64,000 nt of DNA from a phage. The stretch lies in the NCBI GenBank assembly GCA_014686985.1, contig GCA_014686985.1_3627.1. The stretch is one strand, 5' to 3'. A program made the translations under genes and the position numbers. Positions 1 to 64,000 of the stretch are shown here, one piece after another. Each line of letters opens with the position of its first letter. Positions within the stretch are counted from its first letter, which is position 1. The notes under the pieces are model-generated. The model made no database searches. It worked only from the letters and a program-made list of their open reading frames with translations, and had not been told where the DNA came from.

Positions 1-15
1 AAAAAAAAAAAATTA

Positions 16-43
16 TTGACACGCTGCAAAATTCAAGTAAACT
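16..43 (+). promoter_or_regulatory. sigma70-like early promoter
   Basis: TTGACA at 16-21, 16-nt spacer, TAAACT at 38-43; followed by 5' UTR hairpin GGCGGGAATGTTTCCCGCC (54-72). Confidence 0.5.
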
Positions 44-91
44 AGACACAAAAGGCGGGAATGTTTCCCGCCAGCACAAAGGAAAAAGATC

Positions 92-496
92 ATGAATAAG
101 AACGTACGCCGCATCATGAACGAGCTGGCAAACGATGAAAAAATTATTGACATGCATTTGATCAACATTTGCCGCCGTTGTGTAACATATAACAACCGCG
201 CCGCAAAAGCGCGTGAGATGAACGCAAAAGGTACCTTAAAGCCATTCCAGGTGGTGGTAAAGGCCATTAAAGATGTAACTAATACGGCAAACCAGGTACA
301 GGGGAACACCAACGAGAGTACCAATATTGATCCGGCTTACATCATGAAACGGATCCGGACCTGCAAGAACAAAGAGCAAGTGTATAATATCATAGACTGG
401 TTGGATTCTATGGGCGATGTGGTTTACAATAGGTTTTCTGCAGCTATCGAGATCCAGCTTGACAGGTTGGACGGTAAAGTACTGAAAACTTACTAA
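92..496 (+). CDS. hypothetical protein (134 aa)
   Basis: ORF track; ATG preceded by purine-rich leader CACAAAGGAAAAAGATC; no recognisable motif. Confidence 0.6.
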   Translation: MNKNVRRIMNELANDEKIIDMHLINICRRCVTYNNRAAKAREMNAKGTLKPFQVVVKAIKDVTNTANQVQGNTNESTNIDPAYIMKRIRTCKNKEQVYNIIDWLDSMGDVVYNRFSAAIEIQLDRLDGKVLKTY

Positions 497-497
497 G

Positions 498-543
498 TTT
501 ATTTTTAGATGGCCTTGACTTCAGGGCCATCAATAAAGTAAAC
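498..543 (+). promoter_or_regulatory. conserved 45-bp intergenic element, copy 1 (promoter with embedded dyad)
   Basis: TTTATTTTTAGATGGCCTTGACTTCAGGGCCATCAATAAAGTAAAC; near-identical copies at 1121-1166 and 4857-4903; contains TTGACT and dyad ATGGCC-N10-GGCCAT. Confidence 0.55.
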
Positions 544-578
544 TAATCTCAACTAAGCGAAAAAAAGGGGGCTTTAAG

Positions 579-698
579 ATGAGCACTACACGCCAATACA
601 CAAAGGTAACTATTATCGTTTGCGTTGTCGGTTACATCCTGGCGCAAATGTTAATGAGTAGCGCTAACAGTTTTGCAAAATTTTTCTTAAATTTTTAA
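579..698 (+). CDS. small hydrophobic peptide (39 aa)
   Basis: ATG 579, stop TAA 696-698 traced by hand; upstream AAAGGGGG RBS; hydrophobic core IIVCVVGYILAQMLM; below ORF-track size cutoff. Confidence 0.4.
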   Translation: MSTTRQYTKVTIIVCVVGYILAQMLMSSANSFAKFFLNF

Positions 699-726
699 TT
701 GACAAACTAACTTAGATCGATATACT
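699..726 (+). promoter_or_regulatory. sigma70-like early promoter
   Basis: TTGACA 699-704, 16-nt spacer, TATACT 721-726; downstream hairpin CGGGAAAACTTCCCAG. Confidence 0.55.
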
Positions 727-777
727 TAAACACGTAAACGGGAAAACTTCCCAGAGCACACAAAAGGAGAAAACACC

Positions 778-1119
778 ATGACTACTATGACCGCCGCAGA
801 AAAAGCTATGCAGATCGCCGCGCTGAAAAAACAGATCGCAGACCTTGAGAACAAGATCGATAACTTTGAAATCGACGAGGACAAGTACGACGAAAACTAT
901 GATGAATGGTTAGACGAGATCTACGGCGAAATTATGATCGGAAACATTTCTTTTCTTCCGTCGCGTATCCTCAAGGAGCTAGATCCTATCGCTTACCGCT
1001 GCGGATTTAGCGACTACATCGACAGCCTGGATATTGAGGAAGATGAAGAATACCAGGAACTACAGACAGAGTTAGAAGAAGCAAAAGAAGAGCTTGCGGA
1101 GCTGGAAGAAAACGAGTAA
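778..1119 (+). CDS. hypothetical acidic protein, coiled-coil-like (113 aa)
   Basis: ORF track; RBS AAGGAGAAAACACC before ATG; Glu/Asp-rich with heptad-like repeats. Confidence 0.6.
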   Translation: MTTMTAAEKAMQIAALKKQIADLENKIDNFEIDEDKYDENYDEWLDEIYGEIMIGNISFLPSRILKELDPIAYRCGFSDYIDSLDIEEDEEYQELQTELEEAKEELAELEENE

Positions 1120-1120
1120 G

Positions 1121-1166
1121 ATTATTTTTAGATGGCCTTGACTCCAGGGCCATCAATAAAGTAAAC
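1121..1166 (+). promoter_or_regulatory. conserved 45-bp intergenic element, copy 2
   Basis: ATTATTTTTAGATGGCCTTGACTCCAGGGCCATCAATAAAGTAAAC, starts 1 nt after the upstream stop codon. Confidence 0.55.
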
Positions 1167-1208
1167 TTTATACTGTTAACACTGAACTAATTCAGAGGAG
1201 TTAAAACC

Positions 1209-1454
1209 ATGGCAGCACTAATCACCAAATATTATGCCCCTACCAACACCAAAAGCGCCCGTGTCATGGTAAAAGGCTTCGGACGTAAAAAGGTTTACAC
1301 CTGGGATTATGCCTTAGACACGGAAGACAACTACACCAACGCGATGACCGATTTTATTAATGATCTGAACACGCGGATCTTGACAAATTATAAAATTACC
1401 GACATTGCCTATATAGGGGAAGGCGGGATCTGTTTTGTCGGTATCGTCAAATAA
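1209..1454 (+). CDS. hypothetical protein (81 aa)
   Basis: ORF track; RBS GAGGAG 7 nt upstream of ATG. Confidence 0.55.
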   Translation: MAALITKYYAPTNTKSARVMVKGFGRKKVYTWDYALDTEDNYTNAMTDFINDLNTRILTNYKITDIAYIGEGGICFVGIVK

Positions 1455-1529
1455 GCTGTTTTTTCGGTGGTCCTGGTAGCAGGGCCATCTATAAAGACAG
1501 TTTATCAACACAATGAAAGGAGAAAGTAC

Positions 1530-1883
1530 ATGATCAGCGGGGCAAGTTTTATTATTGGCGCTATTGCTACGGCTTTAATTGTAAACAAGATCCAATCTAA
1601 AAACGAAAAAGAGAGCAACGCGCTCACAGAATACCCATTTTGGGTATTCAACGACAATGAAGACTACATTATCAAGTACAAGAATGAGAAGGGCGACCAG
1701 GTAACACCGCGACCGATCCCAGCTTACAAGATGCAAGAAACACTATACCGCCTAAAGGCTGGAGGCGCAAAAATCGTAGACTTTTGGGGATATGATTGCA
1801 AGGATCAGGAGGTTATAAAGCGCCGTATCCGGGCTATTCAGGCCAATATTGAAGTTAGCGAGGGGGGAATATATGAAGATTAA
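1530..1883 (+). CDS. hypothetical membrane-anchored protein (117 aa)
   Basis: ATG 1530 preceded by AAAGGAGAAAG; N-terminal hydrophobic helix ISGASFIIGAIATALIV; track start 1467 judged too far upstream. Confidence 0.55.
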   Translation: MISGASFIIGAIATALIVNKIQSKNEKESNALTEYPFWVFNDNEDYIIKYKNEKGDQVTPRPIPAYKMQETLYRLKAGGAKIVDFWGYDCKDQEVIKRRIRAIQANIEVSEGGIYED

Positions 1884-2070
1884 TTTTGAGAAGATTGTAA
1901 AGCGATCTCATGATTCCAAAGAGCTGCCGGAACGACGCCAGCGTAACAATAAACTGAATAAGCCGAAAAGATTTGGGAAGATCTGGCGAAATCACTATGA
2001 TCGCAAATTACCCAGCCTGCTTTTGGAACGTGAACGACAAGCGGAACGATACCGCCACAAAGACAAATAG
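1873..2070 (+). CDS. small basic protein (65 aa)
   Basis: ATG 1873 after GAGGGGGG RBS, overlaps upstream stop; Arg/Lys-rich. Confidence 0.45.
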   Translation: MKINFEKIVKRSHDSKELPERRQRNNKLNKPKRFGKIWRNHYDRKLPSLLLERERQAERYRHKDK

Positions 2071-2077
2071 CAACCAA

Positions 2078-2106
2078 CGCCCCGCCATTGTGCGGGGTTT
2101 TTATTT
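2078..2106 (+). terminator. rho-independent terminator
   Basis: GC hairpin CCCCGCCATTGTGCGGGG followed by TTTTTATTT. Confidence 0.6.
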
Positions 2107-2250
2107 CTATCCTACGAATAGCGCCCATGGTTGGCCCCACAAACGCCATAAAAGCCCCTACCTATGCAATCCCCTTTCTTAACCTGAAAACAGCGTCTAG
2201 GGCCGTTTTATGGCGTTAAAAATGTTATTGACAGTAATTTTATTTAAAGC

Positions 2251-2279
2251 TTGACACCTTGGAATAGTCCGGATATACT
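2251..2279 (+). promoter_or_regulatory. sigma70-like promoter
   Basis: TTGACA 2251-2256, 17-nt spacer, TATACT 2274-2279. Confidence 0.6.
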
Positions 2280-2307
2280 GACCACATCAAAGCAAGGAGG
2301 AAACGCC

Positions 2308-2568
2308 ATGCGTAAATTGAAAAATTTTGATAAGGTAGATGTAGTACTGAATAATTTTTACTACTGCAATAATAAAGCCGTTTGGTGGCGTGATAGTTCC
2401 ACCGATAAAGTTAAGGCGCGCTTTCTCCAAGGGCACTGGCAAGGCCGTCCAGTGATTAAAATCATGGGGCAATTGGTAGCGTTTAAAAATTGCCGCCGTG
2501 TTGATGACGTTGAAGAGATTTTAAGCATTTTGCGCCACAATAATTTAAAAAATAGTGTTGACAAGTAA
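2308..2568 (+). CDS. hypothetical protein (86 aa)
   Basis: ATG 2308 preceded by CAAGGAGGAAACGCC; track start 2251 lies inside the promoter. Confidence 0.6.
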   Translation: MRKLKNFDKVDVVLNNFYYCNNKAVWWRDSSTDKVKARFLQGHWQGRPVIKIMGQLVAFKNCRRVDDVEEILSILRHNNLKNSVDK

Positions 2569-2585
2569 ATCTCGATAAGTATACT
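2558..2585 (+). promoter_or_regulatory. sigma70-like promoter
   Basis: TTGACA 2558-2563 overlapping the upstream stop, 16-nt spacer, TATACT 2580-2585; followed by hairpin GGCGGGAAAACTTCCCGCC 2596-2614. Confidence 0.6.
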
Positions 2586-2642
2586 TAAACACACAGGCGG
2601 GAAAACTTCCCGCCACTAACAAAGAAAATAGGAGAAAATATC

Positions 2643-3266
2643 ATGACCACCGTTAACATTACCACAGGTTACAATTTATCTTTCGACGTGCTGACCGATG
2701 AACAAAAAGAAAAAGCTATTGAAATGGTCCGCGAAAGAGAAGAACACAGCGGGGATAACTTTTTTGCAGAAAGTGTAATTGAAGACTATAAAGAACATAT
2801 CTTTCCAGAGTATGGCCTTGAAGATACCAAGGTACATTGGTCCGGCTTTTGGTGCCAGGGCGACGGCGCGTCAATCAGTGCGGAAAACGTGGATTTAGAA
2901 AAATTCTTGCGTAAAGTCAAGTCTCTGACTAAATTCCGCTCAATTCGTCACTTGTTCGGCACAATGCACGATGGCGAGCTATCCGCAAGTGTTGAGCGTG
3001 ATCCATATAGCCGCTATAGTCACGAAAACACTGTAAGCGGGTACATCGATACTACATGGCTAGACCTGACAGCCAAGCAAGAAAGTAAGGTTGAAGAGCT
3101 GGAAGAGCTGATCACCGAGACGGTACGGGAGCTATCCCGCAAGGTTTATGTAGACCTGGAGGAGGCCTATCTTGAACAGTTTACTACCGAAAACCTGATC
3201 GGCCTTATTGAAGCCAATGATTGGCGGTTTAATGTGGATGAATATGGGGAGATGAGTTTTTCATAA
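2643..3266 (+). CDS. hypothetical protein (207 aa)
   Basis: ORF track; RBS AGGAGAAAATATC before ATG; acidic. Confidence 0.65.
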   Translation: MTTVNITTGYNLSFDVLTDEQKEKAIEMVREREEHSGDNFFAESVIEDYKEHIFPEYGLEDTKVHWSGFWCQGDGASISAENVDLEKFLRKVKSLTKFRSIRHLFGTMHDGELSASVERDPYSRYSHENTVSGYIDTTWLDLTAKQESKVEELEELITETVRELSRKVYVDLEEAYLEQFTTENLIGLIEANDWRFNVDEYGEMSFS

Positions 3267-3355
3267 ATAAAGTGTTGCAATAATCTAAAAACCTGCTATA
3301 TTAAAACTCAAGGGGCGAGATGACTTGCCCCACACAAAACAAAGAGGAAAACATC

Positions 3356-3736
3356 ATGAAAAACACCACCAAGGCTATTGACACCGTTATGTTTAACCTG
3401 GTTACATTCCGTGAAGATATGAAAGATCTTCCACGTGAAACTGTGTGCGACCATATCGAAAACTATCGCAAACTAATCAAAGAGTTGCCTTTAAAACGTG
3501 ACCAATATGCGGCTAACGCTATGCTTAACGCCATGATCAAAAAGATGATTCAGTGTGATTTAACTCTGGCCTATGATTATGCAGGTGGTCGTTTTGCAGT
3601 ATACAATCAGCCCGTGCCTGGTATGAGCACCACCGAAGAATTGCACGCGCTCAATCTAAAACAAGATGTGTGGGATAGTATGCCCCGCGTGGTGGTATGG
3701 GTAGAAAGCGGAAAGATTTACGGCGATAATTTTTAA
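3356..3736 (+). CDS. hypothetical protein (126 aa)
   Basis: ATG 3356 after AAAGAGGAAAACATC; upstream 5' UTR hairpin GGGGCGAGATGACTTGCCCC. Confidence 0.6.
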   Translation: MKNTTKAIDTVMFNLVTFREDMKDLPRETVCDHIENYRKLIKELPLKRDQYAANAMLNAMIKKMIQCDLTLAYDYAGGRFAVYNQPVPGMSTTEELHALNLKQDVWDSMPRVVVWVESGKIYGDNF

Positions 3737-3746
3737 TCAGGTAACA

Positions 3747-3776
3747 GGCGGCGGCATATTTGCCGCCTTATTGTTA
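3747..3776 (+). terminator. rho-independent terminator
   Basis: hairpin GGCGGCGGCATATTTGCCGCC followed by TTATTGTT. Confidence 0.55.
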
Positions 3777-3803
3777 ATCAGAACTGTAAAAGAGGTACAT
3801 AGA

Positions 3804-4175
3804 ATGGAATTTATTATTTTGGCTATATTAGTTGCCTTGTTTAACGCCTGGATCGCTGGCAAGATGGGCAGATCCGCCTTTTTATGGTTTATTATATCTA
3901 TTTTCCTGGGAGTGGTTGCAACTATTGTATTGGTTATCCTTGCAATTGTTGACAAGGGGAATAATAGAAAGGGTAAAGTATTTTCAGACCTGTACGACGC
4001 TCAAACATTTGTCAACGCCTACTACAGCGATCTTCCAGTCTCCCTACGTTGCAGCCTTGCACAACAGGTTTTCGATGAAGCTAAAACCAGAGATCACGCC
4101 CATGAGATTTGTTTAACTGAGGCGGATCGCCTATTTGAGAGGAATAGAAAATATGTGGACCAGCCGTTTAAATAA
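3804..4175 (+). CDS. hypothetical membrane protein (123 aa)
   Basis: ATG 3804 after AAAGAGG; two hydrophobic helices in the N-terminal half. Confidence 0.55.
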   Translation: MEFIILAILVALFNAWIAGKMGRSAFLWFIISIFLGVVATIVLVILAIVDKGNNRKGKVFSDLYDAQTFVNAYYSDLPVSLRCSLAQQVFDEAKTRDHAHEICLTEADRLFERNRKYVDQPFK

Positions 4176-4285
4176 TGCCACGTTAATTAATCCCTTTAGT
4201 GAAGATTTGAAGCCAGCCGCCTGGCGCGATGGATTCAATAACGAAAGCTTTATTTTCAGGCCTGATCTTAAGGAATTTTATAACA

Positions 4286-4411
4286 ATGGATCGAACAACG
4301 ACAGAGATAATTTTTCTTGTAATGTGCGTGGTGATAATACTCCTGGGGGCCATTGCAAACCACGTCACTGCTAACAGGAGGGGAGGGGGAGACGATGACA
4401 ACCAAGGATAA
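4286..4411 (+). CDS. small transmembrane peptide (41 aa)
   Basis: ATG 4286; single hydrophobic helix IIFLVMCVVIILLGAIA; an alternative overlapping frame (4153-4374) exists, so the call is uncertain. Confidence 0.35.
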   Translation: MDRTTTEIIFLVMCVVIILLGAIANHVTANRRGGGDDDNQG

Positions 4412-4514
4412 GCCCCGCACCGATAAGGTGCGCCGTGTTATGGTATGGCTTGAGATCATCGCCCTTGAAATATTGTTAGGCGTAGGGATGTACTTTATCG
4501 CTGTAAGTAACTGA
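4395..4514 (+). CDS. small transmembrane peptide (39 aa)
   Basis: ATG 4395 after GGAGGGGGAG RBS, stop TGA 4512-4514 traced by hand; hydrophobic VWLEIIALEILLGVGMYFIAV. Confidence 0.4.
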   Translation: MTTKDKPRTDKVRRVMVWLEIIALEILLGVGMYFIAVSN

Positions 4515-4519
4515 TAACG

Positions 4520-4550
4520 GCCCCCAATCCCTGGGGGCTTAACTTTTTCA
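4520..4550 (+). terminator. rho-independent terminator
   Basis: hairpin GCCCCCAATCCCTGGGGGC followed by TTAACTTTTT. Confidence 0.55.
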
Positions 4551-4570
4551 AAAATTTTTCTTCCCGGGTG

Positions 4571-4600
4571 TTGCAATCCGGTCCGGAATATGGATAATAA
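4571..4600 (+). promoter_or_regulatory. sigma70-like promoter (TTGCAA / ATAATA class)
   Basis: TTGCAA 4571-4576, 17-nt spacer ending AATATGG, ATAATA 4594-4599; same architecture at 5730-5758. Confidence 0.5.
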
Positions 4601-4654
4601 CAATCAACGGGGAAACATCCCCACCAACACAAAAACCAGAAAGGAGAAACAAAA

Positions 4655-4855
4655 ATGAGCAACAATATCCGCGTTATTAACTTCAAAAAAGAAGAAAAAA
4701 TTGCCGTGCTGATTGACGGTCAAGAAATCTTCAAGGGCGACTATGAAGATCATCAAACGGCGATTAGTATCACTCGCGTGATTGGTTACCATAATTTTTA
4801 CCCCCAAGGCGCTGAGGCGGCGGTTAAACGAATCAAAGAGATTGTAGGCCTGTAA
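4655..4855 (+). CDS. hypothetical protein (66 aa)
   Basis: ORF track; RBS AAAGGAGAAAC before ATG. Confidence 0.6.
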   Translation: MSNNIRVINFKKEEKIAVLIDGQEIFKGDYEDHQTAISITRVIGYHNFYPQGAEAAVKRIKEIVGL

Positions 4856-4856
4856 A

Positions 4857-4903
4857 ATTTATTTTTAGATGGCCTTGACTCTAGGGCCATCAATAAAGTA
4901 AAT
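4857..4903 (+). promoter_or_regulatory. conserved 45-bp intergenic element, copy 3
   Basis: AATTTATTTTTAGATGGCCTTGACTCTAGGGCCATCAATAAAGTAAAT. Confidence 0.55.
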
Positions 4904-4946
4904 TTAAACCCTGTTAAAATAATCAGTGCAAAAAGGAGTAATGATC

Positions 4947-5246
4947 ATGTTTATCCAGGCTAATAATCTTTATTTCTTTGATGGTCAGATCGTAGACGGC
5001 GTGGAGGTGGAAATCACCGGGTGCCCTGGCGGTCAGGTTATGACTTTTCGGAATAATGCCTTTGATGATTCTCATATCGTTATGAGAATGGAAGTTAGTA
5101 AGCTGGATGACAAGAAAACACTTATCGACTATTCTGTGAAAGATCATCCAGACTACCACATGATCTATGGTGATTTGTGCGTTGTTGACCGTGACAAGGT
5201 GGGCGGCATTGTGATCGCTATTGTGAACGATGTTTTCTCAAACTAA
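4947..5246 (+). CDS. hypothetical protein (99 aa)
   Basis: ATG 4947, 8 nt after AAAGGAG; alternative ATG 4941 / GTG 4926 less well spaced. Confidence 0.55.
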   Translation: MFIQANNLYFFDGQIVDGVEVEITGCPGGQVMTFRNNAFDDSHIVMRMEVSKLDDKKTLIDYSVKDHPDYHMIYGDLCVVDRDKVGGIVIAIVNDVFSN

Positions 5247-5263
5247 TTTCAGCAGGTGATTTT

Positions 5264-5614
5264 ATGAAAGTAAAACTATATTACCTTAATGAGCTTAACC
5301 CCCTTGCCCAGGTCCGCGCCATAGCTAATACCTTGATTTGTGAGAAATCTGTATATTGTGTTGAGCTTAACGCCATGCGTGAACGTCTCAAAGGTGGTTA
5401 CTTTGACATCCATACTGCAATCAACGGCCTGAATATGGAATTTATACGCTTACGTAACAGCCGCTGGAATCTGGCAAGAATGGAACAAGATCCGGCCTAC
5501 CTTCGTAAGCTGGTTATTGAAAATCATCTGATGTTTAATGCCGAGGGTGATTATTACCATTTTCACCGCAGACGCTGGTACCGTGGCGGCAATACAGGCA
5601 AGAATGCAAAATAA
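5264..5614 (+). CDS. hypothetical protein (116 aa)
   Basis: ORF track; followed by GC hairpins 5615-5690. Confidence 0.55.
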   Translation: MKVKLYYLNELNPLAQVRAIANTLICEKSVYCVELNAMRERLKGGYFDIHTAINGLNMEFIRLRNSRWNLARMEQDPAYLRKLVIENHLMFNAEGDYYHFHRRRWYRGGNTGKNAK

Positions 5615-5729
5615 GGCCCCTAGCAGGGCCTGCAGCAATATAATCACATAAAGGCTATGCGGTTGCATGGCCTTTATTATTTTGGCGTTACAACGGCATA
5701 CGGGGCGCTTAAAAATTTTTAAAAAGTAC

Positions 5730-5758
5730 TTGCATCATTCCCAACAATATGGATAATA
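5730..5758 (+). promoter_or_regulatory. sigma70-like promoter (TTGCAT / ATAATA class)
   Basis: TTGCAT 5730-5735, 17-nt spacer ending AATATGG, ATAATA 5753-5758; downstream hairpin GGGGGGCGGCCCCCC. Confidence 0.5.
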
Positions 5759-5814
5759 GGACGCATCAGGGGGGCGGCCCCCAATCATTAACCGGATAGA
5801 TAGGAGTTAAAACC

Positions 5815-6099
5815 ATGGCTATTGTTACCGTTGGCGATGTAGTGGAAATGGAAGCAAAATACTTAAAAGCGGGTATGCATATCCTTCGGAACGATCAAGA
5901 AATGTTGCTGACTATGGTTGACTATAATCCTGGGCAGGATTATCCTAGCGTTGACTACTTTTTCCAGTATGTTGATGAAGAATTAAAAGAGGATGAGGCT
6001 TATTGCGGTGAGTTCTGCAACTTCTTTTGCCCGGATGAAGTTGTAAAAGTTATCTATCAACCTGGCGTACCTTTCCCGCTACACGCTATCAATAAATAA
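5815..6099 (+). CDS. hypothetical protein (94 aa)
   Basis: ORF track; RBS TAGGAG before ATG. Confidence 0.6.
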   Translation: MAIVTVGDVVEMEAKYLKAGMHILRNDQEMLLTMVDYNPGQDYPSVDYFFQYVDEELKEDEAYCGEFCNFFCPDEVVKVIYQPGVPFPLHAINK

Positions 6100-6155
6100 A
6101 CCTGGCGGGGCCGAAAAGGCCCCCCAATTATGAAAATAAAGAGAGGCAAATCATC

Positions 6156-6386
6156 ATGATGGAACAAATTAAACGCGCCGAGGCTATTAATGGCAACGTG
6201 ATCTATTTTGTCAGCAATAACGAAAAAGGCGTACCATATGCGGCGGTAATAGTACAGCCTGACGGCGATTATTGGTTTACTGTGTACGGCGCTTACTCTT
6301 TTGGGCGTCCAGTGCATGATAAAATTTTGAAAGTAGCGAACCCTACCGGGAAGAATATCACAGCAGAAAAATTTTTTGAAAAATAG
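6156..6386 (+). CDS. hypothetical protein (76 aa)
   Basis: ORF track; RBS AGAGAGG; upstream hairpin GGCGGGGCCGAAAAGGCCCCCC. Confidence 0.55.
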   Translation: MMEQIKRAEAINGNVIYFVSNNEKGVPYAAVIVQPDGDYWFTVYGAYSFGRPVHDKILKVANPTGKNITAEKFFEK

Positions 6387-6414
6387 TTGACATGGCCTTA
6401 TAAGACTGTAGAAT
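6387..6414 (+). promoter_or_regulatory. sigma70-like promoter
   Basis: TTGACA 6387-6392, 16-nt spacer, TAGAAT 6409-6414. Confidence 0.45.
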
Positions 6415-6466
6415 ATAAATCAAAGGGGGCAACAAGCCCCACCAACCACAAAGAGGATAAAAAATC

Positions 6467-6646
6467 ATGGCTATTATTGCAAAGACTGAGATCGTAGGCT
6501 TAGATTCTATTCTCCTCGCATATGAGGAAGCTATAGAAATGTATGTGGTTTCCTATGGTGAATATATCCGTGAATATAAATCTATTGATCTGGCTTTTGA
6601 ATGTTATATTCGCCAGGTTAATAAAGCGTACGATGATTATCGTTAA
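6467..6646 (+). CDS. hypothetical protein (59 aa)
   Basis: ATG 6467 after AAAGAGGATAAAAAATC, stop TAA 6644-6646 traced by hand; below ORF-track cutoff. Confidence 0.5.
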   Translation: MAIIAKTEIVGLDSILLAYEEAIEMYVVSYGEYIREYKSIDLAFECYIRQVNKAYDDYR

Positions 6647-6736
6647 AATAGCTTGACAACAAACAACCATCTAACAAAGCATAATACATAAGGCGGTGGA
6701 ATGGTCCGCCACCTGGAACAAGAAGAGGAAAACAAG

Positions 6737-6838
6737 ATGAAACAGAAATTAATTGATGCGGTGATCCTGGTTATTGCCCTGGGTATTGGCCTGATTGCAA
6801 CCATGTCTAATATGATCTTGTCTTCCAACGGTATCGGG
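6737..6838 (+). CDS. small transmembrane peptide (33 aa)
   Basis: ATG 6737 after AAGAAGAGGAAAAC; hydrophobic AVILVIALGIGLIATM; stop overlaps the RBS of the next gene. Confidence 0.45.
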
Positions 6839-6850
6839 TGAGGTTGGCAA

Positions 6851-7066
6851 ATGATCACTAACAAAACAGGCAAAACAGAATTTTTACGCAACTTACAGAT
6901 CGGCAAGCCTGAGATCTGGTATTGCACTAAAACACCACGTGACGAAATGAAAGACTTCACCGCCACGCTGCAACGGGTAAAGATATCCATCACGCAGAAA
7001 AAGGCCTTATTAGTGGTGGAAGGTGAGATCCCCCAAACCGTTGTTATAGTTGAGCGTACAGCATAG
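6851..7066 (+). CDS. hypothetical protein (71 aa)
   Basis: ORF track; RBS GGTGAGG. Confidence 0.55.
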   Translation: MITNKTGKTEFLRNLQIGKPEIWYCTKTPRDEMKDFTATLQRVKISITQKKALLVVEGEIPQTVVIVERTA

Positions 7067-7157
7067 TTTAATTTATACCGATACCCGAAAATTAACCAAC
7101 AAAGCATAAACAGGCGGTTACCGCCGCCTTAAACGTAGCAGAAAGAGGATAGACACA

Positions 7158-7442
7158 ATGAAAAAGATGATCGCAGTGGTTGCCCTGGTTGTTGGACTTA
7201 ATGCGCCTGTAATGGCTAAAGAGCTGGCAAAAGAGGTTAATCTAACGGATATTCATGCCGTCAATCAAATCGGGGTTACTTATCGCTTATGCCTTGCCGC
7301 TAAAACTTTCCAGGACGGCACGACAGAGTACTACGGATTCGAGGGTATCCGGTGCGGTGAGCTTGCTCGCGACCTTAAGGAAGATCCAGATCTGGAAGAT
7401 CTACCCATCACCGTAAACGGTAAAGCTTACGTAAACCGTTAA
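7158..7442 (+). CDS. hypothetical secreted/periplasmic protein (94 aa)
   Basis: N-terminal signal-peptide-like MKKMIAVVALVVGLNAPVMA; RBS AAAGAGGATAG. Confidence 0.6.
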   Translation: MKKMIAVVALVVGLNAPVMAKELAKEVNLTDIHAVNQIGVTYRLCLAAKTFQDGTTEYYGFEGIRCGELARDLKEDPDLEDLPITVNGKAYVNR

Positions 7443-7444
7443 CC

Positions 7445-7579
7445 ATGAGAAAGATAACCATCACCTTGGGGATTGTGGTAGCAATACTGGCGCTCTTTCC
7501 CCTTATGGTTAGGTATGTGCTGATCAGTGTTGTCCTGATAGTCAGTGATCTATTGGAAACGGTTGGCACCTTGTTTTAA
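7445..7579 (+). CDS. small membrane protein (44 aa)
   Basis: ATG 7445, 2 nt after upstream stop; two hydrophobic stretches; stop TAA 7577-7579. Confidence 0.4.
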   Translation: MRKITITLGIVVAILALFPLMVRYVLISVVLIVSDLLETVGTLF

Positions 7580-7592
7580 AGAGCGATAAAAA

Positions 7593-7784
7593 ATGAATAT
7601 CGAACAAGTTAGAAAGGTATTAGCGGTACTGCGTTATCATAATCATAGAAAGGTCATAGACGATCCTGATTATGTTGATTCAAGCCTGGAAGAGGATACA
7701 CTACAAGCCATAAGTAACATGCAAGAATTGCTAAAGCGCATGACAGAGAAAAACCGACCGGACTACATAGGCGAAAAAATATAA
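7593..7784 (+). CDS. hypothetical protein (63 aa)
   Basis: ORF track. Confidence 0.5.
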   Translation: MNIEQVRKVLAVLRYHNHRKVIDDPDYVDSSLEEDTLQAISNMQELLKRMTEKNRPDYIGEKI

Positions 7785-7801
7785 TATTTATAAACTACAA
7801 A

Positions 7802-7830
7802 ACAGGGCTTGCAATGGTCCTGTTTTTTGT
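7802..7830 (+). terminator. rho-independent terminator
   Basis: stem ACAGG/CCTGT with loop, followed by TTTTTTGTT. Confidence 0.55.
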
Positions 7831-7913
7831 TATACTTATTCCACGGCAGGCACCTGGCGACGGGGGGGAGACAATCACCGGGCCTGCCTGTCATATAAGA
7901 ACTATAAAAACCG

Positions 7914-7942
7914 TTGACATCTGCCATGGGGTGAGGTAACAT
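7914..7942 (+). promoter_or_regulatory. sigma70-like promoter
   Basis: TTGACA 7914-7919, 17-nt spacer, TAACAT 7937-7942; downstream hairpin GGGGCAAAAGTGCCC. Confidence 0.5.
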
Positions 7943-7996
7943 TTATCTTGAAGGGGCAAAAGTGCCCACACAACAACCAGGAGAGAGGAAAACACT

Positions 7997-8269
7997 ATGT
8001 CAAGCTGGATTAATCAAGAAGTCGAATCACGTTTTAATGCTATATGGGATCTCATCGAAAAAGAGGACGGAACATCAAGCCCCTACCTCAACAATTTGGA
8101 ATTCCATTTTGTGGAAGCGATGAACGCAGAACATGATCACGAAGGTGGCGCGGATGAGTTCGCTAAAGGTTATGGCTTTAACAATGCCAACGAAATGATC
8201 GAGGCGGTCGTACTCCAGGCTGAGGAAGATTATCAATTAAAAACGCTTGAATTCTGCCGCCATAAGTAA
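7997..8269 (+). CDS. hypothetical protein (90 aa)
   Basis: ORF track; RBS AGGAGAGAGGAAAAC. Confidence 0.6.
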   Translation: MSSWINQEVESRFNAIWDLIEKEDGTSSPYLNNLEFHFVEAMNAEHDHEGGADEFAKGYGFNNANEMIEAVVLQAEEDYQLKTLEFCRHK

Positions 8270-8329
8270 TAAGATAATGACACGGGCCAAAAGGCCCACT
8301 AATCAGAACCGCACAAAGAGGTAAACATC

Positions 8330-8593
8330 ATGAAACGTCTTGACCAGCTCAAACTAGTTCAGTACATGGCTTACAGAATTCTTGAAGTCCAAAAAGGTAG
8401 CAAAAAAGAAGTTTGCGAGAAAGCGTACAAGATCTTTACTCGCAAAAAAGACGATTGGATGCTACGCCAGACTAAAAAGGCTGACATCTTGGGGTACCTG
8501 GAAGAAGAGATCCGGCTTGAAGAACAAGAAGAGATCCGCCGTAGTGAGGCAGATTATCAGGCAGTTTGGGAAAACTGGATGAGCAACAAATAA
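8330..8593 (+). CDS. hypothetical protein (87 aa)
   Basis: ORF track; RBS AAAGAGG; upstream hairpin GGGCCAAAAGGCCC. Confidence 0.6.
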   Translation: MKRLDQLKLVQYMAYRILEVQKGSKKEVCEKAYKIFTRKKDDWMLRQTKKADILGYLEEEIRLEEQEEIRRSEADYQAVWENWMSNK

Positions 8594-8659
8594 TACAACA
8601 AGTTACATGGTCAGGGGCAATAAAGCCCCTTGATCACATAAAAATTATGCTATCCCTTG

Positions 8660-8688
8660 TTGACAGGGATCGGCAGTTTTGCTATATT
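8660..8688 (+). promoter_or_regulatory. sigma70-like promoter
   Basis: TTGACA 8660-8665, 17-nt spacer, TATATT 8683-8688. Confidence 0.55.
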
Positions 8689-8737
8689 CTTTTTTGAAGG
8701 GAAGTTGTAAGAAAATTAACTAAGAGGTAAAAACACC

Positions 8738-9157
8738 ATGAACATTAAATCTGATAATCCGGCATATAGCTTTGATAACGCTTTTTGTCACGGTCCGGCG
8801 GCGAAAGGATTCGAAATCGATGGTAAACTAGTTATTGTTAATGTTGACGGGGAAGAGGTTGCAGTATATCCGGTGGCAGACGTTAAAAGCCGTCTACAAT
8901 GCCGCATGGATGTTACCGCCTATCAGCTTGATCCGGTCCGGGTAGTTGCCCTGGTCCTGGAAGAAGAAATTAAAGCAATGCACCACAGCAACAAGTTTAT
9001 TGGTGACGCTCAAGATAATATGCAGGTATGCCGCTATAAAGTTAATGAAGTGCTTAAAGAGTACGGCTATAAGGATTTAATGATCAAGCGTGATGAAAAA
9101 TTCCGCTACCGTAACGACCTGGCAAATCGGATTTTTGAAATATACGAATCATTATAA
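8738..9157 (+). CDS. hypothetical protein (139 aa)
   Basis: ORF track; RBS TAAGAGG. Confidence 0.6.
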   Translation: MNIKSDNPAYSFDNAFCHGPAAKGFEIDGKLVIVNVDGEEVAVYPVADVKSRLQCRMDVTAYQLDPVRVVALVLEEEIKAMHHSNKFIGDAQDNMQVCRYKVNEVLKEYGYKDLMIKRDEKFRYRNDLANRIFEIYESL

Positions 9158-9177
9158 TTTCTTAACTGAATTATCAA

Positions 9178-9202
9178 GGGGCTTAAAGGCCCCTTTCTTT
9201 TT
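9178..9202 (+). terminator. rho-independent terminator at the end of the plus-strand early block
   Basis: hairpin GGGGCTTAAAGGCCCC followed by TTTCTTTTT. Confidence 0.6.
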
Positions 9203-11760
9203 GTCTGCTCTTCTCCTACCATAAACGGCCCTACCCGGCAAGTGGAATAATTGACTAGCCATTAATCCCACACACTGTACAAATATACATATAAAATAAC
9301 TATTGCATAATCTTTCACTGTGTGGTAGCAGGGCCATTTTTACCCGTTTTCTCTCCCAAAAGTGCACGTAATGCCGCTATTGCACAAATTTTAACCTGAT
9401 GCACATCTCCAATATCTTGTCAACAACTAAAAATCTTTATAAGTCATACACTTACACAACATAGAAAGCGTGTCCTACGCGAAAAATCGAGTATAACTAT
9501 GGCCGCCAGATCTCAGAATTCACGTACGCACGCCATTCTATAGCCTGCAAAGTATTTATTCCAACCACAGAATAACGGAATAGTCAATACCTGCATAAAA
9601 TAATTATTCGTGTAAACTGCATAACATAAATCAGCTCAGGTGTCAACATTTTTCGTAAACAGTCCGAAATTATCACGATGAGTTATCATAAACAGAGAAA
9701 TCTTTAGTCGTCTAATGTTTACTGTACATTACTATACTGACTGGAATCATTAGATGACTAAGAGAAAGATAAGAAATAATTAATAATGTGATTATTTTAC
9801 CTGTAACAATAAGGCAACTATGCAAACGAATGGCATGGCGCGACGGAGTCGCGACATAATATAAAAGCAGTAACCATCACCCCCGTGATAGTTTGTCTGC
9901 AAACTATTAATCAGATCATAGTTGCCTTGTATTTAGTTAATCATGACATAACAAGCAAGGCAACTATAGATCTTCTAATAGTTGCCCTGCTTTTATATTA
10001 TGTCATAGAAACACCCGAAGGGGTGACCAAAGGCCACCTGGCATAGCCAGCGAAAGATTATTAACTTGCTAATAGTTATCATGCAAACGAATGGCATGGC
10101 TTATCATTTCCATGTAAATAGTTAGCTATGTAAACTATTGGTCATGTAAACCATTAAGCATGTAAACAGTAAGAGCGTGAACAGTAAAGGGAGTGAATAG
10201 TAATAGCGTGAATAGTGACAGCGTAAACAGTCAGGCATGTCAATTATGTCATATTGTGTCACCATTATGTCTAAAGTGTCATATTGTGTCAGACAAGTTT
10301 TTCTCCTCTTTGTCAAGTGCTGCATGAAAAATTTACAAGCTGGTATGGTAGCATTTTTGCGGCCCTGTTTACATTCAGTGATGTATGTATAATCCTTGTT
10401 GTGTGGGCGTTTAGACGTCTAGACGGTTGGAAGTCCACAGGTCAATATCTAATCTATCGGCTGCTAACTATATCCCACACAAATAGTAAGAAATATGATT
10501 GTTATATGCGTAAACAGTAACTCATGTTATCAATCCCTGTATGTATCGCCAGTGGTGCGCATAATGGGTATTATGTTAAATTGCCCGTAATGATAATGGT
10601 TCTCACAATGATAGGTATTCTCATTCCCCCACACAAAATAGATTGCAAATGTTGTGCCACTATGTGAACGGCCTCACCTATTAATTTGCCTCACTGCCTC
10701 GATATTTGAGAATTGTTATAAGAATGAGAATGATTCCCATTTCGTCCGCCTGGCAGCACTCCTGTAGGTCCTGCAAGGACTCTAGCTGAAAGCTAGACCC
10801 TTCGGGCCTCCCTGTAGGTCAGGTCAAAATCGTGGTAGAATTGGGCCTGTTCAGATATTTCTGGCTGACTCTTCAGGTCTGTGTGGGAAAAGCCAACCTC
10901 TCCGGCGGCGGGGAGGGGGTCAATTAAAAAAAAAATTACGTGGTGTATGAAGCGCTCTTCAGGTAAGGCATATATTATGAGATGAAACCCTCTTCAGGTA
11001 ATGATATTTGTGGGTGTGATATTTGCTGGAAAGCCAGATATGACGGGACTCCCGGCGGGGCAGGGGTAGTACAGACAGGGAAAATATGAGAATGTAGTTG
11101 GGGAAATTGATCAGACAGGTAGAGTATGGAATATGTTACAAGTATGTTAAATATGGAGGTTGAATATCTGTAGGGTTTGTGTGTAAAATCAAAGACTTAA
11201 GGGGTGTTGTGGTATTTTCTATAAATAATTCAAGTTTAATAGGCAATATTTGTCTCTATCCGCTTTGTGTGGTAAACAGATTCAGATTAGATTGGTTTAC
11301 AAGTGTATACATAATATACAAATTAAAGATACAAGAAACCCCCCTCCCCCTTCGGCTACCATTCACCTTTTCCTCTGACTGGTACTTAAACACTTATTCA
11401 GACTCTTCAGGTTATCACCCATATATCATATGGCAGTGACTGGTGTCCTCCGGCCCCTCTTTCGTCACCCGTCCGCTTCGCCATGCTAATGCCATAGCCA
11501 ATGGTTCGGTTGTTCACCCTGTTCACTCAGGTGTATCTCCATACCCCTTCAAACCGAAGAGAACAGAAAACCCGAATTACTCGGTAAAAGAAAAGAGAAG
11601 AACTTAATTTTATCAGGATAGGCAAGAATGTCAAGGCATGACTGCTCACTAAACAAGCAAACAGTCATGTGTGGGAGGTAAGTGATTGTGGTGGTAGGAA
11701 ATTTAGTTGAAAGATGTGTTATAGGTGCTTCCAGCACTTTAGCCTGGCAGCTAATTGTGT
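9203..11760. repeat. non-coding repeat-dense region (several families of short direct and inverted repeats)
   Basis: no convincing ORF on either strand; recurring motifs AGGCAACTAT / ATAGTTGCC, CAAACGAATGGCATGGC (x2), TGTCATATTGTGTCA (x2), CATGTAAA and GTGAATAGT series, CTCTTCAGGT (x4), CCTGTAGGTC (x2). Confidence 0.6.
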
Positions 11761-11761
11761 G

Positions 11762-12043
11762 TCAGTCCAGCGGTTCATCCTCTACTTCACTGAAATCAAT
11801 GTTCATGGTCTCTTCCCAACCATCGATCTCAGCACAAGAGTAGAGATCTTTAGGACTTACTCCCAAAGCCTCAGCAACAGAGTCTATATTTAACACCTCT
11901 GGCAGGTATGATTCATCGAATTCAAGGTAAATCAGGCCACGAGTGTTGTCAGCTCCACCAAATATTTCTATCTTCATGAAATCTCCTCTGGAAATGAGAA
12001 TGTGAACAGGGTTTATATGTTCCAATGCACTGGAATTATGCAC
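11762..12043 (-). CDS. hypothetical acidic protein (93 aa)
   Basis: ORF track; last gene of the minus-strand block. Confidence 0.5.
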   Translation of the reverse strand: MHNSSALEHINPVHILISRGDFMKIEIFGGADNTRGLIYLEFDESYLPEVLNIDSVAEALGVSPKDLYSCAEIDGWEETMNIDFSEVEDEPLD

Positions 12044-12097
12044 GTTTGCCTCTTCAGGCCATGCTTTAGCATGAGGAACCTGTGTGGGCTCGGTGCT

Positions 12098-12511
12098 TCA
12101 TAGTCTACCACCTCTGAACTCTTCGTGCTCAGGCATAATAGAGAACCAGATATCTACGATGTCTTCCCACGTTAGGTCATCAGCCTCAGGATCTACCTGG
12201 AGCGAAGATGGAGAATCTTCAGAATCGAAGTTTTCCTCTTGCACTGGCTCAGTCAAGGGACATATAGTCACTCCTTTGGATGTCTCTTCAGATGCATGTG
12301 TGTTTATCATGTTCCACCCGTGAGTATTCCGGCAACAGCCACTATGGACGTAATGATCATCAGGATCACCACCAAAACCTCTGACAATGTTTTCATTGTG
12401 TATCCCATATTCTCCAAACGATGTGTGGATACTATCACTGGAGCGGCAATGTGTCAACAGAAACGCCGCGAGGGTTTGGTTAAAATCCGAGCGTATGGTG
12501 ATTTGGGTCAA
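12098..12511 (-). CDS. hypothetical protein (137 aa)
   Basis: ORF track; acidic C-terminus; preferred over overlapping plus-strand ORFs because of block orientation. Confidence 0.45.
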   Translation of the reverse strand: MTQITIRSDFNQTLAAFLLTHCRSSDSIHTSFGEYGIHNENIVRGFGGDPDDHYVHSGCCRNTHGWNMINTHASEETSKGVTICPLTEPVQEENFDSEDSPSSLQVDPEADDLTWEDIVDIWFSIMPEHEEFRGGRL

Positions 12512-12610
12512 AACGGACGTGCGTTCTCGCTACGCTCGAAAAAGAGAGTTGTTTGTAGGAAGCTCTTAAACGCTCTGTAAGGAGATTATCTGTCCAAGGT
12601 ATGCAATCGT

Positions 12611-12646
12611 GCACCAGATAAAGAAAAGGACGCCACAGAGCGTCCT
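12611..12646 (-). terminator. rho-independent terminator (minus strand)
   Basis: on the minus-strand RNA: hairpin AGGACGC...GCGTCCT followed by UUUCUUUAUC. Confidence 0.5.
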
Positions 12647-12670
12647 AGGTGTCTTAAATTTGATATTTTG

Positions 12671-12982
12671 CTATACCCATGATGGCTTATCAAGGTTGGA
12701 GTAGCTGAAAGGTGTCAAAAGGTGACTGTCAAAATCTCTCAAACTATCCAGATCTTTTTCCTCGTCCTGACACCATCTGTGCCTGCATTTATTGTTGTAG
12801 TGCATAGAATGCATGGCGTTCTGCAACTTAACAGGCACAAGTGATTCCGGAGTAGATAGTATTGTTGGGTATGCTAGAACCACCTCAAACAGTGGAAACA
12901 CATCGAAACTAAAATCTACCTCTGCAGAGGTTGATGGCATGTAGGAGTATTTAGCCGTCTTTGTAGACATAATCCACCTCAC
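12671..12982 (-). CDS. hypothetical protein (103 aa)
   Basis: ORF track. Confidence 0.55.
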   Translation of the reverse strand: MRWIMSTKTAKYSYMPSTSAEVDFSFDVFPLFEVVLAYPTILSTPESLVPVKLQNAMHSMHYNNKCRHRWCQDEEKDLDSLRDFDSHLLTPFSYSNLDKPSWV

Positions 12983-13305
12983 ACAGGTTTGATAATACCT
13001 TCACCGAATAACTCTTCATATCTAATCTTATCCGGATCCCACTCCTGGATAATTTCGAAGACAATATCCAACCCTGGGATAATCACTTCTCCAGTGTCAA
13101 GTTTGGCAAGAACAAAACCAGAAGGCTGAATGGTTTCCCAGTTGCGACGATTGGAATAGAAGACCTCGAAAATATCACCGACCTTGATCTGTTGATCAAG
13201 ATGTTCAAGGTTCTCTTTCATGTAGACGCAGCGTATTTTTCGTGCAGGCCATAGACCACCTGCATCACGTTCATTCAATTCTTTTACAGTGATCGGTATA
13301 CCCAT
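12979..13305 (-). CDS. hypothetical protein (108 aa)
   Basis: ORF track; 4-nt overlap with downstream gene. Confidence 0.55.
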   Translation of the reverse strand: MGIPITVKELNERDAGGLWPARKIRCVYMKENLEHLDQQIKVGDIFEVFYSNRRNWETIQPSGFVLAKLDTGEVIIPGLDIVFEIIQEWDPDKIRYEELFGEGIIKPV

Positions 13306-13358
13306 CTCAAATCTCCCTCATAGATAGTAAAAAGAGGGGCTTTGGCCCCTCTTTGTCA

Positions 13359-13664
13359 TTATTCTACAGAACGTTTGAACAGAATGTCTGCCTCGGACAT
13401 GTGTTCAACCTCTTCTTCGATTTTAGCTCGACGTTTTTCAGCCTCATAGCGAATATCGAACTCGGTAGCCACCAGAGATTTGATGAATTTAGGAGAATAC
13501 AGGTGATCCTGCTTCTCAACGAGAATGATATCCTTAATGGCATCTTTCAGATCTTTAATCTGAAGTTGGAGTTCTACCAGTTCTTCGATTGTTTTGCGAA
13601 GGCGATCACGCTCTGCAGTGTCAGAAGGAAGAGAGGTGAACAGTTCAACTTTAGATTTAGCCAT
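13359..13664 (-). CDS. hypothetical coiled-coil protein (101 aa)
   Basis: ORF track; charged, heptad-rich. Confidence 0.55.
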   Translation of the reverse strand: MAKSKVELFTSLPSDTAERDRLRKTIEELVELQLQIKDLKDAIKDIILVEKQDHLYSPKFIKSLVATEFDIRYEAEKRRAKIEEEVEHMSEADILFKRSVE

Positions 13665-13692
13665 AGTAAGAGTCTCCTTATGTTGTTTTAAA

Positions 13693-13944
13693 TTAACGTT
13701 CTACAAAAATACCGTTCAGTTCAATAACCAGGAATTTCTGGTCTTCACTATCGTCTCGTGCCAGCACCTCACAGACGTATCGGTCATCCCCATCATCATC
13801 GCAGTCAAATACAAGACTGAGGACTTTATCATGGTAAACCTTCGCCACTACCGCCTCGTAAGTATTGCCGATTGTGAATCCAAGATAATCTCCGATGCAT
13901 TTGACAACAACATGGTCTCCAGCATTTAAGTCAATCTTCGTCAT
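13693..13944 (-). CDS. hypothetical protein (83 aa)
   Basis: start placed at ATG 13944 (MTKIDLNAGD...) after AAGGAG RBS; track start 14010 judged spurious. Confidence 0.5.
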   Translation of the reverse strand: MTKIDLNAGDHVVVKCIGDYLGFTIGNTYEAVVAKVYHDKVLSLVFDCDDDGDDRYVCEVLARDDSEDQKFLVIELNGIFVER

Positions 13945-14071
13945 TACTGCGCTCCTTGGGTAATAATACTGTATGTAAAACTTTAACCAGAGATGTGAAT
14001 AACGCCCCAAAACACACCGATAGCGCTAAAACAGACAAGGCCATCATTAAAGCTTCAGTAAAATCAGTCAT
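13931..14071 (-). CDS. small transmembrane peptide (46 aa)
   Basis: ATG 14071 after GAGGTGAGGA RBS, translated by hand: MTDFTEALMMALSVLALSVCFGALFTSLVKVLHTVLLPKERSNDED; stop overlaps the next start. Confidence 0.45.
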   Translation of the reverse strand: MTDFTEALMMALSVLALSVCFGALFTSLVKVLHTVLLPKERSNDED

Positions 14072-14099
14072 TCCTCACCTCTTGTTAGTCACTATACTA

Positions 14100-14363
14100 T
14101 CATTTATCCTTGTCGTCAAGAACTTTTTTAAATCTTTCAGGGATATCTCCCGTTCTTAGATAGTTCATGACCTCGCAAGGTTCCCACTTGAATTTCTTAC
14201 AGAGCAGGGCGGCTGAGATTGTTTCATTGCGAAAAGAAAGGATATTAATATCCCACTCTGAGAACCCCAACTTCCGAAGGGTAGCTACAGAAATCCTCAC
14301 CGCAACCCAGCAGCAAAAACATGCAACAAACGCCACTGCTACAACCCACATCAGGATGTTCAT
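14100..14363 (-). CDS. hypothetical membrane protein (87 aa)
   Basis: ORF track; N-terminal hydrophobic helix WVVAVAFVACFCCWVAV. Confidence 0.55.
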   Translation of the reverse strand: MNILMWVVAVAFVACFCCWVAVRISVATLRKLGFSEWDINILSFRNETISAALLCKKFKWEPCEVMNYLRTGDIPERFKKVLDDKDK

Positions 14364-14452
14364 ATAAGCACCTTACTGAAATACAAGACACAGTGTTAAG
14401 GTTACTGACCAGCAAATAATTAACAGTGCCGTTGCAACCTTGGCAAGATTTA

Positions 14453-14746
14453 TCATAGTGCCTCTAAGATTTCATATCCTTCGGGTCGGAATACAAGCCA
14501 CTCCGTGGCTCCGTTTGGTCGATACGCTTTATACAGAACAACCTGGTCTCGGCACATGCACATGGCTACATAGTTTTCATCCACACCTGCAGCCTGCATT
14601 GCATCTTCTTCTCCGGCAACTGCTTTGCTTACAACTTCCTTGGTAGGCAGGTGTGCGATCAGCTCGTCACCATCATTAATTCCAAAATGGCTGAGTTCGC
14701 CGTTGGTATCTTTAATCTTAATCTTAATCTTAACCAGATCTTTCAT
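14453..14746 (-). CDS. hypothetical acidic protein (97 aa)
   Basis: ORF track. Confidence 0.55.
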   Translation of the reverse strand: MKDLVKIKIKIKDTNGELSHFGINDGDELIAHLPTKEVVSKAVAGEEDAMQAAGVDENYVAMCMCRDQVVLYKAYRPNGATEWLVFRPEGYEILEAL

Positions 14747-15075
14747 TAGTCTTCCCCCAGGTTCAAAGGTCCTAAGATTTCATATGCCAGATTAGAAGTT
14801 ACAAGAGGGTCTTCTGCGTCTTTAGTATTATACCACCCGTGAATAACCAGAGTCCCACTTTGTTTCATGTCCAACTGGAACTCTTCTGCCGTTTCCTCAT
14901 CCAGCTCCAAGATTTCCATAAGGTATTTGATGTTAGGGAGGTATGCAGCTGTTACAGTCCCCTCTACCAGACCTTCAGGCCAACCTACATCTGGATGACA
15001 AGTAGGAACCAGGTTGGTCAGTTTAATGGTGTACGCTTTTTCTGCACGAGCCTTCAGTAACGGGTCAATCTTCAT
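14746..15075 (-). CDS. hypothetical protein (109 aa)
   Basis: ORF track; start/stop overlap with neighbours. Confidence 0.55.
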   Translation of the reverse strand: MKIDPLLKARAEKAYTIKLTNLVPTCHPDVGWPEGLVEGTVTAAYLPNIKYLMEILELDEETAEEFQLDMKQSGTLVIHGWYNTKDAEDPLVTSNLAYEILGPLNLGED

Positions 15076-15425
15076 TATTCGTCCTCCTCTTCGGTACCTG
15101 CTTCCAGTAATAAGTTAAGAATATCTTCTGCACAAGGTTCATAGAACTCTTGGCCTTCATTATCGATGATTTTGTAGTCATCTCCACGAATAATCAGGGG
15201 ATCACTCTCAAAATTATCGAGACCTTTAACAACGACAACACGATCGATTGCCATCATTGTAAGAACTTTATCGACATCTTCCTCTGCTACACCATACTGC
15301 AGCAGAATGTCTTTGGTAGGAGGAACAGCATCCACCACAACGCCGTTACCAAAACCTTCTGGAAGTTTAGCTAAAATATCTTCCGGAACCACATTCACAT
15401 CAAAACCGGTAATTTCTACTTTCAT
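15075..15425 (-). CDS. hypothetical acidic protein (116 aa)
   Basis: ORF track; MKVEITG N-terminus. Confidence 0.55.
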   Translation of the reverse strand: MKVEITGFDVNVVPEDILAKLPEGFGNGVVVDAVPPTKDILLQYGVAEEDVDKVLTMMAIDRVVVVKGLDNFESDPLIIRGDDYKIIDNEGQEFYEPCAEDILNLLLEAGTEEEDE

Positions 15426-15686
15426 TTACAGCACCTCTTCGTCAACTACTTCATAAAAATGGCCTGGGATTGCAATAGCGTTCTCACCTTCACCTACAAA
15501 CACAGTTCCGTCAAGAATCAACATCATAAGAATTTCTGTAATATCCTCTTCCGGAACGTTGCCAAAACCTTTAATCAGCTCGTAGGTTGGAATATTTACC
15601 TCTAAGATGTCACCATCTTTAGAACGGAAATCAACACCGTCCTGAATCTCTGCCGTTTCAAGGTTTTTCAATTTAATCTTCATCAA
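15426..15686 (-). CDS. hypothetical acidic protein (86 aa)
   Basis: ORF track; MMKIKLKNL N-terminus. Confidence 0.55.
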   Translation of the reverse strand: MMKIKLKNLETAEIQDGVDFRSKDGDILEVNIPTYELIKGFGNVPEEDITEILMMLILDGTVFVGEGENAIAIPGHFYEVVDEEVL

Positions 15687-15762
15687 TCGGTCCCCTGTCT
15701 TGTTAAGATGAAGGTATTATTTCACACAGGGTTGGCGTTGTCAACACCTGTGTGCAAGAAAA

Positions 15763-16158
15763 TTACTGAAACAGTGCGGATAAATTACCTTCTGGTGGGA
15801 ACTTATCTGCCAAAAACGGTGTTAGCACAGTAGCCTTCTGAAGATCTGGGGTCCACTCGTTGTTCAGAACATCCCAGTAGTACGCAATGTTGCTGTGTGG
15901 GTGCCGCATTACGAACTTTTTCCCTTCGTAGTCATCTGAAACCTCTACAGAAGAAATAACAACAGAATCTTCAAGGGTTTCTTCATAGAAAGATCCACCT
16001 TCAAATTTCCAACGAGATGCAAGAGCCCCTGCCTTGAACGCTGCAGATAACGGACTGTCGGCAAGAACATACATTTCTTGCACTCTGTCGCTGCGATCTT
16101 TGCTTCTTACGTTGTATACAGTATCTGAGCTATACTCAACACGGTATAGGCTTACCAT
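15763..16158 (-). CDS. hypothetical protein, paralog of 17970-18368 (131 aa)
   Basis: shared C-terminal motif H-P-x-S-x-(I/V)-x-(Y/H)-Y-W-(D/N)...W-T-P...A-T-(V/P)-L. Confidence 0.6.
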   Translation of the reverse strand: MVSLYRVEYSSDTVYNVRSKDRSDRVQEMYVLADSPLSAAFKAGALASRWKFEGGSFYEETLEDSVVISSVEVSDDYEGKKFVMRHPHSNIAYYWDVLNNEWTPDLQKATVLTPFLADKFPPEGNLSALFQ

Positions 16159-16490
16159 TACCGCACCTCCTCAATAACTTCCACATCTGAACCTACCACA
16201 AATGCAAAAGGACAGGTTTCATGAAAGATATCCGGATCGCCGCCAAGCTTGCTAACAATTTCTCCACCACTAATAAACACAAGCTCACCGATATTCATCA
16301 GATTGCTGAAATAGTACCCATAATGATTAAAGAATGCAGCAGGGTCAGGTAGACTAGTAGCCTCAAGCACTACATCGGTTGAGGTTACTTTCTTATCATA
16401 ACCTCTCGCCTTTTGAGATGCAAGATCTGCAGAATCCTCAGGCGACCGGAGATGCACAGGAATTGTTTCACCAATAAAGCGTACTTTCAT
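16158..16490 (-). CDS. hypothetical protein (110 aa)
   Basis: start placed at internal ATG (MKVRFIG...) after GGTGA RBS to avoid overlap with the upstream gene. Confidence 0.5.
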   Translation of the reverse strand: MKVRFIGETIPVHLRSPEDSADLASQKARGYDKKVTSTDVVLEATSLPDPAAFFNHYGYYFSNLMNIGELVFISGGEIVSKLGGDPDIFHETCPFAFVVGSDVEVIEEVR

Positions 16491-16494
16491 ATTA

Positions 16495-16758
16495 TCACCC
16501 AACAACCATAGCTTCAAAAGGAGTCATGAACGAATAAACGGCATCATCATCTGCTTCAGGGAATGCTCCCAAAGACTTCATATCTGAGCCCTTGACAAAT
16601 ACAAGGTTTTGATCAAAGGCTTCTTGGGGGTCAATCCGATACATATTTCGTAAAATATCGCTTACCTCCTCATCAAGAGGTGAGTATGCTGTGCACGTTT
16701 TTCCGATCAAGCTTTGAGAATCAGGGTATCCACCTGAAGTTTTAAAATAAACAATCAT
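16495..16758 (-). CDS. hypothetical protein (87 aa)
   Basis: ORF track. Confidence 0.5.
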   Translation of the reverse strand: MIVYFKTSGGYPDSQSLIGKTCTAYSPLDEEVSDILRNMYRIDPQEAFDQNLVFVKGSDMKSLGAFPEADDDAVYSFMTPFEAMVVG

Positions 16759-16849
16759 ATAGTATCACCTCTGGTAAGAGATTGGGACTCCTTTCCCACA
16801 AATAATTACAAATCTTCCTTAGCGAGGAAGTATGCTAATCCAAGCAGGA

Positions 16850-17119
16850 TTATACCTCTACAATCTCATACACATCAGGAGTTACAATCAACTCCTCTCC
16901 GTTACCCGGTGCAACAAACACCACCAAACCTTCAGGTGTGTGCTTTTTAGCCATCTCGATAACATCCTCTCGCAGAGCTGGCCCCATCAGATCAAAACCT
17001 TCACCCAGGGCATCACGAACCACCTTCATATAGTCAACTGGTTGTGCTTCGACAATCATGCCTTCAACCAGTCCACAGTTTTTGTCTGCCAGCTCAGTTT
17101 TGAATAATTTAATTTTCAT
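16850..17119 (-). CDS. hypothetical acidic protein (89 aa)
   Basis: ORF track; MKIKLFK N-terminus. Confidence 0.55.
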   Translation of the reverse strand: MKIKLFKTELADKNCGLVEGMIVEAQPVDYMKVVRDALGEGFDLMGPALREDVIEMAKKHTPEGLVVFVAPGNGEELIVTPDVYEIVEV

Positions 17120-17145
17120 TTAGAGGTCTCCTCAATTATTTGATA

Positions 17146-17247
17146 TTAATAGCCGTAACCTAACACATTAACTACAACTGCGATTGCAAACATACTTTCA
17201 AAGCATGCAATCTCTACATTTGGGACTAATTTCTTAATCACACCCAT
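17146..17247 (-). CDS. small hydrophobic peptide (33 aa)
   Basis: ATG 17247 after GAGGTG RBS; MGVIKKLVPNVEIACFESMFAIAVVVNVLGYGY; short, so uncertain. Confidence 0.3.
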   Translation of the reverse strand: MGVIKKLVPNVEIACFESMFAIAVVVNVLGYGY

Positions 17248-17256
17248 TGTAGCACC

Positions 17257-17577
17257 TCATTCTCCAAAGTCAATCTTTACTTTGCCTTTCCCCTTACCTT
17301 TCTTTCCACCGCATTTAGCCAGCTGACGTGCTGCAACATCTACCATACGGTCAGTTGCCTCGTAAGCATCACTGCCTTTAGCCTTGGCAATAACTTCTTT
17401 TCCAGAATTGTCAAAAATGAACGCCATAACTTCCTGGTGATCATTTTCAACTTTTACACTCACACGTGCATAGTTAACAGAGGGATGTAAACGCTCCAGC
17501 TTGGACATTTTGCGGGAAATAAAAGATACCATACCTTCTGTGATTTCTACATTGTTGCCAGTGATTTCAATTTGCAT
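17257..17577 (-). CDS. hpf: ribosome hibernation factor-like protein (HPF/RaiA family, 106 aa)
   Basis: N-terminus MQIEITGNNVEITEGM and ...ARQLAK... closely parallel E. coli HPF/YfiA (MQLNITGNNVEITEAL ... LARQLTK); Gly/Lys-rich tail. Confidence 0.7.
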   Translation of the reverse strand: MQIEITGNNVEITEGMVSFISRKMSKLERLHPSVNYARVSVKVENDHQEVMAFIFDNSGKEVIAKAKGSDAYEATDRMVDVAARQLAKCGGKKGKGKGKVKIDFGE

Positions 17578-17661
17578 AACGTGTTCCTTTTAAGGAAGAG
17601 GGAATAACTATCTCTCTTTGAAAACAATGATACTAAATCTGAAGCGTTGTGTCAACAGTTT

Positions 17662-17952
17662 TTACAGCTTGTTGTCGATAGTTTTTAAAATATCCACAGC
17701 AAGATCTGCCATTTTTCGAACATACTCTGCAAACTCAACAGGATCCTTGATCAAAGAATTCACAGGGTCGTACCCTAGAGCGTTTAAAATGGCTGCAGCA
17801 TCTACAACCTTCTCATCATTTGCGAAGATCTCTCCGTCAAACTTGTAGGTCCATTTTGAGTCAACCTTAGCAGAGCAGGGTTTGTCCATGCTTGTTACAC
17901 CATCGTCTTTAAACTCTCCTGCGTTATCAATATTTAGAATTAAATCCATCAT
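17662..17952 (-). CDS. hypothetical protein (96 aa)
   Basis: ORF track. Confidence 0.55.
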   Translation of the reverse strand: MMDLILNIDNAGEFKDDGVTSMDKPCSAKVDSKWTYKFDGEIFANDEKVVDAAAILNALGYDPVNSLIKDPVEFAEYVRKMADLAVDILKTIDNKL

Positions 17953-17969
17953 GGTGACACCTCACTGTT

Positions 17970-18368
17970 TCAGTTTAGCTTTTCTTCAACAACCCCATAA
18001 CTTGGGGCAGAGTCAAGAGCTTTCTGGTTTAAAAGTGGCGTAGCAGAATCTGCAAACGGTGTCCAAGTTTTTGTTCTGGCATTCCAGTAATGCTTCACTC
18101 TGGAATCTGGATGCACTATAACAAAAACTTTTTCACTTGTCAACACATTAATTTCTTCTACACCCTTGCTGATAATTTCTCCGTCATAGCCCCCAGTCTG
18201 GTATCCTTCGTACCAGGTTCTTGCATAGGCATAGCCAGCCTGCCAGCATGCAGCCTCCTCCGAGGTGGAGACTACGTAGAAGTCTTTCTCAAATTCTGGA
18301 ATACGCCCTTGCTTTACGCTCCAAGCCCCGCGAATTTTCATTGTAACTTTAAACAGTTTATTTTTCAC
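17970..18368 (-). CDS. hypothetical protein, paralog of 15763-16158 (132 aa)
   Basis: shared HYW / WTP / ATPLL motifs with 15763-16158. Confidence 0.6.
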   Translation of the reverse strand: MKNKLFKVTMKIRGAWSVKQGRIPEFEKDFYVVSTSEEAACWQAGYAYARTWYEGYQTGGYDGEIISKGVEEINVLTSEKVFVIVHPDSRVKHYWNARTKTWTPFADSATPLLNQKALDSAPSYGVVEEKLN

Positions 18369-18380
18369 AACGGTTACCCA

Positions 18381-18635
18381 TCACAGCTCTACAATATCTG
18401 CATCTGACCCTACCCCAAAGGCATAATAGGACTCTTCCCCGAAATAATATTCAGGTGCACCAGCGGTGATCAGGTCTGATCCCAAGATAAACACCACGTT
18501 GTGGCCTACATAACTGTGATGTTGCCGCACAGGATCATCCCACGGCAACCCTTCAAAGTATACCGCAGGAACGACCTTTCCATTCAGGAAGGATTGTCCC
18601 AAGTAGACGTTAGAATCAAGAATTTTAACCTTCAT
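18381..18635 (-). CDS. hypothetical protein, MKVK-family paralog (84 aa)
   Basis: MKVKILDS...G(S/A)DLI(T/A)AGA shared with 18625-18852 and 22178-22411. Confidence 0.6.
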   Translation of the reverse strand: MKVKILDSNVYLGQSFLNGKVVPAVYFEGLPWDDPVRQHHSYVGHNVVFILGSDLITAGAPEYYFGEESYYAFGVGSDADIVEL

Positions 18636-18852
18636 GATCGTCCTCCACTACCTCTACATCCTCACCTAGGGCAAAGTTATAGGTCCACTGACTGTCAAAG
18701 CATTCCTGAGATGCACCAGCGGCAATAAGATCTGCTCCTTTTATTTTTAAAAGGTCAGGGTAATCTTCGTTAGGGACAGCAGTAAACACTTTTCCTACTA
18801 AAGGCTCCTGACCAATATAGAAGCTTGAATCTAAAACTTTAACTTTCATCAA
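18625..18852 (-). CDS. hypothetical protein, MKVK-family paralog (75 aa)
   Basis: MMKVKVLDS...GADLIAAGAS. Confidence 0.6.
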   Translation of the reverse strand: MMKVKVLDSSFYIGQEPLVGKVFTAVPNEDYPDLLKIKGADLIAAGASQECFDSQWTYNFALGEDVEVVEDDHEG

Positions 18853-19136
18853 CGGTCTCCATCAGGTGGTTGTGGGACGTAAACACTGTTACGAATATCG
18901 TCAGCAGTGTAGTAATAAGTGGTTCCAACCCTGTCTCGGGCTGCAACGTACTCTGCTATACCAATAAGTGCCATTGATTTGGTGGCGTATCTTCCCAACT
19001 CGTTAGCTCCCCAGTAGAATTTAGACCAGTAGGGAATAAGACCGAACAAATATACCTTTTGACGAACTTCCCAGTAAGTGCCTTTTCCGACAAGTTTAAA
19101 CTCTACTTCACTACTGTTAATCTTTTTCATTATCAA
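18849..19136 (-). CDS. hypothetical protein (95 aa)
   Basis: ORF track. Confidence 0.55.
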   Translation of the reverse strand: MIMKKINSSEVEFKLVGKGTYWEVRQKVYLFGLIPYWSKFYWGANELGRYATKSMALIGIAEYVAARDRVGTTYYYTADDIRNSVYVPQPPDGDR

Positions 19137-19429
19137 TCTCCCTCTACCGTGGTCGGATTGTCAGTAAGAAATTGAGCATTGGCTGGAGGCACGCCTGACA
19201 TTTTCCACACAACCATAAGTTTGTAACCAGGCACTCTATTAAGTGCAGATCGAGTAGAGTTTGTGCACGTATACTTTCGCTTTCCAAACCCGTTCTCCAT
19301 CATAATCCAGTACCCAGTATCTTTGTCACCAGGTATCGGTAGACCACCTTCATCAACCCACTGAATGGACCACGGCACGATGGCTACAGCTTTATATTTA
19401 AACTTTTTAAACCACTCAAAAAGTTTCAT
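19133..19429 (-). CDS. hypothetical protein (98 aa)
   Basis: ORF track. Confidence 0.55.
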   Translation of the reverse strand: MKLFEWFKKFKYKAVAIVPWSIQWVDEGGLPIPGDKDTGYWIMMENGFGKRKYTCTNSTRSALNRVPGYKLMVVWKMSGVPPANAQFLTDNPTTVEGD

Positions 19430-19614
19430 AATTCAGCCTCGCTTGGCAACTCTTCTACCTTAACATGCCGAAAAGTGTTACCGTAATGGTTGATCCATGA
19501 CATCAGCTCGCTTTCTTGCTCTTCCTCTGGGATGAACTCTCGAATGCTGACAAGTTTTAAGAAAACCCAATCACAATCTGCACCCATTCTACCAGACAGG
19601 CAATAGTGCTTCAT
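19426..19614 (-). CDS. hypothetical protein (62 aa)
   Basis: ORF track; 4-nt overlaps both sides. Confidence 0.5.
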   Translation of the reverse strand: MKHYCLSGRMGADCDWVFLKLVSIREFIPEEEQESELMSWINHYGNTFRHVKVEELPSEAEL

Positions 19615-19632
19615 AAAACCCTCCTGCCCGGT

Positions 19633-19827
19633 TTAGAATATTGCTTCTTCCATTGCGCCTGAGAGCAACAAAGAGGTGATCTGGCTAACATTCATCTCAG
19701 ACTCTACTTCCTCCCCTTTGAAAGGTTCGCGGCAGAATAGGACTGTTTCAGGACTTTTACTTCGAACAATATAATACAAATCATTCAATGTGTTGTAGTA
19801 ATAAGTGTTAAAACGTAAGTTTTTCAT
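19633..19827 (-). CDS. hypothetical protein (64 aa)
   Basis: ORF track. Confidence 0.5.
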   Translation of the reverse strand: MKNLRFNTYYYNTLNDLYYIVRSKSPETVLFCREPFKGEEVESEMNVSQITSLLLSGAMEEAIF

Positions 19828-20111
19828 TTTCTAGTCCTCTTCTTAGATTTTTGGGGAGAAACGCTTTCTGCAATACGAGACAGACGTTCTTCTGAAGCCT
19901 TACCTACTCCAGGTTTTTTGAGTGGATTATCTTTATGACTACAATCCAACCGGATATTGGATACCTCTCCAACTTTGTAAGTCAATTCTAGCAAAAGGTT
20001 GTCGTCCTTGTCAAATGTTTTTACGATAAATTTTTTATCGTTCTCCTGAACTTCATATCTGGTACCTGCAGTATACAGCATGGTGCCATCAGCATAGGAT
20101 ATCCAGATCAT
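19824..20111 (-). CDS. hypothetical protein (95 aa)
   Basis: ORF track; basic C-terminus. Confidence 0.55.
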   Translation of the reverse strand: MIWISYADGTMLYTAGTRYEVQENDKKFIVKTFDKDDNLLLELTYKVGEVSNIRLDCSHKDNPLKKPGVGKASEERLSRIAESVSPQKSKKRTRK

Positions 20112-20455
20112 TGAGCCTCCTTTTGCTGCAACAGCATTAACTCTTTGTTAGAGATCTTTACTGCTGTTTTTATTGTTCCATCTTCACGAAACCACGACCA
20201 GAACTCTACAGTGTCACCACTATCAAGTAAAGCATGCCCATGGTAAAAATCTTTGTCCTTAGACAGTTTCTCATCTATATCTGCATCAACACATTCGTGA
20301 TCCATAGCATTTTGCCTGAACGCATCGGTTATGCCAATGCACGCCTTGCTCTCAAGACTGGTATATCCGATATCTTTTAATTCAGTTTCCCAAGTCCAGT
20401 ACCCTATAAAAGCTAAAACAGCTACCCACAGTAATAACGTTTTAATCTTTGGCAT
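20108..20455 (-). CDS. hypothetical exported/membrane-anchored protein (115 aa)
   Basis: N-terminal hydrophobic LLLWVAVLAFIGYW. Confidence 0.55.
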   Translation of the reverse strand: MPKIKTLLLWVAVLAFIGYWTWETELKDIGYTSLESKACIGITDAFRQNAMDHECVDADIDEKLSKDKDFYHGHALLDSGDTVEFWSWFREDGTIKTAVKISNKELMLLQQKEAQ

Positions 20456-20517
20456 TCTCTCTACCTCTTTCTTAGTTTATTTCACTATGGCACATCCTTT
20501 GTGCCATATCTCAACTA

Positions 20518-20988
20518 CTACTTAAATAGTAGTTCAAAATAGTGCAAAATTAACAGAAGTTGAACTACACCTAGTGCAACGGCGAGTATGTTAATCTTAG
20601 AATCGAAAAACTTCTTAACTTTTACTCTAAAAGGTTCCTTAATGTCCTTTACGATCCTATCTATAGATGACCTCATATCTCTGATTACCATCCTGAACAT
20701 TAAAGACGGATGCTCCCCCATCTCTGTAACGGAATCGAAAACATACTCTCTTCGGTCATAAGGGCCGCCAGCTCTGCGTATTAACCTCTCCACAGAGACC
20801 TCGAACGTCACACCTGTAACGTAATCATCTATAACAAGTCGTGACGGGTCTTTACCTTTACTATCAAGAGGTATCAAAGTTATCTTTCCAGATTTTGTTA
20901 AAATTTCCCCTTTTTCAAGCAAGGTGTACCAATGCTCTCTGCCAAGACTGTTGAGGCACGTTTTTACATATTTAACAAACATCGTCAC
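20518..20988 (-). CDS. hypothetical protein with C-terminal TM helix (156 aa)
   Basis: ORF track; C-terminal ILAVALGVVQLLLILHYF. Confidence 0.55.
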   Translation of the reverse strand: MTMFVKYVKTCLNSLGREHWYTLLEKGEILTKSGKITLIPLDSKGKDPSRLVIDDYVTGVTFEVSVERLIRRAGGPYDRREYVFDSVTEMGEHPSLMFRMVIRDMRSSIDRIVKDIKEPFRVKVKKFFDSKINILAVALGVVQLLLILHYFELLFK

Positions 20989-21170
20989 CCCTCATCGCAC
21001 GTCTGATATAACCACTCTATAAAATCTTGATACCATTCGCCCTCTGAGCGCTCCGTAGGCCAATAATCTTCACCCTCTCGTGCATTAAAATCTGAGTATT
21101 CAACTTTCCACTCCTTTACCAGCTCGTGGAGAAGGTTTTCAGCCTGCTCTAAAGATTTATTTTTTACCAT
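20985..21170 (-). CDS. hypothetical acidic protein (61 aa)
   Basis: start placed at ATG (MVKNKSLEQ...) after AAAAAGGAGACAGCA RBS. Confidence 0.5.
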   Translation of the reverse strand: MVKNKSLEQAENLLHELVKEWKVEYSDFNAREGEDYWPTERSEGEWYQDFIEWLYQTCDEG

Positions 21171-21264
21171 TGCTGTCTCCTTTTTCAAGATAGTTATACA
21201 TCAGAACTGCACTACCTAAGATGGCTACCAGTAACAATATCCCAGATAGCATCTCAATAAACAT
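21157..21264 (-). CDS. small transmembrane peptide (35 aa)
   Basis: hand-traced MFIEMLSGILLLVAILGSAVLMYNYLEKGDSNGKK; no clear RBS, so weak. Confidence 0.3.
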   Translation of the reverse strand: MFIEMLSGILLLVAILGSAVLMYNYLEKGDSNGKK

Positions 21265-21389
21265 GGCTTGAAACACTGGAAGGTCTCCCTAAATTAACGC
21301 ACCATTTTAAATACATGCTCTTTTCCCATAAAGGTGCCTGGCTAAGATCTGCGTAGAACGCAATCTCTTTAAGAACAGTATAGATAGTT

Positions 21390-21617
21390 TTAGGTGCGGT
21401 CTCCATCCCTACTCTCCTTCCTGATATTCTTGTAGTAATCAACTAGGCACATTATTACGATGAAGATAACAACAGGCCAAAAAGGTGCAGCAGTGATGAT
21501 GGTGATAAAATCATCAAACTTCACCCTTCGTCTGGACACGATGCATACACCTGTCAAGAATACCGCTGTTATAACGGACATTACCAGGTAACCTATTAGC
21601 ACAACATTTATACTCAT
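21390..21617 (-). CDS. hypothetical two-TM membrane protein (75 aa)
   Basis: two hydrophobic helices and charged C-terminus (holin-like topology, not adjacent to the endolysin). Confidence 0.5.
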   Translation of the reverse strand: MSINVVLIGYLVMSVITAVFLTGVCIVSRRRVKFDDFITIITAAPFWPVVIFIVIMCLVDYYKNIRKESRDGDRT

Positions 21618-21647
21618 TGGTCCTCCCTTTGTAGGTTAAATTGTATA

Positions 21648-22181
21648 CTACAAATGGTCGCTGAGGGTGTCAAGAAAATTATCCCGTTCTTTCTCAGAGT
21701 TTTCATGTGTGTAGCTGAAAAACATATCGAGAATAACCTTATTGATATATTCCAGCTCCTCTGTGTTCAGATGCTTAGCAGGATCTACAATGACATCCCA
21801 AATATCATACAGACCACACTCATGATACCCATAACGCCACTCAATTGTCAAGCTGAGCGGCAAATCTTTACCTTCACAAACAACCTTCCATCTACATATG
21901 TTGGTATCTGGTCGTACCTGTGCACGGTACACCTGCACAAAATCCAATTTGAATTTGAGGTACTCGTCATACAATTTAAGCACAAAGCTCTCGATTTGTG
22001 GAGACACTTTTGCAGCAAACTGTGCGTATTTGTACTTGCACTGGATGATCTTTCTGCGTTTTGCAGTTAAATTTTTTGCCGCCAGTTGTTCTTCAGTGTA
22101 TCTCCACCTACGATCAACAAACGCAACAGGGTCTTTGTCCCCATAGAGGTCTTCCCAGTTAATCAGAAGCATACCTGTCAC
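21648..22181 (-). CDS. hypothetical protein (177 aa)
   Basis: ORF track. Confidence 0.6.
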   Translation of the reverse strand: MTGMLLINWEDLYGDKDPVAFVDRRWRYTEEQLAAKNLTAKRRKIIQCKYKYAQFAAKVSPQIESFVLKLYDEYLKFKLDFVQVYRAQVRPDTNICRWKVVCEGKDLPLSLTIEWRYGYHECGLYDIWDVIVDPAKHLNTEELEYINKVILDMFFSYTHENSEKERDNFLDTLSDHL

Positions 22182-22411
22182 TCCTCCACAACTTCAAGGC
22201 CTTTACCGCCTCGCTCTGGCAGATTACTTAAAGATAGGTAATACATATAATCAGGAGAGATCCTGCCAGACTCTGCACCTGCAGCTAGTAAATCCTTCCC
22301 TTTAACCAGGACAACATTCTCGTTTGCAGATAGCCGTTTTGCTTCCACAATTTTACCAACACAGTCAACCAAGGAAGGGTACCCTAAATCTGTAAGAAAT
22401 TTAACTTTCAT
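22178..22411 (-). CDS. hypothetical protein, MKVK-family paralog (77 aa)
   Basis: MKVKFLTDL...GKDLLAAGAESG. Confidence 0.6.
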   Translation of the reverse strand: MKVKFLTDLGYPSLVDCVGKIVEAKRLSANENVVLVKGKDLLAAGAESGRISPDYMYYLSLSNLPERGGKGLEVVEE

Positions 22412-22448
22412 GCTACCTCCTACCTACCGTCCCTGGTAAGATAAATTA

Positions 22449-22847
22449 TTACTGAACAGAGCGCGGTGCTGGGAAGGATAACTCTTCTAAAGAGAAGATT
22501 TCATTTCCTACCACCCAAGTTGCTGGGTCATCTGGATCAACAGGTTGGATAATCATTACCTCATCCGCCTCGCACACACGTTTCCCACCCATAGTAGCGT
22601 CAGCCACTAACATACGCGGCTCTTCAGAAATGCACAGGTAGCCACCTCGGCCCACTGTTCCTTCCACGGGATCCTGCCCTTTGACCACAATGAATACCTT
22701 CTCTCCTGTGGAGATATTACTTTTCACACTAACAGTTTGACCAACTTTAGATGTACCGATCTTGGTGGCTTCAAACATTAAATCCCGAATTACTGTTGCA
22801 TAGTTGCCGGACACTTTCTTACCTTCTTTAGTAATCTCAATCTTCAT
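22449..22847 (-). CDS. hypothetical protein (132 aa)
   Basis: ORF track; MKIEITKEG N-terminus. Confidence 0.55.
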   Translation of the reverse strand: MKIEITKEGKKVSGNYATVIRDLMFEATKIGTSKVGQTVSVKSNISTGEKVFIVVKGQDPVEGTVGRGGYLCISEEPRMLVADATMGGKRVCEADEVMIIQPVDPDDPATWVVGNEIFSLEELSFPAPRSVQ

Positions 22848-23116
22848 AATCTAGGCTCCTTAAATGAATCTATGTAATCAATTAAATCCCAAGCATCGCG
22901 ATGGGCTGTCAGAGGGTATACTTCTCCGAGAGGGATCATAGCAATAAGTCTATCAAAAACCCAGTCTGGACGCAACATTTTATGGTGATATTCCCACTCA
23001 CCTTCCACAGATTTTTTCTGAGTGATCAGGATCTCTGTGTAGTGTTTCGCCTGTCTTGAGTAGATTGAAAATGACTTGTACATAAATGACCCCTCTTGTT
23101 GAAAACAACAATACAC
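22844..23116 (-). CDS. hypothetical protein (90 aa)
   Basis: ORF track. Confidence 0.55.
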   Translation of the reverse strand: MYCCFQQEGSFMYKSFSIYSRQAKHYTEILITQKKSVEGEWEYHHKMLRPDWVFDRLIAMIPLGEVYPLTAHRDAWDLIDYIDSFKEPRL

Positions 23117-23118
23117 AA

Positions 23119-23403
23119 CTACCAGGTTACTGTCAAGTAGGCAACCGTATTATTTTTCTCTGGGGAGATGCCAACAACATCTACCTGCAGACCTCCTGCC
23201 CTTAAATCTCCAACAATGTGCGGGAAGTAATCTGAGAGATGCGAGGGTAGATTTATCGAAAATCCGCACCCCAGAAAGCCTGCTAACGCTTTATTTTGTA
23301 TCTCCCCTACAATCGCATCATAAATGGAGTTAAGCTCGTCAGGGAGCGTTACAGGGCGTTTTAGCGCTAGCTGGTGTAATTTGTCCTTAGCACTCATTTT
23401 CAT
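23119..23403 (-). CDS. hypothetical protein (94 aa)
   Basis: start placed at ATG overlapping the methyltransferase stop (ATGA overlap). Confidence 0.5.
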   Translation of the reverse strand: MKMSAKDKLHQLALKRPVTLPDELNSIYDAIVGEIQNKALAGFLGCGFSINLPSHLSDYFPHIVGDLRAGGLQVDVVGISPEKNNTVAYLTVTW

Positions 23404-23933
23404 TTCAGGTCTACCTCTGGGGGTGCCAACCACATAAACGGCGGCAAGTCTAAACGGTTTTTCTTATCCCACACAAAATATGCATATGCTTGCCCGTCAG
23501 TTCTGCCGTTTGATTGAAATGATGGACGCTTAGATATTGTGATCACAGTAGTAGGTGCATTATCAAGCCACCATTCAAATCTGGCTTTGCTTTCCAGAAA
23601 ATTAAGACGCAAAAGCATAATAACTACGTCAGCATCTTTCAACGCCTTGTCTACAAACTCACGAGCCAGGCTGTATGGTGGGTTGGTGATAATACAGTCA
23701 ACATGGTTGTATTCTGTATTCAGATAGTCAACACCTTCTTGTATTTCTCCCCATGCAGATCCTAACGGCATACGGGAGTAGAACACACCTGAGGCACTAT
23801 TCCTGCAAGGCTCTAAGTAGGTCCAGTCTTCTGGGAACGGAATAAGGTCATACAGCCCTTCTGCACACCACTCCGGTGTCACATACTCATCGTAGGCGTT
23901 ACGTTGTTCATCAGGTTTTCTAGCACAAGTCAT
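23400..23933 (-). CDS. DNA N6-adenine methyltransferase (177 aa)
   Basis: catalytic motif IV NPPY in DCIITNPPYSLA. Confidence 0.65.
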   Translation of the reverse strand: MTCARKPDEQRNAYDEYVTPEWCAEGLYDLIPFPEDWTYLEPCRNSASGVFYSRMPLGSAWGEIQEGVDYLNTEYNHVDCIITNPPYSLAREFVDKALKDADVVIMLLRLNFLESKARFEWWLDNAPTTVITISKRPSFQSNGRTDGQAYAYFVWDKKNRLDLPPFMWLAPPEVDLK

Positions 23934-23984
23934 GCAAATCTCCAGATCATAAAAGCCCTCCGAAGAGGGCTTTAGAATTGATGT

Positions 23985-25034
23985 TTAAGCTTCTTCGACA
24001 ATTCCTGCACCCAGGATTTTTTCATTGAGCTCTTTTGCTGTTTTAATAATATTGTCCACCAGACGCTTGCGAGTCTTATCTTTCACCTTAACCTCTTCAC
24101 CGCCGTTCAGAGTAGTCTTCAATTGAGACAGAATATCCTGAAGTTCAACGACAGAGAATCTCTGCAGATCTTCTGAAGTAATCTCACCCAGGGCAATTCT
24201 GACGGTCTCGCCACTCTCCATCTGCAGATTCAGGAACACAGTGTGAACATCACCTTTCGAACCACCCGCTTTTGCAGATTCAACAGCATGAACTAACTCA
24301 TCTAAAGATGTGCACTGGTGAATCTCCGGAAGACCTGCTTCACCTAACACGCCTTCTTCATCACCTTTTGCCAGAAGCTTTTTCGGTTTTTGTCCGTTCT
24401 GGATGCGTTGTATGTTGCCTTCATCCAGAATAATAGCTCCAGTGCGTGCTGCCAGCTCTTCTCCGTCCAACCACACTTCGCCACCAGCTGTGATGGATGC
24501 GATCTCATCTTCTGTCAGCACCCCACCGTAGTATTTTTCGATCAGGCGTTCAAAACGTTTTTTCCAGTAGCTGACCTGAGTATTCATGTTCACACCGTTA
24601 CCATAAGTGCCACCTTGATAGTAGTGGAACATAAACTCTGTGTCCGGAGCCACAGTACGTTCTTTACAACCAAGCCATAAGATTGTTCCAGCAGAGCAGC
24701 ACATCCCTTCAGCATGTGCAACAACGCTTGCCTGAGACTCTCGGAATGCCTGCAGATAAGCCATTGCAATGTGCACGCAACCCCCAGGGCTATTGATGAT
24801 CACCCGAATGCTTTCTTCCGGCTGAGCCATACGGATCGTCTGCAGACGAGACATATGATCTTGTAAGTCTTCCAAATCGTCGATATAAAGAACGTGGTCA
24901 ACAACAGGTGTTGGGTAGCTGTATGTTTCCATGATACCGCCCGGCATACCAAACATTTTATTACTCATAGGTTCGAAACCGTTCTGTTTTTCTTTCATGC
25001 CGTGTACCATGGTTCTGCGAGGTGTTAAATTCAT
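23985..25034 (-). CDS. ClpP-like serine protease (S14 family; candidate prohead protease) with C-terminal extension
   Basis: INSPGGCVH...AEGMCCSAGTILW resembles the ClpP core around the active-site Ser. Confidence 0.6.
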   Translation of the reverse strand: MNLTPRRTMVHGMKEKQNGFEPMSNKMFGMPGGIMETYSYPTPVVDHVLYIDDLEDLQDHMSRLQTIRMAQPEESIRVIINSPGGCVHIAMAYLQAFRESQASVVAHAEGMCCSAGTILWLGCKERTVAPDTEFMFHYYQGGTYGNGVNMNTQVSYWKKRFERLIEKYYGGVLTEDEIASITAGGEVWLDGEELAARTGAIILDEGNIQRIQNGQKPKKLLAKGDEEGVLGEAGLPEIHQCTSLDELVHAVESAKAGGSKGDVHTVFLNLQMESGETVRIALGEITSEDLQRFSVVELQDILSQLKTTLNGGEEVKVKDKTRKRLVDNIIKTAKELNEKILGAGIVEEA

Positions 25035-25094
25035 GAGAAATCCTTAATATTTGAAGTTGAAAGCTATTTATTTAAACCTGATTCACATTTACCT

Positions 25095-25406
25095 TTATTT
25101 AGCAATCACTATGGAATACTTACGATTGTCAGAAGCATCACAACTCAATGATTGCCAGTCTACCACATACCACGTATCATTGTCAACAATTACTTTATCG
25201 CCTGTTCTGTAGCAAGTGCTGCTTTCAATAATTCGAGACTCGATAAAGAATCTGTGTCGGCGCTCACGTAGCAACGCTAAGTTAATTATATTACCACCGC
25301 TGTCCTTGGTCCACACATTCTTGGATCCCTTATTTGCCAAAATTGTCTCACCGTTATAGACAAACAGGCAGTATATTTTATTCAGTTTCTCTTGTATTGT
25401 AGCCAT
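25095..25406 (-). CDS. hypothetical protein (103 aa)
   Basis: ORF track. Confidence 0.55.
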   Translation of the reverse strand: MATIQEKLNKIYCLFVYNGETILANKGSKNVWTKDSGGNIINLALLRERRHRFFIESRIIESSTCYRTGDKVIVDNDTWYVVDWQSLSCDASDNRKYSIVIAK

Positions 25407-25509
25407 ACTGTCCTTCTCTCTGTTTTGTCCGATAATAATATATCTAAAGCTTACCTATTTGTCAACAACTGTTTTAGATATTTAAGGGTGGAATAACCAC
25501 CCTTCTGTA

Positions 25510-26298
25510 TTACTCGGAAACAGGGGTCCAAATATGATTTGCACGATCCTCAATAAGATTGAGTGCGATCTGACGACCCAACCCAGAACGAACGACATCG
25601 TCTGGACTATCAAAGCTGATCATTCCAACCTCAGGATCTGGATGACGAGTAAAGAAATCCGTCACCCATGCAAGGCCAGATTTACCAGGGATGTCACGTT
25701 GGCTATTATCACCCATAATTACAAGGGTGGCTTGATCAGAGATCCTTGTGATAATTGACAACATTTCTTCAGGGTTAGTTTGCTGTGCCTCGTCAATCAG
25801 GACAAAGCATCGCTCATCGAAACTACGACCACGAATGCTTTCAACTTCACAAATCTCGATACGGCTGTTCTGACCGTCTCCCAGCATTGCGGCAAAAGCA
25901 CCTTTGCCAACACGACGACAAATCGTGTCCATCATGCTTCGAAGATAGGGCCACAGTTTCTGCGTTGCATTTCCAGGTTTAAATCCTGAAGTCTTTCCTG
26001 TCTGAACGTAAGGACGTGCAACAATAATCTTATCAATCTCGTTCTTACGCAGAAGATCACCTGCATATGCAGATGCCATGAATGTCTTACCGGATCCAAA
26101 CACACCGTTTACAATAATAATCTTACGTGACCCTAGATAATCAAGATACTTTTGCTGCTTCTTATTCATTGGTCGGAGAGCTGGAGCGGTGTGCTCTCTT
26201 TCGTCAGCAAATTTCTCAGCAGCCTTACGCAGGCGATCAGATTTGCGAGCCTCTCTAGCTTCATCACGCATGCGTTTTGTTTCTTTAGCTCGACCCAT
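25510..26298 (-). CDS. phoH: PhoH-like ATPase
   Basis: Walker A GVFGSGKTF and Walker B-like VLIDEAQ. Confidence 0.8.
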   Translation of the reverse strand: MGRAKETKRMRDEAREARKSDRLRKAAEKFADEREHTAPALRPMNKKQQKYLDYLGSRKIIIVNGVFGSGKTFMASAYAGDLLRKNEIDKIIVARPYVQTGKTSGFKPGNATQKLWPYLRSMMDTICRRVGKGAFAAMLGDGQNSRIEICEVESIRGRSFDERCFVLIDEAQQTNPEEMLSIITRISDQATLVIMGDNSQRDIPGKSGLAWVTDFFTRHPDPEVGMISFDSPDDVVRSGLGRQIALNLIEDRANHIWTPVSE

Positions 26299-26336
26299 GT
26301 TGGGACTCCTTTCAGATTGAGATGTGCCAAGTACTT

Positions 26337-26687
26337 TTACTGCAACAGTTTTTCAATAGCCGCTTCCATGCTGCTTGCAACAGCCTGAACTCGGATATTC
26401 ATCTCTTCTTGGTGGATCAGCTCCTTAAGCTCTTTAATGGTAAATTCTTTAGAGAAACCTTCCACCATAATCTTGTGTAAGGCTTCTTGCGTATCTACTT
26501 GCAAGAACTTTTCCAGTTTGTTGGCAGAGGCTTCTAAATCAGCCCGAATGCGAGGGTCATCTGTGCGATTCAGCATTAGGCGTAAGCCATCAAGATTAGT
26601 AGAAATAGCGTCTGCATGTTGAGTAACTAACCGTGGCAAAATGAGATCTACAAACTTATTAGCCAAATCGATACGTTCTTGTGTCAC
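26337..26687 (-). CDS. hypothetical protein (116 aa)
   Basis: ORF track; GTG start at 26687, alternative internal ATG possible. Confidence 0.5.
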   Translation of the reverse strand: MTQERIDLANKFVDLILPRLVTQHADAISTNLDGLRLMLNRTDDPRIRADLEASANKLEKFLQVDTQEALHKIMVEGFSKEFTIKELKELIHQEEMNIRVQAVASSMEAAIEKLLQ

Positions 26688-26797
26688 TGTTGCACCCCCT
26701 CTTCATCCTCATGATGTTTCTTTTCACGCTTGTGTTTTTTCTTGAGCTCAAGCGCAATTTCTTTTTTGTACGCCTTCTTCAAGGCTTTTTTAGCCAT
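26684..26797 (-). CDS. small lysine-rich basic protein (37 aa)
   Basis: hand-traced MAKKALKKAYKKEIALELKKKHKREKKHHEDEEGVQQ; RBS GAGGAGGTG upstream. Confidence 0.4.
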   Translation of the reverse strand: MAKKALKKAYKKEIALELKKKHKREKKHHEDEEGVQQ

Positions 26798-26861
26798 TTG
26801 GCACCTCCTCTGCTTTCATTTTACGATAATTATACCTATCTAAACAAAGCTTTGTCAACAG

Positions 26862-27335
26862 CTAGTCTACCTGGACCCAACCGCCTGATACTTTTTTAAA
26901 CATTCTTTGGTTATCACTGCCTCGGAACGGTTTCTTGGTTGGTAAATCTTTTACATACTTACCGTCAATGATGATATCAGCCAGTTTAAGAACATCACTA
27001 GAGATATGGTCAAATGTGAACCCAGTATATACAAGAATAGTTTTCTTGTCACCAAATTTTTCCTTAATTTTCTCCATCAGGCTAATAATATCTGGCTCAT
27101 TATAGTATGCTAAGGGTTCTCCACCCAGTAGAGAGATACCGCACACAGACGGGTTATCTAAATCTGACAAGATTTTTTGCAAGTCTTCTTCAGTGAACTT
27201 CCTCCCCTTATCTTTTGACCAAAATGCCTGATTAAAGCAACCAGGGCAAGCGTGTGGGCACCCAGATACCCACAAGGCAGTTCTAATACCTGGTCCTTCG
27301 GTGTAAGATATTTCTGTGTATCCAGCAATGTTCAT
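26862..27335 (-). CDS. nrdG: anaerobic ribonucleotide reductase activating protein
   Basis: radical-SAM-type cysteine cluster CPHACPGC; immediately downstream of nrdD. Confidence 0.8.
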   Translation of the reverse strand: MNIAGYTEISYTEGPGIRTALWVSGCPHACPGCFNQAFWSKDKGRKFTEEDLQKILSDLDNPSVCGISLLGGEPLAYYNEPDIISLMEKIKEKFGDKKTILVYTGFTFDHISSDVLKLADIIIDGKYVKDLPTKKPFRGSDNQRMFKKVSGGWVQVD

Positions 27336-27448
27336 AGATACTCCGCATCACATTTAGGGCAATGCCAAATAAAATCGTCTAGTGCCTTGCACCAACGAAG
27401 ATTACAACTACAGCCGCACTTGCAAATTTTATAAATACCTGATGACAT
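27332..27448 (-). CDS. small cysteine-rich protein (36 aa, zinc-ribbon-like)
   Basis: hand-traced MSSGIYKICKCGCSCNLRWCKALDDFIWHCPKCDAEYL; GGAGG RBS; stop overlaps nrdG start. Confidence 0.5.
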   Translation of the reverse strand: MSSGIYKICKCGCSCNLRWCKALDDFIWHCPKCDAEYL

Positions 27449-27511
27449 ACTGCACCTCCTAGCTCACTGTGTGTCAATAATATGCCACATCCTTGTGGCT
27501 TTTGTCAAGAA

Positions 27512-29635
27512 TCAGCAACCACAACTTCCGTAGTGCTTAACTCGCTCGATAACTTCCGCTTGCTTACCTTTATTGTAAGGACGGGAGTTAGGACTGGAAA
27601 GGTATCCAGACACACGTCGAATTACACTGATCGTTCCCTCTTCATGGTTTCCACACTCTGGGCATACAAAGCCTTTAGCTGTTGCACTGAACTCACCAGA
27701 GAAACCACACTTGAGACATTTATCCACAGGTTGGTTAATACCAAAATACATAATGTGTTTATACCCGAAGTCAACAAGAGCCTCTAAAGCATCCAGGTTG
27801 TTTTTCAGGTTAGGTGTTTCTACGTATCCGATGTTGCCACCAGAGGAGATCATAGCAAAACCTTCCTCATACTCCCACTTATCAAAAGGAGAGCTATTTA
27901 TCCATACTGGCTGATGGAAACTGTTGGTGAGATATTCATGCTCGTGCTTCAACACTTCCGGATATTCACGATCCAGACAGGTTGCAGCTTTATAGCATAG
28001 ACTCTCAGAAGGAGTGCCGTACAAGCTAAATGCTAGTCTACTTTCCTTCTTGTATCGCTCACAAGCATCTCTCATGTGCTGAAGGATTCCAAGAGCTAAA
28101 GCCTTGTCACCCTCTCTGCCCAAAATCTGACAGGTTTCATACACACCGATATACCCAATACTGATGGAAGCGTACCCGTCATAGAAGAGTTTATCAATAC
28201 TCTCTTCAGGATCCAGGCGAGCAAGAGCGCCTTCACACCACATGATGGGGTTCCGCCCTGCCTTTGTTCCTTTTAGACGATTAACCCTTACAAGGTGAGC
28301 CTCGTATGCAAGATCCAAGTATTCGTCAAGAACTGCAAAGAAATCAACACCTTCCGTCTTGGCTTTTGCCGCAATCATTGGCAGGTTAAGGCTAACAACG
28401 CCTAAGTTAAATCTGCCAAGGTATTTCTCCTCGCCTGTTTCCAAGTCATTGTATTTGCTAAGAAAACTCCTGCAACCCATGCTAGTTACTTTGCCATCTG
28501 TCGAGCCTGTCACTTTTCTATTTAGTGGTACAGATACGAAGTCAGGATAGATACGTTCTGCACAGCATTCCAGAGCTAATCGTTTCAAATCATAGTTAGG
28601 ATCCCCAGGGTTCATGTTGACACCCTCTTCAAGGAAGAACAGCACTTTAGGGAACACAGGTGTGATACGTTCTTCACCAAGACCCATTTTGTGGACTTTC
28701 AAGTAATTTTTGGTAATCATTCTACCAAAGACCGAGGTATCCAGTCCTAAACTTAATGTGATGAATGGAGTTTGCCCGTTGACAGAAGTTAACGTATTGA
28801 TTTGATAGAGCAAAGTCTGCATGCTGTCAAATACGTCTTTATCTGTCATTTGCATTGCAACAGTCTCAGCATCCGGCAACCAATGTTCCTGGCAAAATTT
28901 AAGGTTCTTCTCATAGGTTGCTTCAGCATACTGTGCCAGATAATGATCAATATGGCTCATAGTCTGACCACCATATTGAGCACTAGCTACCGCACTAGAG
29001 ATTTGGCTAAGGATTGTTGTTGCAACCCCTATTGACTTCGGCTTACTGACATGGGCGTTACCAATGTTGAATCCGTTTTCCAACATATCTGGATAATTTA
29101 CCAAACAACAGTTTGTTAACGGACTGATCAAGTAGTCAAGATCATGCACATGGATGAAGCCTCTATTGTGCTCTTCTGAGACACGGTCTGGCAGGATCTG
29201 TGTTGATGCAAGGTGTTTGCTAAGGATGCCTGCAAGCAGGTCACGATGAGTGTGTACATGATTGGTAGGCTTATTTGCGTTTTCTTTTGTAAATTCATCA
29301 CAAGTGCGATCCAAGAAGCCACTAATATCTGCAAGCAGTTTTCCACCTGCCTCTCTATTATTATCTCTTGTCTGCCTATACTGGATGTATTCTCTGGCTG
29401 CACATTTTAAACCCATATCCATAAGAGCGTCTTCAACAAGGATATGGATATTTTTTACAGAGATCGTGCACTGGTCGGTTGGTAGAGTGTTAGCAACAAC
29501 TTCATTAACCGCGCAGGCGATCCGGTAAGCTTCTTCTTCAGTATGTCCAGACTCAAGTAAGGCGGACTCTGCCGCCTTGATCACCTTAATTCCGTTATAG
29601 ACCTCTTCTCTACCGTCCCGTTTTACAACTTTCAC
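27512..29635 (-). CDS. nrdD: anaerobic ribonucleoside-triphosphate reductase (class III)
   Basis: N-terminal ATP-cone (MKVVKRDGREEVYNGIKVIKA), C-terminal glycyl-radical motif RRVSGYL, 707 aa. Confidence 0.85.
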   Translation of the reverse strand: MKVVKRDGREEVYNGIKVIKAAESALLESGHTEEEAYRIACAVNEVVANTLPTDQCTISVKNIHILVEDALMDMGLKCAAREYIQYRQTRDNNREAGGKLLADISGFLDRTCDEFTKENANKPTNHVHTHRDLLAGILSKHLASTQILPDRVSEEHNRGFIHVHDLDYLISPLTNCCLVNYPDMLENGFNIGNAHVSKPKSIGVATTILSQISSAVASAQYGGQTMSHIDHYLAQYAEATYEKNLKFCQEHWLPDAETVAMQMTDKDVFDSMQTLLYQINTLTSVNGQTPFITLSLGLDTSVFGRMITKNYLKVHKMGLGEERITPVFPKVLFFLEEGVNMNPGDPNYDLKRLALECCAERIYPDFVSVPLNRKVTGSTDGKVTSMGCRSFLSKYNDLETGEEKYLGRFNLGVVSLNLPMIAAKAKTEGVDFFAVLDEYLDLAYEAHLVRVNRLKGTKAGRNPIMWCEGALARLDPEESIDKLFYDGYASISIGYIGVYETCQILGREGDKALALGILQHMRDACERYKKESRLAFSLYGTPSESLCYKAATCLDREYPEVLKHEHEYLTNSFHQPVWINSSPFDKWEYEEGFAMISSGGNIGYVETPNLKNNLDALEALVDFGYKHIMYFGINQPVDKCLKCGFSGEFSATAKGFVCPECGNHEEGTISVIRRVSGYLSSPNSRPYNKGKQAEVIERVKHYGSCGC

Positions 29636-29910
29636 TTTTTCTCTCCAAAACCATTCTTAACAAAAGAGATGAAATCGTCGGCACCGCCTATATGGACACT
29701 TTCAAGATTACTTTCTAAGAAGATCTGCGGCAACGTTCTGGGTACGATTGGACTGCACTTCTCAATAAGCTCTTCTTTTGTGTAACCCTCGCCAAGTGTC
29801 TTATATACAAAAGGCAGACCCTTACTGACTGCAAATTCTTTTGCTCTTACACAATGTGGGCAGTTATCTTTACCGTAAATAATAAAGAAAAAAGATTTTT
29901 CACAGCTCAT
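29632..29910 (-). CDS. glutaredoxin/thioredoxin-like protein
   Basis: CPHC active site in a 92-aa protein between nrdB and nrdD. Confidence 0.75.
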   Translation of the reverse strand: MSCEKSFFFIIYGKDNCPHCVRAKEFAVSKGLPFVYKTLGEGYTKEELIEKCSPIVPRTLPQIFLESNLESVHIGGADDFISFVKNGFGEKK

Positions 29911-29913
29911 GTA

Positions 29914-31002
29914 TTAAAACTCCCAAATTTCTTCTTCAGCGTCGTTAACAGTTGTGTTGACGCGGTAGTCAGTGTTCGACATTTCTTGGTTCGCCGTCTG
30001 TTGCAATGAAGGTTTCATCCACACCTGCATAAACGGTAGAGGGTCCTTTGTTGGCGGCACAAAGTCTTTGTCGATGTCGTAGTAATCATAAATCGGTGAG
30101 CAGTTATAGTCAACCCATTCTTTAAGCAACGGTGAGTTAAGACCTATAATCGCTCTTCCTTCGCTGAAAATATAGTCACTCCAACCGTACTCTTTGGTTC
30201 GTACTTCATCAAGAATCTCTTTTAACTCCCCTTTTATCTCAAGGAAGCTTTTCTCCCATGCGGGATCATTAAGCAGGATATCAATGATGGCAAAATCACC
30301 TTTCGAATGTAGCATTTCGTCAAGCATGATTTTTTGAACAAGCTGCGCCACCTGAACAAAGATACCCTGTTCAGCTACTGCGAAAGTGCATGCAAAACTT
30401 GCAATAAACTCAATACTTTCCAGAGCTAAAAGTGCAAAAAGCGCTCTAAGAATGCATTTCCGCACAACATCTTCTTCAACACTAGAAGGATCCAGTCGGT
30501 ATTTTGCACCAATAACCTCAAGCTCTTGCATGTATTTGACAATAACGCCGGATCTGCTCAGAACGTTTTGGTTTTCCTGAATCTCTTCTATAATCTCACG
30601 GGCATTGGGGAGGCATTGTCTAACAATCTCTGAGTAAGTTAGTGCGTGAAGAACTTCAATCTCTGACTGTTTCATCAATAGAGTGAAAAGCTCACTATTG
30701 GTGATAAATGGTGAAAACAGACAAATGATAGATCTTGCCGCAACGCTATCAGCCTCCCATTGCCACATCAAGGTCTGCACCATCACGTCATAAGTTGACT
30801 TTGAGCATGTTACAAAATCTGAAATAGATTGCGACAAATCCACTTCATCCTCTGCCCAGTCTTGTTCTTTTTGTTTTTTGTATAGTTCAAACAGTTGTGG
30901 ATATTTTTTGTTGATAGAGTCGTACATACCCATTTGCTGTCCTAGAAACAGCGGATAGTCACCAGTTTTATGAGCGGTGTTCTCAGCATTAAATACAGCC
31001 AT
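29914..31002 (-). CDS. nrdB: ribonucleotide reductase small subunit (class Ia, beta)
   Basis: 362 aa directly downstream of nrdA; size and position typical of the R2 subunit. Confidence 0.8.
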   Translation of the reverse strand: MAVFNAENTAHKTGDYPLFLGQQMGMYDSINKKYPQLFELYKKQKEQDWAEDEVDLSQSISDFVTCSKSTYDVMVQTLMWQWEADSVAARSIICLFSPFITNSELFTLLMKQSEIEVLHALTYSEIVRQCLPNAREIIEEIQENQNVLSRSGVIVKYMQELEVIGAKYRLDPSSVEEDVVRKCILRALFALLALESIEFIASFACTFAVAEQGIFVQVAQLVQKIMLDEMLHSKGDFAIIDILLNDPAWEKSFLEIKGELKEILDEVRTKEYGWSDYIFSEGRAIIGLNSPLLKEWVDYNCSPIYDYYDIDKDFVPPTKDPLPFMQVWMKPSLQQTANQEMSNTDYRVNTTVNDAEEEIWEF

Positions 31003-31041
31003 TATTCTAACCTCTAAAATGGGGCCGAAGCCCCTTTAAAA

Positions 31042-33357
31042 TTATAGTGCACAACTTTCGCAATACTGATCTTCAACTGAACTATCTGCATTCAAAGGAT
31101 AGTCCTTTCTGGTTTCATCTTCAGCCTGTTTCTTGGCATGAAGTTCCTCTGCCAAGGAGTCGCCAGCACCAACCCTAGAGTTTAAATAATACCATGTCTT
31201 CATTCCGAATTTAGTGGCACGGATAAGGTACCCTAGCTGCTCCTTCATTGAAATTTTACCATCTTTCAACTTGGTGTAGTCTATGTACAAATCCGCGCTG
31301 ATTGCCTGACCTGTGAATTTTTGAATCACAGCATACATATCGATCATGTCGTTAGTATCAACGTCCCAAGCCGAAGTGTAATACTCTTTCAACTCATCAT
31401 AGTCAGGAACGATAAACAGCACCTGCCCTTGTGGCGACTTTTTAAAGATAATGTGCTCACGGACAGGATAGACCCCGTTAGTGGTGTTTGTTGCCAGCGA
31501 AGAGCTTTCATTAGGCATATATGCTTCAAGAACGCTATTACGTAGCCCACCATTTTCAATGATTTCTTTACGTAACCCTTCCCAATCCTGTTTAAGAGAA
31601 GGATCTTTCACCACGCTATCGACCTCTTTGTTATAGGTGTCGATTGGTAACCAACCTTCTGGATATTTTGTTTTATGCATCCACTCGCAGACACCACGCT
31701 CTTTTGCCAACCGTAAACTTGCCTTATGCAAGCTGTAGCTGTGAAGTTCTGCAAGATCGTGAACGAGCTGTTTACTTTCAGGAGATCCGTAAGTAACCTT
31801 GTGGCTGGCAATAAAATGTGCAACATTGGTAAGGCCAACCCCGATGGATCTGCGTTTTTTAACTGTGCTTTCCATATTTTCATACGGATATGTCATGATT
31901 TCCATAACATTGTCAATCATAAGCACCGTATAGTATGCAACATCCTCATACTCCTCTGGAGTAACCCTCCCAGCTACAAGAGATGACAGGAAGCACAATG
32001 CAACCTCTCCATCATCAGCATCGTACTTGAAGATATTACGCATATCTGAATAGCCTTTTGTCGGGAGGGCTATTTCTGCACACAGGTTACTTGAATAGAT
32101 CACATCTTTAAAAGGTGTATGTCTATTCATCTCATCTGTCCAGTATACATACAGCCTTCCCACCTCAGTACGCTGCGTGATCAGTTCAACAGCAAGATCT
32201 CTGGCCCGGATCCATGTTTTAGGAATACTGTCATCTTTAGCAATACGATCAACCTCTGCATCAAACTCCTCCATAGACATGGTGAAGATACCCTCATGCA
32301 GTTGAGGCGCGTGCTTATAAGAAACAAGCATCCAATCCAAATTCTTAGCCACACGGTTGATAAACGACCTATTAATACCGATGGAGTAGTCCATGGTGTT
32401 GATTCTTTTTGAAGCAACAGTCATAGGGTTTCTCAAACGGATTAGCTCATCAATCTGCGGGTCTAGTGCAAGAAATGATACTGTTGCAGAACCGCCACGT
32501 GATTGTTGTCTGTTCTCCTTAACCCCAGCATCAATACCTCTATAATATGGAATCTTACCCATATGTTTAATAGTGTTACCACGAACACCATCGCCTGCAG
32601 ATCTTGATGATAAATAGTAGCCGATACCTGCTTGGTTAACCGTCATTGTGTACGCAACTTCACGTGCCACACCAATAGATTTTGCTGTATCGTCAGCTTT
32701 TATTACACAACAAGATGCATACCCTGTCTTACCTGTGCGCAGCCCGTTTAAGTACGGTGTCGGGGCATTGATCTTTAAGTCGGACAGATAAGTGTATAAT
32801 TTTACAACATCGTTGATACGACGTTCTTTCGGCATATTCTTCATGACAGCCATTGCTATCCCCATAAACATCATCTGGGGAGATTCAAACAAGGTGTCTT
32901 TAAGAGTATCCTTGATCCCGTATTTGTCGCGAAACTGTTTAAGGACTGCATAGCCATAACCGAGATCTTTACTGTGGTCAATAACAGCGTCTAAAGTGTT
33001 TAGCTCGGTAAAGCTATAGCCCATATCCTCCCAATACCCTTTCTCAACCATGGTATTGTAAAATGATGGTAAGGAAGGGATCTTTGTAAACCCTCCAAAA
33101 GCCTCTTTATAAATCTGACCAATAAGAACACGACCAGCCATACGGGAATGTGCTTCGTCTTTACGGCTAACACAGGAGTCTATGATAGCTTGGTTAACTT
33201 CTTTGGTTGTACATCCATCATACAGTCGTTTGTATGCATCCAGTGCAATGTGTGACCAATTGCCGTTACCGTCGTCACCGAAAATAGCTGCCTTATTTAA
33301 ACGTTCTGGATCGAATGCCACTTCACATCCGTTGCTTTTAATTACCTTGGTGATCAA
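31042..33357 (-). CDS. nrdA: ribonucleotide reductase large subunit (class Ia, alpha)
   Basis: N-terminal ATP-cone (VIKSNGCEVAFDPERL), 771 aa, C-terminal CESC pair. Confidence 0.85.
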   Translation of the reverse strand: MITKVIKSNGCEVAFDPERLNKAAIFGDDGNGNWSHIALDAYKRLYDGCTTKEVNQAIIDSCVSRKDEAHSRMAGRVLIGQIYKEAFGGFTKIPSLPSFYNTMVEKGYWEDMGYSFTELNTLDAVIDHSKDLGYGYAVLKQFRDKYGIKDTLKDTLFESPQMMFMGIAMAVMKNMPKERRINDVVKLYTYLSDLKINAPTPYLNGLRTGKTGYASCCVIKADDTAKSIGVAREVAYTMTVNQAGIGYYLSSRSAGDGVRGNTIKHMGKIPYYRGIDAGVKENRQQSRGGSATVSFLALDPQIDELIRLRNPMTVASKRINTMDYSIGINRSFINRVAKNLDWMLVSYKHAPQLHEGIFTMSMEEFDAEVDRIAKDDSIPKTWIRARDLAVELITQRTEVGRLYVYWTDEMNRHTPFKDVIYSSNLCAEIALPTKGYSDMRNIFKYDADDGEVALCFLSSLVAGRVTPEEYEDVAYYTVLMIDNVMEIMTYPYENMESTVKKRRSIGVGLTNVAHFIASHKVTYGSPESKQLVHDLAELHSYSLHKASLRLAKERGVCEWMHKTKYPEGWLPIDTYNKEVDSVVKDPSLKQDWEGLRKEIIENGGLRNSVLEAYMPNESSSLATNTTNGVYPVREHIIFKKSPQGQVLFIVPDYDELKEYYTSAWDVDTNDMIDMYAVIQKFTGQAISADLYIDYTKLKDGKISMKEQLGYLIRATKFGMKTWYYLNSRVGAGDSLAEELHAKKQAEDETRKDYPLNADSSVEDQYCESCAL

Positions 33358-33584
33358 TTTGCTTCCTCCACTTCACTAACGTATTTATCAAGGCAGGTAT
33401 CAGTATCTTGCTGGATAAAAGTATCCTCTTCTACAGAGATATTTATAATTTTACCTGTATACTCGTCATAATAGACATCATCATACATTTTAATATCGTT
33501 TGTCAGGCCATTGAACCAAAGCCAACCAACATACTCTGCCCGACTTGCAAAACCAAGATCCTTCCACTTGGAGTTATGACTCAT
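33354..33584 (-). CDS. hypothetical protein (76 aa)
   Basis: start placed at ATG (MSHNSKWKDLGF...) after AAGGTGGTG RBS. Confidence 0.5.
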   Translation of the reverse strand: MSHNSKWKDLGFASRAEYVGWLWFNGLTNDIKMYDDVYYDEYTGKIINISVEEDTFIQQDTDTCLDKYVSEVEEAN

Positions 33585-33594
33585 CTTCACCACC

Positions 33595-34095
33595 TTAGCT
33601 TTCAATACCGAATAATTTTTCCAGGCGATGCAGATCTTCAAAATTGAAAGGTTCATCAACAATATGAATATCTTCAGCCTTTTCAGATTGTTTTGTATAC
33701 TTTCTTACATTAACACGATCCTCTACAGGGATATCATACGGAAGATCTTGAACAAGCATTGCCTCACCGGGTGCTTTATCTACATCTAAAATATCTACAC
33801 CGTTATACATTTGCGGGTATCTAAAGTCTGCACGCATAACACCAGCAAATACATCTGCCTTTCGATAATGTGTTGGCTTATTTCTGCATCGAACGTTTTT
33901 TCCACGAAGAACATCAATACTTTTTAAATCAAACCCTACGGCAAAGAGTGCAGCTCGGAGACCGTTTCGTGTGCGAACGTTAAACCCGGGAACAGTAGAT
34001 AGGAAATCCAAAGTAACTGAAATAAATGTCTTTTTAGGAATCATAACATTACTCATATCTGTCTCCATTTCTGGCTCACTAACAAAGTGAGCCAT
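33595..34095 (-). CDS. hypothetical protein (166 aa), nucleotide-metabolism context
   Basis: ORF track; sits between nrdA and thyX-like gene; no motif recognised with confidence. Confidence 0.5.
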   Translation of the reverse strand: MAHFVSEPEMETDMSNVMIPKKTFISVTLDFLSTVPGFNVRTRNGLRAALFAVGFDLKSIDVLRGKNVRCRNKPTHYRKADVFAGVMRADFRYPQMYNGVDILDVDKAPGEAMLVQDLPYDIPVEDRVNVRKYTKQSEKAEDIHIVDEPFNFEDLHRLEKLFGIES

Positions 34096-34154
34096 TATTA
34101 TAGATTATCTAATACTATTAGTCAACACAAAAATTACCTATCGCTGTGATAGGA

Positions 34155-35138
34155 TTAACCTTTCACGAAGTGGTTATTAAGCAGTTGTCTGTGCTGAACC
34201 CACCCACAAAAGTTGGCAGACCAGAATTTACCATCACGATCTTGATGGGTTACACCTTCCTGCCAAGTACTGATGTCTTGTGTGATTTCACATGAAGACA
34301 GGTAGTAGTTTAAACGTTCCATTGCGTTATCGTGATCCATAGGTGTTGCCTGGTGCTCGTAAGGGCTTGCATGAATACGATCCCCACCAATCAATTTTTT
34401 AGCCACACTGTCTGCCTTTTCAAACGTGCTGTCAATATTTCGATAAGATACTTGTGCACAGCAACTAGCACTGATAGACAGAGCTTCTTTAGTATCGAGG
34501 ATGCAGAGCTTTCCTTCTGTGTCACGTACAGCGTAGTTAAACTCTCCGTCCAAATAAACGTGCTCTACATATGGGGTGTGCCATTGACCCGGTTTAAGGA
34601 TCTCAGGGGTGCTATTCACAAGAGCTTCCCACATGCAATTAGCCAACATCTGAATCGTAGGATCCGCATCGTGCCAGCAACGGAGGTGGAAAAAATTATT
34701 CCACTCGGTGCTTGTTACAACTGTTTTCATGCGTTGAAAAGGCTCCACTAAGCGGTTACATACTTGCTTATGGTAACCAGCAAGGGCGAACTTCTCTGCA
34801 TGCCAAGCGGCGTTTTTTGCAGCTTCTTTCCAAAATTCTTCAGGAGTTAACTCCATGTCAGTGTACTCTACACGGATCTTTTGATCGTGTTCTCCACCAT
34901 CTTCCATCCCTCGCTTATTTACACCGAAGCGAACTGGCATTGCCGGATTCTCCACAATCTGTTGCAGCATCTTGCCGACAGGCACTGCACGGGAAGACAT
35001 GGCGTTTCGGCTGAACACTCGATGTGTCATAAGCTCTGAGTGAATAATTCGAGGATACTCTAGCTCAAAAGTGGTGATACGCTTACCTTTCTCGGAAATG
35101 CTGTCAGCAATAATCTTTGCAGTGCACAGTTTTAGCAT
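34155..35138 (-). CDS. thyX: ThyX-like flavin-dependent thymidylate synthase
   Basis: THRVFSRNAMSSRAV matches the ThyX signature RHRxxSxNExSxRY in most positions; 327 aa with C-terminal extension. Confidence 0.6.
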   Translation of the reverse strand: MLKLCTAKIIADSISEKGKRITTFELEYPRIIHSELMTHRVFSRNAMSSRAVPVGKMLQQIVENPAMPVRFGVNKRGMEDGGEHDQKIRVEYTDMELTPEEFWKEAAKNAAWHAEKFALAGYHKQVCNRLVEPFQRMKTVVTSTEWNNFFHLRCWHDADPTIQMLANCMWEALVNSTPEILKPGQWHTPYVEHVYLDGEFNYAVRDTEGKLCILDTKEALSISASCCAQVSYRNIDSTFEKADSVAKKLIGGDRIHASPYEHQATPMDHDNAMERLNYYLSSCEITQDISTWQEGVTHQDRDGKFWSANFCGWVQHRQLLNNHFVKG

Positions 35139-35338
35139 TATTTAGCTCTCCTTGTTTTAATTTTGGAAATTTCGTCTGGGTTTATGTTAGCCTTAAATGC
35201 AAGGTATCTGTTGAACATATCGGAGCACATGTCTTGGGTGATCCTGGAGGCATACACCAGCTTGCCACCCAGATCATATACCTCCAGCCAGTCACCGTAT
35301 CTGACTACAGGATCGCCACCTTTAGAACATCTGCCCAT
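35138..35338 (-). CDS. hypothetical protein (66 aa)
   Basis: ORF track. Confidence 0.5.
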   Translation of the reverse strand: MGRCSKGGDPVVRYGDWLEVYDLGGKLVYASRITQDMCSDMFNRYLAFKANINPDEISKIKTRRAK

Positions 35339-35339
35339 T

Positions 35340-35933
35340 TCAAATACCTTCTAAAAACTTTCCTATTTTATACCAGCTATTAGTGGTATAGTCAACACTG
35401 ACCTTTAACTCCTCGAATTGCTCATAAGGTGTGTCTTTTAGGATTTTAATAACTTCAGGTCGTGAAGCGAATTGGTTCAGGTATTCATGCCTGTCGTCAA
35501 TTATAACATCTACAGCCACATTACCTTTGAAATGTGTGGCGTAGAAGCCGTGACCCTGGGTGTGATCATCCAGATCCATAAAATCACTGGTCCAACGCTT
35601 TAAGAACCTTGATTTAGATGCAAGGTGACCTTTCTTGCATACCGAGATAAATGCGAGCTTGTGACCGCGAGCCACCAAATCTTTCATAACCTCAATAGCC
35701 CCCTCTTCAGGCTTAAGGAAGTCGTAGAGGAACGGATCACTCCAGAAATCAAAAGGTCCTATGATGTTTTCTTTGGGGCGATCAGGCCAATACTTTGACA
35801 GATCGTAATACATCAGCCCATTAGAAGGTTTAACGACTGTCTTACTGGCTGGACCATACAAACGCTCCAACCACTCCCACCATGCTGTTCCTGAATCTAC
35901 CAGTGTCAAATCTACATCAATTCCGATTAACAT
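35340..35933 (-). CDS. HAD-superfamily phosphatase, 5'(3')-deoxyribonucleotidase-like
   Basis: N-terminal HAD motif I IGIDVDLTLVD (DxDxT). Confidence 0.55.
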   Translation of the reverse strand: MLIGIDVDLTLVDSGTAWWEWLERLYGPASKTVVKPSNGLMYYDLSKYWPDRPKENIIGPFDFWSDPFLYDFLKPEEGAIEVMKDLVARGHKLAFISVCKKGHLASKSRFLKRWTSDFMDLDDHTQGHGFYATHFKGNVAVDVIIDDRHEYLNQFASRPEVIKILKDTPYEQFEELKVSVDYTTNSWYKIGKFLEGI

Positions 35934-36544
35934 TCTTCTTGGGCCTCTTTAGCATCAATATACTTGCACACAATCTCCGATGCACATTCCCAAGGTGCAC
36001 CTTCAGGATTTACAACATCGAACTCAATCCCTTTTATTCCGTTCTTTTCCAGACTTAGATAGGTTCTGGAATCATTTCCCCAGTCATATCCGACACGGTG
36101 AATACGGAACAACAACAGATCTCCACCTGTGCTGTATGCGTACTCACTAAGGCATGCCAGCTCCTCTTTGAATCCACCATCGGAGTAAACAACAACCCCT
36201 TTACCTTTAGGGAAATCTTTCTTCAAGGATGTGACTGCGGCCTTACCGAAAGCATCTTCACCAAAGATAGGTTTAATCAGATTTTCACTACAATGGATCA
36301 TCCACTCTCGCGGAGAAACATGCTTACCGTCTATCATTAAGAAAGGGCAAGGCTCTTCTTTGTAGTGGCGGTCATAAAGTGCATTCCAGAGTTGAGGAGT
36401 TACACCAGCTGCCTTAATTGCCACGCTGAAGAGCATCTCCTTAACCTCACGATGGTGTGAGTTAGGAATAGCTTCCAACAAGAGATCTGCAATGTGATCC
36501 TTACCACTACTAGGTGGGGCGTTAAGAACAATAATATCCATCAA
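35927..36544 (-). CDS. deoxynucleoside monophosphate kinase-like P-loop protein
   Basis: IVLNAPPSSGKDHIADLL parallels the T4 gp1 N-terminus (LSGVKRSGKDTTADFI). Confidence 0.6.
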   Translation of the reverse strand: MMDIIVLNAPPSSGKDHIADLLLEAIPNSHHREVKEMLFSVAIKAAGVTPQLWNALYDRHYKEEPCPFLMIDGKHVSPREWMIHCSENLIKPIFGEDAFGKAAVTSLKKDFPKGKGVVVYSDGGFKEELACLSEYAYSTGGDLLLFRIHRVGYDWGNDSRTYLSLEKNGIKGIEFDVVNPEGAPWECASEIVCKYIDAKEAQEEC

Positions 36545-36744
36545 AAACCTCCGTGGTATTCTTCAACTGCATCAATAATACTTTTACACTTATCTACCAG
36601 CTCGTTAGCCACTACAGCATCGTCTTCCCAAACAGCCTCTTCAATCTGATCAAGCAATGATCGCATCTTATCCATCATTTCTGGGATAAAGTTTTCTGAA
36701 AAGCTGTCTGGAACTGTTAACTTTAGTGTCATTGCGGTCTCCAA
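36541..36744 (-). CDS. hypothetical acidic protein (67 aa)
   Basis: ORF track. Confidence 0.5.
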   Translation of the reverse strand: METAMTLKLTVPDSFSENFIPEMMDKMRSLLDQIEEAVWEDDAVVANELVDKCKSIIDAVEEYHGGF

Positions 36745-36759
36745 TCATACTATGCGTTA

Positions 36760-37218
36760 TTAGAAGTTTGTTTTTACACGTCCCTTTTCATCTACCTCAT
36801 TGTTAGCTAAAAGCGTTACAAAGTCTGTGAAACGGACATGAAGAACTCTTTTCTTGTCAAGGTATCCTAAAGCCACCCCTGAAAAATTTAGCATCAAGGG
36901 GGCTAAAGAAGCTCTAGCACTGAAATGCTGTTGTTCTACTCTTCCTACACCCTTAGTGTAGGATGGGTTAAGATTGTAAGTTCTGAATCCCAGTTTTGTT
37001 GGAGCTTTAGAATTAAAAACAACTTTATAGCGTTTCTTACTCAACTTATGCTCCAGGATAAGAATTCCCTTATCACCCTTGATAAGTTGAAAATCTGTAA
37101 AGTGCTCTTTTAAGACGAAAGGTAGTGCCAGTCCCATAGCCTGGCCTCTTTGTACCGCTGTCTCACCAAAAGCTTTTGCATCAGTAAGTTCTTTGGTCAA
37201 GTCTATGCTTTTGATCAT
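36760..37218 (-). CDS. hypothetical protein (152 aa)
   Basis: ORF track. Confidence 0.55.
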   Translation of the reverse strand: MIKSIDLTKELTDAKAFGETAVQRGQAMGLALPFVLKEHFTDFQLIKGDKGILILEHKLSKKRYKVVFNSKAPTKLGFRTYNLNPSYTKGVGRVEQQHFSARASLAPLMLNFSGVALGYLDKKRVLHVRFTDFVTLLANNEVDEKGRVKTNF

Positions 37219-47246: not shown

Positions 47247-47597
47247 TCAGTAGATGTTTTGTTTAATCTCTATTCCAAACTTTTTAAACGAGTCAGCTGC
47301 AAGCATGAATTTACGAGCCGCTGATGGGTTAGAAGTATGCACGAAAATCTTCACGTTGTCAACTACAGGAGGCTTACCAAATACAAATTTTTCCTCCAAC
47401 ATAGATAGGCAATCGTACCCTTCGAATACCTCTCCAAGGTCGTTGTCCATATGCCACTCAGAAACGCGTCTGTAGAGCTTTCTATTATCGTTAATAAAAT
47501 CTATAAACTCGGAGGAATTCTTTAGCCAAACAGCGTCTTGGAGCCCGTACTTTGACGGATCTCTCAAGTCATCTAGCCACACAATCAACTTCTTCAT
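47247..47597 (-). CDS. hypothetical protein (116 aa), weak receiver-domain-like pattern
   Basis: acidic pair LDDLRD, later MDNDLG, VHTSNP and a distal Lys in CheY-like order; speculative. Confidence 0.45.
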   Translation of the reverse strand: MKKLIVWLDDLRDPSKYGLQDAVWLKNSSEFIDFINDNRKLYRRVSEWHMDNDLGEVFEGYDCLSMLEEKFVFGKPPVVDNVKIFVHTSNPSAARKFMLAADSFKKFGIEIKQNIY

Positions 47598-48529
47598 TGC
47601 ATATAGTTCTCGTTGTGGAAATAGTAATCGAGTATCTCACGGCGTTCCTGCTCCAGGAGGCAGTTCCACACATCCTCTGTGTAATTGCTACGAATGAAGT
47701 TTACCATGCCGTAAAACTCTTCGTCAACACGTTTAAAGATATCATCATCCCAAATCTTCCAAGCTTTACCCCTCATTACGGCCTTCCGTGCCAGATAGTA
47801 TGGAGACTTGATCTTCAGCTGCAGATCATAAGGGTAGTAAGGCTTACGAATCATATACCCTTCGCCCCTTGTTTCTGCAGCTAATTCTTTTGCATAGCTG
47901 AACGGGATTTCACGCACAGTGTGAGGACGTTTTGCACCAAGGTATTTGGCAATCCCATCTAAAGCTGCTTCTGGTAGCATTATTCCAGAATCATTATATC
48001 TGCAACCTATCAAATATGCGCCATGGTCTTCTTGAACAATATGCGGATCTGAAGGGTGACAAATTTCAAACATGAATGTCATGTTTTCATTGCCCATAAC
48101 CTTCTTGATAAGATCTAAATTACCACATTGCTCTTGGATGGTTTCCTTTGCAAGGTTACAATATGGAGAATCAAGAGACCCGGTTGTTGAGAACAATAGT
48201 TCACCTTTATGAGATGATACCACACCGAGGAATCCGTTCTTTTTCTCTACCGCAGTAACAAGTTTACTGTCCGGTAGGTTGGTGGAGTTTTCTCCCAAGT
48301 TAAACACTTTTGTGAAGGGCCATGCCACAACATTCCCTTCATTACCGACAACAATGCCTCGGCACTCCAGCAAACGAGGAGACAAATGCCATAAATTGTT
48401 GTAAAATACTTTTCTGGCATATTTATAGATCTTTAATCCAAGATCTGGGTAATATCTGCTGGTTACAAGACCTTTGTCAACTAGGTCGTCTGCATTAAAA
48501 TACTTCATCATGCGTTCCTCATTTGTCAT
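47594..48529 (-). CDS. RNA ligase-like nucleotidyltransferase
   Basis: motif I EKKNGFLG (Lys nucleophile), motif IV EGYMIRK, motif V LKIKSP; a separate DNA ligase exists at 43839-45122. Confidence 0.55.
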   Translation of the reverse strand: MTNEERMMKYFNADDLVDKGLVTSRYYPDLGLKIYKYARKVFYNNLWHLSPRLLECRGIVVGNEGNVVAWPFTKVFNLGENSTNLPDSKLVTAVEKKNGFLGVVSSHKGELLFSTTGSLDSPYCNLAKETIQEQCGNLDLIKKVMGNENMTFMFEICHPSDPHIVQEDHGAYLIGCRYNDSGIMLPEAALDGIAKYLGAKRPHTVREIPFSYAKELAAETRGEGYMIRKPYYPYDLQLKIKSPYYLARKAVMRGKAWKIWDDDIFKRVDEEFYGMVNFIRSNYTEDVWNCLLEQERREILDYYFHNENYMQ

Positions 48530-48573
48530 TTTGTCAGTCTATCCTGCCACACAAATAACCTGGTGTCAACACT

Positions 48574-48601
48574 TGAAATTAACAAAACAGTTGGGTATAC
48601 T
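48574..48601 (+). promoter_or_regulatory. sigma70-like promoter
   Basis: TTGAAA 48574-48579, 16-nt spacer, TATACT 48596-48601. Confidence 0.5.
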
Positions 48602-48629
48602 ATCGTTGAAATTAAAACGGAGGATTACT

Positions 48630-49040
48630 ATGTCTAAAATGCTATATATCGTGCGTGGTCTACCAGGGTCTGGCAAATCAACACTGGCAAATGCGCTATC
48701 TTTAGAAGGTCTGTATCCACATTTTGAGAACGACATGTTCTGGTACGACGATGATGGAAATTATAACTGGGATGCAAGTAAAGTAACACTTGCAGCAAAA
48801 TGGTGCAAAGATAACGTAGAAGATATGATGCGTATGGGATACGACCGTATCGTGGTAAGTAATACGTTTACAAAAGAAAAATATGTGCAAGAATATATTG
48901 ACATGGCGATCAGTCATGGGTATAGTTATACCGTGATCGTGGTTGAAAACCGCCATGGTAATAAAAGCATTCATGATGTTCCAGACAGGGTTGTGGATCG
49001 TATGGAACGCCAGCTTAAAAACTGCATTAAACTTAAATGA
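48630..49040 (+). CDS. P-loop kinase (polynucleotide kinase-like)
   Basis: ATG 48630 after GGAGG RBS; Walker A GLPGSGKST; 136 aa. Confidence 0.6.
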   Translation: MSKMLYIVRGLPGSGKSTLANALSLEGLYPHFENDMFWYDDDGNYNWDASKVTLAAKWCKDNVEDMMRMGYDRIVVSNTFTKEKYVQEYIDMAISHGYSYTVIVVENRHGNKSIHDVPDRVVDRMERQLKNCIKLK

Positions 49041-49047
49041 GGAATGT

Positions 49048-49602
49048 ATGAAATACTTTGTAACAAGCGACACACACTTTCTCCACCAGCGGGTCATGGA
49101 GTTCGATTCCTGTCAAAAACACAGATCTCAGTATGATCACAATCTTGACAGTATGAATGCGGGAATCATCACCAAGTGGAACTCTGTTGTGTCACCTGCA
49201 GACACTGTGTTTCACTTGGGAGATATTGCGTGCACTAATGATAAGAATATCAACAAATTGCTCCCAGATGTTCTAAATATGTTGAACGGACATATTATTC
49301 TTGTTCGTGGTAACCATGACACAAGGACGACTGTCAGAATTATGAAAGAGTTCGGTCATGAGGTTGTAGATTATTACGAGCTTCGCCACAACAAGAATTT
49401 GATCTGTATGAGCCATTACCAGTTTGCAAAGTGGAACAGAAAGCCTCACGGATCAGTCCAACTGTTCGGTCATGCTCACGGAACCACACAGCAGTTGTTT
49501 GGCAGGCAGTTTGATGTCGGTTGGGATGTGTGGGTGAGACTCTTACCATTAGAAGAGGCATACCGTATTGCAATGAGTCTTGCTATTGACAGCGGGGAGT
49601 AA
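49048..49602 (+). CDS. calcineurin-like metallophosphoesterase
   Basis: ATG 49048 after GAGG; motifs SDTHF (DxH), GDIACT (GDxx), GNHD. Confidence 0.7.
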   Translation: MKYFVTSDTHFLHQRVMEFDSCQKHRSQYDHNLDSMNAGIITKWNSVVSPADTVFHLGDIACTNDKNINKLLPDVLNMLNGHIILVRGNHDTRTTVRIMKEFGHEVVDYYELRHNKNLICMSHYQFAKWNRKPHGSVQLFGHAHGTTQQLFGRQFDVGWDVWVRLLPLEEAYRIAMSLAIDSGE

Positions 49603-49649
49603 TCCCTGCTATTTTAAAGAAAATTGCCACACAAGGAGAATCAGGAGAT

Positions 49650-50000
49650 ATGAAAGATGGGGATAAGCTGCTATATCTTAAAGTCCCCCTTGAAATACTG
49701 TCTATGTCAAAAGTTTTGAATGACACAACTGGGGAGGTTGTTGTTCTTGACTTATATGACAAGATCGTATACTGCTACCTGCACAACTGGTATAAGCTTG
49801 GAGGAAATTCACGCTTCACACCCAGCACAAGGAAAATTGCAGCAGATGTTGGGATAAAGAAAACAAAAGCAGCAGCGTGCGTTAAAACTTTAGAATGTGC
49901 AGGAGTGGTTGAAATATCCACACAAGGGAGAGGTAAAAGATGTACATTTTCCAAAGTTTTGCCACCAGAAGAGGTTATTCGAATGTCAACAACTGGTTAG
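49650..50000 (+). CDS. hypothetical DNA-binding protein (winged-helix-like), candidate iteron-binding initiator/regulator
   Basis: helix-turn-helix-like TPSTRKIAADVGIKKTKAAACVKTLECAGVV; immediately upstream of four tandem dyad repeats. Confidence 0.5.
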   Translation: MKDGDKLLYLKVPLEILSMSKVLNDTTGEVVVLDLYDKIVYCYLHNWYKLGGNSRFTPSTRKIAADVGIKKTKAAACVKTLECAGVVEISTQGRGKRCTFSKVLPPEEVIRMSTTG

Positions 50001-50072
50001 ACCAGTAAAAACTTAAATATCTGTACTATAAGGATTCGTATGTTTTATGTTCGCTCTGGAACAGAGGTCAGT

Positions 50073-50158
50073 AACTGTCCGTGATACGGACACTACTGTC
50101 CGTCACGCGGACACATCTGCCCGTAATACGGACACTAACTGTCCGTGATACGGACACA
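50073..50158. repeat. four tandem 21-22-bp iterons, each containing dyad GTCCGT-N3-ACGGAC
   Basis: AACTGTCCGTGATACGGACACT (50073), ACTGTCCGTCACGCGGACACAT (50095), ATCTGCCCGTAATACGGACACT (50117), AACTGTCCGTGATACGGACACA (50137). Confidence 0.8.
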
Positions 50159-50280
50159 TAAAGAATATAACTAAAATAACTAAATAATAAAAATAAAAGA
50201 TCTAGTACTTATGGTACTAAGTACATATACTTAACTTATGTAGAATATACTAGATCCTAAGTACCATGTTTTAAAATTAT
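50159..50280. other. AT-rich region with nested palindromes (candidate DNA unwinding element)
   Basis: very AT-rich tract; inverted repeats GATCTAGTA...TACTAGATC and GTACTTATGGTAC. Confidence 0.5.
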
Positions 50281-50640
50281 TACTTACTATAGGTAGTGTC
50301 GGCCCTTCATTGGCACTCGCCTACGAGGGGCGAGATGCCGGGCCTCCTTGGTGCACACAATAACAGAAGTGCATACATGCAGGTCTGTTAACATGTGTGG
50401 GAGCGAAGCGATAGCGCAGGCCAAAGGCCGAGCACTGATGTGGACCACCGACGAAAGCTTGCCAGCGCCGTAAGGAGTCGGTTGAGAGTCTCCCGCGCGA
50501 GCTTGGATGAAGTTTATGTGTGGAAACTGACAAGAAGGCCCCTAAATCGCTCCACAGCTATATAAACTATACCAGGTAATGCAATCGCACCAGTTTGATA
50601 GAAAAGCTCGTTACAAAGTGATACAGTGAGTTTTTCTATA
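50281..50640 (+). ncRNA. GC-rich structured non-coding island A (candidate ncRNA/structured leader)
   Basis: locally GC-rich versus AT-rich surroundings, many short complementary segments, no plus-strand ORF of 60 aa or more; strand assignment by context only. Confidence 0.3.
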
Positions 50641-50659
50641 ACTTGAAGAGGAGGCAGCT

Positions 50660-51238
50660 ATGGGTTCACGCAAAGATGACCGTGAAAAGATTGCAAAACG
50701 TTATCAGAATGAAGAACAGATGGAGAAAACTTTCAAGTGGAAGCCTGGTTTCCAGCGTAATCATTCTAACGCTCGTGATCGTAAGCATCCGGATAAGTGG
50801 CTAACACCGCCAAATGATGGCATGCAGGTTGGTGATGAGAAGGAGATGTCACCTGGAAAAGATGGCAACTACATTCGCACTAAGGAAGCTGGTCCAAAGG
50901 ATGACAGCTATCTTGTAGATAAGGTTCTTAATGGTATTGATGTAGATGTTGACACTGCACGAAACCTTTTTCTTGGTTGGTATCGTACAGGGTTTTTCGA
51001 CATCAAGGCTATTCGTCGTGTTTGCGATATTAAAAAGTCTGCCTATGATGATGACTCCCTACATCGCACTCTGAGACAATACTCAGAGAGATACGGTCAT
51101 CCAGTTATCACTCTTGACGATATTAACGAAGTGATGTATCATGCAGAGGTTGTTGCAGGTAGATTCGGTGATGCATATCTAGATATCCTTTCTGCAAAGG
51201 ATGAGGTAATGTTAAATAAGATTTACTATGAACGCTGA
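50660..51238 (+). CDS. hypothetical protein (192 aa)
   Basis: ORF track; strong RBS GAAGAGGAGG. Confidence 0.65.
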   Translation: MGSRKDDREKIAKRYQNEEQMEKTFKWKPGFQRNHSNARDRKHPDKWLTPPNDGMQVGDEKEMSPGKDGNYIRTKEAGPKDDSYLVDKVLNGIDVDVDTARNLFLGWYRTGFFDIKAIRRVCDIKKSAYDDDSLHRTLRQYSERYGHPVITLDDINEVMYHAEVVAGRFGDAYLDILSAKDEVMLNKIYYER

Positions 51239-51248
51239 GGGGTGCTTA

Positions 51249-51437
51249 ATGAACAATCCGGTAGCAAAGAACTGTACTAAGTTTAACAAGTCTGCGATTC
51301 ACACTGACAGGAAAAAGGGCTGGTCTCCTGACATTGACGAGGAGCTTGAGAGTTACTTTGAAGACCTGGTCACTAATGCAGATGAGGTTGCGATTAAAGA
51401 ATACGCAGACAGGAAGGATAAGGCCGGAATCTGTTGA
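51249..51437 (+). CDS. hypothetical protein (62 aa)
   Basis: ATG 51249 after GAGGGG RBS. Confidence 0.5.
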   Translation: MNNPVAKNCTKFNKSAIHTDRKKGWSPDIDEELESYFEDLVTNADEVAIKEYADRKDKAGIC

Positions 51438-51513
51438 CAAAAATAGTGTTACCTGATAAGATCTGCAATATGATGTGATGCAATTTTAACTTACGAGGTC
51501 TACAGGTAATGCT

Positions 51514-51756
51514 ATGTTTAAGGTTAAGCTCGTTTTTCGTTCCATGAATGAGGATTATTTAGAAGATGAAGGTGAATTTCGTGCACTGGATGATGCAATA
51601 GATTTTGCCAACGACTTAGCTTGTATGAATACAGGTTATGGGCTATGTTGTTGGGATGGTGGTGTTCAGATCGGTGATAGCAAGATCTTCTACTTCTACC
51701 CTGAGCCTGATAACAAACAAATTAAGTATGTTTTATTTATTTGTGCTTTACAATGA
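51514..51756 (+). CDS. hypothetical protein (80 aa)
   Basis: ORF track. Confidence 0.55.
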   Translation: MFKVKLVFRSMNEDYLEDEGEFRALDDAIDFANDLACMNTGYGLCCWDGGVQIGDSKIFYFYPEPDNKQIKYVLFICALQ

Positions 51757-51789
51757 GGTTGTTTTCGTGTATCATGATGAATATCCAAT

Positions 51790-52075
51790 TTAAAGATGAA
51801 TTTGATGGCTTTATCTCTGGATGCTTTGAAACAGGGTTCGGAGAAGGCTGAGTTCCCCTTAGAGGGCTTGATAGTGCACCACACTTAAAATGGTAGGGGC
51901 AGCCAGCACATGACGATGTGACCCCAGCCAACCTGTAACAAGGTCGAGCCGAAGCGCGGGTAATAGGCCTCTGGTAGCCCACTTGTTGGGTCTTGCTGGT
52001 CCAGGACGCTGGACAAGTCGCAGGGAATACCACCCTGCGGCGAACTTGACAATCAGTATTTGCTATGATAAAATC
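51790..52075 (+). ncRNA. GC-rich structured non-coding island B (candidate ncRNA/structured leader)
   Basis: GC-rich, no plus-strand ORF, abundant local complementarity; precedes the AT-hook protein gene and the tRNA array. Confidence 0.3.
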
Positions 52076-52102
52076 CACCTATCACGTGATAATGGAGGAA
52101 AC

Positions 52103-52441
52103 ATGGCGGATACAACTAAAAAGCGTCGCCGTAGAGGCAGACCTCTGAAAGAGGAGTCCAACGCCATTCAGCTAGAGAAGAACATCCTCGATATGAAGGA
52201 ATCTTTTATAGCGATGGTTCCAGAAGCTCACAAAGTTTTAAGAGAGCTGATGTTGGACCCGAAAACCAAACAAAATATTCGTCAAAGCATTGCAGAGTAT
52301 GTTCTTGATAAGGCAGACCGAATGCAGGAAGAATATGATGAGATGTTTGGTGAAGAGGAAGAGGTGGTAGTGGAAGAGGCTGAAAAACCAGCACCTTTTA
52401 TGCCATTTACTACAGAAATACAGCCTGTTAGCAATAGCTAA
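52103..52441 (+). CDS. AT-hook-containing DNA-binding protein (112 aa)
   Basis: ATG 52103 after GGAGG; N-terminal KKRRRRGRPLK (RGRP AT-hook core); acidic C-terminus. Confidence 0.6.
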   Translation: MADTTKKRRRRGRPLKEESNAIQLEKNILDMKESFIAMVPEAHKVLRELMLDPKTKQNIRQSIAEYVLDKADRMQEEYDEMFGEEEEVVVEEAEKPAPFMPFTTEIQPVSNS

Positions 52442-52450
52442 AATATTTTC

Positions 52451-52479
52451 TTGACAAACTTTGCTTAACAGTGTAATAT
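52451..52479 (+). promoter_or_regulatory. sigma70-like promoter of the tRNA array
   Basis: TTGACA 52451-52456, 17-nt spacer, TAATAT 52474-52479. Confidence 0.6.
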
Positions 52480-52537
52480 TGTAAACATGGTCTCCCACCT
52501 TTTCTGGCGGCTAAGGTGTAAAAGAAAGCCACCCAGT

Positions 52538-52612
52538 GCCCTGTTAGCTTAGTGGATAAAGCAGCGGCCTTCTAAGCCGTTGACACTGGTTCGAGTCCAG
52601 TACGGGGTGCCA
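52538..52612 (+). tRNA. tRNA-Arg(UCU): tRNA-Arg (anticodon UCU)
   Basis: hand-folded cloverleaf: acceptor GCCCTGT/ACGGGGT, D-arm GCTT...AAGC, anticodon loop CTTCTAA, T-arm ACTGG-TTCGAGT-CCAGT, CCA encoded. Confidence 0.8.
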
Positions 52613-52616
52613 AATT

Positions 52617-52703
52617 GGGGAGTTATCCCGTAGAGGTAGCGGTGTAGACTGTAAATCTATTGTCATTGCGACTCGGGTGGTTCGACTCCACCACTCCCCA
52701 CCA
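52617..52703 (+). tRNA. tRNA-Tyr(GUA): tRNA-Tyr (anticodon GUA), class II
   Basis: acceptor GGGGAGT/ACTCCCC, anticodon loop CTGTAAA, long variable arm, T-arm GGTGG-TTCGACT-CCACC, CCA encoded. Confidence 0.75.
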
Positions 52704-52817
52704 AATTTATATTTTTAGATGCATAAATAATACAGATAATGGCATTGATATTTATCGTCGTTTATACTAGTCACTAACTGCTCGAAAATCAGTGTCATTA
52801 TCAGTATAATTTATAAA

Positions 52818-52908
52818 GGAGGGTAGGGAGCAATGGTGCTCAAGCGGTCTTGAAAACCGTCCCGTTGAGGATGACTCGATGATGGTTCGATTCCATTACT
52901 CTCCGCCA
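52818..52908 (+). tRNA. tRNA-Ser(UGA): tRNA-Ser (anticodon UGA), class II
   Basis: acceptor GGAGGGT/ACTCTCC, anticodon stem GCGGT/ACCGT with loop CTTGAAA, long variable arm, T-loop TTCGATT, CCA encoded. Confidence 0.7.
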
Positions 52909-53006
52909 CATTGTTGACCTTGTAATTAAGCGAAAGCCGGAAGCAGAACCGGATTATCAAATGTTACAGTCGTCATCGCCGACTAGCAACATGGTCAACA
53001 TACTGA

Positions 53007-53105
53007 GCTAGGTAAGCCCTTTGGCAAGGGCGAGGATTTTTAATCCTGAAAATAGACGAGGTAGTCGTTGAATACATAGGTGGTTCGATTCCATCGCCTA
53101 GCACC
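53007..53105 (+). tRNA. atypical tRNA-like element (99 nt; anticodon arm irregular, about 30-nt variable region)
   Basis: intact acceptor GCTAGGT/GCCTAGC, D-arm GCCC...GGGC and T-arm GGTGG-TTCGATT-CCATC; AGGA-TTTTTAA-TCCT arm would give anticodon UUU (Lys) but with a mismatch and an over-long variable region. Confidence 0.45.
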
Positions 53106-53110
53106 TTTTT

Positions 53111-53186
53111 GCTGATGTAGCACAATCGGTAGTGCAATTGATTTGTAATCAATAGGTTGTAGGTTCAAGTCCTGCCATCAGCACCA
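53111..53186 (+). tRNA. tRNA-Thr(UGU): tRNA-Thr (anticodon UGU)
   Basis: acceptor GCTGATG/CATCAGC, D-arm GCAC...GTGC, anticodon stem ATTGA/TCAAT with loop TTTGTAA, T-loop TTCAAGT, CCA encoded. Confidence 0.8.
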
Positions 53187-53187
53187 A

Positions 53188-53263
53188 GGCCCTGTAGCTG
53201 GAAGGTTCAAGCAAGCGACTCATAATCGCCAGACGGTGGTTCAATTCCACCCAGGGCCACCAA
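53188..53263 (+). tRNA. tRNA-Met/Ile2(CAU): tRNA with anticodon CAU (Met or lysidine-modified Ile2)
   Basis: acceptor GGCCCTG/CAGGGCC, anticodon loop CTCATAA, T-arm GGTGG-TTCAATT-CCACC, CCA encoded. Confidence 0.75.
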
Positions 53264-53273
53264 ATAGTAAATA

Positions 53274-53350
53274 CTCCGCGTAGCTCAGCTTGGTAGAGCG
53301 CCTGATTTGGGATCAGGAGGTCGAGTGTTCGAATCACTCCGTGGAGACCA
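53274..53350 (+). tRNA. tRNA-Pro(UGG): tRNA-Pro (anticodon UGG)
   Basis: acceptor CTCCGCG/CGTGGAG, D-arm GCTC...GAGC, anticodon stem CCTGA/TCAGG with loop TTTGGGA, T-arm GAGTG-TTCGAAT-CACTC, CCA encoded. Confidence 0.8.
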
Positions 53351-53396
53351 CTTTCAGTTATACTTTAAACATATATAGACAAAAGGAACCTTTAAA

Positions 53397-53666
53397 ATGT
53401 ATACACTTAAAATTGTAGAGCGTGTAAATCCAACCCATACCGTAGATTTTCGTGACGATTTCAATCCTCTGGCTGTAAATCTTCGAGAGTCATATCATGA
53501 ACTCAGCTGCGATGCAGTGGTGGTCTTTTTTGAAGACAACTCTGAAGGGGCGGTAGCTTGTGTTGTTGATAGTGAGCAGAAGTTTTATATTTACAGAGAT
53601 GTAGATGCATACTTGATGAATGAAAACGCAGTTACTGTTAGAATCATCCACCGAGTGCCTCGATAA
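53397..53666 (+). CDS. hypothetical protein (89 aa)
   Basis: ORF track; RBS AAAGGAAC. Confidence 0.55.
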   Translation: MYTLKIVERVNPTHTVDFRDDFNPLAVNLRESYHELSCDAVVVFFEDNSEGAVACVVDSEQKFYIYRDVDAYLMNENAVTVRIIHRVPR

Positions 53667-53720
53667 GTATTAGTCTCCTTTTAGTTAGTTTCAATCTATT
53701 TAGGTTACTCAATTTTAACC

Positions 53721-53755
53721 CGCCCCGTTAGCTGTATAGCTGCGGGGTTTTTTCG
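53721..53755 (+). terminator. rho-independent terminator
   Basis: long hairpin CCCCGTTAGCTGTATAGCTGCGGGG followed by TTTTTTCG. Confidence 0.65.
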
Positions 53756-53771
53756 TTTCTGGAGCCTTAAA

Positions 53772-54170
53772 ATGATTTCAGGTTTAACATGGCTGAGTAG
53801 GTATAGAGGGATCATAAAAGGTTTAGTTTTTGCAGCGGCTATAGGTACAGCTTATCTTGGGGCCGTGTATTGGTTTAACTCTAAGCTTAATGAAGCCTAC
53901 CAAGAAGGTGTGTTAGCAACAGAGTTGAAGTGGGAACGGATCCTTGATCAGCAACAAAAGCAGGCCGACAAAATTAAAATGGGCCACGCAGAGGAGGTTA
54001 AAAACCTTGAAAAATCCCTTTCTGATCTACAGGATAAATTAAATATAGCTGAGAGGGCAGGTAGAGAAAAGCAGATTATCTACCTCCAATCACCTGAAGG
54101 TAAGAAGTCAACACTTCCTGATCAGCTTATAGATATTTATAATGAGAGTATCAATCAGGAGGATCGATGA
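53772..54170 (+). CDS. i-spanin-like protein (Rz-type: N-terminal TM helix plus coiled-coil periplasmic domain)
   Basis: GLVFAAAIGTAYLGAVYWF TM segment then charged helical region; stop overlaps start of a lipoprotein gene. Confidence 0.55.
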   Translation: MISGLTWLSRYRGIIKGLVFAAAIGTAYLGAVYWFNSKLNEAYQEGVLATELKWERILDQQQKQADKIKMGHAEEVKNLEKSLSDLQDKLNIAERAGREKQIIYLQSPEGKKSTLPDQLIDIYNESINQEDR

Positions 54171-54454
54171 GAGTTGCCACACTGTTTATTGCGTGCTTGT
54201 TATTATGTGGGTGTGCAACCAGCGTTGAGAGAGAATACAATATTGACCCTCCGGATGTAGGAAGGTTGATTGTTAAACCCCCAGAAGGTGCCATGAAACC
54301 ACCTGCTAAAGCTATGCCTTTGAAGAAAGGTGCGCCAGATGCAGTGAATTCTGGCATTATGAGGGATAATAATCTGTCTTGTAGCAATGATAGAGCTAAA
54401 TTGATCATTTTGCAAGACTATATTAGAACACTGTTTCCAAAGGAGAGAGGTTAA
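54167..54454 (+). CDS. o-spanin-like outer-membrane lipoprotein (Rz1-type)
   Basis: signal peptide with lipobox LLLCGCA, Pro-rich mature region, 95 aa. Confidence 0.55.
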   Translation: MRVATLFIACLLLCGCATSVEREYNIDPPDVGRLIVKPPEGAMKPPAKAMPLKKGAPDAVNSGIMRDNNLSCSNDRAKLIILQDYIRTLFPKERG

Positions 54455-54879
54455 TGTCTAAGATTTACGGACCGTGTTCTGAAAAGCAGAAGATGATCCT
54501 CGAAAACGATGCAGATATCTTGGTAATCGGCGGTGCAGCAGGGTCTGGCAAGTCGTTCCTCTTGCAGTTGATGCCACTTAAAATTATTGATGACCCCCAC
54601 AGCTCTGTGGTTATGTTCCGAAGAACAACCCCACAGTTGGAAGGTGAGGGTGGACTATGGCCTAAAGCAGTAGCTATTTATAGTGATCTGCCTGAAAACA
54701 TTAAGCCAAAGTTCAGAGAGAAGGATCATAAGTTCATTTTTCCACGGTTTGATCCGAACACTGGTAAGTGGGATAGAAGCAAAAAGGGAGCTGTTGTAAA
54801 ATACTGCCATATGGAGTATGTACAAGATAAGCTTAACCATCAGGGGCTTGAGTACACCATGGTTTGCTTCGACGAGGGT
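54454..54879 (+). CDS. terL: terminase large subunit, exon 1 (ATPase N-terminus)
   Basis: Walker A GGAAGSGKS, Walker B MVCFDE; reading frame ends at ...FDEG immediately before the proposed 5' splice site. Confidence 0.7.
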
Positions 54880-55762
54880 TAATTTGTAGCTCTCGTAAAA
54901 CCTCCCTAATTGCGGGGAAATCTTTATTATTGACACCACCAACCTGTTATGGTAACATAATAGAGGCTTCGAAGAGAGATCGAAGGTATGGTAACAGTGT
55001 GTTAATTTAGATAATCCGCAGCGAAGCATCCGAGAGGATGAACGTTCAACGACTAGTCGAAAGACGTAGAATCAAGCGATTCGAAACGGGAGGGTGAATG
55101 TGTAATACTAAAAAATGTATGGATTGCCAAAGAGTTCTGCCCATTGATGATTTCTTTTTATCATCTAAGAGCAAGGATGGATACTCAGGTACATGCAAGG
55201 AATGCTATATGTACTACAGGAAGGGTGGATCTCGTAAAAACAAAAATATGGTTAAGAGAGATGACGCAGCATTGTTTATTCAAGACTTGCTGAAGAAAGG
55301 TGAACTTTTTGAATGCAAATCTTGTCATGAAAGTATGCTCGCTGATAGTTTTTACACAAAACGTGACTATGGTAAAGTATATCTGGTTACGAACAGGTGT
55401 AAGATGTGTGAAAAGTTTTATCAGATTGAGAAGAAATTTCACATAACAAAAGATGAATACTATCGTCTACTCTCAGATCAAGATCATAAGTGTGCCATTT
55501 GTAGAATATCTCTTAATGAGTATAGGACGCAAGGGTACAGAGATTTCTTTTGTGTTGATCATGACCATAAAACTGGTGCTGTAAGAGGGTTGCTTTGTGA
55601 TAAATGCAACAGAGCTTTAGGTTTCTTCCAAGAAGATGAGGAAACTATTCTTAGAGCGGCAGAGTATTTACACATTCATAAGATATAGTCTGGTCTGCAT
55701 GGAGACATGCAGCTGCCTGAAAATGGCGGGGCAAGACTAGCGACCTTGCCCGAACATAAACG
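54880..55762 (+). mobile_element. candidate group I intron interrupting terL (carries an HNH homing endonuclease ORF)
   Basis: exon end CGAGGGU can pair with intron GCUCUCG (54889-54895) giving a P1 helix with U-G at the splice site; intron ends in G at 55762; 3' part contains AGACUA and the 5' part contains the complementary UAGUC (P7-like). Confidence 0.6.
55098..55688 (+). CDS. HNH homing endonuclease (Endo VII-type fold)
   Basis: CAICRISL...FCVDHDHKTGAVRGLLCDKCNRALG; RBS GGGAGGG; located inside the terL intron. Confidence 0.75.
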   Translation: MCNTKKCMDCQRVLPIDDFFLSSKSKDGYSGTCKECYMYYRKGGSRKNKNMVKRDDAALFIQDLLKKGELFECKSCHESMLADSFYTKRDYGKVYLVTNRCKMCEKFYQIEKKFHITKDEYYRLLSDQDHKCAICRISLNEYRTQGYRDFFCVDHDHKTGAVRGLLCDKCNRALGFFQEDEETILRAAEYLHIHKI

Positions 55763-56884
55763 ACACAATTCGAATGGGAGCAGATAGACTATCTGATGTC
55801 TCGTCTGCGATCTCAGTCAAAGTATCCATCAAGAATGGTTATCAGCTGTAACCCCGATTCAGAACACATGCTTGCCAAACTGGTTAGATGGTGGTTGGAC
55901 GATGAAGGGTATCCAGATCCGGAGAAATGCGGTAAGAAAAGATATTTTATCCGACGCGACGGTGAATTTATATGGGGAGACTCTAAAGAAGAGTTGATAG
56001 AGAAATACACCACGGTTAACGGACTGGGTGTGGAGATCAAGCCAAGACCGTTGTCATTCTCGTTTATAGGCGCAACAATATTCGATAATCCTGTCTGCTT
56101 AAGAGACAACCCAGAATACCTTGCTTTCCTTGAAGGTCTGCCGGAACTGGAAAAAGCTCAGCTTCTTCATGGTAACTGGTTTGCAAAGCCTGAGGGTGCA
56201 AACTATTTTCAAAGATCTTTCCTTCGTGATGCCGATAGAGTACCTCTTGGATCAGTATCTTGCAGGGCATGGGATAAGGCAGGAACCGAGAGAACTTCCG
56301 GTAATAAATTTCCTGACTTTACCGCCAGTATTAAGGTAAGTAAAGATAGCGACGGCTTTTATTACCTGTCCGGTGATTATTGTCCTGAGAACGTGGATGA
56401 AGGGAGGTATTCCACAGGTCTGGAAGGCAAGTTCTGTAAAAAGGCTGGTGAACGAGATGTGATCATCAGGAAACAGGCGCAGTTTGATGGTGATGATTGC
56501 ATAATCGTCTTCTCTGTGGACCCAGGGCAGGCAGGTAAGAGTGAGTTCTTAACCTCCTCCAGATCCTTGCTTGCCGAAGGGTTCAGGGTTGAAGAAGACC
56601 CAATGCCTTCCAACAAGTCTAAACTGACAAGGTTCTCACCTTTTGCCAATCTTGCCCAACAAGGAATGGTGAGGATTGTAAAATCCAGTTTCCATCCTGA
56701 TACTCTGGAAGCATTTCTGACTGAACTTGAAAAATTCAACGGGGAAAGATCAACATTTAACAGAAAAGACGACTGGGCCGACTGCGTAGCTTCTGCGATT
56801 AATTTCCTAGAGAAAGAGGAGGTAGCACTTCCTTGTGTGATTCCATCAATCTCATCACCTTCTATGTTCAAGCGTTTTATCTAA
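55763..56884 (+). CDS. terL: terminase large subunit, exon 2 (coupling motif and nuclease domain)
   Basis: in-frame continuation TQFEWEQIDYLMSRLRSQSK...MVISCNP aligns with T4 gp17 region following Walker B; LLHGNW later. Confidence 0.65.
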   Translation, partial: TQFEWEQIDYLMSRLRSQSKYPSRMVISCNPDSEHMLAKLVRWWLDDEGYPDPEKCGKKRYFIRRDGEFIWGDSKEELIEKYTTVNGLGVEIKPRPLSFSFIGATIFDNPVCLRDNPEYLAFLEGLPELEKAQLLHGNWFAKPEGANYFQRSFLRDADRVPLGSVSCRAWDKAGTERTSGNKFPDFTASIKVSKDSDGFYYLSGDYCPENVDEGRYSTGLEGKFCKKAGERDVIIRKQAQFDGDDCIIVFSVDPGQAGKSEFLTSSRSLLAEGFRVEEDPMPSNKSKLTRFSPFANLAQQGMVRIVKSSFHPDTLEAFLTELEKFNGERSTFNRKDDWADCVASAINFLEKEEVALPCVIPSISSPSMFKRFI

Positions 56885-56984
56885 GTGTTGCCAATCTTAA
56901 CTAGATGTGGTACAATAAAGTAATTGGAGATACTAGCCCTCTGACGAGGGCTATTTTGTTATACTGTTTTGAGGGGTAAAGCTT

Positions 56985-58541
56985 GTGTCCAAAAAGAACC
57001 GCAGGAAACACAACGCCACAGCCAAAACTGTGAATAAATCTGGGAACGCAGGCGCACCAACTCATAATGTTCGTATGAGTGAGATCGGTTCTGGCGCACT
57101 TTCCCAAATTATGGCAGAATCGCAATCTATGATGGTTGAGGAATTGCGTTGGCCTCAGCTGATTGCCACAGTGGAGACTATGAAATGTGATTCCACAGTT
57201 GCTACTGCCTTAGATACAAAATATGTTTTCATCACGAAAGCATTCAATGATTTTAAGATCCTTTATAATGTTAAAAGTGAAGACTCTAAGAAAGCTGCCG
57301 AGCTTATAGAGTATTCTTTGCGTAATTTGGCAAACCAACAAACTCTTCGAGATATTGCAAGAAGCGCAGCTACCTTTAACGAGTATGGTTTTTCACTGTT
57401 TGAGAAAGTATACCGCAGAGAGAAAGAAGGTAAATATGCCGGGATGCTTCTTATTGATAAAATTGCATTCCGACCTCAGGCCAGTCTGTCCAGATCAGAG
57501 CCGTTTGTTTTTGACAAGAATAGTAGAACACTGACAGGTATTTATCAGTCACCTAATGCATTTCTAAACACTCAGAATGCACGCTGGGCTGGACCTCTTG
57601 CTGCAATGCCTTCAAAAGGCTTTAATGAGCCTGAAATTTTCATCCCTGCTAAAAAGCTTATGCTCATGACCCTGTCAGGAACAGAATCTAACCCTGCAGG
57701 TGTGTCACCGATGATAGGTTGCTACAGATCTTTCCGTGAGAAAGTTCTGATTGAAAACCTTGAGGTTGTTGGCTGTTCCAAAGACCTTGGTGGTGTGCTT
57801 GAGCTGAAAATTCCTTCCAATATTTTGAACAAGGCCAGCATTGACCCGAATTCAATGGAAGGGAGAATGGTTGCAGATCTTATGCTTGACGCAGCAAACG
57901 CCCATAGTGGTGAGCAAAGTTTCTTTATACTTCCGTCTGATAGAGATAAGTCTGGTAAAGAGCTTTACTCCATGACCCTGAAGGGGGTTGACGGTATGGG
58001 TAAGCAATATTCCACTAAAGATTTGATTGATGCCCGTAAGAAGGCGATTCTTGACCGTTTCGGTGCTGGCTTTATTAACCTCGGTAACGATAACGTTGGA
58101 TCCTTCTCTCTGTCTGAATCAAAACAGTCTATCCATGGTCATTTTGTTCAGCGTGATATAGATATTATCACTGAAGCCTTCAATAAAGATCTTATTCCAC
58201 AGCTTCTGGCATTGAATGGTATCATCCTTGAAGATGATGATATGCCTAAACTGAAACCTGGTCTGATTGAAGAGGTGGACATGGAGAGCTTCTCCAAGTT
58301 TGTCCAGAGGATCGGTGCTGTAGGTTACTTGCCAAAAACTCCTGCAGTAATTAATAAGATTCTTGAAGTAGGTGGGTTTGATGAAAGATTTGACGAGGAC
58401 ATGGATCAGGAAGAGCTGATGAAGCTCTTGGGCCAGGACATCAGTAGAGCTGGTGATGGAATGGCTGCAGGATCCACTGGTAACGGCACTTCTAAGATGT
58501 CATCAACCAGAGATAATTCCATATCCAACATGGAAAATTAA
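56985..58541 (+). CDS. putative portal protein (518 aa)
   Basis: GTG start 56985 after GAGGGG RBS; size and position immediately after terL; no motif-level confirmation. Confidence 0.5.
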   Translation: MSKKNRRKHNATAKTVNKSGNAGAPTHNVRMSEIGSGALSQIMAESQSMMVEELRWPQLIATVETMKCDSTVATALDTKYVFITKAFNDFKILYNVKSEDSKKAAELIEYSLRNLANQQTLRDIARSAATFNEYGFSLFEKVYRREKEGKYAGMLLIDKIAFRPQASLSRSEPFVFDKNSRTLTGIYQSPNAFLNTQNARWAGPLAAMPSKGFNEPEIFIPAKKLMLMTLSGTESNPAGVSPMIGCYRSFREKVLIENLEVVGCSKDLGGVLELKIPSNILNKASIDPNSMEGRMVADLMLDAANAHSGEQSFFILPSDRDKSGKELYSMTLKGVDGMGKQYSTKDLIDARKKAILDRFGAGFINLGNDNVGSFSLSESKQSIHGHFVQRDIDIITEAFNKDLIPQLLALNGIILEDDDMPKLKPGLIEEVDMESFSKFVQRIGAVGYLPKTPAVINKILEVGGFDERFDEDMDQEELMKLLGQDISRAGDGMAAGSTGNGTSKMSSTRDNSISNMEN

Positions 58542-58608
58542 AAATTATCAACACAGGGGGTTGCAAAACCTCCTTTGGCGTGATAAAATAATCCACATGG
58601 GGAATAAG

Positions 58609-59028
58609 ATGCCACAGGAAGAAATGATTTCCTACGAAATCATCTACGAGCCTGACACTAAAGATGCTCACGGTGAGTGGATGAGTAAAGACACCATCAA
58701 AAAGGCTAAAGATAACTGGGACGCAGCATACGCCGCAGGCCTAGTTTCTGAAAACCTTTTCCACTTGACCTCTACAGATGCTTTCACTATTGAAAAGACG
58801 TGGATTCAAGAAGAGTTTGATGTTGTAGTAATTGGCACTGAGCAGGTCATCAAGGCTGGCTCTTGGGTTGCTAAAGTTAAATACAATAATCCTGAATTAT
58901 GGGAAGCTAAGAAGGCTGGCATTGTTGGTGGCCTAAGCATTCAGGCAACAGGCAATGTTGATGAAGAAACTGGTGAAATTACCAACGTAAACTTCGGGAT
59001 CAGTGTTGTAGAAGAGGGCAATGAATAA
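58609..59028 (+). CDS. hypothetical head-module protein (139 aa)
   Basis: ATG 58609; lies between portal and scaffold genes. Confidence 0.5.
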   Translation: MPQEEMISYEIIYEPDTKDAHGEWMSKDTIKKAKDNWDAAYAAGLVSENLFHLTSTDAFTIEKTWIQEEFDVVVIGTEQVIKAGSWVAKVKYNNPELWEAKKAGIVGGLSIQATGNVDEETGEITNVNFGISVVEEGNE

Positions 59029-60005
59029 TGTCTGAAAAAACGATTACTATTAAAGAGAAGGGGATCGCCCTGTGCCATAAGGCGCAAGGCTATAGCGCTA
59101 ACAACAGACCTGTATCTCTTTTGATGAAGAGTGATCTTAAGCCGGAGCAGTTAACAGACGATATTGTTAAGGCACTTCGCCAAGTTACTGTGGAGCTTAG
59201 TTTTGAAGAATACCTGCGTCGTTTCTTCGATATGTGGTATGATGATGCTAAAGCACTTGCACACATGCTTGGTTTTGAGATTGAAGAAGAGGCTTGGGCT
59301 AAAGAGCACCCCGATTGGGAATGGGCGCAAGCTGACGCAGAGTCTTGTATTGCATGGCTGGAAGAGCGTTGTGATAACGTGACCATTCATAAAGCTGCAA
59401 AAGAAGGCAAGCAGCTTAGTGTGGTAGATCAGTACAGTCTGTTAAAAACACAACAGATTTTTGAACAAGTAACCGCTGATCTCTTCGATAAAGAAGGGAA
59501 CCTGATCAAGGCGGTACAGGAACCTGCTGAGGTGGATAAAACTACCGAGGTGGATGATGTTGCAAAATCCGCAAATACCGAGGAGAATCCGGTGGACGTA
59601 ACCAAAACTAAAGAGTATCTGGATCTGCTGAAGCAAGTAGAAGAGCTGAAAGCAACCCAGAGTAAAGCTGAAGAAATCATCAAGGCCCAGGTTGAAGTTG
59701 AAAAAGCTAAAATGCTGACTAAGGCTCAAGCTTTAAGCTTTGTTGGTGAAGAAGATCACGCAACCCTAGTTGACTTCATGCTGGAAAAAGCTAACGAACC
59801 TATCGTAGCTATGCTGGAGAAAGCTCAAGCAAAAATTGAAGAGCTGGAAGCAGAGGTGCATAAAACTAAAGAAGAGTTTGCCACCACTGAACATGGTAAT
59901 GATGGCGAACCTGTTGTGGATGATATTGCAAAATCCGCAGAAGAAATTCTTGCTGAAAACGTTGCAAAAGCACTTGCTCGTGCACGTGCAGAATCTAACA
60001 AATAA
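59028..60005 (+). CDS. putative scaffolding protein (325 aa)
   Basis: highly charged Glu/Lys/Ala-rich helical sequence (LEKAQAKIEELEAEVHKTKEE) immediately upstream of capsid genes. Confidence 0.55.
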   Translation: MSEKTITIKEKGIALCHKAQGYSANNRPVSLLMKSDLKPEQLTDDIVKALRQVTVELSFEEYLRRFFDMWYDDAKALAHMLGFEIEEEAWAKEHPDWEWAQADAESCIAWLEERCDNVTIHKAAKEGKQLSVVDQYSLLKTQQIFEQVTADLFDKEGNLIKAVQEPAEVDKTTEVDDVAKSANTEENPVDVTKTKEYLDLLKQVEELKATQSKAEEIIKAQVEVEKAKMLTKAQALSFVGEEDHATLVDFMLEKANEPIVAMLEKAQAKIEELEAEVHKTKEEFATTEHGNDGEPVVDDIAKSAEEILAENVAKALARARAESNK

Positions 60006-60025
60006 GACATTAACGGGGGAAATAA

Positions 60026-60415
60026 ATGATTACCGCTCAATATTCTGATATCGTGCTCGGCAAAGTTGATTCTAGCGATGCTGGCTACAATTTTAAAGAG
60101 ATGGAAATTACACTGACAGAGCACCATCATGCTGGTACTGTTGTAACAAAAACTGGCACTATCGCTAACGATGATGGCTCAGACGTTTATGGTGTTCTTG
60201 TAGACCGAGCTTTGGTAAAAGATGCAGGAAAAGTTCATCTTGCTGAGCCTCTGAAAACAGGTCAGAAATATAAACTGGTTGTTGCAGTTCATGGTGTTAC
60301 CTTTGCAAAAGATAAGCTGCTGGGGTCTAACGGTGAAGCAGCTAAGCAGGCTGTTCTTGAAAAGCTGGAAGCTCTGGGTAACAAAGTTCACGTCCAGACT
60401 CTTGGTGAAGAGTAA
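60026..60415 (+). CDS. hypothetical head protein (129 aa; possible decoration protein)
   Basis: position between scaffold and major capsid genes; RBS GGGGGAAATAA. Confidence 0.45.
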   Translation: MITAQYSDIVLGKVDSSDAGYNFKEMEITLTEHHHAGTVVTKTGTIANDDGSDVYGVLVDRALVKDAGKVHLAEPLKTGQKYKLVVAVHGVTFAKDKLLGSNGEAAKQAVLEKLEALGNKVHVQTLGEE

Positions 60416-60463
60416 GTCCTAAATTGTTCGGGAAAATATTTAAGTTTTACTTTGGAGAAATAA

Positions 60464-61474
60464 ATGATTACTCGTAAAGATGAATTTGGCATTGTTGATT
60501 TAGGTGCTACTCTGGACCTTGTTCCACGTCAATTCCGCCTGATTACTGGTATGGATCTGTTCGAAACCCGTCTCGGCACCTCAACAATTGCTCAGATTGA
60601 GCGTGTTGATGAAGTTGTAACCGACATTCCGGCACGCCGTCGTGGTGGTGAGCGTAACTACGTTGGTAGTGAACGTGCTCAGGTTAAAAACCTGAACATC
60701 CCGTTCTTCCCTCTGGACAAAGGCATCACCGCAGCAGATGTTCAGAACTTCCGTCGTTACTTCACTCCGGATGCTCCGAAAACTGTTCAGGATGTAGTAA
60801 CCCGCGTTGTTCGCCGTATCCGTGTTTCTCATGAAGCATTGCGTGAGAAAGCACTGTTCCAGGCTATTCTGGGTAAATCCTATGCACCTGGTGACACAAC
60901 CTGTCAGTATGACTACTACACTCTGTGGGGTGTGTCTCAGAAGTCTGTTGAGATTGACCCTGCAAAAGCAGATCAGGATCCGATGGAGGTTCTGGAAGAA
61001 GCTCGTCTGCACATCGCGCTGCAAGCTGGCGATAACGCAGCTGGCTATCGTATTGTAGCCCTGTGCTCACCAGAGTTCTTCAGTGCTATTACCCATCACC
61101 CGCTGGTAGAACTGGCATACACCTATTACGGCTCTGCTCAGGAACCTCTGCGTCGCCGTCTGGGTGCTGGCGGTCAAGACAGCGTATACCGTGTGTTTGA
61201 GCATAAAGGTATCACCTTTATCGAAGATATCTCTGGCAATATTCCTAAGAAAGAAGCTCGCATTCTGCCGATGGGTATTGATCAGATGTTCCAGCTGCAC
61301 TTTGCTCCGGCAGACGATGTTAACGAAGCAAACACTCCAGCACAGGAACTGTATATGTGGTATAAACACTCTGCATACCTGCGTGAAGAGAAGATTGAAT
61401 CTGAAACTTCCATGCTGGCAGTTAACACCCGTCCAGAGCTGGTTGTTAAAGCAACTCTGAAAGGTGGTGAATAA
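60464..61474 (+). CDS. putative major capsid protein (336 aa)
   Basis: strong RBS GGAGAAATAA, codon usage visibly shifted toward CTG/CGT/GGT, followed by a very strong terminator; position in head module. Confidence 0.55.
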   Translation: MITRKDEFGIVDLGATLDLVPRQFRLITGMDLFETRLGTSTIAQIERVDEVVTDIPARRRGGERNYVGSERAQVKNLNIPFFPLDKGITAADVQNFRRYFTPDAPKTVQDVVTRVVRRIRVSHEALREKALFQAILGKSYAPGDTTCQYDYYTLWGVSQKSVEIDPAKADQDPMEVLEEARLHIALQAGDNAAGYRIVALCSPEFFSAITHHPLVELAYTYYGSAQEPLRRRLGAGGQDSVYRVFEHKGITFIEDISGNIPKKEARILPMGIDQMFQLHFAPADDVNEANTPAQELYMWYKHSAYLREEKIESETSMLAVNTRPELVVKATLKGGE

Positions 61475-61498
61475 TCACTGAGGTGATTCATCCCATAT

Positions 61499-61536
61499 GG
61501 GGAGGGGGTTCTCCCCCTCCCCCTTTTTTTTTTTAT
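61499..61536 (+). terminator. strong rho-independent terminator
   Basis: 10-bp stem GGGGAGGGGG/CCCCCTCCCC with 4-nt loop followed by a 12-nt T tract. Confidence 0.8.
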
Positions 61537-61562
61537 TTATTAGGGTTTAACAGGAGTGTCCC

Positions 61563-62390
61563 GTGAAGCGAACCGTCTACCCAGTCGAGTATGATCCTCT
61601 ATTAAGAGTTTTCAACAATCAGTTAAGTTTTTATCAATTTTTAGCACAATATAACCCAGAAATCAATGTTGGTTTATCAGCCCTGCTGCCACCAACAGAA
61701 TTCGTTATTGGCAGTGTTCACTATCCGTGCAGAACGATTGTAGACTTCTTCGAGAAGATTGCAAAACATACAGGCCTGCCAATTGATACTGGTATTTCAA
61801 CTATCCGTATGGGTGTTATTCTTCTGTTCTTCACAGAGAACCTTGATGAAAGCACTTTAACACTGCAAAGCGGGGATGTCAATATCACACTCACCCCGTC
61901 AGTGTTTAAAGAGGTAGATGCTGCTTTCCAAGTTTCCGTGGCAGAGGGCCATTTATGGGACCCTGCAGGGATGCCTAAAAAAGTGACCATAAACGATGAG
62001 CAATGCAACATTGTTTATGAAGAAGATACCCAAACTTTCACCATTGAGTGGCCTAAGAAACGTTCTCAGGTTGTAAATCTTGGGCTGGTCTCTACGATAG
62101 CTCCACCGCCTGAACCAGAGCCGGAGCCGCCTGTAGGTCCTACTGAACCTGGTGGTGACGGTGAAGTTACTGTATCAGATCCGCAAGATGTGACTGTATC
62201 ATCTTCCTCATTTGTAGCCATTGAGGATAAGGATGAAATCCTTAAACAGGCCGCAGCTCTTAACAACGAAGATGACAAAAGTGGTTCAAAAGATGCACTC
62301 CAAACCTTCGCTAAAGAGTACGGTGTTACCTTAAGTAAGGCAAAAACTTTCCAAAATATGATGAAAGATTTTGAGGCTGCACTGGCATAA
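61563..62390 (+). CDS. hypothetical structural protein with Pro/Glu-rich linker (275 aa)
   Basis: GTG start after AGGAG; PPPEPEPEPPVGPTEPGG linker between two domains. Confidence 0.5.
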   Translation: MKRTVYPVEYDPLLRVFNNQLSFYQFLAQYNPEINVGLSALLPPTEFVIGSVHYPCRTIVDFFEKIAKHTGLPIDTGISTIRMGVILLFFTENLDESTLTLQSGDVNITLTPSVFKEVDAAFQVSVAEGHLWDPAGMPKKVTINDEQCNIVYEEDTQTFTIEWPKKRSQVVNLGLVSTIAPPPEPEPEPPVGPTEPGGDGEVTVSDPQDVTVSSSSFVAIEDKDEILKQAAALNNEDDKSGSKDALQTFAKEYGVTLSKAKTFQNMMKDFEAALA

Positions 62391-62399
62391 TTTTGTTAA

Positions 62400-62434
62400 G
62401 GCCCCTTCCAAACCAGGAATGGGGCTTTATTTTT
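62400..62434 (+). terminator. rho-independent terminator
   Basis: hairpin GGCCCC...GGGGC followed by TTTATTTTT. Confidence 0.55.
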
Positions 62435-62449
62435 ACGAGGTATTTTCAA

Positions 62450-63070
62450 ATGGCATGGTATGAAGATGAAGAGATTATCCCGTCACCGCCTAACCATGAT
62501 GGTGTAGTCGATACCCCAGAAGAACCACCAAAAGAAGATCCTGTGCCTCCGGAACCTGATCCAGACCAACCTCTTATTGATATTATGAGGTTATTGCTTG
62601 GCAATGTTGATGAGGAAACACTCCCTGATGAGGTAATTAAAACATTCCTTGACATGGAGAAGCTGAAACTAAATTATCCGGCAGATCCTGATAAGCTGCC
62701 CTTGCTTAAGTACAATGTGCTTGTGCAGCTTGTGCGGTGGCTGATGATGCAGGAAGTGTCCAGTGGTAATGCAAGTATAACTTCCCGTCTGGAAAAAATA
62801 GGTGATGAGACCATAGAGATTCGTGGTGGATCTTCCTACGCCCAATGGAAGGATTTCCTTGATTGGCTGCTGGCACACCCAGACTATGTAGATTCTGAGC
62901 TAGATGCTTACAGCAGAATGATTATCATTGGCGGTGTTCGTGTAGACGAAGGAATTCGGGTTAAATTTAATGAAAACAGCAACGGACCGTTCGATGTCCA
63001 GGGGATTACACCTATCAGTGGTCTAAATAACCAACCTCCTCGCCACCCAAGACGCAAACGCAGTTTTTAA
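62450..63070 (+). CDS. hypothetical structural protein (206 aa)
   Basis: ATG 62450 after GAGG; track start 62393 lies inside the terminator hairpin. Confidence 0.5.
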   Translation: MAWYEDEEIIPSPPNHDGVVDTPEEPPKEDPVPPEPDPDQPLIDIMRLLLGNVDEETLPDEVIKTFLDMEKLKLNYPADPDKLPLLKYNVLVQLVRWLMMQEVSSGNASITSRLEKIGDETIEIRGGSSYAQWKDFLDWLLAHPDYVDSELDAYSRMIIIGGVRVDEGIRVKFNENSNGPFDVQGITPISGLNNQPPRHPRRKRSF

Positions 63071-63076
63071 AAATTG

Positions 63077-63105
63077 TTGCTTTTGATGTATCTTTGTGGT
63101 AAAAT
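63077..63105 (+). promoter_or_regulatory. sigma70-like promoter
   Basis: TTGCTT 63077-63082, 17-nt spacer, TAAAAT 63100-63105. Confidence 0.45.
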
Positions 63106-63123
63106 ACATTAGTGAGGGATATA

Positions 63124-63582
63124 ATGCTAAAGGTTAAATGTCAAACAAGGTTCAACCTAAAGCGTTTAGATCGCTTCTACAAAGAACTTGTGAGACTTGA
63201 AAGTAAAACAATAACCTACGGCTTTTATGACGAACCTCACCCGTCAGGCTTAAATATGGCAACATTGGCAGCCATTCACAACTTCGGTTGGAACGGGCTG
63301 CCTGTTCGCAATTTCATGGAGACAGCTTTTGCATTTCACAGCACTCAACTACAGACCTTGACAGAAAAATTGTTGAGAGCTATGGCTAGGGGATCAAGTG
63401 CAGAGGCTATTCTTAAGCAGATGGGGGACACAGGGGCCAAAGCTATCCAGTTTGTTATTGAGGCTGGGCAGTTTAGTAATCCTACTGTTAGCGAGCAGTG
63501 GGCACAAGAGAAAGGCTTCAACGAGGCTATGCGGCATTACGATGTGCTGCTTGAATCTGCAACCTTTAAAATCGGACAGTAA
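63124..63582 (+). CDS. hypothetical protein (152 aa)
   Basis: ATG 63124 after GTGAGGG. Confidence 0.55.
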   Translation: MLKVKCQTRFNLKRLDRFYKELVRLESKTITYGFYDEPHPSGLNMATLAAIHNFGWNGLPVRNFMETAFAFHSTQLQTLTEKLLRAMARGSSAEAILKQMGDTGAKAIQFVIEAGQFSNPTVSEQWAQEKGFNEAMRHYDVLLESATFKIGQ

Positions 63583-63597
63583 AAATAAGGGGGTTGA

Positions 63598-64000
63598 GTG
63601 GCAGCAGGTTATAAGCTGATAGGAAAGAACAGACTAATACCTCGTAAAACATTCAAAGGTCGCCACAGAGTGTATAACAAAACAGTTGGTGGCCCTTTTG
63701 CCAACGAGGGGTTAGAACTTGAGTATGAAGAGTTTGATGTCTTAGAGTGTGTTGTGCAGCCGTTGACAGGAAGGGCAGCTAAAGATTACTCCTCTCAAAT
63801 AAACCCTGAAGGTGACAGACAGTACGAGGCTTTTACAGTTTACTCCTCAACCAAGTTGTATAGTCCGGACGAAGGAACATATGCAATGGCTGACCAAATT
63901 CAGCTGCCTGACATCCGTGGTGACTTGAAATGGTTTACTGTTTTAAAATGCGATGCATATGTTACCTCTGGTGGTGGGAGATATAGATTTTTTGTGGTAG
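63598..64000 (+). CDS. hypothetical protein, 3'-truncated by window end
   Basis: GTG 63598 after AAGGGGG; frame open with no stop to position 64000 (checked codon by codon). Confidence 0.45.
   Translation, partial: MAAGYKLIGKNRLIPRKTFKGRHRVYNKTVGGPFANEGLELEYEEFDVLECVVQPLTGRAAKDYSSQINPEGDRQYEAFTVYSSTKLYSPDEGTYAMADQIQLPDIRGDLKWFTVLKCDAYVTSGGGRYRFFVV

Follow-up and report, generated by a model that had tools for sequence, protein, structure and literature searches.

A repeated unit in the early gene cluster

The window analysed here, a DNA stretch of 64,000 nucleotides, belongs to an rV5-like coliphage (Vequintavirus) and carries at 1-9200 a plus-strand cluster of about 26 small genes; a Pfam scan of ten early proteins found no family above the curated cut-off. 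Upstream of 12 of the 26 early genes lies a GC hairpin (5-10 pairs, loop of 3-6 nt) that is followed by an A-rich, T-poor leader (Table 1), and the repeated unit as a whole combines a host-type promoter (in most cases) with this short hairpin and an A-rich, unstructured leader. A first-pass annotation had placed a hairpin-and-leader module in front of many early genes and listed ten hairpins, all of which we recover within 0-4 nt of where it had put them. Its list was incomplete (4609-4622 and 5769-5782 are missing from it), the hairpin given at 739-754 is real but a 5-bp GGGAA/TTCCC version rather than the full GGCGGGAA form, and the spacing of 10-25 nt between hairpin and leader needs correcting: the leader begins immediately after the hairpin, and in the 12 modules 19-32 nt separate the hairpin's 3' end from the ATG.

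Table 1. Modules of the early region, with the position of each element and of the start codon
Module	Span	Strand	Promoter	Hairpin	Leader	ATG	Remarks
1	16..94	+	TTGACA-16-TAAACT 16-43 (rV5 P194)	GGCGGGAA-tgt-TTCCCGCC 54-72, dG -14.6	agcacaaaggaaaaagatc 73-91	92	
2	699..780	+	TTGACA-16-TATACT 699-726 (rV5 P192)	GGGAA-aac-TTCCC 740-752, dG -5.5	753-777	778	76% identity to module 3 across 54 nt
3	2558..2645	+	TTGACA-16-TATACT 2558-2585 (rV5 P185)	GGCGGGAA-aac-TTCCCGCC 2596-2614, dG -14.6, z = -6.5 (shuffle comparison)	2615-2642	2643	
4	3275..3358	+	TTGCAA-16-TATATT with TG, 3275-3302	GGGGCGAG-atga-CTTGCCCC 3312-3331, one G-U pair	3332-3355	3356	stem kept in orthologs despite 5-9 edits (a G-C to C-G swap among them)
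5	4571..4657	+	TTGCAA-16-GATAAT 4571-4598	GGGGA-aaca-TCCCC 4609-4622	4623-4654	4655	canonical terminator upstream, 4520-4538 (rV5 t181)
6	5729..5817	+	weak, TTGCAT-16-GATAAT 5729-5756, 8/12 matches	GGGGG-gcgg-CCCCC 5769-5782	5783-5814	5815	terminator upstream, 5648-5677; -10 region repeats that of module 5
7	6107..6158	+	none	GGGGCC-gaaaa-GGCCCC 6107-6123, dG about -18	6124-6155	6156	hairpin 7 nt past the preceding gene's stop, conserved in 9/9 relatives
8	6387..6469	+	TTGACA-16-TAGAAT 6387-6414 (rV5 P174)	GGGGC-aacaa-GCCCC 6426-6440	accaaccacaaagaggataaaaaatc 6441-6466	6467	hairpin absent from one relative, Gotham (4-nt deletion)
9	6653..6739	+	none canonical	AGGCGGTGGA-atgg-TCCGCCACCT 6691-6714	6715-6736	6737	TTGACA 6653-6658 and CATAAT 6680-6685 spaced by 21 nt; flank aacaaagcataa common to modules 9 and 10
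10	7112..7160	+	none canonical	AGGCGG-ttaccg-CCGCCT 7112-7129	7130-7157	7158	stem rebuilt as caggcggcggtgaccgcctt in two relatives, stability similar
11	7914..7999	+	TTGACA-17-TAACAT 7914-7942 (rV5 P168)	GGGCA-aaag-TGCCC 7954-7967	7968-7996	7997	terminator-like hairpin upstream, 7799-7826
12	8284..8332	+	none convincing	GGGCC-aaaa-GGCCC 8284-8297	actaatcagaaccgcacaaagaggtaaacatc 8298-8329	8330	leader duplicated, flanking an extra gene on both sides, in three relatives

Promoters and hairpin register

Seven of the 12 units have a sigma-70 promoter that matches 9-11 of the 12 hexamer positions with a 16-17 nt spacer, one more matches 8 of 12, and A-tracts or AAAATAG lie upstream of the unit promoters. 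Five of these coincide with promoters predicted for rV5, and the -35 boxes are invariant across 9 relatives. The other four hairpins (modules 7, 9, 10 and 12) come without a canonical promoter and would be intercistronic. Neither the consensus promoters directly upstream nor the likeness to a repeated, recombining cassette (see PeSLs below) had been picked up in the first-pass annotation.

Hairpin and promoter keep a narrow register. In the window, the distance from the -10 box to the hairpin is 9-13 nt (mostly 10-11) in the seven units with a good promoter. Among 61 distinct promoter-plus-hairpin matches from the window and the loci of 11 relatives, a few of which (weak promoters, larger gaps) are terminator-like rather than true modules, the first paired base follows the -10 box by 10-12 nt in 43 and by 9-13 nt in 50, while the gap between hairpin and ATG is 17-36 nt and never below 17. 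Such fixed spacing could in part reflect common descent of the copies. If transcription starts, as we assume, at the purine 7-8 nt past the -10 box (usually CA), promoter geometry predicts an unpaired 5' end of 2-7 nt with a mode of 4. Since these predicted starts precede the hairpins, the latter would sit near the 5' end of the transcript, so the earlier proposal that they are part of the mRNA holds as a prediction from promoter geometry, from which the four units without a canonical promoter are exempt. Modules 5, 6 and 11 each come after a terminator and then a promoter, so that their hairpins cannot serve an upstream transcript.

Hairpin enrichment and leader composition

Perfect GC hairpins of at least 5 bp occur in 11 of the 26 upstream windows (-55 to -13) as opposed to 0.62 +/- 0.74 (maximum 4) in 1000 dinucleotide shuffles, and their density is about 12 per kb there versus 0.7 per kb in early coding sequence. 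Each intergenic gap of 35 nt or more within 1-9200 (19 in total) contains some hairpin. Among these are the hairpins of four class-B repeats, in which hairpin and -35 box overlap so that the hairpin lies outside the downstream transcript, and one at 8613-8630 that sits upstream of a promoter. Downstream of the class-A hairpins there is no U-tract but A/C-rich sequence instead, and a plus-strand terminator scan called none of the 12 module hairpins; the genuine terminators of the region are separate elements (2079-2098, 3746-3768, 4519-4539, 5648-5677, 9176-9195). An Rfam 15 covariance-model search of 1-12500 gave two sub-threshold chance matches and no curated RNA family. Mismatches in the stems are G-T in 9 and A-C in 5 cases, counts that are silent on which strand the structure matters.

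The leader had been described as CACAAAG plus purines. Its robust property is an A-rich, T-poor composition: module leaders are 55% A, 18% C, 18% G (mostly in the Shine-Dalgarno) and 9% T, compared with 25% T upstream of other genes. The heptamer ACAAAGR, on the other hand, shows no enrichment across the window (34 copies against 26 expected), but 5 of the 34 fall in the 328 nt of module leaders. The ribosome-binding site is open, with a mean unpaired probability across -14 to +3 of 0.66 in module genes versus 0.45 in the rest of the window (p = 6e-6).

Conservation and recombination

Across 9 relatives, divergence per site is 0.054 in stems, 0.163 in loops and 0.090 at third codon positions, and the hairpins are kept through loop changes, indels and compensatory changes. 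Against random mutants matched to each variant's number of changes, 40 of the 43 hairpin variants come out as the more stable (mean -11.2 vs -6.0 kcal/mol, Wilcoxon p = 2e-10), and variants with as many as 5-9 edits kept or gained stability. Stem sequences also vary among modules (GGCGGGAA, GGGGC, GGGCC, GGGGA, GGGCA) with pairing retained. Selection thus acts on structure and stem stability, not on sequence. The same architecture is found in the early regions of phi92 and phAPEC8, which belong to another subfamily, and related modules occur at 458 places in 142 phage records.

Homology between relatives breaks inside the units, with overlaps of 15 nt (8306-8320) and 33 nt (6717-6749) that flank extra genes, and further breaks at -35 boxes (6392, 6672). 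In phiWec191, Mangalyan, slur16 and Pr121LW, the junctions of genes that are additional or replaced likewise lie in leaders or -35 boxes, albeit in few events that carry no statistical control.

Discussion

Judged from sequence, the unit most likely makes stable, well-translated mRNAs. Our best explanation, to which we would give an even chance, sees a 5'-terminal stabilising stem-loop and an open ribosome-binding leader packaged with a promoter as a portable cassette. The host sigma-70 promoter (seven good and one weak among the 12 units) would drive a transcript that starts about 2-5 unpaired nt before the stem-loop, which in turn would restrict RppH and the 5'-end sensor of RNase E, much like the 5' UTRs of ompA and papA, and would sequester its own G-rich and C-rich arms from pairing with the ribosome-binding site. 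The leader, which consists mostly of A and C, has hardly any U and restricts its G to the Shine-Dalgarno, would not fold on itself, would offer few U-containing RNase E sites and would keep the ribosome-binding site open, the whole 5' UTR thereby being base-paired or ribosome-covered. As for the four promoter-less copies, they would act between cistrons, shielding either the 3' end of the message before them or, on the model of papA, a 5' end created by processing. Repetition of the units would also supply short patches of homology for the gain, loss or swap of gene cassettes.

Emory, Bouvet and Belasco (1992) reportedly found it sufficient for a stem-loop to lie no more than 2-4 nt from the 5' end. 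Structures at the 5' end stabilise because RppH and RNase E require that end to be single-stranded (PMC3997798; PMC8833179); both need at least 2 unpaired nt, with at least 3 preferred (PMC8833179). The 3-4 nt overhang predicted here is about what both enzymes still use, so protection may be partial.

That the hairpins and leaders are shared signals of mRNA 5' regions, as first suggested, is consistent with all that was computed, including the predicted starts upstream of the hairpins, the selection for stem stability and the open ribosome-binding site; their function is inferred. Among the three roles then put forward, a 5' stabilising stem-loop fits best, whereas translation enhancement fits the leader but not the hairpin. 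With stems of just 5-10 bp, processing of the RNase III type is unlikely.

A different scenario, which we consider unlikely though well worth weighing, is that the stem-loop acts on upstream transcripts as attenuator, terminator or 3'-end protector, as proposed for the PeSLs of T4-like phages, and that the unit is mainly a recombination substrate. A hairpin in every gap of at least 35 nt irrespective of promoter position, including those of class B and the one at 8613-8630, could just as well mean that the hairpins act where the upstream message ends; breakpoints do fall inside the units, and PeSL stem-loops lowered expression of a downstream lacZ as a strong terminator would (PMC2839356). Intrinsic termination is, however, improbable without a U-tract and would also kill the unit's own transcript. 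Moreover, such a role would be redundant at modules 5, 6 and 11, which already follow a canonical terminator, and would not require the spacing of 10-12 nt to the -10 box, while breakpoints at gene boundaries are expected anyway since only phages with intact genes survive. A recombination role is, for its part, compatible with 5' stabilisation.

Could the hairpins instead be sites for one dedicated factor, either as a DNA operator bound by a repressor at +4 to +22 or as an RNA tag that lets a protein of phage or host coordinate how early messages are processed, translated or degraded? In this general form we think it distinctly improbable. Their position does overlap that of a classic operator such as lacO. 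Also, some types, such as GGCGGGAA(A)-nnn-(T)TTCCCGCC and GGGCGGCA-atgg-TGCCGC, are conserved in sequence as well as structure across two subfamilies together with the 5' flank CAYRTAG, and in 42 of 48 hairpins it is the 5' arm that is rich in purines. Yet half-sites differ widely among modules, the loop (and with it half-site spacing) measures 3-6 nt, evolution is about three times as fast in loops as in stems, orthologs have rebuilt stems with different sequences, and four copies have no promoter to repress; within-type conservation can be explained by copying between modules. As a regulon-wide tag for such a phage or host factor, as opposed to a set of generic stabilisers, the hairpins seem to us a rather improbable case too. 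If it were true, candidate factors would be an endoribonuclease, a repressor of translation or an enzyme that modifies 5' ends, the early gene set might be switched off or marked at the early-to-middle transition, and the conservation of hairpin types and of the CAYRTAG start region across two subfamilies as well as the purine-rich 5' arm would be explained.

Very improbable, to our minds, are minus-strand intrinsic terminators that act against antisense transcription from the leftward gene block: although a consensus scan lists about six, owing to the A-rich sequence between -10 box and hairpin (e.g. GGCGGGAAACATTCCCGCC TTTTGTGTCT), the T-runs are short and interrupted (the phi92-type tail is CTATGTGATAA), promoter and start region account for the A-richness, a strong bidirectional terminator at 9176-9195 already closes the region, and neither the leader nor the constant distance to the ATG would be explained.

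Phage-specific promoters or boxB-like antitermination sites we can hardly credit. The flank CACATAGGG loosely resembles the T7-type CACTATAGGG, and the loop GAAAA at 6113-6117 is that of lambda nutR boxB; this phage group, however, is not known to encode an RNA polymerase of its own. While the 20-mer GTAGGGCGGCAATGGTGCCG is labelled 'putative promoter' in the phAPEC8 GenBank record (PHIRE annotation), the rV5 paper treats transcription solely via the host holoenzyme, every copy either has a full sigma-70 promoter before it or lies between cistrons, at least 12 copies per 9 kb (not one or two) are present, loops are the least conserved part, no boxA-like partner was noticed on reading the leaders by eye and no Rfam family matched.

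Comparison with known systems

Returning to the stabilising cassette, the T7 gene 10 (phi10) leader used in pET vectors has a similar layout, namely a phage transcript with a G-rich stem-loop at its 5' start, an unstructured leader and a strong ribosome-binding site. There, however, T7 RNA polymerase transcribes a single copy type from a class III promoter, and nothing points to homology.

The stabilising stem-loops in the 5' UTRs of E. coli ompA and papA (Emory, Bouvet, Arnold, Bricker and Belasco, cited in PMC3997798) share with our modules a short stable hairpin a few nt from the 5' end (here predicted) and a ribosome-binding region behind it, the logic of 'two protective elements', and pairing that is kept while stem sequence is unimportant; papA also offers a precedent for a hairpin that becomes 5'-terminal once a polycistronic RNA is processed. 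These are single host-gene cases proven by half-life measurements, in contrast to the repeated, regulon-wide design read from sequence here (12 copies in 9 kb, and hundreds of phage genomes), and the 3-4 nt overhang predicted for our modules is about as long as protection allows.

The closest known kind is the PeSL (promoter-early stem-loop) of T4-like phages, described for RB49/phi1, PST and nt-1 (Arbiol et al. 2010, PMC2839356; Comeau et al. 2014, PMC4122927). The lineage differs, being Vequintavirinae and Stephanstirmvirinae rather than T4-like, and so does the dominant form, which here lies 10-12 nt past the -10 box within the predicted transcript (the rarest PeSL subclass) and is followed not by a U-tract but by a distinctive A/C-rich leader. 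Both, nevertheless, are composite repeats that join AT-rich upstream DNA, a sigma-70 promoter close to consensus, a G(n)-loop-C(n) stem-loop, and a Shine-Dalgarno with the start of a small orphan gene. Both crowd variable early regions, both have junctions of gene gain, loss or replacement inside the units, and the class-B repeat, whose hairpin spans the -35 box, corresponds to one of the PeSL subclasses.

The early region and its recurrent cassette

The GC hairpin and the A-rich leader in front of many early genes form a real, selected and widespread regulatory cassette. It occurs among ~26 small genes clustered on the plus strand (1-9200), every one annotated hypothetical, and a Pfam scan of ten early proteins gave no family above the curated cut-off. 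Positions 1-9000 match rV5-like coliphages (Vequintavirus; 232 records), with identities of 97.7% for phiWec191 and of 93-95% for rV5 derivatives and many others; the top matches (99.5%) are records labelled 'Campylobacter phage' and evidently mislabelled. MG065655, MG065659 and others, which go by names such as 'Campylobacter phage C2/C5/C15/A12a...', share 99% identity with the present coliphage type, an 'Enterococcus phage heks' record (MT119359) matches a phi92 module, and all these entries are probably mislabelled or contaminated. Past the early cluster, a 2-kb non-coding stretch is followed by leftward genes up to about 48.5 kb.

All ten hairpins listed in the first-pass annotation were found within a few bases of where it had put them, although one is only a 5-bp version rather than the full form, and two more had been overlooked (Table). 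Its view that the hairpins precede the leaders by 10-25 nt did not hold: the leader starts right at the hairpin's end, and 19-32 nt separate the hairpin's 3' end from the ATG in the twelve window modules. Hairpin occurrence upstream of early genes is not by chance. Perfect GC hairpins of at least 5 bp lie in 11 of 26 upstream windows (-55 to -13) as against 0.62 +/- 0.74 windows (maximum 4) in dinucleotide shuffles (n=1000), and their density is ~12 per kb there versus 0.7 per kb in early coding sequence. Independently, a repeat finder returned AAAGAGGAAAACATCATGA in 7 copies, the hairpin 3' arm plus leader in 3 copies and whole-module similarity (76%) between 699-752 and 2558-2611. A shared leader word fared less well, as ACAAAGR is not enriched window-wide (34 versus 26 expected), though five of the 34 fall within the 328 nt of leaders; the leader's solid property is composition rather than an exact word (A 55%, C 18%, G 18%, mostly Shine-Dalgarno, and T 9%, compared with 25% T upstream of other genes). 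Several leaders carry many single-stranded ACA triplets (Table). ACA is the cleavage motif of the MazF toxin, and early messages could, judging from these leaders, be unusually sensitive to host MazF.

Table. Positions of cassette components and other features in the window
Feature	Position	Detail
Hairpin	739-754	5-bp GGGAA/TTCCC version
Hairpin	4609-4622	GGGGA-aaca-TCCCC; overlooked before
Hairpin	5769-5782	overlooked before
ACA-rich leaders	73-91, 753-777, 3332-3355, 4623-4654, 7968-7996
Modules behind terminators	4571, 5729, 7914	terminator, promoter, hairpin
Units lacking a canonical promoter	6107, 6691, 7112, 8284
ATG within hairpin loop	3320, 6701
Class-B repeats	494-544, 1117-1167, 1452-1502, 4854-4904	51 nt, directly after stop codons; one of 4 degenerate
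Class-B fragment	9323-9342
Breakpoints among nine relatives	8306-8320	15-nt overlap
Breakpoints among nine relatives	6717-6749	33-nt overlap
Breakpoints among nine relatives	6392, 6672	-35 boxes
Bidirectional terminator	9176-9195	left edge of the stretch below
Stretch between early cluster and leftward genes	~9200-11700	about 2 kb without convincing gene; 'non-coding' box on rV5 map
Minus-strand (leftward) promoters	27484-27499, 20486-20508, ~43218-43231	related palindrome between -35 and -10: GCCACA..TGTGGC, GGCACA..TGTGCC, CCAC..GTGG
Three palindromes TGTCCGT..ACGGACA	50076-50146	close together, in 440-nt non-coding stretch 50000-50440
tRNA cluster	52538-53350	seven genes (Arg, Tyr, Ser, Thr, Met, Pro)
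ARAGORN tRNA call	53007-53105	four-base anticodon; within the tRNA cluster

Promoter register and start codons

Good sigma-70 promoters (hexamers matching at 9-11 of 12 positions, 16-17 nt apart) sit just upstream of seven of the twelve hairpins and a weaker one precedes an eighth, while the remaining four units, with no canonical promoter, would be intercistronic. Five module promoters are the predicted P194, P192, P185, P174 and P168 of rV5, in whose paper promoters and, separately, the region's true terminators are listed and the hairpins never mentioned. A catalogue of 61 distinct promoter-plus-hairpin matches was drawn from the window plus 11 relatives' loci; it includes a few terminator-like false modules with weak promoters and larger gaps. 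In 43 of the 61 the first paired base lies 10-12 nt past the -10 box, and a range of 9-13 nt takes in 50. Hairpin and ATG are always at least 17 nt and at most 36 nt apart, and the ribosome-binding site is never intruded on by the hairpin. With the gap to the -10 box fixed and that to the ATG variable, it is thus the promoter, rather than the start codon, that anchors the hairpin. A CA dinucleotide usually occupies positions 7-8 past the -10 box; with its purine taken as the start, promoter geometry predicts a 5' overhang of 2-7 nt (mode 4). Three modules run in the order terminator, promoter, hairpin (Table), so that here a new transcript begins with the hairpin as its first structure, and an upstream message cannot be what this hairpin serves.

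As to start codons, relatives correctly use the equivalent of 3356 rather than the ATG at 3320, and in phiWec191, Gotham and rV5_ev147 the annotated start is of the 6701 type (relatives' loci L001 12317-12457, L002 7344-7484 and L004 7694-7834); here the Shine-Dalgarno sequence supports 6737, not 6701. The palindrome within three leftward promoters (Table) may be an operator for a shared regulator.

Selection on structure and spread in other phages

Across nine Vequintavirus relatives the -35 boxes are unchanged, and divergence per site, the mean fraction of these relatives that differ from the window, rises from 0.054 in stems to 0.090 at third codon positions, 0.102 in promoter spacers and 0.163 in loops. 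Among relatives, hairpins survive where loops are replaced, stems lengthened by paired bases or the register shifted, and in one case where a G-C pair is swapped for C-G; outright loss is seen in Gotham only (4-nt deletion at 6426). Of 43 variant hairpins, which are not phylogenetically independent, 40 are more stable than mutants with an equal number of random changes, with means of -11.2 versus -6.0 kcal/mol (Wilcoxon p = 2e-10), and variants with 5-9 edits are at least as stable as the original, a level reached by 0/300 random mutants. Stem mismatches number nine G-T versus five A-C, counts that point to neither strand as the one where the structure is needed.

The same design, more uniform, recurs in phi92 and phAPEC8, which belong to another subfamily. 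Most of their early genes have TTGACA-N16/17-TAnAnT, ~11 nt (ttatcacatag), a hairpin (GGCGGGAAA-tgg-TTTCCCGCC or GGGCGGCA-atgg-TGCCGCyC), an A-rich leader and the ATG, and a search with a phi92 module matched 142 phage records at 458 places, in phages of Escherichia, Enterobacter, Pectobacterium, Klebsiella, Serratia and Salmonella. Scanning IMG/VR for GGCGGGAAnnnTTCCCGCC gave 115 stretches, nearly all single matches on unrelated contigs, while contigs of rV5/phi92 size accounted for just three; an ortholog search there with the start of the gene at 4655 returned almost only unrelated contigs, a leader-pattern search across relatives' loci had zero matches and an Rfam search matched no family. 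Our literature searches on rV5, Vequintavirus, PVP-SE1, phi92 and phAPEC8 turned up neither an account of these hairpins nor mapped 5' ends. The phAPEC8 record (our locus L010: 556-575, 937-956, 1787-1806, 3202-3221) labels a 20-mer, GTAGGGCGGCAATGGTGCCG, as 'putative promoter determined with PHIRE', so the repeat had already been noticed but interpreted otherwise. GTAGGGCGGCAATGGTGCCG is a palindromic hairpin that lies behind a sigma-70 promoter, and the label is therefore probably an error.

A 5' stabiliser plus open leader?

That 5' structures stabilise mRNA is generally put down to RppH and the RNase E 5' sensor, both of which require single-stranded 5' ends (PMC3997798). Our units most likely work in this way, as presumptive 5' stabilisers of the ompA/papA type. 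The GC hairpin would begin a few nt from the predicted 5' end, the leader would offer no self-pairing and few U residues, and with a strong ribosome-binding site no closer than 17 nt to the hairpin, little naked RNA would be left overall, which recalls the 'two protective elements' known for the ompA 5' UTR. The predicted unpaired probability of the ribosome-binding site is 0.66 in module genes versus 0.45 elsewhere (p = 6e-6). In promoter-less units the hairpin may become 5'-terminal after processing, for which papA is a precedent. RppH and RNase E need at least 2 unpaired nt and prefer 3 or more (PMC8833179), and the predicted overhang of 3-4 nt may still admit both enzymes. An RNase III site was rejected as unlikely because the stems have just 5-10 bp, as was a plus-strand terminator because a U-tract is missing.

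Not all hairpins fit a 5' stabiliser. The four class-B repeats form a 10-bp hairpin (GATGGCCTTG/CAGGGCCATC) holding a TTGACT -35-like box, and TAAACT follows 18 nt further on. Overlapping that box, this hairpin cannot be in the downstream transcript; this and the presence of some hairpin in all 19 larger intergenic gaps count against the stabiliser reading. The units might instead act as the PeSLs (promoter-early stem-loop cassettes) of T4-like phages may do, as attenuators or 3' protectors for upstream transcripts and as recombination handles. This would account for 'one hairpin per gap' and for the junction data among relatives, where phiWec191 has the leader ACTAATCA..CACAAAGAG on both flanks of an extra gene, Mangalyan contains two additional cassettes that each come with a promoter and hairpin of their own, and breakpoints include overlaps and -35 boxes (Table). 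It leaves unexplained, however, the missing U-tract, the fixed -10 box spacing and the hairpins behind terminators, and to our minds is less likely as the main role; the recombination role itself we take to be real, though secondary. A binding site for one protein (a DNA operator or an RNA tag), still viable for the sequence-conserved hairpin types, is disfavoured by heterogeneous half-sites, variable loop length and fast-evolving loops. Minus-strand terminators, phage-specific promoters and boxB-like sites are all unlikely.

Implications and relation to PeSLs

If the stabiliser reading is true, rV5-, phi92- and phAPEC8-like phages, widely used as therapy or biocontrol candidates with early genes of unknown function, express them by means of one standard part that can be exchanged and consists of promoter, 5' hairpin and open leader. 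This would give a simple rule to annotate both the units of early transcription and the true start codons (in several relatives the annotated ATG lies inside the hairpin loop), correct phAPEC8's 'PHIRE promoter' annotation, provide a natural set of compact, insulated E. coli expression parts and extend the PeSL idea, that regulatory cassettes are recombination handles, beyond T4-like phages.

PeSLs are the closest known kind (PMC2839356, PMC4122927). Both share their parts (AT-rich tract, sigma-70 promoter, G-run/C-run stem-loop, Shine-Dalgarno and the start of a gene without known relatives), the genomic setting and the tie to cassette shuffling, and the class-B repeat corresponds to the PeSL subclass with its stem-loop over the -35 box. 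The present units differ in phage lineage, in their distinctive A/C-rich leader and in having the dominant stem-loop inside the predicted transcript, whereas that of PeSLs lies inside the promoter, and the probable role of the stem-loop therefore differs, too.

Follow-up and report, generated by a model that had tools for sequence, protein, structure and literature searches.

The window (the whole stretch of 64,000 nucleotides that was analysed) is from an rV5-like coliphage (Vequintavirus) and carries four copies of a 52-nt intergenic element which, as judged from genome comparison, marks the boundaries at which small cassettes of early genes have been lost, gained, or passed on. We interpret the element as a composite boundary signal between such cassettes, similar to the PeSL cassettes of T4-like phages, and give this reading a probability of about one half.

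Distribution of the element

The core ATGGCCTTGACTYYAGGGCCAT has exactly three matches in the window (509-530, 1132-1153 and 4869-4890), all on the + strand, where 100 shuffles gave an expectation of 0, which confirms the three near-identical copies of the preliminary description. A repeat search returned them as a 51-nt family (494-544, 1117-1167 and 4854-4904), together with a fourth, diverged copy (1452-1502) of 69% identity to that family. The element copies and the features discussed with them are:

16-43, + strand: canonical early promoter (rV5 P194), TTGACA-16-TAAACT
494-545, + strand: A-type element, copy 1 (dG -25, z -6.05; 78.1 bits); upstream ORF stop 494-496; lower stem 496-505 x 535-544; internal loop 506-507 / 532-534; upper stem 508-517 x 522-531; loop 518-521; candidate -35 TTGACT 515-520 and -10 TAAACT 539-544
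546-1116, + strand: gene cassette between copies 1 and 2 (rV5 ORF193, promoter P192, ORF192)
698-1171, + strand: segment shared with the phi92-like phage KKE7M (94.7% identical)
699-726, + strand: canonical early promoter (rV5 P192), TTGACA-16-TATACT
1117-1168, + strand: A-type element, copy 2, architecture as copy 1 (dG -21.1, z -5.05; 77 bits); candidate -35 at 1138-1143 and -10 at 1162-1167
1452-1503, + strand: B-type element, hairpin only, without a -35 (dG -28.9, z -6.57; 70 bits); upper stem GGUGGUCCUG/CAGGGCCAUC with two G.U pairs; loop GUAG; lower stem 12 bp
4854-4905, + strand: A-type element, copy 3 (dG -21.5, z -5.36; 75.2 bits); candidate -35 at 4875-4880 and -10 TAAATT at 4899-4904
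9323-9337, + strand: 15-nt relic TGGTAGCAGGGCCAT, identical to the B-type core at 1474-1488

The ORF coordinates agree with the placement first described for the A-type copies, each lying between a stop codon (494-496, 1117-1119 and 4853-4855) and the start codon of the next gene (579, 1209 and 4947). Of two degenerate relatives proposed earlier, the one at about 1455-1500 is a true family member (70 bits with the covariance model), but lacks TTGACT; the other, at about 9320-9345, is not, as it shares only the 15 nt of the relic with the B-type core, lies in a non-coding stretch beyond the last early terminator, and gave no covariance-model match at E<=10, nor is it a folded member of the family. 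A search of the rest of the genome had been suggested; in the sister genome MG065655 (complete, 140,158 bp, 99.8% identical) the covariance model found the same four copies and no others, and the element is therefore not a genome-wide class. Blastn matches of the element were limited to Vequintavirus and one Justusliebigvirus.

A conserved bipartite RNA hairpin

The four copies share one bipartite fold as + strand RNA (dG -21 to -29 kcal/mol, z -5 to -6.6, as against z -1.2 to -2.7 for the minus strand), a hairpin which consists of an A/U lower stem of 10-12 bp, an internal loop of 2/3 nt and a G/C upper stem of 10 bp, 21-23 bp in total, the helix running on through the T tract and the "-10". 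RNAalifold returned the same structure as consensus, and a descriptor scan for the architecture found essentially only the four sites in 140 kb. Copy 3 has an A-U in place of a G-C pair in the lower stem. The base of this stem is not perfectly paired, as some copies leave 2/52, 4/50 and 5/49 open. Every copy has the invariant UUUU...AU-AAAG around the internal loop. Since the upstream stop codon lies inside the stem, terminating ribosomes will transiently melt the hairpin.

Comparison of the copies shows that selection acts on the RNA fold of the element. With 37 distinct copies compared, pairing holds in 96.8% of pair cells (37-56% in slid controls), and six pairs show two-sided compensatory change, a number attained in only 6 of 500 shuffles; because most of these events separate A-type from B-type copies, the independent ones are few, roughly six to eight, and alignment A2 was fitted to the model. 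In a set of 25 distinct copies the values are 97.3% against 36-57%, with four pairs changed on both sides. Variation within pairing cells is of the G.U kind (100 cells) rather than A.C (9 cells), which places the constraint on the + strand RNA and not on a DNA operator, and one stem pair runs through the series G-C / G.U / A-U. Purifying selection is seen in the pairwise diversity, 0.04-0.05 for A-type and 0.09 for B-type copies, compared with 0.13-0.16 at third codon positions. In the variant L110:4740 the stem AAGCCCCCU/GGGGGGCUU is unrelated in sequence, with the UC/UAU internal loop and the lower stem unchanged.

The hairpin resembles substrates of E. coli RNase III, whose primary epitope comprises two helical turns, with an 11-bp helix where UA,UG form the distal box and GC, AU/UA, AU, AU/UA the proximal box, and in which internal loops restrict cleavage to one strand and so leave a protective 3' hairpin (PMC1540722). 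At the distal-box positions A-type copies have U23-A30 and U22.G31; in the proximal box they have A-U at position 2 and, like native R1.1, a mismatch at position 4. In the B-type copy, position 2 is C-G in the distal box and G.U in the proximal box; both types deviate from the optimum at proximal-box positions 1 and 3 (U-A, G-C). In L110:4740, AAG...CUU UAU forms a canonical proximal box with a T7-like UAU.

A candidate promoter in the A-type copies

The preliminary description had seen in the element a co-regulated promoter class. The spacing TTGACT-18-TAAACT/TAAATT is present at 515-544, 1138-1167 and 4875-4904, and the three A-type copies plausibly carry a weak host-type (sigma-70) promoter; for three clustered copies, however, "co-regulated class" is an overstatement. 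The hexamers match at 9 of 12 positions with an 18-nt spacer, which is background level (38 such sites versus 23.9 expected), and the promoter is absent from those listed by the rV5 authors. TTGAC, on the other hand, is conserved: 25 of 27 distinct A-type copies retain it, with variable bases at the two loop positions that follow, the A and C of TTGAC being loop bases of the hairpin and yet nearly invariant among freely varying neighbours, and the hairpin-only B-type copies are without it. A divergent relative has stronger versions, TTGACA-17-TAAACT and TTGACA-17-TATGAT. The -10 of P194, TAAACT, is the same as that of the element, and the element's -10 region is homologous to the -10 of the resident canonical promoter in the phages muut and UAB_1.

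P194 should transcribe through copy 1, and P192 through copy 2 and the B-type copy, the terminator scan having found no terminator-like site downstream of P192 before 2079.

Loss and transfer of cassettes

Comparison of related genomes shows that the element repeats, together with their likeness to canonical early promoters, act as a recombination site. The cassette at 546-1116 is missing in the phages ECP26 and magaca and in the IMG/VR contig L029, where a single chimeric element is left at its site. Besides such loss between copies, one cassette has moved to a phage of another subfamily: the segment shared with KKE7M extends from the -35 of P192 over ORF192 and up to the end of copy 2, and lies inside a resident promoter, the element's AAAGTAAAT T aligning column for column with the resident canonical -10 region AGTAAACT, the place of which the element's own -10 takes over.

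Interpretation and alternatives

A + strand readthrough transcript can fold over all 52 nt, starting at the upstream stop codon, into the bipartite hairpin; we suggest that this hairpin serves as a signal for RNase III-type processing and 3'-end stabilisation, of the kind found in T7 early mRNA. A single cut is predicted on the 3' side of the internal loop (between ..CAUC AAU and AAAG); it would leave a protective 3' hairpin on the upstream cistron and uncouple it from the next cassette. In A-type copies only, the same DNA might act as a modest sigma-70 promoter that restarts transcription for the next cassette, with the -35 TTGACT spanning upper stem and loop and the -10 TAAACT/TAAATT provided by the 3' strand of the lower stem; the B-type copy would be a hairpin alone, without a promoter role. 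The repeats also form the recombination site between which cassettes are deleted or by which they are transferred. Transcript starts and 3' ends, which had been set against each other as outcomes, are both expected at the element and are not mutually exclusive.

A purely passive mRNA stabiliser, i.e., a barrier to 3'-5' exonucleases after cleavage elsewhere (e.g., by RNase E in the A/U-rich spacer) that sets the stability of the upstream cistron as in malE-malF, without involvement of RNase III, is unlikely. It would fit an intercistronic position starting at the stop codon and a stable stem, and in a marine bacterial operon for an ABC transporter a very similar hairpin follows the binding-protein gene; but it leaves unexplained the conserved asymmetric 2/3 internal loop with its invariant AU, the fixed place of this loop just below a 9-10 bp upper stem, and the match to the RNase III distal and proximal boxes. 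That the hairpin is an attenuator or terminator, stopping or reducing transcription that continues from the upstream cassette, in line with a proposal made for PeSL stem-loops, one of which lowered lacZ expression as strongly as rrnB T1 (PMC2839356), we regard as distinctly unlikely: other cassette boundaries in the window do have ordinary terminators, but neither stem of the element is followed by a U tract (AAUAAAG and AAUCUCAAC follow instead), the helix base is A/U-rich, the sites were not called by the terminator scan, and the genes downstream of the B-type copy, which lack their own promoter, would be silenced by termination there. The invariant UUUU...AU-AAAG is more than a generic helix needs and might suggest a phage-encoded RNA-binding protein, a regulator of translation or stability reading the internal loop and the flanking U4/AAAG; this is improbable, since no candidate was recognised, the neighbouring ORFs being without recognisable domains, and there are only four sites per genome.

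Repressor-controlled phage promoters commonly have inverted repeats over the -35, and the three A-type copies show a perfect inverted repeat of 6-7 bp around TTGACT; the element had been taken for a sigma-70 promoter class with its -35 inside an operator (ATGGCC-N10-GGCCAT) for a dimeric phage or host regulator. The comparison does not support this, the "dyad" being the upper stem of the 21-23 bp hairpin, and we consider it very improbable. Pairing extends 10-12 bp past the dyad, across the conserved internal loop; changes in the arms are of the G.U type and on one strand only; the B-type copy, with two palindrome-breaking changes and no -35, is nevertheless conserved with compensatory changes; one relative keeps TTGACA and the geometry on a wholly different stem sequence, which a sequence-specific dimeric DNA binder would not tolerate; and no DNA-binding domain was detected in the neighbouring ORFs. 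A functionless recombination scar or selfish repeat is hardly credible: the copies bound indels, and a tendency for copies of the same genome to have loop variants in common points to gene conversion, but diversity is about three-fold below synonymous-like sites and compensatory substitutions maintain the pairing.

Comparison with known systems

The PeSL cassettes of T4-like phages are the closest known system to the proposed boundary signal, alongside the early RNase III signals of T7. PeSL (promoter-early stem-loop) cassettes occur in RB49/phi1, T4/PST and KVP40/nt-1 (Arbiol et al. 2010, PMC2839356; Comeau et al. 2014, PMC4122927). Like the element, they are intergenic, start from the upstream stop codon with an A/T-rich stretch, combine sigma-70-type -35 and -10 boxes with a stem-loop that possibly overlaps either box and has G.T pairs, precede a Shine-Dalgarno sequence and a start codon, and cluster among ORFans of the early hyperplastic region, where ORFs are lost or inserted by recombination between copies, which leaves a chimeric element. 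They belong, however, to another phage lineage without detectable sequence similarity, and their stem-loop is a short G/C hairpin, whereas the element has a two-part 21-23 bp helix over both hexamers with a conserved internal loop, a weak candidate promoter (9/12, spacer 18) instead of a consensus one, hairpin-only copies, and only 3-4 copies per genome.

The T7 signals (R0.3, R0.5, R1, R1.1, R1.3) are likewise intercistronic hairpins in early transcripts of the host polymerase, located in spacers shared with promoters, with a G/C upper stem of about 10 bp with G.U pairs, a small loop, an asymmetric internal loop and an A/U-rich lower stem, about two helical turns overall. The A-type copies have the UA/UG distal box in the right register, and (A/U)AU at the 3' side of the internal loop, where T7 RNA is cut. 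The T7 cut falls between CCUUUAU and G, in agreement with the numbering in Pertzev & Nicholson 2006 (PMC1540722). The two are not homologous: the T7 lower stem is much less regular, the window copies are non-canonical at the two proximal-box positions named above, the promoter lies inside the element's hairpin and not beside it, and cleavage of the element is only predicted.

Stabiliser hairpins of the malE-malF type share with the element a stable hairpin that lies within an operon right after a stop codon. In about 33 marine metagenome contigs, AGATGGCCACC-N6-GGTGGCCATCT stands between ABC-transporter binding-protein and permease genes, but these hairpins are simple, without the bipartite geometry or promoter hexamers, and because the contigs represent one orthologous locus, the likeness in sequence is most likely coincidental. 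Lambdoid morons (promoter-gene-terminator) are also autonomous expression units gained and lost by phage genomes; unlike the cassettes described here they have no bounding repeats that mediate movement, whereas the element-linked junctions fall inside promoter and hairpin sequences.

Copies of the element and their setting in the early region

The element is a 52-nt intergenic unit present in four copies, all within 4.4 kb of the early region, whose genes lie on the plus strand (window 1 to about 9200). A repeat search returned a 51-nt family of three near-identical copies (A-type) and a fourth, 69% identical, at 1452-1502 (B-type), and a 22-nt core has exactly three occurrences, all on the plus strand, where none is expected by chance. 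The three copies of the preliminary description are therefore real, it places them correctly with respect to the neighbouring stop and start codons, it gives the hexamers TTGACT-18-TAAACT correctly, and the relative suspected near 1455-1500 is a genuine fourth copy. A further relative proposed at 9320-9345 is not a member: it has only 15 nt in common with the fourth copy, window 9323-9337 being an exact match to the B-type core (1474-1488). This short match lies in a long non-coding stretch past the last early terminator (9176-9195), folds unlike the element, and may have been left behind by recombination long ago.

494-545 (+), A-type copy 1; upstream stop codon at 494-496
1117-1168 (+), A-type copy 2; upstream stop codon at 1117-1119
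1452-1503 (+), B-type copy, hairpin only; upstream stop codon at 1452-1454
4854-4905 (+), A-type copy 3; upstream stop codon at 4853-4855
16-43, P194, early promoter reading into element copies
699-726, P192, early promoter reading into element copies
44-72, 727-755, 2586-2614 and 4600-4628, promoter-plus-5'-UTR-hairpin module
699-752 and 2558-2611, repeat family D5 (the same module)

The elements lie in A/T-rich intergenic stretches, begin at the upstream stop codon and lead up to the Shine-Dalgarno sequence of the following gene, whose start codon is 26-44 nt past the element end. About 120 rV5-like coliphages (genus Vequintavirus) match the first 6 kb of the window at 90-99.8% identity, with 2 to 4 copies per genome; the best match is MG065655 (99.8%). 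In this 140-kb sister genome three kinds of search, by profile HMM, by fuzzy matching and by covariance model, recovered the four known copies only. With filters off, the covariance model found no member in the 24.6-kb early region of TH18, from another Vequintavirinae genus, and Rfam (E-value mode, 1-10000) gave nothing near a gathering score, the best overlap being the rhtB sRNA with 23.4 bits (E 2.4), where gathering requires 55. A pattern scan of IMG/VR yielded 56 loci, of which two rV5-like contigs stand out from chance single matches. MG065655, MG065659, MG065644 and others are among 17 to 22 GenBank records labelled 'Campylobacter phage', UNVERIFIED and unannotated, which share 93-99.8% identity with genomes of E. 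coli Vequintavirus or Justusliebigvirus, so that the host label looks doubtful.

About 33 marine metagenome matches, considered as a second family, were rejected as such and represent one bacterial intergenic hairpin, TTTAGATGGCCACC-N6-GGTGGCCATCTATAA, with variable loop and constant stem (contigs L070-L115, e.g., L084 1460-1492). In an operon for an ABC transporter it separates the gene of the substrate-binding protein, whose stop codon it directly follows, from the permease gene, and its likeness to the phage element is probably coincidence.

For the early stretch, the rV5 genome paper predicts the sigma-70 promoters P194, P192, P186 and P185; the element is not among its 33 promoters and 20 terminators, the rV5 GenBank record carries no annotation at the element site, and a literature search found no Vequintavirus transcriptome. 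P194 and P192 should read into copies 1 and 2 and the B-type copy, and a scan found no terminator-like site before 2079, hence the element should lie in transcribed RNA. The seven flanking ORFs are ORFans lacking known function, in which Pfam and PHROGs revealed no regulator, nuclease or RNA-binding domain. The early protein of 207 aa at 2643-3266 has homologues with 42-63% identity in jumbo phages (PBECO4, RaK2, others) and also in another Vequintavirinae genus, one record naming it a 'putative YeeU-like antitoxin'.

The canonical early promoters have a G/C hairpin about 10 nt past the -10 (GGCGGGAA..TTCCCGCC and relatives), followed by the ribosome-binding site. This promoter-plus-5'-UTR-hairpin is a second repeated module, itself like the promoter-early stem-loop (PeSL) cassettes of T4-like phages, and the layout also occurs in phi92-like phages (L116-L118). 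Far from the early genes, window 50066-50157 holds three direct repeats of about 28 nt (GGTCAGTAACTGTCCGTGATACGGACAC; repeat family D4) at spacings of 42 and 22 nt.

A conserved hairpin in the plus-strand RNA

As plus-strand RNA all four copies adopt one common structure, beginning at the upstream stop codon. An A/U-rich lower stem of 10-12 bp, where AAAGTAAACT (the -10 of the preliminary description) is the partner of the upstream T tract, is followed by an asymmetric internal loop with 2 nt in its 5' strand and 3 nt in its 3' strand and by a 10-bp upper stem, which extends the dyad noted earlier by U.G, U-A and G-C and is capped by a tetraloop; the two stems, coaxial across the 2/3 internal loop, make up about two helical turns. 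Folding energies are -21 to -29 kcal/mol (z -5 to -6.6), against z of -1.2 to -2.7 for the minus strand. The B-type copy has lost TTGACT, with the fold retained through two upper-stem G.U pairs and a re-paired lower stem.

We compared 39 instances from 12 Vequintavirus genomes (25 distinct copies) and, after adding metagenome contigs, 55 instances (37 distinct). Of the pair cells, 97.3% and 96.8%, respectively, hold standard pairs, against 36-57% and 37-56% when the 3' partners are slid by 1-3 columns, with the caveat that alignment A2 was itself fitted to the model; RNAalifold independently yields the same structure. Pairs changed on both sides number 4 among the 25 and 6 among the 37 distinct copies (the latter matched in 6 of 500 shuffles), although the sequences are closely related and most events split the two copy types, which leaves perhaps six to eight independent events. 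Variation in the upper helix consists of wobble pairs only, and a lower-stem pair runs through G-C, G.U and A-U across different phages. Since G.U cells far outnumber A.C cells (100 vs 9), pairing is constrained on the plus strand only, which points to RNA and not to a DNA palindrome. The elements also change at about a third of the rate seen at third codon positions in the genes beside them. In phage Alma (L067 6047-6100) and in L111 (3762-3814) the upper stem carries single-base insertions, one per arm in Alma, which could be homopolymer sequencing errors or genuine paired indels.

On this comparative evidence the element is a conserved plus-strand RNA hairpin in place of the DNA operator for a dimeric regulator that the preliminary description had proposed from the dyad over the -35. 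The half-sites of that dyad diverge by G.T-type changes, on one strand only, and the stem is wholly replaced in L110:4740, a variant in the 137-kb metagenome contig OLOT01000016. All elements of this contig preserve the geometry, with no constraint on the stem sequence and with the hexamers in a subset, so a DNA operator recognised by its sequence is ruled out; for annotation this teaches that inverted repeats covering a -35 need not be operators. An N4-like cruciform or DNA-hairpin promoter was rejected as well, for the bottom strand would have at least two A.C mismatches per copy. As the preliminary description had rightly held, the element is no classical intrinsic terminator: the T tract lies upstream of the stem, AAUAAAG and AAUCUC rather than a U tract follow the stems, and the scan does not call the sites on either strand.

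Candidate promoter module and cassette exchange

OLOT01000016 contains four elements, two of them without any TTGAC. A third carries TTGACA within an enlarged loop and, beyond a 17-nt spacer, TAAACT, and L110:4740 combines an unrelated upper stem (AAGCCCCCU/GGGGGGCUU) with TTGACA in the loop and TATGAT 17 nt away, its UC/UAU internal loop and lower stem being unchanged. As far as sequence comparison goes, this shows hairpin and promoter to be two separable modules. TTGAC is present in 25 of 27 distinct A-type copies, with its A and C in the loop, while the two loop positions that follow tolerate change (T/A/G and T/C); such constancy beside variable neighbours is the pattern of a -35 hexamer.

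Further evidence comes from KKE7M (PQ356295), a phi92-like phage of the genus Justusliebigvirus, which belongs to a different subfamily from Vequintavirus and carries a 474-bp segment 94.7% identical to part of the window:

698-1171 (KKE7M, L116 8582-9055), starting at the -35 of P192, including ORF192 and ending with copy 2

The insert is located inside a resident promoter. Muut, a relative of KKE7M, lacks the insert and has the canonical early promoter TTGACA-16-TAAACT there, then a G/C 5'-UTR hairpin, ribosome-binding site and start codon, and UAB_1 has a different ORF at the same site, followed by TTGCAA-16-(AATAAAG)TAAACT; these two genomes show the site to be a hotspot. In KKE7M the resident -35 with its spacer is fused to the -10 of P192, and AATAAAGTAAATT of the element occupies the alignment columns of the resident AGTAAACT, immediately 5' of the resident 5'-UTR hairpin. 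The '-10' of the element is therefore a homologue of the -10 region that the ordinary early promoters of these phages carry, and the downstream gene in KKE7M apparently relies on the element for its -35. A 570-bp cassette (546-1116; ORF193, P192, ORF192) is absent from ECP26, magaca and the IMG/VR contig L029, where one hybrid element is left, whose left flank is that of copy 1 and whose right flank is that of copy 2.

The promoter part of the preliminary description is thus plausible for the A-type copies. The constancy of TTGAC, better versions in relatives (17-nt spacers) and the KKE7M recombinant speak for it; against it, TTGACT-18-TAAACT/TAAATT, with its 18-nt spacer, scores 9/12, which is background level. 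The B-type copy lacks a plausible -35. On balance these sequence patterns somewhat favour the A-type copies acting as promoters.

Possible functions of the hairpin

In RNase III substrates two helical turns are the primary reactivity epitope, and internal loops confine cleavage to one strand, leaving an exonuclease-protective 3' hairpin (Pertzev and Nicholson, PMC1540722). Two boxes within an 11-bp helix specify the site, the distal one reading U-A, U.G and the proximal one G-C; A-U/U-A; A-U; A-U/U-A, with G-C inhibitory at proximal positions 2 and 4 (PMC1540722). We checked this numbering against the T7 R1.1 sequence and mapped the element to that register. The architecture resembles that of the T7 early RNase III sites, which in our folds have a 9-13 bp G/C upper stem with G.U, a small loop, then UAU, and its helix likewise spans about two turns. 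The 10-bp upper stem is followed by an A.A (or C.U) mismatch where proximal position 4 falls, as in native R1.1, A40 and U41 are invariant on the 3-nt side of the internal loop, and the A-type proximal box has no antideterminant at position 2 or 4.

RNase III reactivity boxes in the A-type copies, the B-type copy and the variant L110:4740
Distal box: A-type, canonical in all copies (U23-A30, then U22.G31); B-type, U-A then C-G, as in T7 R0.5 (folded here); L110:4740, not canonical
Proximal position 1: A-type, U-A (suboptimal); B-type, U-A (suboptimal); L110:4740, G-C (canonical)
Proximal position 2: A-type, A-U (fits); B-type, G.U; L110:4740, A-U (canonical)
Proximal position 3: A-type, G-C (suboptimal); B-type, G-C (suboptimal); L110:4740, A-U (canonical)
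Proximal position 4: A-type, mismatch (as native R1.1); B-type, mismatch
Internal loop, 3' side: A-type, AAU; B-type, UAU; L110:4740, UAU as in T7

By analogy a cut would fall after U41 (..CAUC AAU followed by AAAG; window 534, 1157, 1492 and 4894), some 11 bp away from the apical loop as in RNase III signals of the T7 early type. Processing of the element by RNase III has, from this likeness, close to an even chance at best, and a more generic insulating or stabilising role of the hairpin is probable. The fullest reading is a portable 'expression insulator', an RNase III (or phage-factor) signal fused to a restart promoter, which ends, restarts and exchanges cassettes; we regard it as tentative, with a probability of roughly 0.3. 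A single 52-nt module would then stop the upstream message, start the next one and provide the homology for cassette exchange, and this exchange would link the unrelated myovirus subfamilies Vequintavirinae and Stephanstirmvirinae.

Against E. coli, rV5-like phages are in wide use as candidates for therapy and biocontrol, and in their early regions one small unknown gene follows another. If the proposed model is right, the elements delimit the expression units of this region and account for small early genes that come and go among genomes otherwise 93-99% identical; gene shuffling by regulatory cassettes in the manner of PeSLs would reach past T4-like phages, and phage engineering would gain a compact natural part combining promoter and RNA processing site. 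The promoter-gene-hairpin unit found inside a phi92-like promoter in KKE7M is one concrete case that, at the sequence level, supports it.

Comparison with PeSL cassettes

In the PeSL model, based on RB49 and phi1, ORFans are excised or inserted by recombination of flanking promoter/stem-loop cassettes (Arbiol et al., PMC2839356), a pattern that recurs here in the apparent losses (ECP26, magaca, L029) and in the KKE7M insertion. The element shares with PeSLs an A/T-rich intergenic site that starts from the stop codon and is followed by Shine-Dalgarno sequence and start codon, a stable stem-loop with G.T pairs that overlaps a candidate promoter, repetition among the ORFans of a hyperplastic early region, and recombination between copies that results in indels or replacements and a chimeric element. 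It differs in occurring in other phage lineages with unrelated sequence: blastn against 50,697 phage records matched only Vequintavirus and KKE7M and thus gave no link by sequence with the RB49/phi1 PeSLs. Also unlike PeSLs, it has a two-part helix of 21-23 bp over both hexamers, an RNase III-like geometry and copies devoid of a promoter, and whereas the -35 and -10 of the RB49/phi1 PeSLs are consensus-like, its own promoter is a weak match and a candidate only. With the exception of this weak putative promoter, the element agrees with PeSLs in structure and in evolution, and its main interest lies in the evidence at the RNA level and in the transfer of a cassette across subfamilies.

Follow-up and report, generated by a model that had tools for sequence, protein, structure and literature searches.

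What does a long stretch of non-coding DNA, dense in short repeats and placed where two blocks of genes converge, do for a virulent myophage? The question was raised by positions 9203-11760 of the window, a 64,000-nt stretch of phage DNA (GenBank assembly GCA_014686985.1). The initial annotation had read this region as a cis-acting site: a packaging site, the physical genome termini or a terminal-repeat boundary, a second origin, or a partition-like centromere. From comparison with relatives, the region is probably the terminal region of a Vequintavirus genome, shown by the circularised assembly as a concatemer junction. Part of it may act through transcripts rather than purely as DNA.

Setting and non-coding status

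The window phage is a Vequintavirus (an rV5-like myophage) infecting E. coli. The region is the same locus as the 'non-coding' box that lies between rV5 genes 163 and 164 and was left without explanation in a genome treated as circularly permuted (Kropinski et al., 2013; PMC3606486). Convergence of two transcription blocks on non-coding DNA, as first described, was confirmed: genes of the + strand stop at 9157, those of the − strand stop at 11762, and the longest ORF of the region has 86 aa. The PHROG and codon-phase tests agreed with this. Ten internal ORFs gave no matches in the PHROG scan; both flanking genes did match (PHROGs of unknown function). Codon-phase bias was absent from the relatives' substitutions in the region (p 0.35-0.93) and present in the adjacent gene at 11762-12043, used for comparison (p = 1.7e-5). 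A protein-coding reading was ruled out by these empty scans and the negative codon-phase test. The terminator that ends the + gene block (Table 1) has the sequence of t164 in rV5 Table S4.

GC content was 0.37 across 9001-10000. The region was found to contain no Chi sites, no DnaA boxes and only one IHF-like site. Rfam 15 returned no matches for the whole window with gathering thresholds applied, and none for 9100-11900 with the cutoff relaxed to E <= 5. A host origin of the region was rejected: it has no E. coli chromosomal similarity, only 52-bp matches to small plasmids.

Repeat families

All of the repeat families first listed were found in the region and are enriched there. GGCAACTAT occurs at 9813(+), 9918(−), 9959(+) and 9978(−), four copies versus one in the remaining 61 kb, and the 20-mer ATGCAAACGAATGGCATGGC forms a perfect direct repeat. 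Tandem Repeats Finder reported units of 16 bp x2.5 (10128-10167), 15 bp x4.4 (10165-10231) and 10 bp x5.5 (10238-10291), the last with the unit TGTCATATTG. The 10-mer CTCTTCAGGT has four copies, all on the + strand (10869, 10955, 10990 and 11403), and was found nowhere else. Copies of CCTGTAGGTC lie at 10761 and 10811, and those of CGGCGGGG(A/C)AGGGGT at 10906 and 11053; the − strand has a further G-rich copy, the third, at approximately 11339-11362. Two families had been missed: TGTGTGG(G), with eight copies versus 0.9 expected, and TGAGAAT, with four versus 0.2. Copies of TGTGTGG lie at 9268(−) and 9319(+) in the distal left flank. The word is similar to TGTGGTAAAATA, a late motif of rV5, and to the CACA of rV5 start sites, but no consistent −10 element lies upstream of its copies, and a role at transcription starts or in late promoters is no more than a candidate. 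Also overlooked in the initial annotation were an 18-nt perfect inverted repeat and a near-consensus − strand promoter.

Table 1. Features of the region and its left border (window coordinates; a caret marks the cut)
Feature	Start	End	Strand	Remarks
Rho-independent terminator, end of + gene block	9176	9195	+	8-bp stem, then T-run
AT-rich distal left flank, non-coding	9203	9800		~91% conserved
20-nt direct repeat ATGCAAACGAATGGCATGGC, copy 1	9820	9839	+	Left endpoint of the 261-bp FV3 gap
Multi-branch inverted-repeat (IR) element	9853	10004	−	18-nt perfect arms, 9853-9870 / 9987-10004
Variable segment with hairpin 10012-10025	10005	10080		Hairpin terminator-like on − strand
20-nt direct repeat ATGCAAACGAATGGCATGGC, copy 2	10081	10100	+	Sequence after it follows copy 1 in FV3
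15/16-bp unit array, core GTRAAC(A)GT	10111	10233	+	Tandem repeat; hypervariable
10-bp-period TGTCA array, x5.5	10238	10291	+	Ends exactly at the left cut
Left cut word TGTCA^GAC	10287	10294	+	Gotham DTR boundary; invariant in 18/18 relatives
DTR-homologous block, 459 bp	10292	10750		Gotham repeat maps here
Right cut word TGCCA^GGC (+ strand GCC^TGGCA)	10748	10755	−	Conserved in 17/18 relatives
Hypervariable patch outside right cut	10751	10825		Mean pairwise identity 0.35
Two conserved modules and lone CTCTTCAGGT at 10955	10867	11067	+	Modules 10867-10922 and 10988-11067
Ultra-conserved 320-bp block	11340	11660	−	Holds fourth CTCTTCAGGT (11403) and a C-rich run
Small hairpin with T-rich tail	11572	11584	−	Candidate terminator or attenuator
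Near-consensus sigma-70 promoter TTGACA-16-TGaTAAAAT	11607	11634	−	Points at the DTR

The probable terminal repeat

Virion DNA of phage Gotham was reported to carry 459-bp terminal repeats with one specific packaging start (PMC7471380). Its annotated repeat is identical at both ends of the record and maps to 10292-10750, agreeing in length and in both boundaries. At least ten GenBank records begin or finish exactly on this block, some of which may begin there merely through rotation to match earlier ones. The block stands at both ends of the EdH4 and ECP2309 records, while those of ECP2303, Pr121LW, bov10K2, bov11CS3, bov22_2, bov25_3 and YN3 start or end exactly on it. In the window and in most relatives' records it is present as a single copy between both unique flanks, which is what a concatemer junction or a collapsed assembly would show. 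In another genus (Mydovirus), a 514-bp direct terminal repeat (DTR) of phage KPP-1 was mapped from two-fold read coverage and PhageTerm (PMC9862379), and it occupies the homologous place, between converging gene blocks.

Positions 10292-10750 are thus likely, as part of the best explanation of the locus, to form a word-bounded DTR of ~459 bp at both virion DNA ends. Of the functions first proposed for the region, genome termini, a terminal-repeat boundary or a packaging site are those that gained support, from the exact mapping of the Gotham repeat, from the many records cut exactly at the block, and from cut-site words conserved in three genera. In the homologous region of relatives the DTR block, the cut words and the IR element are conserved, and where relatives' ends were mapped the block lies at both virion ends. 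A DTR is already reported for a close relative; the detailed anatomy is new. The Gotham and KPP-1 reports give length or coordinates only, and leave undescribed the inverted cut word, the hypervariable patches, the IR element and the ultra-conserved block.

The block has 93.6% mean pairwise identity among relatives and no indels, and identity drops sharply just outside both of its boundaries. It contains TGTGTGGG three times, the palindrome TAGACGTCTA (10412-10421), the 14-mer GTATTATGTTAAAT (10568-10581), which is common across genera, and a TGAGAAT cluster (10617-10731). Its anchors are colinear with those of KPP-1 and 4MG.

Putative cut words at the boundaries

The two boundaries share one 8-nt word on opposite strands, with the putative cut between 10291 and 10292 on the + strand and between 10751 and 10750 on the − strand. 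From these sites the 5' end of virion DNA is inferred to begin at 10292 on the + strand and at 10750 on the − strand. The exception at the right cut is rV5, with TGCCT. Homologues of the left word were TGCTA^AAC in KPP-1, PVP-SE1 and 4MG and TGTTA^AAC in Mydo; those of the right were GTCCGTC^TAGCA in KPP-1, Mydo and PVP-SE1, and ^TAACA in 4MG. The KPP-1 boundaries, TGCTA^GAC and TGCTA^AAC on opposite strands, bracket its mapped DTR, and GGTGCTA^GACGGAC, the same site as in KPP-1, is exactly where the KP12 record is cut. The word pair is spaced by 514 bp in Mydo, 515 bp in PVP-SE1 and 516 bp in 4MG, and predicts DTRs in these three phages. The form TGYYA^RRC, on opposite strands at both boundaries, is common to Vequintavirus, Mydovirus and Seunavirus. 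A search of IMG/VR for relatives gave three loci only, one unrelated in this region and one divergent (L006), the latter with only a loose variant of the cut word. Across the 64-kb window only two inverted word pairs occur, versus 0.7 expected by chance for a word defined after the fact from four boundaries.

Left flank

The IR element is placed ~290 bp left of the DTR, and its inner hairpins are formed by the GGCAACTAT repeats together with a short hairpin at 9872-9893. Its fold had a z-score of −9.35. Counterparts in the same relative place were found in KPP-1, Mydo, PVP-SE1, 4MG and L006, spanning three genera, and the window and KPP-1 have their inner hairpins in different orders. The arms are 100% complementary in six lineages, with all of the 6+2+2 substitutions relative to KPP-1 compensated. 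In all five phages tested the − strand folds better than the + strand, by 6.7-13.3 kcal/mol. Inversion of the element between flip and flop states was considered and dropped, since the 18 Vequintavirus copies all face the same way.

Of ~121 Vequintavirus records, 118 carry the element. FV3 does not: there a 261-bp segment is missing and copy 1 of the 20-nt repeat is joined directly to the sequence 3' of copy 2. Because FV3 lacks the whole element, the element would not be essential, unless the FV3 record is misassembled. The segment at 10005-10080 is replaced by other sequence in Gotham-group phages and includes a 52-bp stretch similar to small E. coli plasmids.

Copy number and spacer sequence of the GTRAAC array differ between relatives (mean pairwise identity 0.31-0.44). 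In the TGTCA array the last unit, RTGTCA^GACAAG, is invariant in the alignment of relatives; on the − strand its units form overlapping sigma-70-like promoters (10292->10264 and 10282->10253). Both arrays are absent from Mydovirus and Seunavirus, and may have arisen as a by-product of mutation instead of serving as binding sites.

Right flank

Within the hypervariable patch the CCTGTAGGTC copies flank an insert of ~50 bp that is present, absent or replaced across relatives. The modules that follow have the layout CTCTTCAGGT..TGTGGG..GGAAAGCCA..CGGCGGGG(A/C)AGGGG, and PVP-SE1 and 4MG also have the words CTCTTCAGG and GGGGAGGGG, colinearly arranged. The ultra-conserved block reaches 98.6% mean pairwise identity with 7% variable columns, compared with 94.1% and 26% for the adjacent gene. 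It gave no PHROG and no Rfam matches, and outside the genus only the word GACnCTTCAGGT..ACCCAT is shared. A structured RNA in this block was rejected at z −1.0 and −0.2 versus shuffled sequence, on either strand.

Hexamers of the promoter (11634->11607) match the consensus at 11/12 positions, with an extended −10 in addition, and are invariant in 18 genomes; in locus L007 the spacer is rewritten and 2 nt longer. The small hairpin at 11572-11584 is a candidate terminator of the − block or a candidate attenuator of the promoter's transcript.

Proposed processing of the junction

The geometry of the cut words fits T7-type staggered nicking followed by fill-in. In such a scheme terminase would introduce a nick on either strand where the repeat has its 5' end; the orientation of the two words implies 5' overhangs, which a polymerase could fill. 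Strand-displacement synthesis would then extend both 3'-OH ends, and this fill-in would double the repeat, so that each neighbouring genome could leave the concatemer with a full copy. More tentatively, the conserved non-coding DNA on either side may supply accessory signals. The small terminase subunit may bind the TGTCA and GTRAAC arrays beside the left cut, the IR element could form a single-stranded hairpin of the − strand for junction processing or priming, and transcription from the promoter may run up to the junction and through it, in the manner of phiOR in T7.

That these parts make up an undescribed cis apparatus of Vequintavirinae for exact repeats, consisting of inverted TGYYA^RRC nick sites, a hairpin and a promoter, is unlikely. 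In such an apparatus the hairpin arms would evolve in concert and act as single-stranded − strand DNA or as RNA, perhaps folding back or serving in priming while the repeat is duplicated, and an outward-pointing host-type promoter would send transcription across the junction. If real, it would be a myovirus solution analogous to the T7 system yet independent of it.

Alternative readings of the region

Were the genome circularly permuted and packaged by the headful, the region would be a spacer or pac site between operons and the repeat a convention of assembly or annotation. Several papers do label Vequintavirus genomes circularly permuted or headful, rV5 being among the permuted, and PhageTerm returned 'circular permutated' for the bov phages and headful for BpE1AUH. 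PhageTerm, however, is blind to ends in transposase libraries, which was counted against these labels, and the version 2 bov records now start on the block. Coverage and read ends gave sharp repeats in Gotham and KPP-1, from two genera, and the boundaries of these repeats, mapped independently of each other, are homologous and carry one and the same inverted word. Typical pac sites lie in or beside the small terminase gene; the large terminase gene is 44 kb away. Its product (TerL), split by an Endonuclease_7 ORF, matches Terminase_6N/6C, domains shared across packaging modes. Headful packaging would leave the ends unfixed, and it is judged highly unlikely. Still less can be said for a partition centromere of plasmid type, its arrays occupied by a protein like ParB, which we regard as extremely improbable: short tandem and inverted repeats are present and nothing else points there, the flanking ORFs and their PHROGs have no ParA/ParB signature, the arrays are hypervariable, no plasmid stage is reported for this virulent myophage, and the genome-end position accounts fully for the region. 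This part of the initial annotation was not supported, nor was the second origin. For the latter, the left flank would hold initiator iterons in its arrays, AT-rich DNA for unwinding and a cruciform, and could coexist with termini. The tandem arrays, the strong inverted repeat and the low GC content agree with it, and GC skew flips sign here, a change that the rV5 authors also saw while seeking an origin. But the flip coincides with the switch in transcription direction, DnaA boxes are lacking, no initiator-like gene is adjacent, and the IR element is deleted in FV3; moreover, the arrays vary in number and sequence among phages that are 90% identical and are missing from other genera that retain the rest of the layout. 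Among the marks of an iteron origin only AT-richness was found, and an origin here is quite improbable.

Non-coding RNA genes, which could likewise coexist with termini, are judged less likely than not. One would be a promoter transcript over the ultra-conserved block, the other a − strand RNA of the IR element. Retention of the promoter hexamers despite the rewritten L007 spacer speaks for transcription, as does the near-identity among relatives of the block downstream of the promoter. So do the better − strand fold of the IR element in all five phages, in which G-U positions are conserved, and terminator-like − strand hairpins at 10025-10012 and 9893-9872. Rfam gave no match even at E <= 5, however, the ultra-conserved block folds no better than shuffled sequence and is not conserved outside the genus, and perfect arms without G-U pairs resemble DNA-level constraint more. 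The literature search found no transcriptomics for this genus.

Comparison with known packaging systems

The preferred reading, a terminal region with exact repeats, resembles the T7/T3 junction in its short exact repeat, present once per junction, in a geometry that fits staggered nicking and fill-in, in a palindromic element near the repeat, and in a promoter pointing across the junction. The T7/T3 junction also has pac sites at its repeat and a hairpin intermediate. The T7 junction features were reportedly described by Chung and Hinkle in 1990. T7 models of the nick/fill-in type are summarised in PMC4281155. The window phage differs from T7 as a myovirus with a T4-type split TerL, and its promoter is for the host sigma-70 polymerase, not a phage polymerase; its repeat is 459 bp versus 160 bp, and there is no sequence similarity to T7. 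The P1 pac cut is flanked by hexamer repeats and lambda cosB has R sites, to which the phased short-unit array of the window (TGTCA per 10 bp), ending at the cut, may be likened. In the window, unlike P1 pac and lambda cosB, the products would be exact terminal repeats rather than cohesive or headful ends, and the array is hypervariable and genus-specific, with terminase binding putative. The papers on Certrevirus, Septuagintavirus and LL12 do not mention genome ends.

Many rV5-like phages for therapy or biocontrol are still annotated as circularly permuted or headful, with arbitrary opening points for their genomes, and the region at times carries spurious ORF annotations; 10292-10750, as a terminal repeat, would supply a natural genome start point. 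Packaging with exact ends also matters for generalised transduction, whose risk is expected to be lower than with headful packaging. Generation of exact terminal repeats is less well understood than cos or headful packaging, according to a 2026 review. Concrete targets for mutation are the conserved inverted word, the IR element with its compensated arms and the promoter that points at the junction, and the genus is editable, EdH4 having been edited with Cas13a (PMC9712115).

Terminal repeat assigned by homology

At 88-97% identity the region (9203-11760) is shared by 122 phage records, almost all from Escherichia Vequintavirus (rV5-like myophages), and it corresponds to positions 104015-106572 of rV5. 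In the 2013 rV5 paper the same locus appears without explanation as a grey "non-coding" box between genes 163 and 164, and the genome is described as circularly permuted (PMC3606486). Several GenBank records start or stop inside the region. Annotation of the Gotham record gives a 459-bp repeat at either end, and the announcement of this phage describes virion DNA with 459-bp terminal repeats and one specific start sequence in all virions (PMC7471380). Alignment of the Gotham junction to the window placed a repeat of exactly 459 bp at 10292-10750, bounded by ...TGTCATATTGTGTCA|GACAAGTTTTT on the left and ...CCATTTCGTCCGCC|TGGCAGCAC on the right. Searching with this block alone located it at both ends of the EdH4 and ECP2309 records, and the records of ECP2303, Pr121LW, four bov phages (record version 2) and YN3 are cut exactly on it; some may merely have taken over the start point of an earlier record by rotation, so that not all of these are independent.

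A direct terminal repeat (DTR) of 514 bp was determined in KPP-1 (Mydovirus, same subfamily) from two-fold coverage and PhageTerm (PMC9862379). It is located in approximately 1.8 kb of gene-free DNA with converging blocks on either side, its boundaries and those in the window are homologous, and the KP12 record is cut at the same site as the KPP-1 boundary (GGTGCTA|GACGGAC). Homology to the Gotham and KPP-1 repeats supports the leading interpretation of the initial annotation, namely genome termini or a terminal-repeat boundary with packaging signals. The terminal repeat itself is already reported for Vequintavirus. Apparently undescribed so far are an inverted cut word conserved in three genera, the repeats predicted for PVP-SE1, 4MG and Mydo, hypervariable patches beside the junctions, a compensated inverted-repeat element, and an ultra-conserved block linked to a promoter.

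Non-coding status and repeat content

The absence of a credible ORF was confirmed. The longest ORF is 86 aa; none of 10 internal ORFs matched PHROG, while both flanking genes did. Substitutions among 16 relatives had no codon periodicity in the region (p 0.35-0.93), as against p = 1.7e-5 for neighbouring gene 11762-12043 in the same test. The two transcription blocks converge as described, the + block ending at 9157 and the - block at 11762. All repeat families originally listed were found in place and were strongly enriched relative to the rest of the window. Overlooked at that stage were TGTGTGG(G) (8 copies in the region vs 0.9 expected), TGAGAAT (4 vs 0.2), an 18-nt perfect inverted repeat and a near-consensus promoter. 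The complementary word CCCACACAA occurs at other places in the window after intergenic hairpins, directly upstream of ribosome-binding sites, and the TGTGTGG(G)/CCCACACAA word is similar to the rV5 late-promoter motif TGTGGTAAAATA. GATC is abundant in the window overall (359 sites in 64 kb) and scarce in the region (4 sites, where the rest of the window would predict 14.8).

Features of the region and of the wider window (identity is the mean pairwise value among 16 genomes)
Feature	Position	Strand	Remarks
Terminator	9176-9195	+	identical to rV5 t164; closes + strand block
TGTGTGG(G) in region	9268, 9319, 10400, 10475, 10629, 10880, 11266, 11668	both	
TGTGTGG(G) outside region	3330, 7966		
Patch immediately left of repeat	10100-10279		identity 31-44%
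Terminal repeat	10292-10750		identity 93.6%, indel-free
Patch immediately right of repeat	10760-10819		identity 23%
Most of flanks			identity about 91%
Predicted promoter TTGACA-16-TGaTAAAAT	11634->11607	-	near-consensus; block 11340-11660 directly downstream
Adjacent gene	11762-12043		identity 94.1%
Rz-like spanin	53772-54170		immediately upstream of terminase gene
Terminase_6N, N-terminal part	54454-54882		
Endonuclease_7 homing-endonuclease ORF	55098-55688		
Rest of Terminase_6N + Terminase_6C	55796-56884		

Inverted cut word

The repeat boundaries carry related words on opposite strands: TGTCA^GAC (left, + strand) and TGCCA^GGC (right, - strand) in the window, and TGCTA^GAC and TGCTA^AAC in KPP-1. 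Scanning for TGYYA^RRC (+) followed downstream by its complement returned one pair per phage at the homologous place, spaced 459 bp in the window, 514 bp in KPP-1, and 514, 515 and 516 bp in Mydo, PVP-SE1 and 4MG, respectively. The last three are predicted, previously unreported DTRs, each in approximately 2 kb of gene-free DNA with converging blocks on either side. Across the whole 64-kb window there were 2 such pairs, vs 0.7 expected by chance. Among 18 Vequintavirus genomes the left word is unchanged in all and the right word is kept in 17, the exception being rV5 (TGCCT). A divergent IMG/VR relative (L006; IMGVR_UViG_3300045988_159287) retains the layout of the region, inverted-repeat element included, at its positions 4600-7900; its cut words are only loosely similar, with putative cuts approximately 665 bp apart.

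The polarity of the word suggests a staggered-nick, strand-displacement scheme. Nicking each strand 3' of TGYYA would place the nick at the repeat's 5' end on the strand concerned and would leave 3'-OH ends extendable across the repeat. The same scheme has been proposed for T7 (summarised in PMC4281155).

Inverted-repeat element

The multi-branch structure into which 9853-10004 folds (z = -9.35) is closed by a perfect stem of 18 bp, and GGCAACTAT repeats make up its inner hairpins. A counterpart lies in the corresponding place in KPP-1 (z = -9.9), and others occur in Mydo, PVP-SE1, 4MG and L006 (17-nt perfect arms, 5131-5147 / 5230-5246); in KPP-1, Mydo, PVP-SE1 and 4MG the element lies 232-403 bp left of the left cut. 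When arms were anchored on a common GACA with KPP-1 as the reference, the window differed at 6 positions and PVP-SE1 and 4MG at 2 each. Every difference is mirrored on the partner arm, and arms are 100% complementary in 6/6 lineages, which shows that pairing has been maintained by selection or concerted evolution. The - strand folds better than the + strand by 6.7-13.3 kcal/mol in all five phages tested, which hints that the element may work single-stranded, as RNA or ssDNA.

Direct repeats of 20 nt border the element on both sides, and precisely the 261 bp between them (window 9840-10100), hence the entire element, are missing from FV3. This gap either arose naturally, by recombination between the repeats, or reflects misassembly over a strong hairpin. 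The element is kept in 118 of ~121 records and is therefore conserved, yet apparently dispensable if the FV3 gap is genuine. With low confidence, a role in junction processing or priming may be proposed, like that of the T7 hairpin intermediate. Bases 10005-10057 form a 52-bp stretch with hairpin CACCCGAAGGGGTG; small E. coli plasmids (~13 kb) match this stretch at 84-87%, and in Gotham-group phages its place is taken by unrelated sequence.

Flanks of the repeat

In the left patch, units of 15/16 bp with a GTRAAC core are followed by 10-bp TGTCA units, of which the final one is the cut word; phages otherwise about 90% identical differ in the number of units and in the spacers. The patch on the right is a hot spot of indels, where an insert of ~50 bp between two CCTGTAGGTC copies is absent or replaced in relatives. 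The GTRAAC/TGTCA arrays, not found in Mydovirus or Seunavirus, could be terminase-binding arrays by analogy with those of P1 pac and lambda cosB or, just as well, have arisen through nicking and repair beside the junction.

Farther right, CTCTTCAGGT (all copies on the + strand), G-rich CGGCGGGG(A/C)AGGGG and TTTGTGTGGT are found again in Seunavirus, in colinear order, so these elements are old and probably functional. The non-coding block 11340-11660 (320 bp) has 98.6% identity and 7% variable columns among 16 Vequintavirus genomes, far above the neighbouring gene (94.1%). Neither Rfam nor PHROG yielded a match to it, its folding was not significant, and it has no homologue outside Vequintavirus except the word GACnCTTCAGGT..ACCCAT. 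Both hexamers of the promoter are invariant, and in one relative (L007) the spacer is rewritten and 2 nt longer, the signature of a real promoter. Its predicted direction, toward the terminal repeat, recalls the phiOR promoter of T7.

Alternative interpretations

Headful packaging of a permuted genome agrees with the "permuted" labels given to such phages in the literature and is contradicted by two independent repeat mappings (Gotham, KPP-1) with homologous boundaries; the labels most likely reflect library type or assumption. The second origin offered in the initial annotation, here an iteron origin, is not supported: DnaA boxes are absent from the region, the arrays are hypervariable and confined to the genus, the adjacent genes include no initiator, and the skew change falls at the switch in transcription direction. 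Nothing found supports the proposed partition-like centromere. Non-coding RNA genes in the region, which we consider less likely than not, may well coexist with termini.

Additional observations

Nineteen GenBank 'Campylobacter phage' records (MG0656xx, UNVERIFIED; including loci L014 and L021) are 93-97% identical to the region, and their host assignment is probably wrong. ARAGORN reported a 99-nt 'tRNA-???' with a four-base anticodon (atcc) at 53007-53105, within the tRNA cluster 52538-53350; the Rfam tRNA model did not call it. The large terminase gene is split (54454-56884), in agreement with the 'introns in terminase' reported for rV5.

Follow-up and report, generated by a model that had tools for sequence, protein, structure and literature searches.

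Three old paralog families of small phage proteins in an rV5-like phage, with host-specific need for four of their genes

Genes and promoters of the small-gene block

The window, the whole 64,000-nucleotide stretch of phage DNA analysed here, belongs to an rV5-like phage (Vequintavirus), and sequenced isolates match it at 99.8% identity. Within a block of small genes of about 9 kb, twelve minus-strand genes lying between 14.4 and 22.4 kb form three paralog families, which we refer to as A (five genes), B (two genes) and C (five genes), each gene being named by its lower coordinate (Table 1). Two sigma70-type promoter sites lie in intergenic gaps: one is found upstream of the gene for the phage's ribosome hibernation factor (HPF) and also precedes 16850, 16495, 16158 and 15763, and the other is located upstream of a run of four family C genes. 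The HPF gene is itself flanked by family genes, with ClpP-like and PhoH-like genes nearby.

Table 1. Family genes and promoters in the window, in order of position
Feature	Coordinates	Strand	Length (aa)	Bas54 / rV5 name	Description
Family C	14453..14746	-	97	bas54_0146	Missed by the original prediction
Family C	14746..15075	-	109	bas54_0147 / ORF152	Missed by the original prediction
Family C	15075..15425	-	116	bas54_0148 / ORF151	Very acidic C-terminal tail, net charge -21
Family C	15426..15683	-	85	bas54_0149 / ORF150	First of four-gene tandem run downstream of P150
Sigma70-type promoter	15716..15744	-			TTGACA-17-AATAAT with TG, 11/12 match; rV5 annotated P150
Family B	15763..16158	-	131	bas54_0150 / ORF149
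Family A	16158..16490	-	110	bas54_0151 / ORF148	Extra N-terminal segment and insert
Family A	16495..16758	-	87	bas54_0152 / ORF147	Insert between strands 2 and 3; first in triad 2
Family C	16850..17119	-	89	bas54_0153 / ORF146	Dispersed copy; predicted SH3-like barrel with three-helix insert
Sigma70-type promoter	17627..17655	-			TTGACA-17-TATCAT, 11/12 match; rV5 annotated P144
Family B	17970..18368	-	132	bas54_0157 / ORF142
Family A	18381..18635	-	84	bas54_0158 / ORF141	Loop insert between strands 2 and 3
Family A	18625..18849	-	74	bas54_0159 / ORF140	First gene of A-A-B triad 1
Family A	22178..22411	-	77	bas54_0166 / ORF127	Dispersed copy; predicted minimal SH3-like barrel

Homology was assessed with BLAST, HMMs, hhalign, shuffling and leave-one-out profiles. 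The original prediction had named two explicit families, the MKVK proteins (18381, 18625 and 22178) and a pair sharing the C-terminal motif HP.S..YW…WTP (15763 and 17970), and both are real: their similarities score far above shuffled sequences and the whole-window background, and in the statistical alignment proposed as a check they do not fall to background. It had also grouped several genes by an MK(I/V)(K/E) start, of which 15075, 15426 and 16850 do belong together, in family C, and 22449 is no member. The observation holds in part, within a larger picture than was reported. Two further open reading frames with a motif of this kind, 11762-12043 (internal MKIEIF) and 5264-5614 (MKVKLY), were considered and rejected, as neither matches any family profile. 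Searches of Pfam, NCBIfam and PDB sequences gave nothing usable for families A, B or C.

The core of family A corresponds to phrog_5009, a PHROG without known function, to which 18625 (E 2e-38), 22178 (E 8e-36) and 18381 (E 4e-32) have significant full-length matches. BLAST and shuffle tests also support 22178, whose protein is 100% identical to its Bas54 ortholog, and 18381 and 18625, the genes of which overlap by 11 nt, match each other at E 2e-13 in BLAST, with alignments in support. The length of 18625 is counted from its ATG; the earlier start at 18852 adds one Met. Two more members had been missed: an HMM of the three MKVK proteins finds 16495 at E 1.3e-6, and a family profile from which 16158 was left out still detects it at E 7e-8. 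The match of 16495 to phrog_5009 is weak (E 1.2e-4), its best match being its own phrog_13920, and 16158 is assigned to phrog_13661 only. The hallmark of the family, following strand 3, is G-x-[DE]-L-[IL]-x-[AN]-G-A.

Family B corresponds full-length to phrog_7379, likewise without known function (15763, E 2e-66; 17970, E 4e-74). Searching with tblastn at E up to 5 returned only Vequintavirus records for this family, and the likeness to a Listeria phage A118 protein stated in the rV5 record was not reproduced by the same search. Because a family B gene directly follows an A-A pair at both places, 17970 behind 18625/18381 and 15763 behind 16495/16158, an A-A-B triad occurs twice. A clean positional correspondence between the two triads was sought and not found.

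Family C is newly recognised as a family of five: 14453, 14746, 15075, 15426 and 16850. Against leave-one-out profiles, 15075 (pI 4.05) scores E 1.5e-7, 14453 scores E 1.6e-5 and 15426 scores E 3.6e-3, the last also matching 15075 by BLAST at E 4e-4. The weakest member, 14746, reaches only E 8.7e-3, yet is the top match of 381 ORFs. Net charges in the family range from -6 to -21.

Predicted fold, distribution and age of the copies

Structure prediction, the second check proposed at the outset, points to one fold for families A and C, that is, for ten of the twelve genes. In two confident AlphaFold models (pLDDT about 93), both families are predicted to adopt the same SH3-like barrel of five antiparallel strands, which superposes on solved SH3, KOW and PsaE domains; in the family C model, three inserted helices separate strand 2 from strand 3. 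The two models match largely the same PDB chains (among them 2vkn_A, 4zn3_A, 2akl_A, 3fc3_A, 7k9b_A and PsaE), and a fold search of BFVD returned uncharacterised phage proteins only. Canonical SH3 membership finds no support from Pfam at E up to 0.1, and the ALYDY motif and WW dipeptide are absent on inspection. The families share a first strand MK[VI]K[IL] and a last strand [DY]xE[VI][VI]E, and their profiles align co-linearly along 70 columns (E 3e-4, probability 39%). A single ancestor for families A and C is probable.

Families B and C were seen in rV5-like phages only. Family A is an unannotated domain, having no entry in Pfam or NCBIfam, that is present in many phage lineages and often in multiple copies. 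In a lambdoid prophage, members are encoded between Q and the holin; a 42-kb phage contig carries the family beside replication genes, and in Krischvirus Phi1 and Tlsvirus LL5 it occurs in variable regions of small genes. These contexts outside the rV5-like phages point to an accessory character. Three distant members (P0069, P0042 and P0050) are on contigs too short for informative context.

It is informative to consider how old the copies are, as they had been described as the products of diversifying amplification. The only DNA-level similarity left between copies is a 30-nt stretch (18453..18482) that encodes the DLIxAGA motif and is 80% identical to 18709-18738 in the adjacent paralog, and the genes resemble their orthologs far more than their paralogs; recent amplification is thereby ruled out. 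The same stretch matches the point at which 18625 and 18381 are joined in a natural fusion protein (chimera P0014), which runs from the 18625 N-terminus to AAGAS and continues as the 18381 C-terminus. In the relative L008, seven of the twelve genes (all five of family A, 16850 and 15763) have one-to-one orthologs at 39-80% protein identity; the duplications are old, since the copies have their own orthologs in a distant relative. The other four family C genes would lie beyond the end of the L008 contig, and a non-homologous gene occupies the position of 17970. All twelve genes are present in each of the eight other Vequintavirus genomes compared (8/8), and in 30 genomes, drawn from all along a ranked set of 119 matching records, 15763 keeps an identity of at least 97.7%. 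Furthermore, dN/dS across eight Vequintavirus genomes is 0.04-0.23 for all twelve genes, like that of their neighbours. This purifying selection leaves diversifying amplification unsupported and rejects positive selection at the whole-gene level. What stands of the earlier interpretation is that these are small, mostly acidic paralogs in sigma70-promoted operons.

Host-specific need and possible function

A published transposon screen (HIDEN-SEQ Tn-seq) of phage Bas54, whose genes can be mapped to those of the window by 97-100% protein identity, bears on function. On K-12, each of the twelve orthologs is classed as non-essential or intermediate (bioRxiv 10.1101/2025.11.20.689424, Data S2, S7). 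On the clinical isolate CFE311, three orthologs have zero reads, namely bas54_0150 (15763; log2FC -6.77), bas54_0151 (16158; -6.17) and bas54_0152 (16495; -7.16), and bas54_0157 (17970) is down about 4-fold (-2.14), the adjusted p being displayed as 0 for all four; the other eight family genes have no phenotype there (bioRxiv 10.1101/2025.11.20.689424). The pattern expected of an anti-defence gene, dispensable on a permissive host and required on a defended one, may apply to these four genes, on this one host and with polarity formally possible. CFE303 was considered as a second host and set aside, as the numbers in its stored sheet are identical to those for CFE311. The systems of CFE311 selected in the preprint were DS-28 and Gao_Tmn only, and the plaque assays with Bas54 knockouts concerned bas54_0063 and bas54_0140 only (bioRxiv 10.1101/2025.11.20.689424). 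For the earlier suggestion of host takeover or anti-defence, the depletion on CFE311 provides indirect experimental support in the case of the four genes and none for the eight without a phenotype. The depletion may reflect either of these roles or another host-specific need.

The explanation that we favour, with moderate confidence, is that the three old families are host-specific accessory or counter-defence binding modules expressed from sigma70-promoted operons. Ancient local duplication would have made the copies and purifying selection would have kept them. The proteins may lack enzymatic activity and serve to bind, each with its own host protein as target, and they would then be dispensable on K-12 and needed on hosts with the matching factor, which would most likely be an immunity system. 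The members of triad 2 (16495, 16158 and 15763) may act as one unit. A more specific version, which we regard as speculative, is that A-A-B is a three-protein counter-defence module in which two SH3-like adaptors and a B partner disable an immunity of the CFE311 type, the other triad, the extra A gene and the five C genes being diverged versions for other host factors. If so, the family A barrel would be a widespread, unrecognised anti-defence domain common to rV5-like, T-even, T1-like and lambdoid phages.

It is also possible, if rather improbable, that these proteins serve host takeover in general by binding conserved host machinery, for instance RNA polymerase, the ribosome or proteases, instead of immunity systems, and that the need on CFE311 reflects a physiological or allelic difference in the target. 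The presence of Spt5/NusG KOW and ribosomal L24 domains among the structural neighbours, the position of the genes beside HPF and near the ClpP-like and PhoH-like genes, and the strong purifying selection with a near-invariant 15763, which are more to be expected with a conserved target than in an arms race, all fit such a role. However, the structural matches are to generic SH3-like barrels, and the Pfam profile detects no KOW motif in the family proteins. Moreover, all twelve genes (12/12) are dispensable on K-12, which leaves no conserved essential step that relies on them. A requirement seen on a single clinical isolate is typical of strain-variable factors.

We give a similarly low probability to the idea that only the B gene 15763 matters on CFE311, the depletion of 16495 and 16158 being a polar effect on it inside a shared transcript, with no measurable role for families A and C so far. 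The genes 16850, 16495, 16158 and 15763 do lie head to tail in that order between P144 and P150, depletion is graded from -2.8 (not significant) in the most upstream gene of this stretch to complete loss downstream (bioRxiv 10.1101/2025.11.20.689424), and the depletion of the paralog 17970 likewise suggests that B is the family at work. Simple polarity is nonetheless disfavoured by the other triad, because insertions in bas54_0159 (18625; +0.98) and bas54_0158 (18381; -0.30), upstream of the depleted bas54_0157, are not depleted, and the authors of the screen report little polarity overall in their libraries (bioRxiv 10.1101/2025.11.20.689424).

Less likely still is that the very acidic members, especially those of family C, act in the manner of Ocr, ArdA and Arn, blocking DNA-binding defence proteins by mimicry of DNA. 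Their pI of 4.05-4.8, the acidic tail of 15075 and their promoter-proximal location in an accessory operon are as expected of mimics, but most neighbours are equally acidic, Pfam and NCBIfam give no match to such families, the predicted compact SH3-like barrel is unlike the elongated helical or beta-helix shape of known mimics, and the four tandem C genes have no phenotype on CFE311. Finally, that there are no true families at all, and the similarities arise by chance or composition in short acidic proteins starting with MK, can be given almost no weight: the proteins are short, 25 of 123 putative genes begin MK or MMK and pairwise identities in family C are just 20-33%, but this was tested and rejected for families A and B.

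Significance and comparison with known systems

Phages of the rV5-like type are widely used in biocontrol of E. coli O157 and in phage-therapy collections, and some two-thirds of their genes lack an assigned function. Here, twelve "hypothetical proteins" collapse to three families, ten of them with one predicted fold, and four genes are tied to an unremarked signal in a published screen, their complete or strong loss on one clinical isolate. A function for widespread phage "dark matter" could follow, and it may help to explain differences in host range among therapeutic phages.

In their predicted fold, families A and C resemble the SH3-like barrels of SH3 domains, Spt5/NusG KOW, PsaE, the C-terminal domain of retroviral integrase and the C-terminal domain of PhnA. 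They differ from these in showing no sequence kinship (nothing at or near the cut-offs of Pfam and NCBIfam) and in being free-standing phage proteins of 74-116 aa, with the three-helix insertion in C. T7 Ocr, ArdA and T4 Arn are likewise small, very acidic, non-enzymatic products of promoter-proximal accessory genes, although the families of the window have no sequence match to them and a different predicted fold.

A further parallel is given by the clusters of small unnamed ORFs that T-even phages have in their variable regions, such as ORF071-080 of Krischvirus Phi1. There, the family A profile finds ORF073 and ORF074, and probably also ORF071 and ORF076, giving at least two and probably four clustered copies; an unrelated lineage thus carries this domain in several copies. 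The Phi1 copies form separate, lineage-specific sets with less than 40% identity to the genes of the window, and no B or C partners were seen in that cluster.

Within the same phage type, HIDEN-SEQ identified two anti-DS-28 genes, bas54_0063 and bas54_0140. The latter has its own phrog_12072 and is not homologous to A, B or C, and it has been validated by knockout against a cloned system, unlike the A and B genes, for which the evidence is depletion in Tn-seq. Nonetheless, bas54_0140 lies in the same minus-strand block of small genes (window positions 12671-12970) and shares the signature of the four family genes, with no essential role on K-12 and strong depletion on CFE311.

Three families of small proteins

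Genes are named here by start coordinate and lie on the minus strand. The original prediction described this block as holding tandemly amplified, diversifying paralogs, small and acidic: a trio beginning MKVK (18381, 18625, 22178), a pair with an HP.S..YW…WTP motif (15763, 17970) and a looser group beginning MK(I/V)(K/E). All-against-all BLAST, run first on 33 local proteins and then on every window ORF of 45 aa or more (381 in all), picked out three strong pairs: 18381/18625 (40% over 83 aa, E 2e-13), 18625/22178 (E 8e-6) and 15763/17970 (28% over 119 aa, E 7e-9). Independently, PHROGs places the trio in phrog_5009 and the pair in phrog_7379, and the motifs are present as quoted. By the BLAST pairs, the PHROGs grouping and the motifs, both are real families whose similarities lie above background. 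The pair (family B) has no match in PDB, Pfam or NCBIfam.

The trio belongs to a larger family A. Among the 381 ORFs, an HMM of the three MKVK proteins retrieves 16495-16758 at E 1.3e-6 and 16158-16517 at E 4.5e-5, and a profile made mostly of distant database relatives, with 16158 left out, recovers 16158 at E 7e-8. Profile–profile comparison of the nine further pairs among the five gives 76–92% probability in eight; 16158 against 16495 is weak (16.5%). Family A therefore comprises five members: the adjacent pairs 18625/18381 and 16495/16158, and the dispersed copy 22178.

The looser group held up in part: 15075, 15426 and 16850 fall into a family C together with the neighbouring genes 14453 and 14746, whereas 22449 is at background level against family C members. 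Specifically, 15075 and 15426 share weak but significant similarity (E 4e-4), and 14453, 14746 and 16850 can be aligned with both, co-linearly and from end to end. When four-member HMMs were run against all 381 ORFs, the omitted fifth gene ranked top every time (E 1.6e-5, 8.7e-3, 1.5e-7, 3.6e-3 and 1.8e-4), the next best ORF having an E of at least 0.38. PHROGs splits the five members among five separate families, so this relationship is absent from it. In the rV5 record (DQ832317.1, 10602-10872), the ortholog of 14453-14746 is annotated as two overlapping short ORFs (ORF153, ORF154), which points to a frameshift, or else to a discrepancy of annotation or sequencing, in this C gene.

Age, spread and predicted fold

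A divergent relative (contig L008) has the same gene order, its proteins being 39–80% identical for the family genes and 39–89% across the block. Each of the five A genes, 16850 and 15763 has a separate ortholog there, far closer than the paralogs; a non-homologous gene occupies the position of 17970, and the contig stops short of the four tandem C genes. Each of the eight further Vequintavirus genomes compared has all twelve family genes, with Nei–Gojobori dN/dS of 0.04–0.23, within the range of neighbours. In the most distant genome, 18381, 18625, 22178 and 15426 rank with the more divergent genes (79–88% identity versus 93–99% for most neighbours), yet they are still under purifying selection. 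The sole DNA-level trace of duplication is a 30-nt stretch, 80% identical, that encodes the DLIxAGA motif (18453-18482 versus 18709-18738). Purifying selection, the closeness of orthologs relative to paralogs and this single trace argue against diversifying amplification; old, stably retained duplicates fit the data better.

A 70-aa database protein on a 133-kb contig (P0014) is a natural fusion of the N-terminal part of 18625 with the C-terminal part of 18381, its junction lying inside the conserved AAGA motif and matching the 30-nt stretch; fusion at this microhomology points to unequal recombination between the tandem paralogs. Another database protein, P0037, is an 18381 variant with an internal deletion.

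When 1.84 billion representative proteins were searched exhaustively with a profile, 41 family A clusters emerged, most of 63–87 aa and resembling MKVKLLNDGGY…VGKV..A…G.DLI.AGA…Y.F..G.E.EVIEE, with two or three domain copies on one polypeptide in a few cases. One member lies in a lambdoid E. coli prophage between a Q antiterminator and a holin, another beside replication genes on a 42-kb phage contig that carries a second copy, and Tlsvirus LL5 and phages of Proteus and Vibrio carry others, as does Krischvirus Phi1. A separate cluster in Phi1 holds at least two copies, probably four, in a span of about 1.7 kb. This T-even-like genome (EF437941.1, 900-4330) clearly matches family A at ORF073 and ORF074, probably at ORF071 and ORF076 and marginally at ORF080, all of them located between gp38 and dam in a variable region. 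Searches for families B and C turned up rV5-like phages only.

AlphaFold2 models of 18625 (19-sequence alignment; pLDDT 92.7, pTM 0.80) and 16850 (24-sequence alignment; pLDDT 93.3, pTM 0.74) both have five strands in the same order, with a short helix in the former and, in the latter, an insert of three helices that separates strand 2 from strand 3. Profile–profile alignment of C with A is co-linear end to end, passing over the helical insert (70 columns, E 3e-4, probability 39%). From the models and the alignment we conclude that the predicted fold of both families is an SH3-like small barrel and that they probably have a common origin. The start MK[IV]x[ILVF], found in 9 of 123 putative window genes, seven of them A or C members, is the first strand of this predicted fold. 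Foldseek against viral models returned uncharacterised phage proteins only and no characterised protein.

Gene order and a host-dependent requirement

Features of the block in transcription order from 18625 to 14453, then two features outside that series; log2FC from the Bas54 comparison of K-12 with CFE311
Feature	Coordinates	Strand	Family or annotation	Bas54 gene	log2FC	Significance (CFE311)
18625		-	A	bas54_0159	+0.98	not significant
18381		-	A	bas54_0158	-0.30	not significant
17970		-	B	bas54_0157	-2.14	adjusted p shown as 0
17662		-
P144			sigma70 promoter
HPF	17257-17577	-	ribosome hibernation factor in relatives; HPF/RaiA, S30AE family
small ORF
16850		-	C	bas54_0153	-2.78	not significant
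16495	16495-16758	-	A	bas54_0152	-7.16	adjusted p shown as 0; zero reads
16158	16158-16517	-	A	bas54_0151	-6.17	adjusted p shown as 0; zero reads
15763		-	B	bas54_0150	-6.77	adjusted p shown as 0; zero reads
P150			sigma70 promoter
15426, 15075, 14746, 14453	14453-15683	-	C	bas54_0149 to bas54_0146	-0.04 to +0.40	not significant
22178		-	A	bas54_0166	+0.72	not significant
putative glycosidase	21648-22181		BASEL record annotation

Two sigma70 sites (11/12 match) lie in intergenic gaps, in the same places as the promoters annotated in the rV5 record. An A-A-B triad is present twice, which hints at segmental duplication; because the gene-by-gene match between the triads is not clean, we hold this to be possible but somewhat short of an even chance.

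Transposon-insertion sequencing of Bas54 (phage MaxBurger) was described in a 2025 preprint (bioRxiv 10.1101/2025.11.20.689424). The proteins of all twelve family genes are 97–100% identical between Bas54 and the window, and on K-12 all twelve orthologs are ‘non-essential’ or ‘intermediate’ (Data S2; bioRxiv 10.1101/2025.11.20.689424). Data S7 compares K-12 with one clinical host, isolate CFE311 (the sheet stored before it has identical numbers), and our recount of 27 significant genes agrees with the table header. The signals at bas54_0152 and bas54_0151 could be a polar artefact, acting through bas54_0150 such that only B matters; however, insertions in bas54_0159 and bas54_0158, upstream of the depleted bas54_0157, show no depletion, and overall the authors saw little polarity (bioRxiv 10.1101/2025.11.20.689424).

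The best-supported reading is that the family proteins are accessory binding modules, dispensable on K-12, and that a particular clinical host calls for at least one A-A-B triad plus the second B gene; their purpose would most plausibly be to counter a strain-specific immunity factor. Rival readings are that the target is conserved host machinery, that only B matters and the rest is the polar artefact, or that the most acidic members are DNA mimics. Acidity, noted in the original prediction, is not distinctive, most proteins of the block being acidic.

The preprint does not discuss the family genes and followed up only bas54_0063 and bas54_0140, as anti-DS-28, the latter knockout-validated as necessary to overcome DS-28, a defence system of E. 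coli CFE311 (bioRxiv 10.1101/2025.11.20.689424). A 99-aa protein encoded at 12671-12970 (minus strand), in the same gene block as the families, shares 98% identity with bas54_0140; it has its own phrog_12072 and no homology to A, B or C.

Genomic setting and relation to known genes

Between 15 and 23 kb the sequence matches those of known rV5-like phages (Vequintavirus) at 99.8% identity, including ‘Campylobacter phage C12’, Escherichia phages navn and Murica, and BASEL phage Bas58. Genes from ~12.7 to 48 kb are on the minus strand, and those at 13–23 kb are ‘hypothetical’ in all annotated relatives except for the ribosome hibernation factor and, in BASEL records, the ‘putative glycosidase’. 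The HPF/RaiA gene, located between the two triads and downstream of P144, has a non-essential ortholog in Bas54 (bioRxiv 10.1101/2025.11.20.689424). Just past 23 kb are a methyltransferase, a ClpP-like protease and PhoH; the protease (23985-25034, minus strand, 349 aa) extends roughly 150 aa C-terminally past the normal ClpP domain and is ‘intermediate’ in the Bas54 essentiality map (bioRxiv 10.1101/2025.11.20.689424).

At the strand-switch point, about 2.3 kb (9400-11760) contains ORFs of at most 86 aa and is without Rfam matches. Its Bas54 counterpart is a roughly 2-kb intergenic region with zero transposon insertions, which to the preprint's authors implies an important function, possibly as an origin or regulatory region (bioRxiv 10.1101/2025.11.20.689424). 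The stretch 19190-20985 (genes 19133 to 20988) is naturally absent from MaxBurger, where the 19133 protein is reduced to its first 19 residues; the five or six small genes there are thus dispensable in nature. In the tRNA cluster (52538-53350), ARAGORN predicts a tRNA-like gene of 99 nt at 53007-53105 (plus strand), its anticodon having four bases (atcc); Rfam reports no tRNA there.

Small paralogous accessory genes are familiar in large phages, and part of families A and B is already grouped in PHROGs. What this analysis adds to them is two extra A members (16495, 16158) and family C, a predicted SH3-like fold common to ten genes, an A domain widespread across phages yet unannotated, the repeated A-A-B order, and a tie between these families and a conditional-essentiality signal that went unremarked in the published screen.
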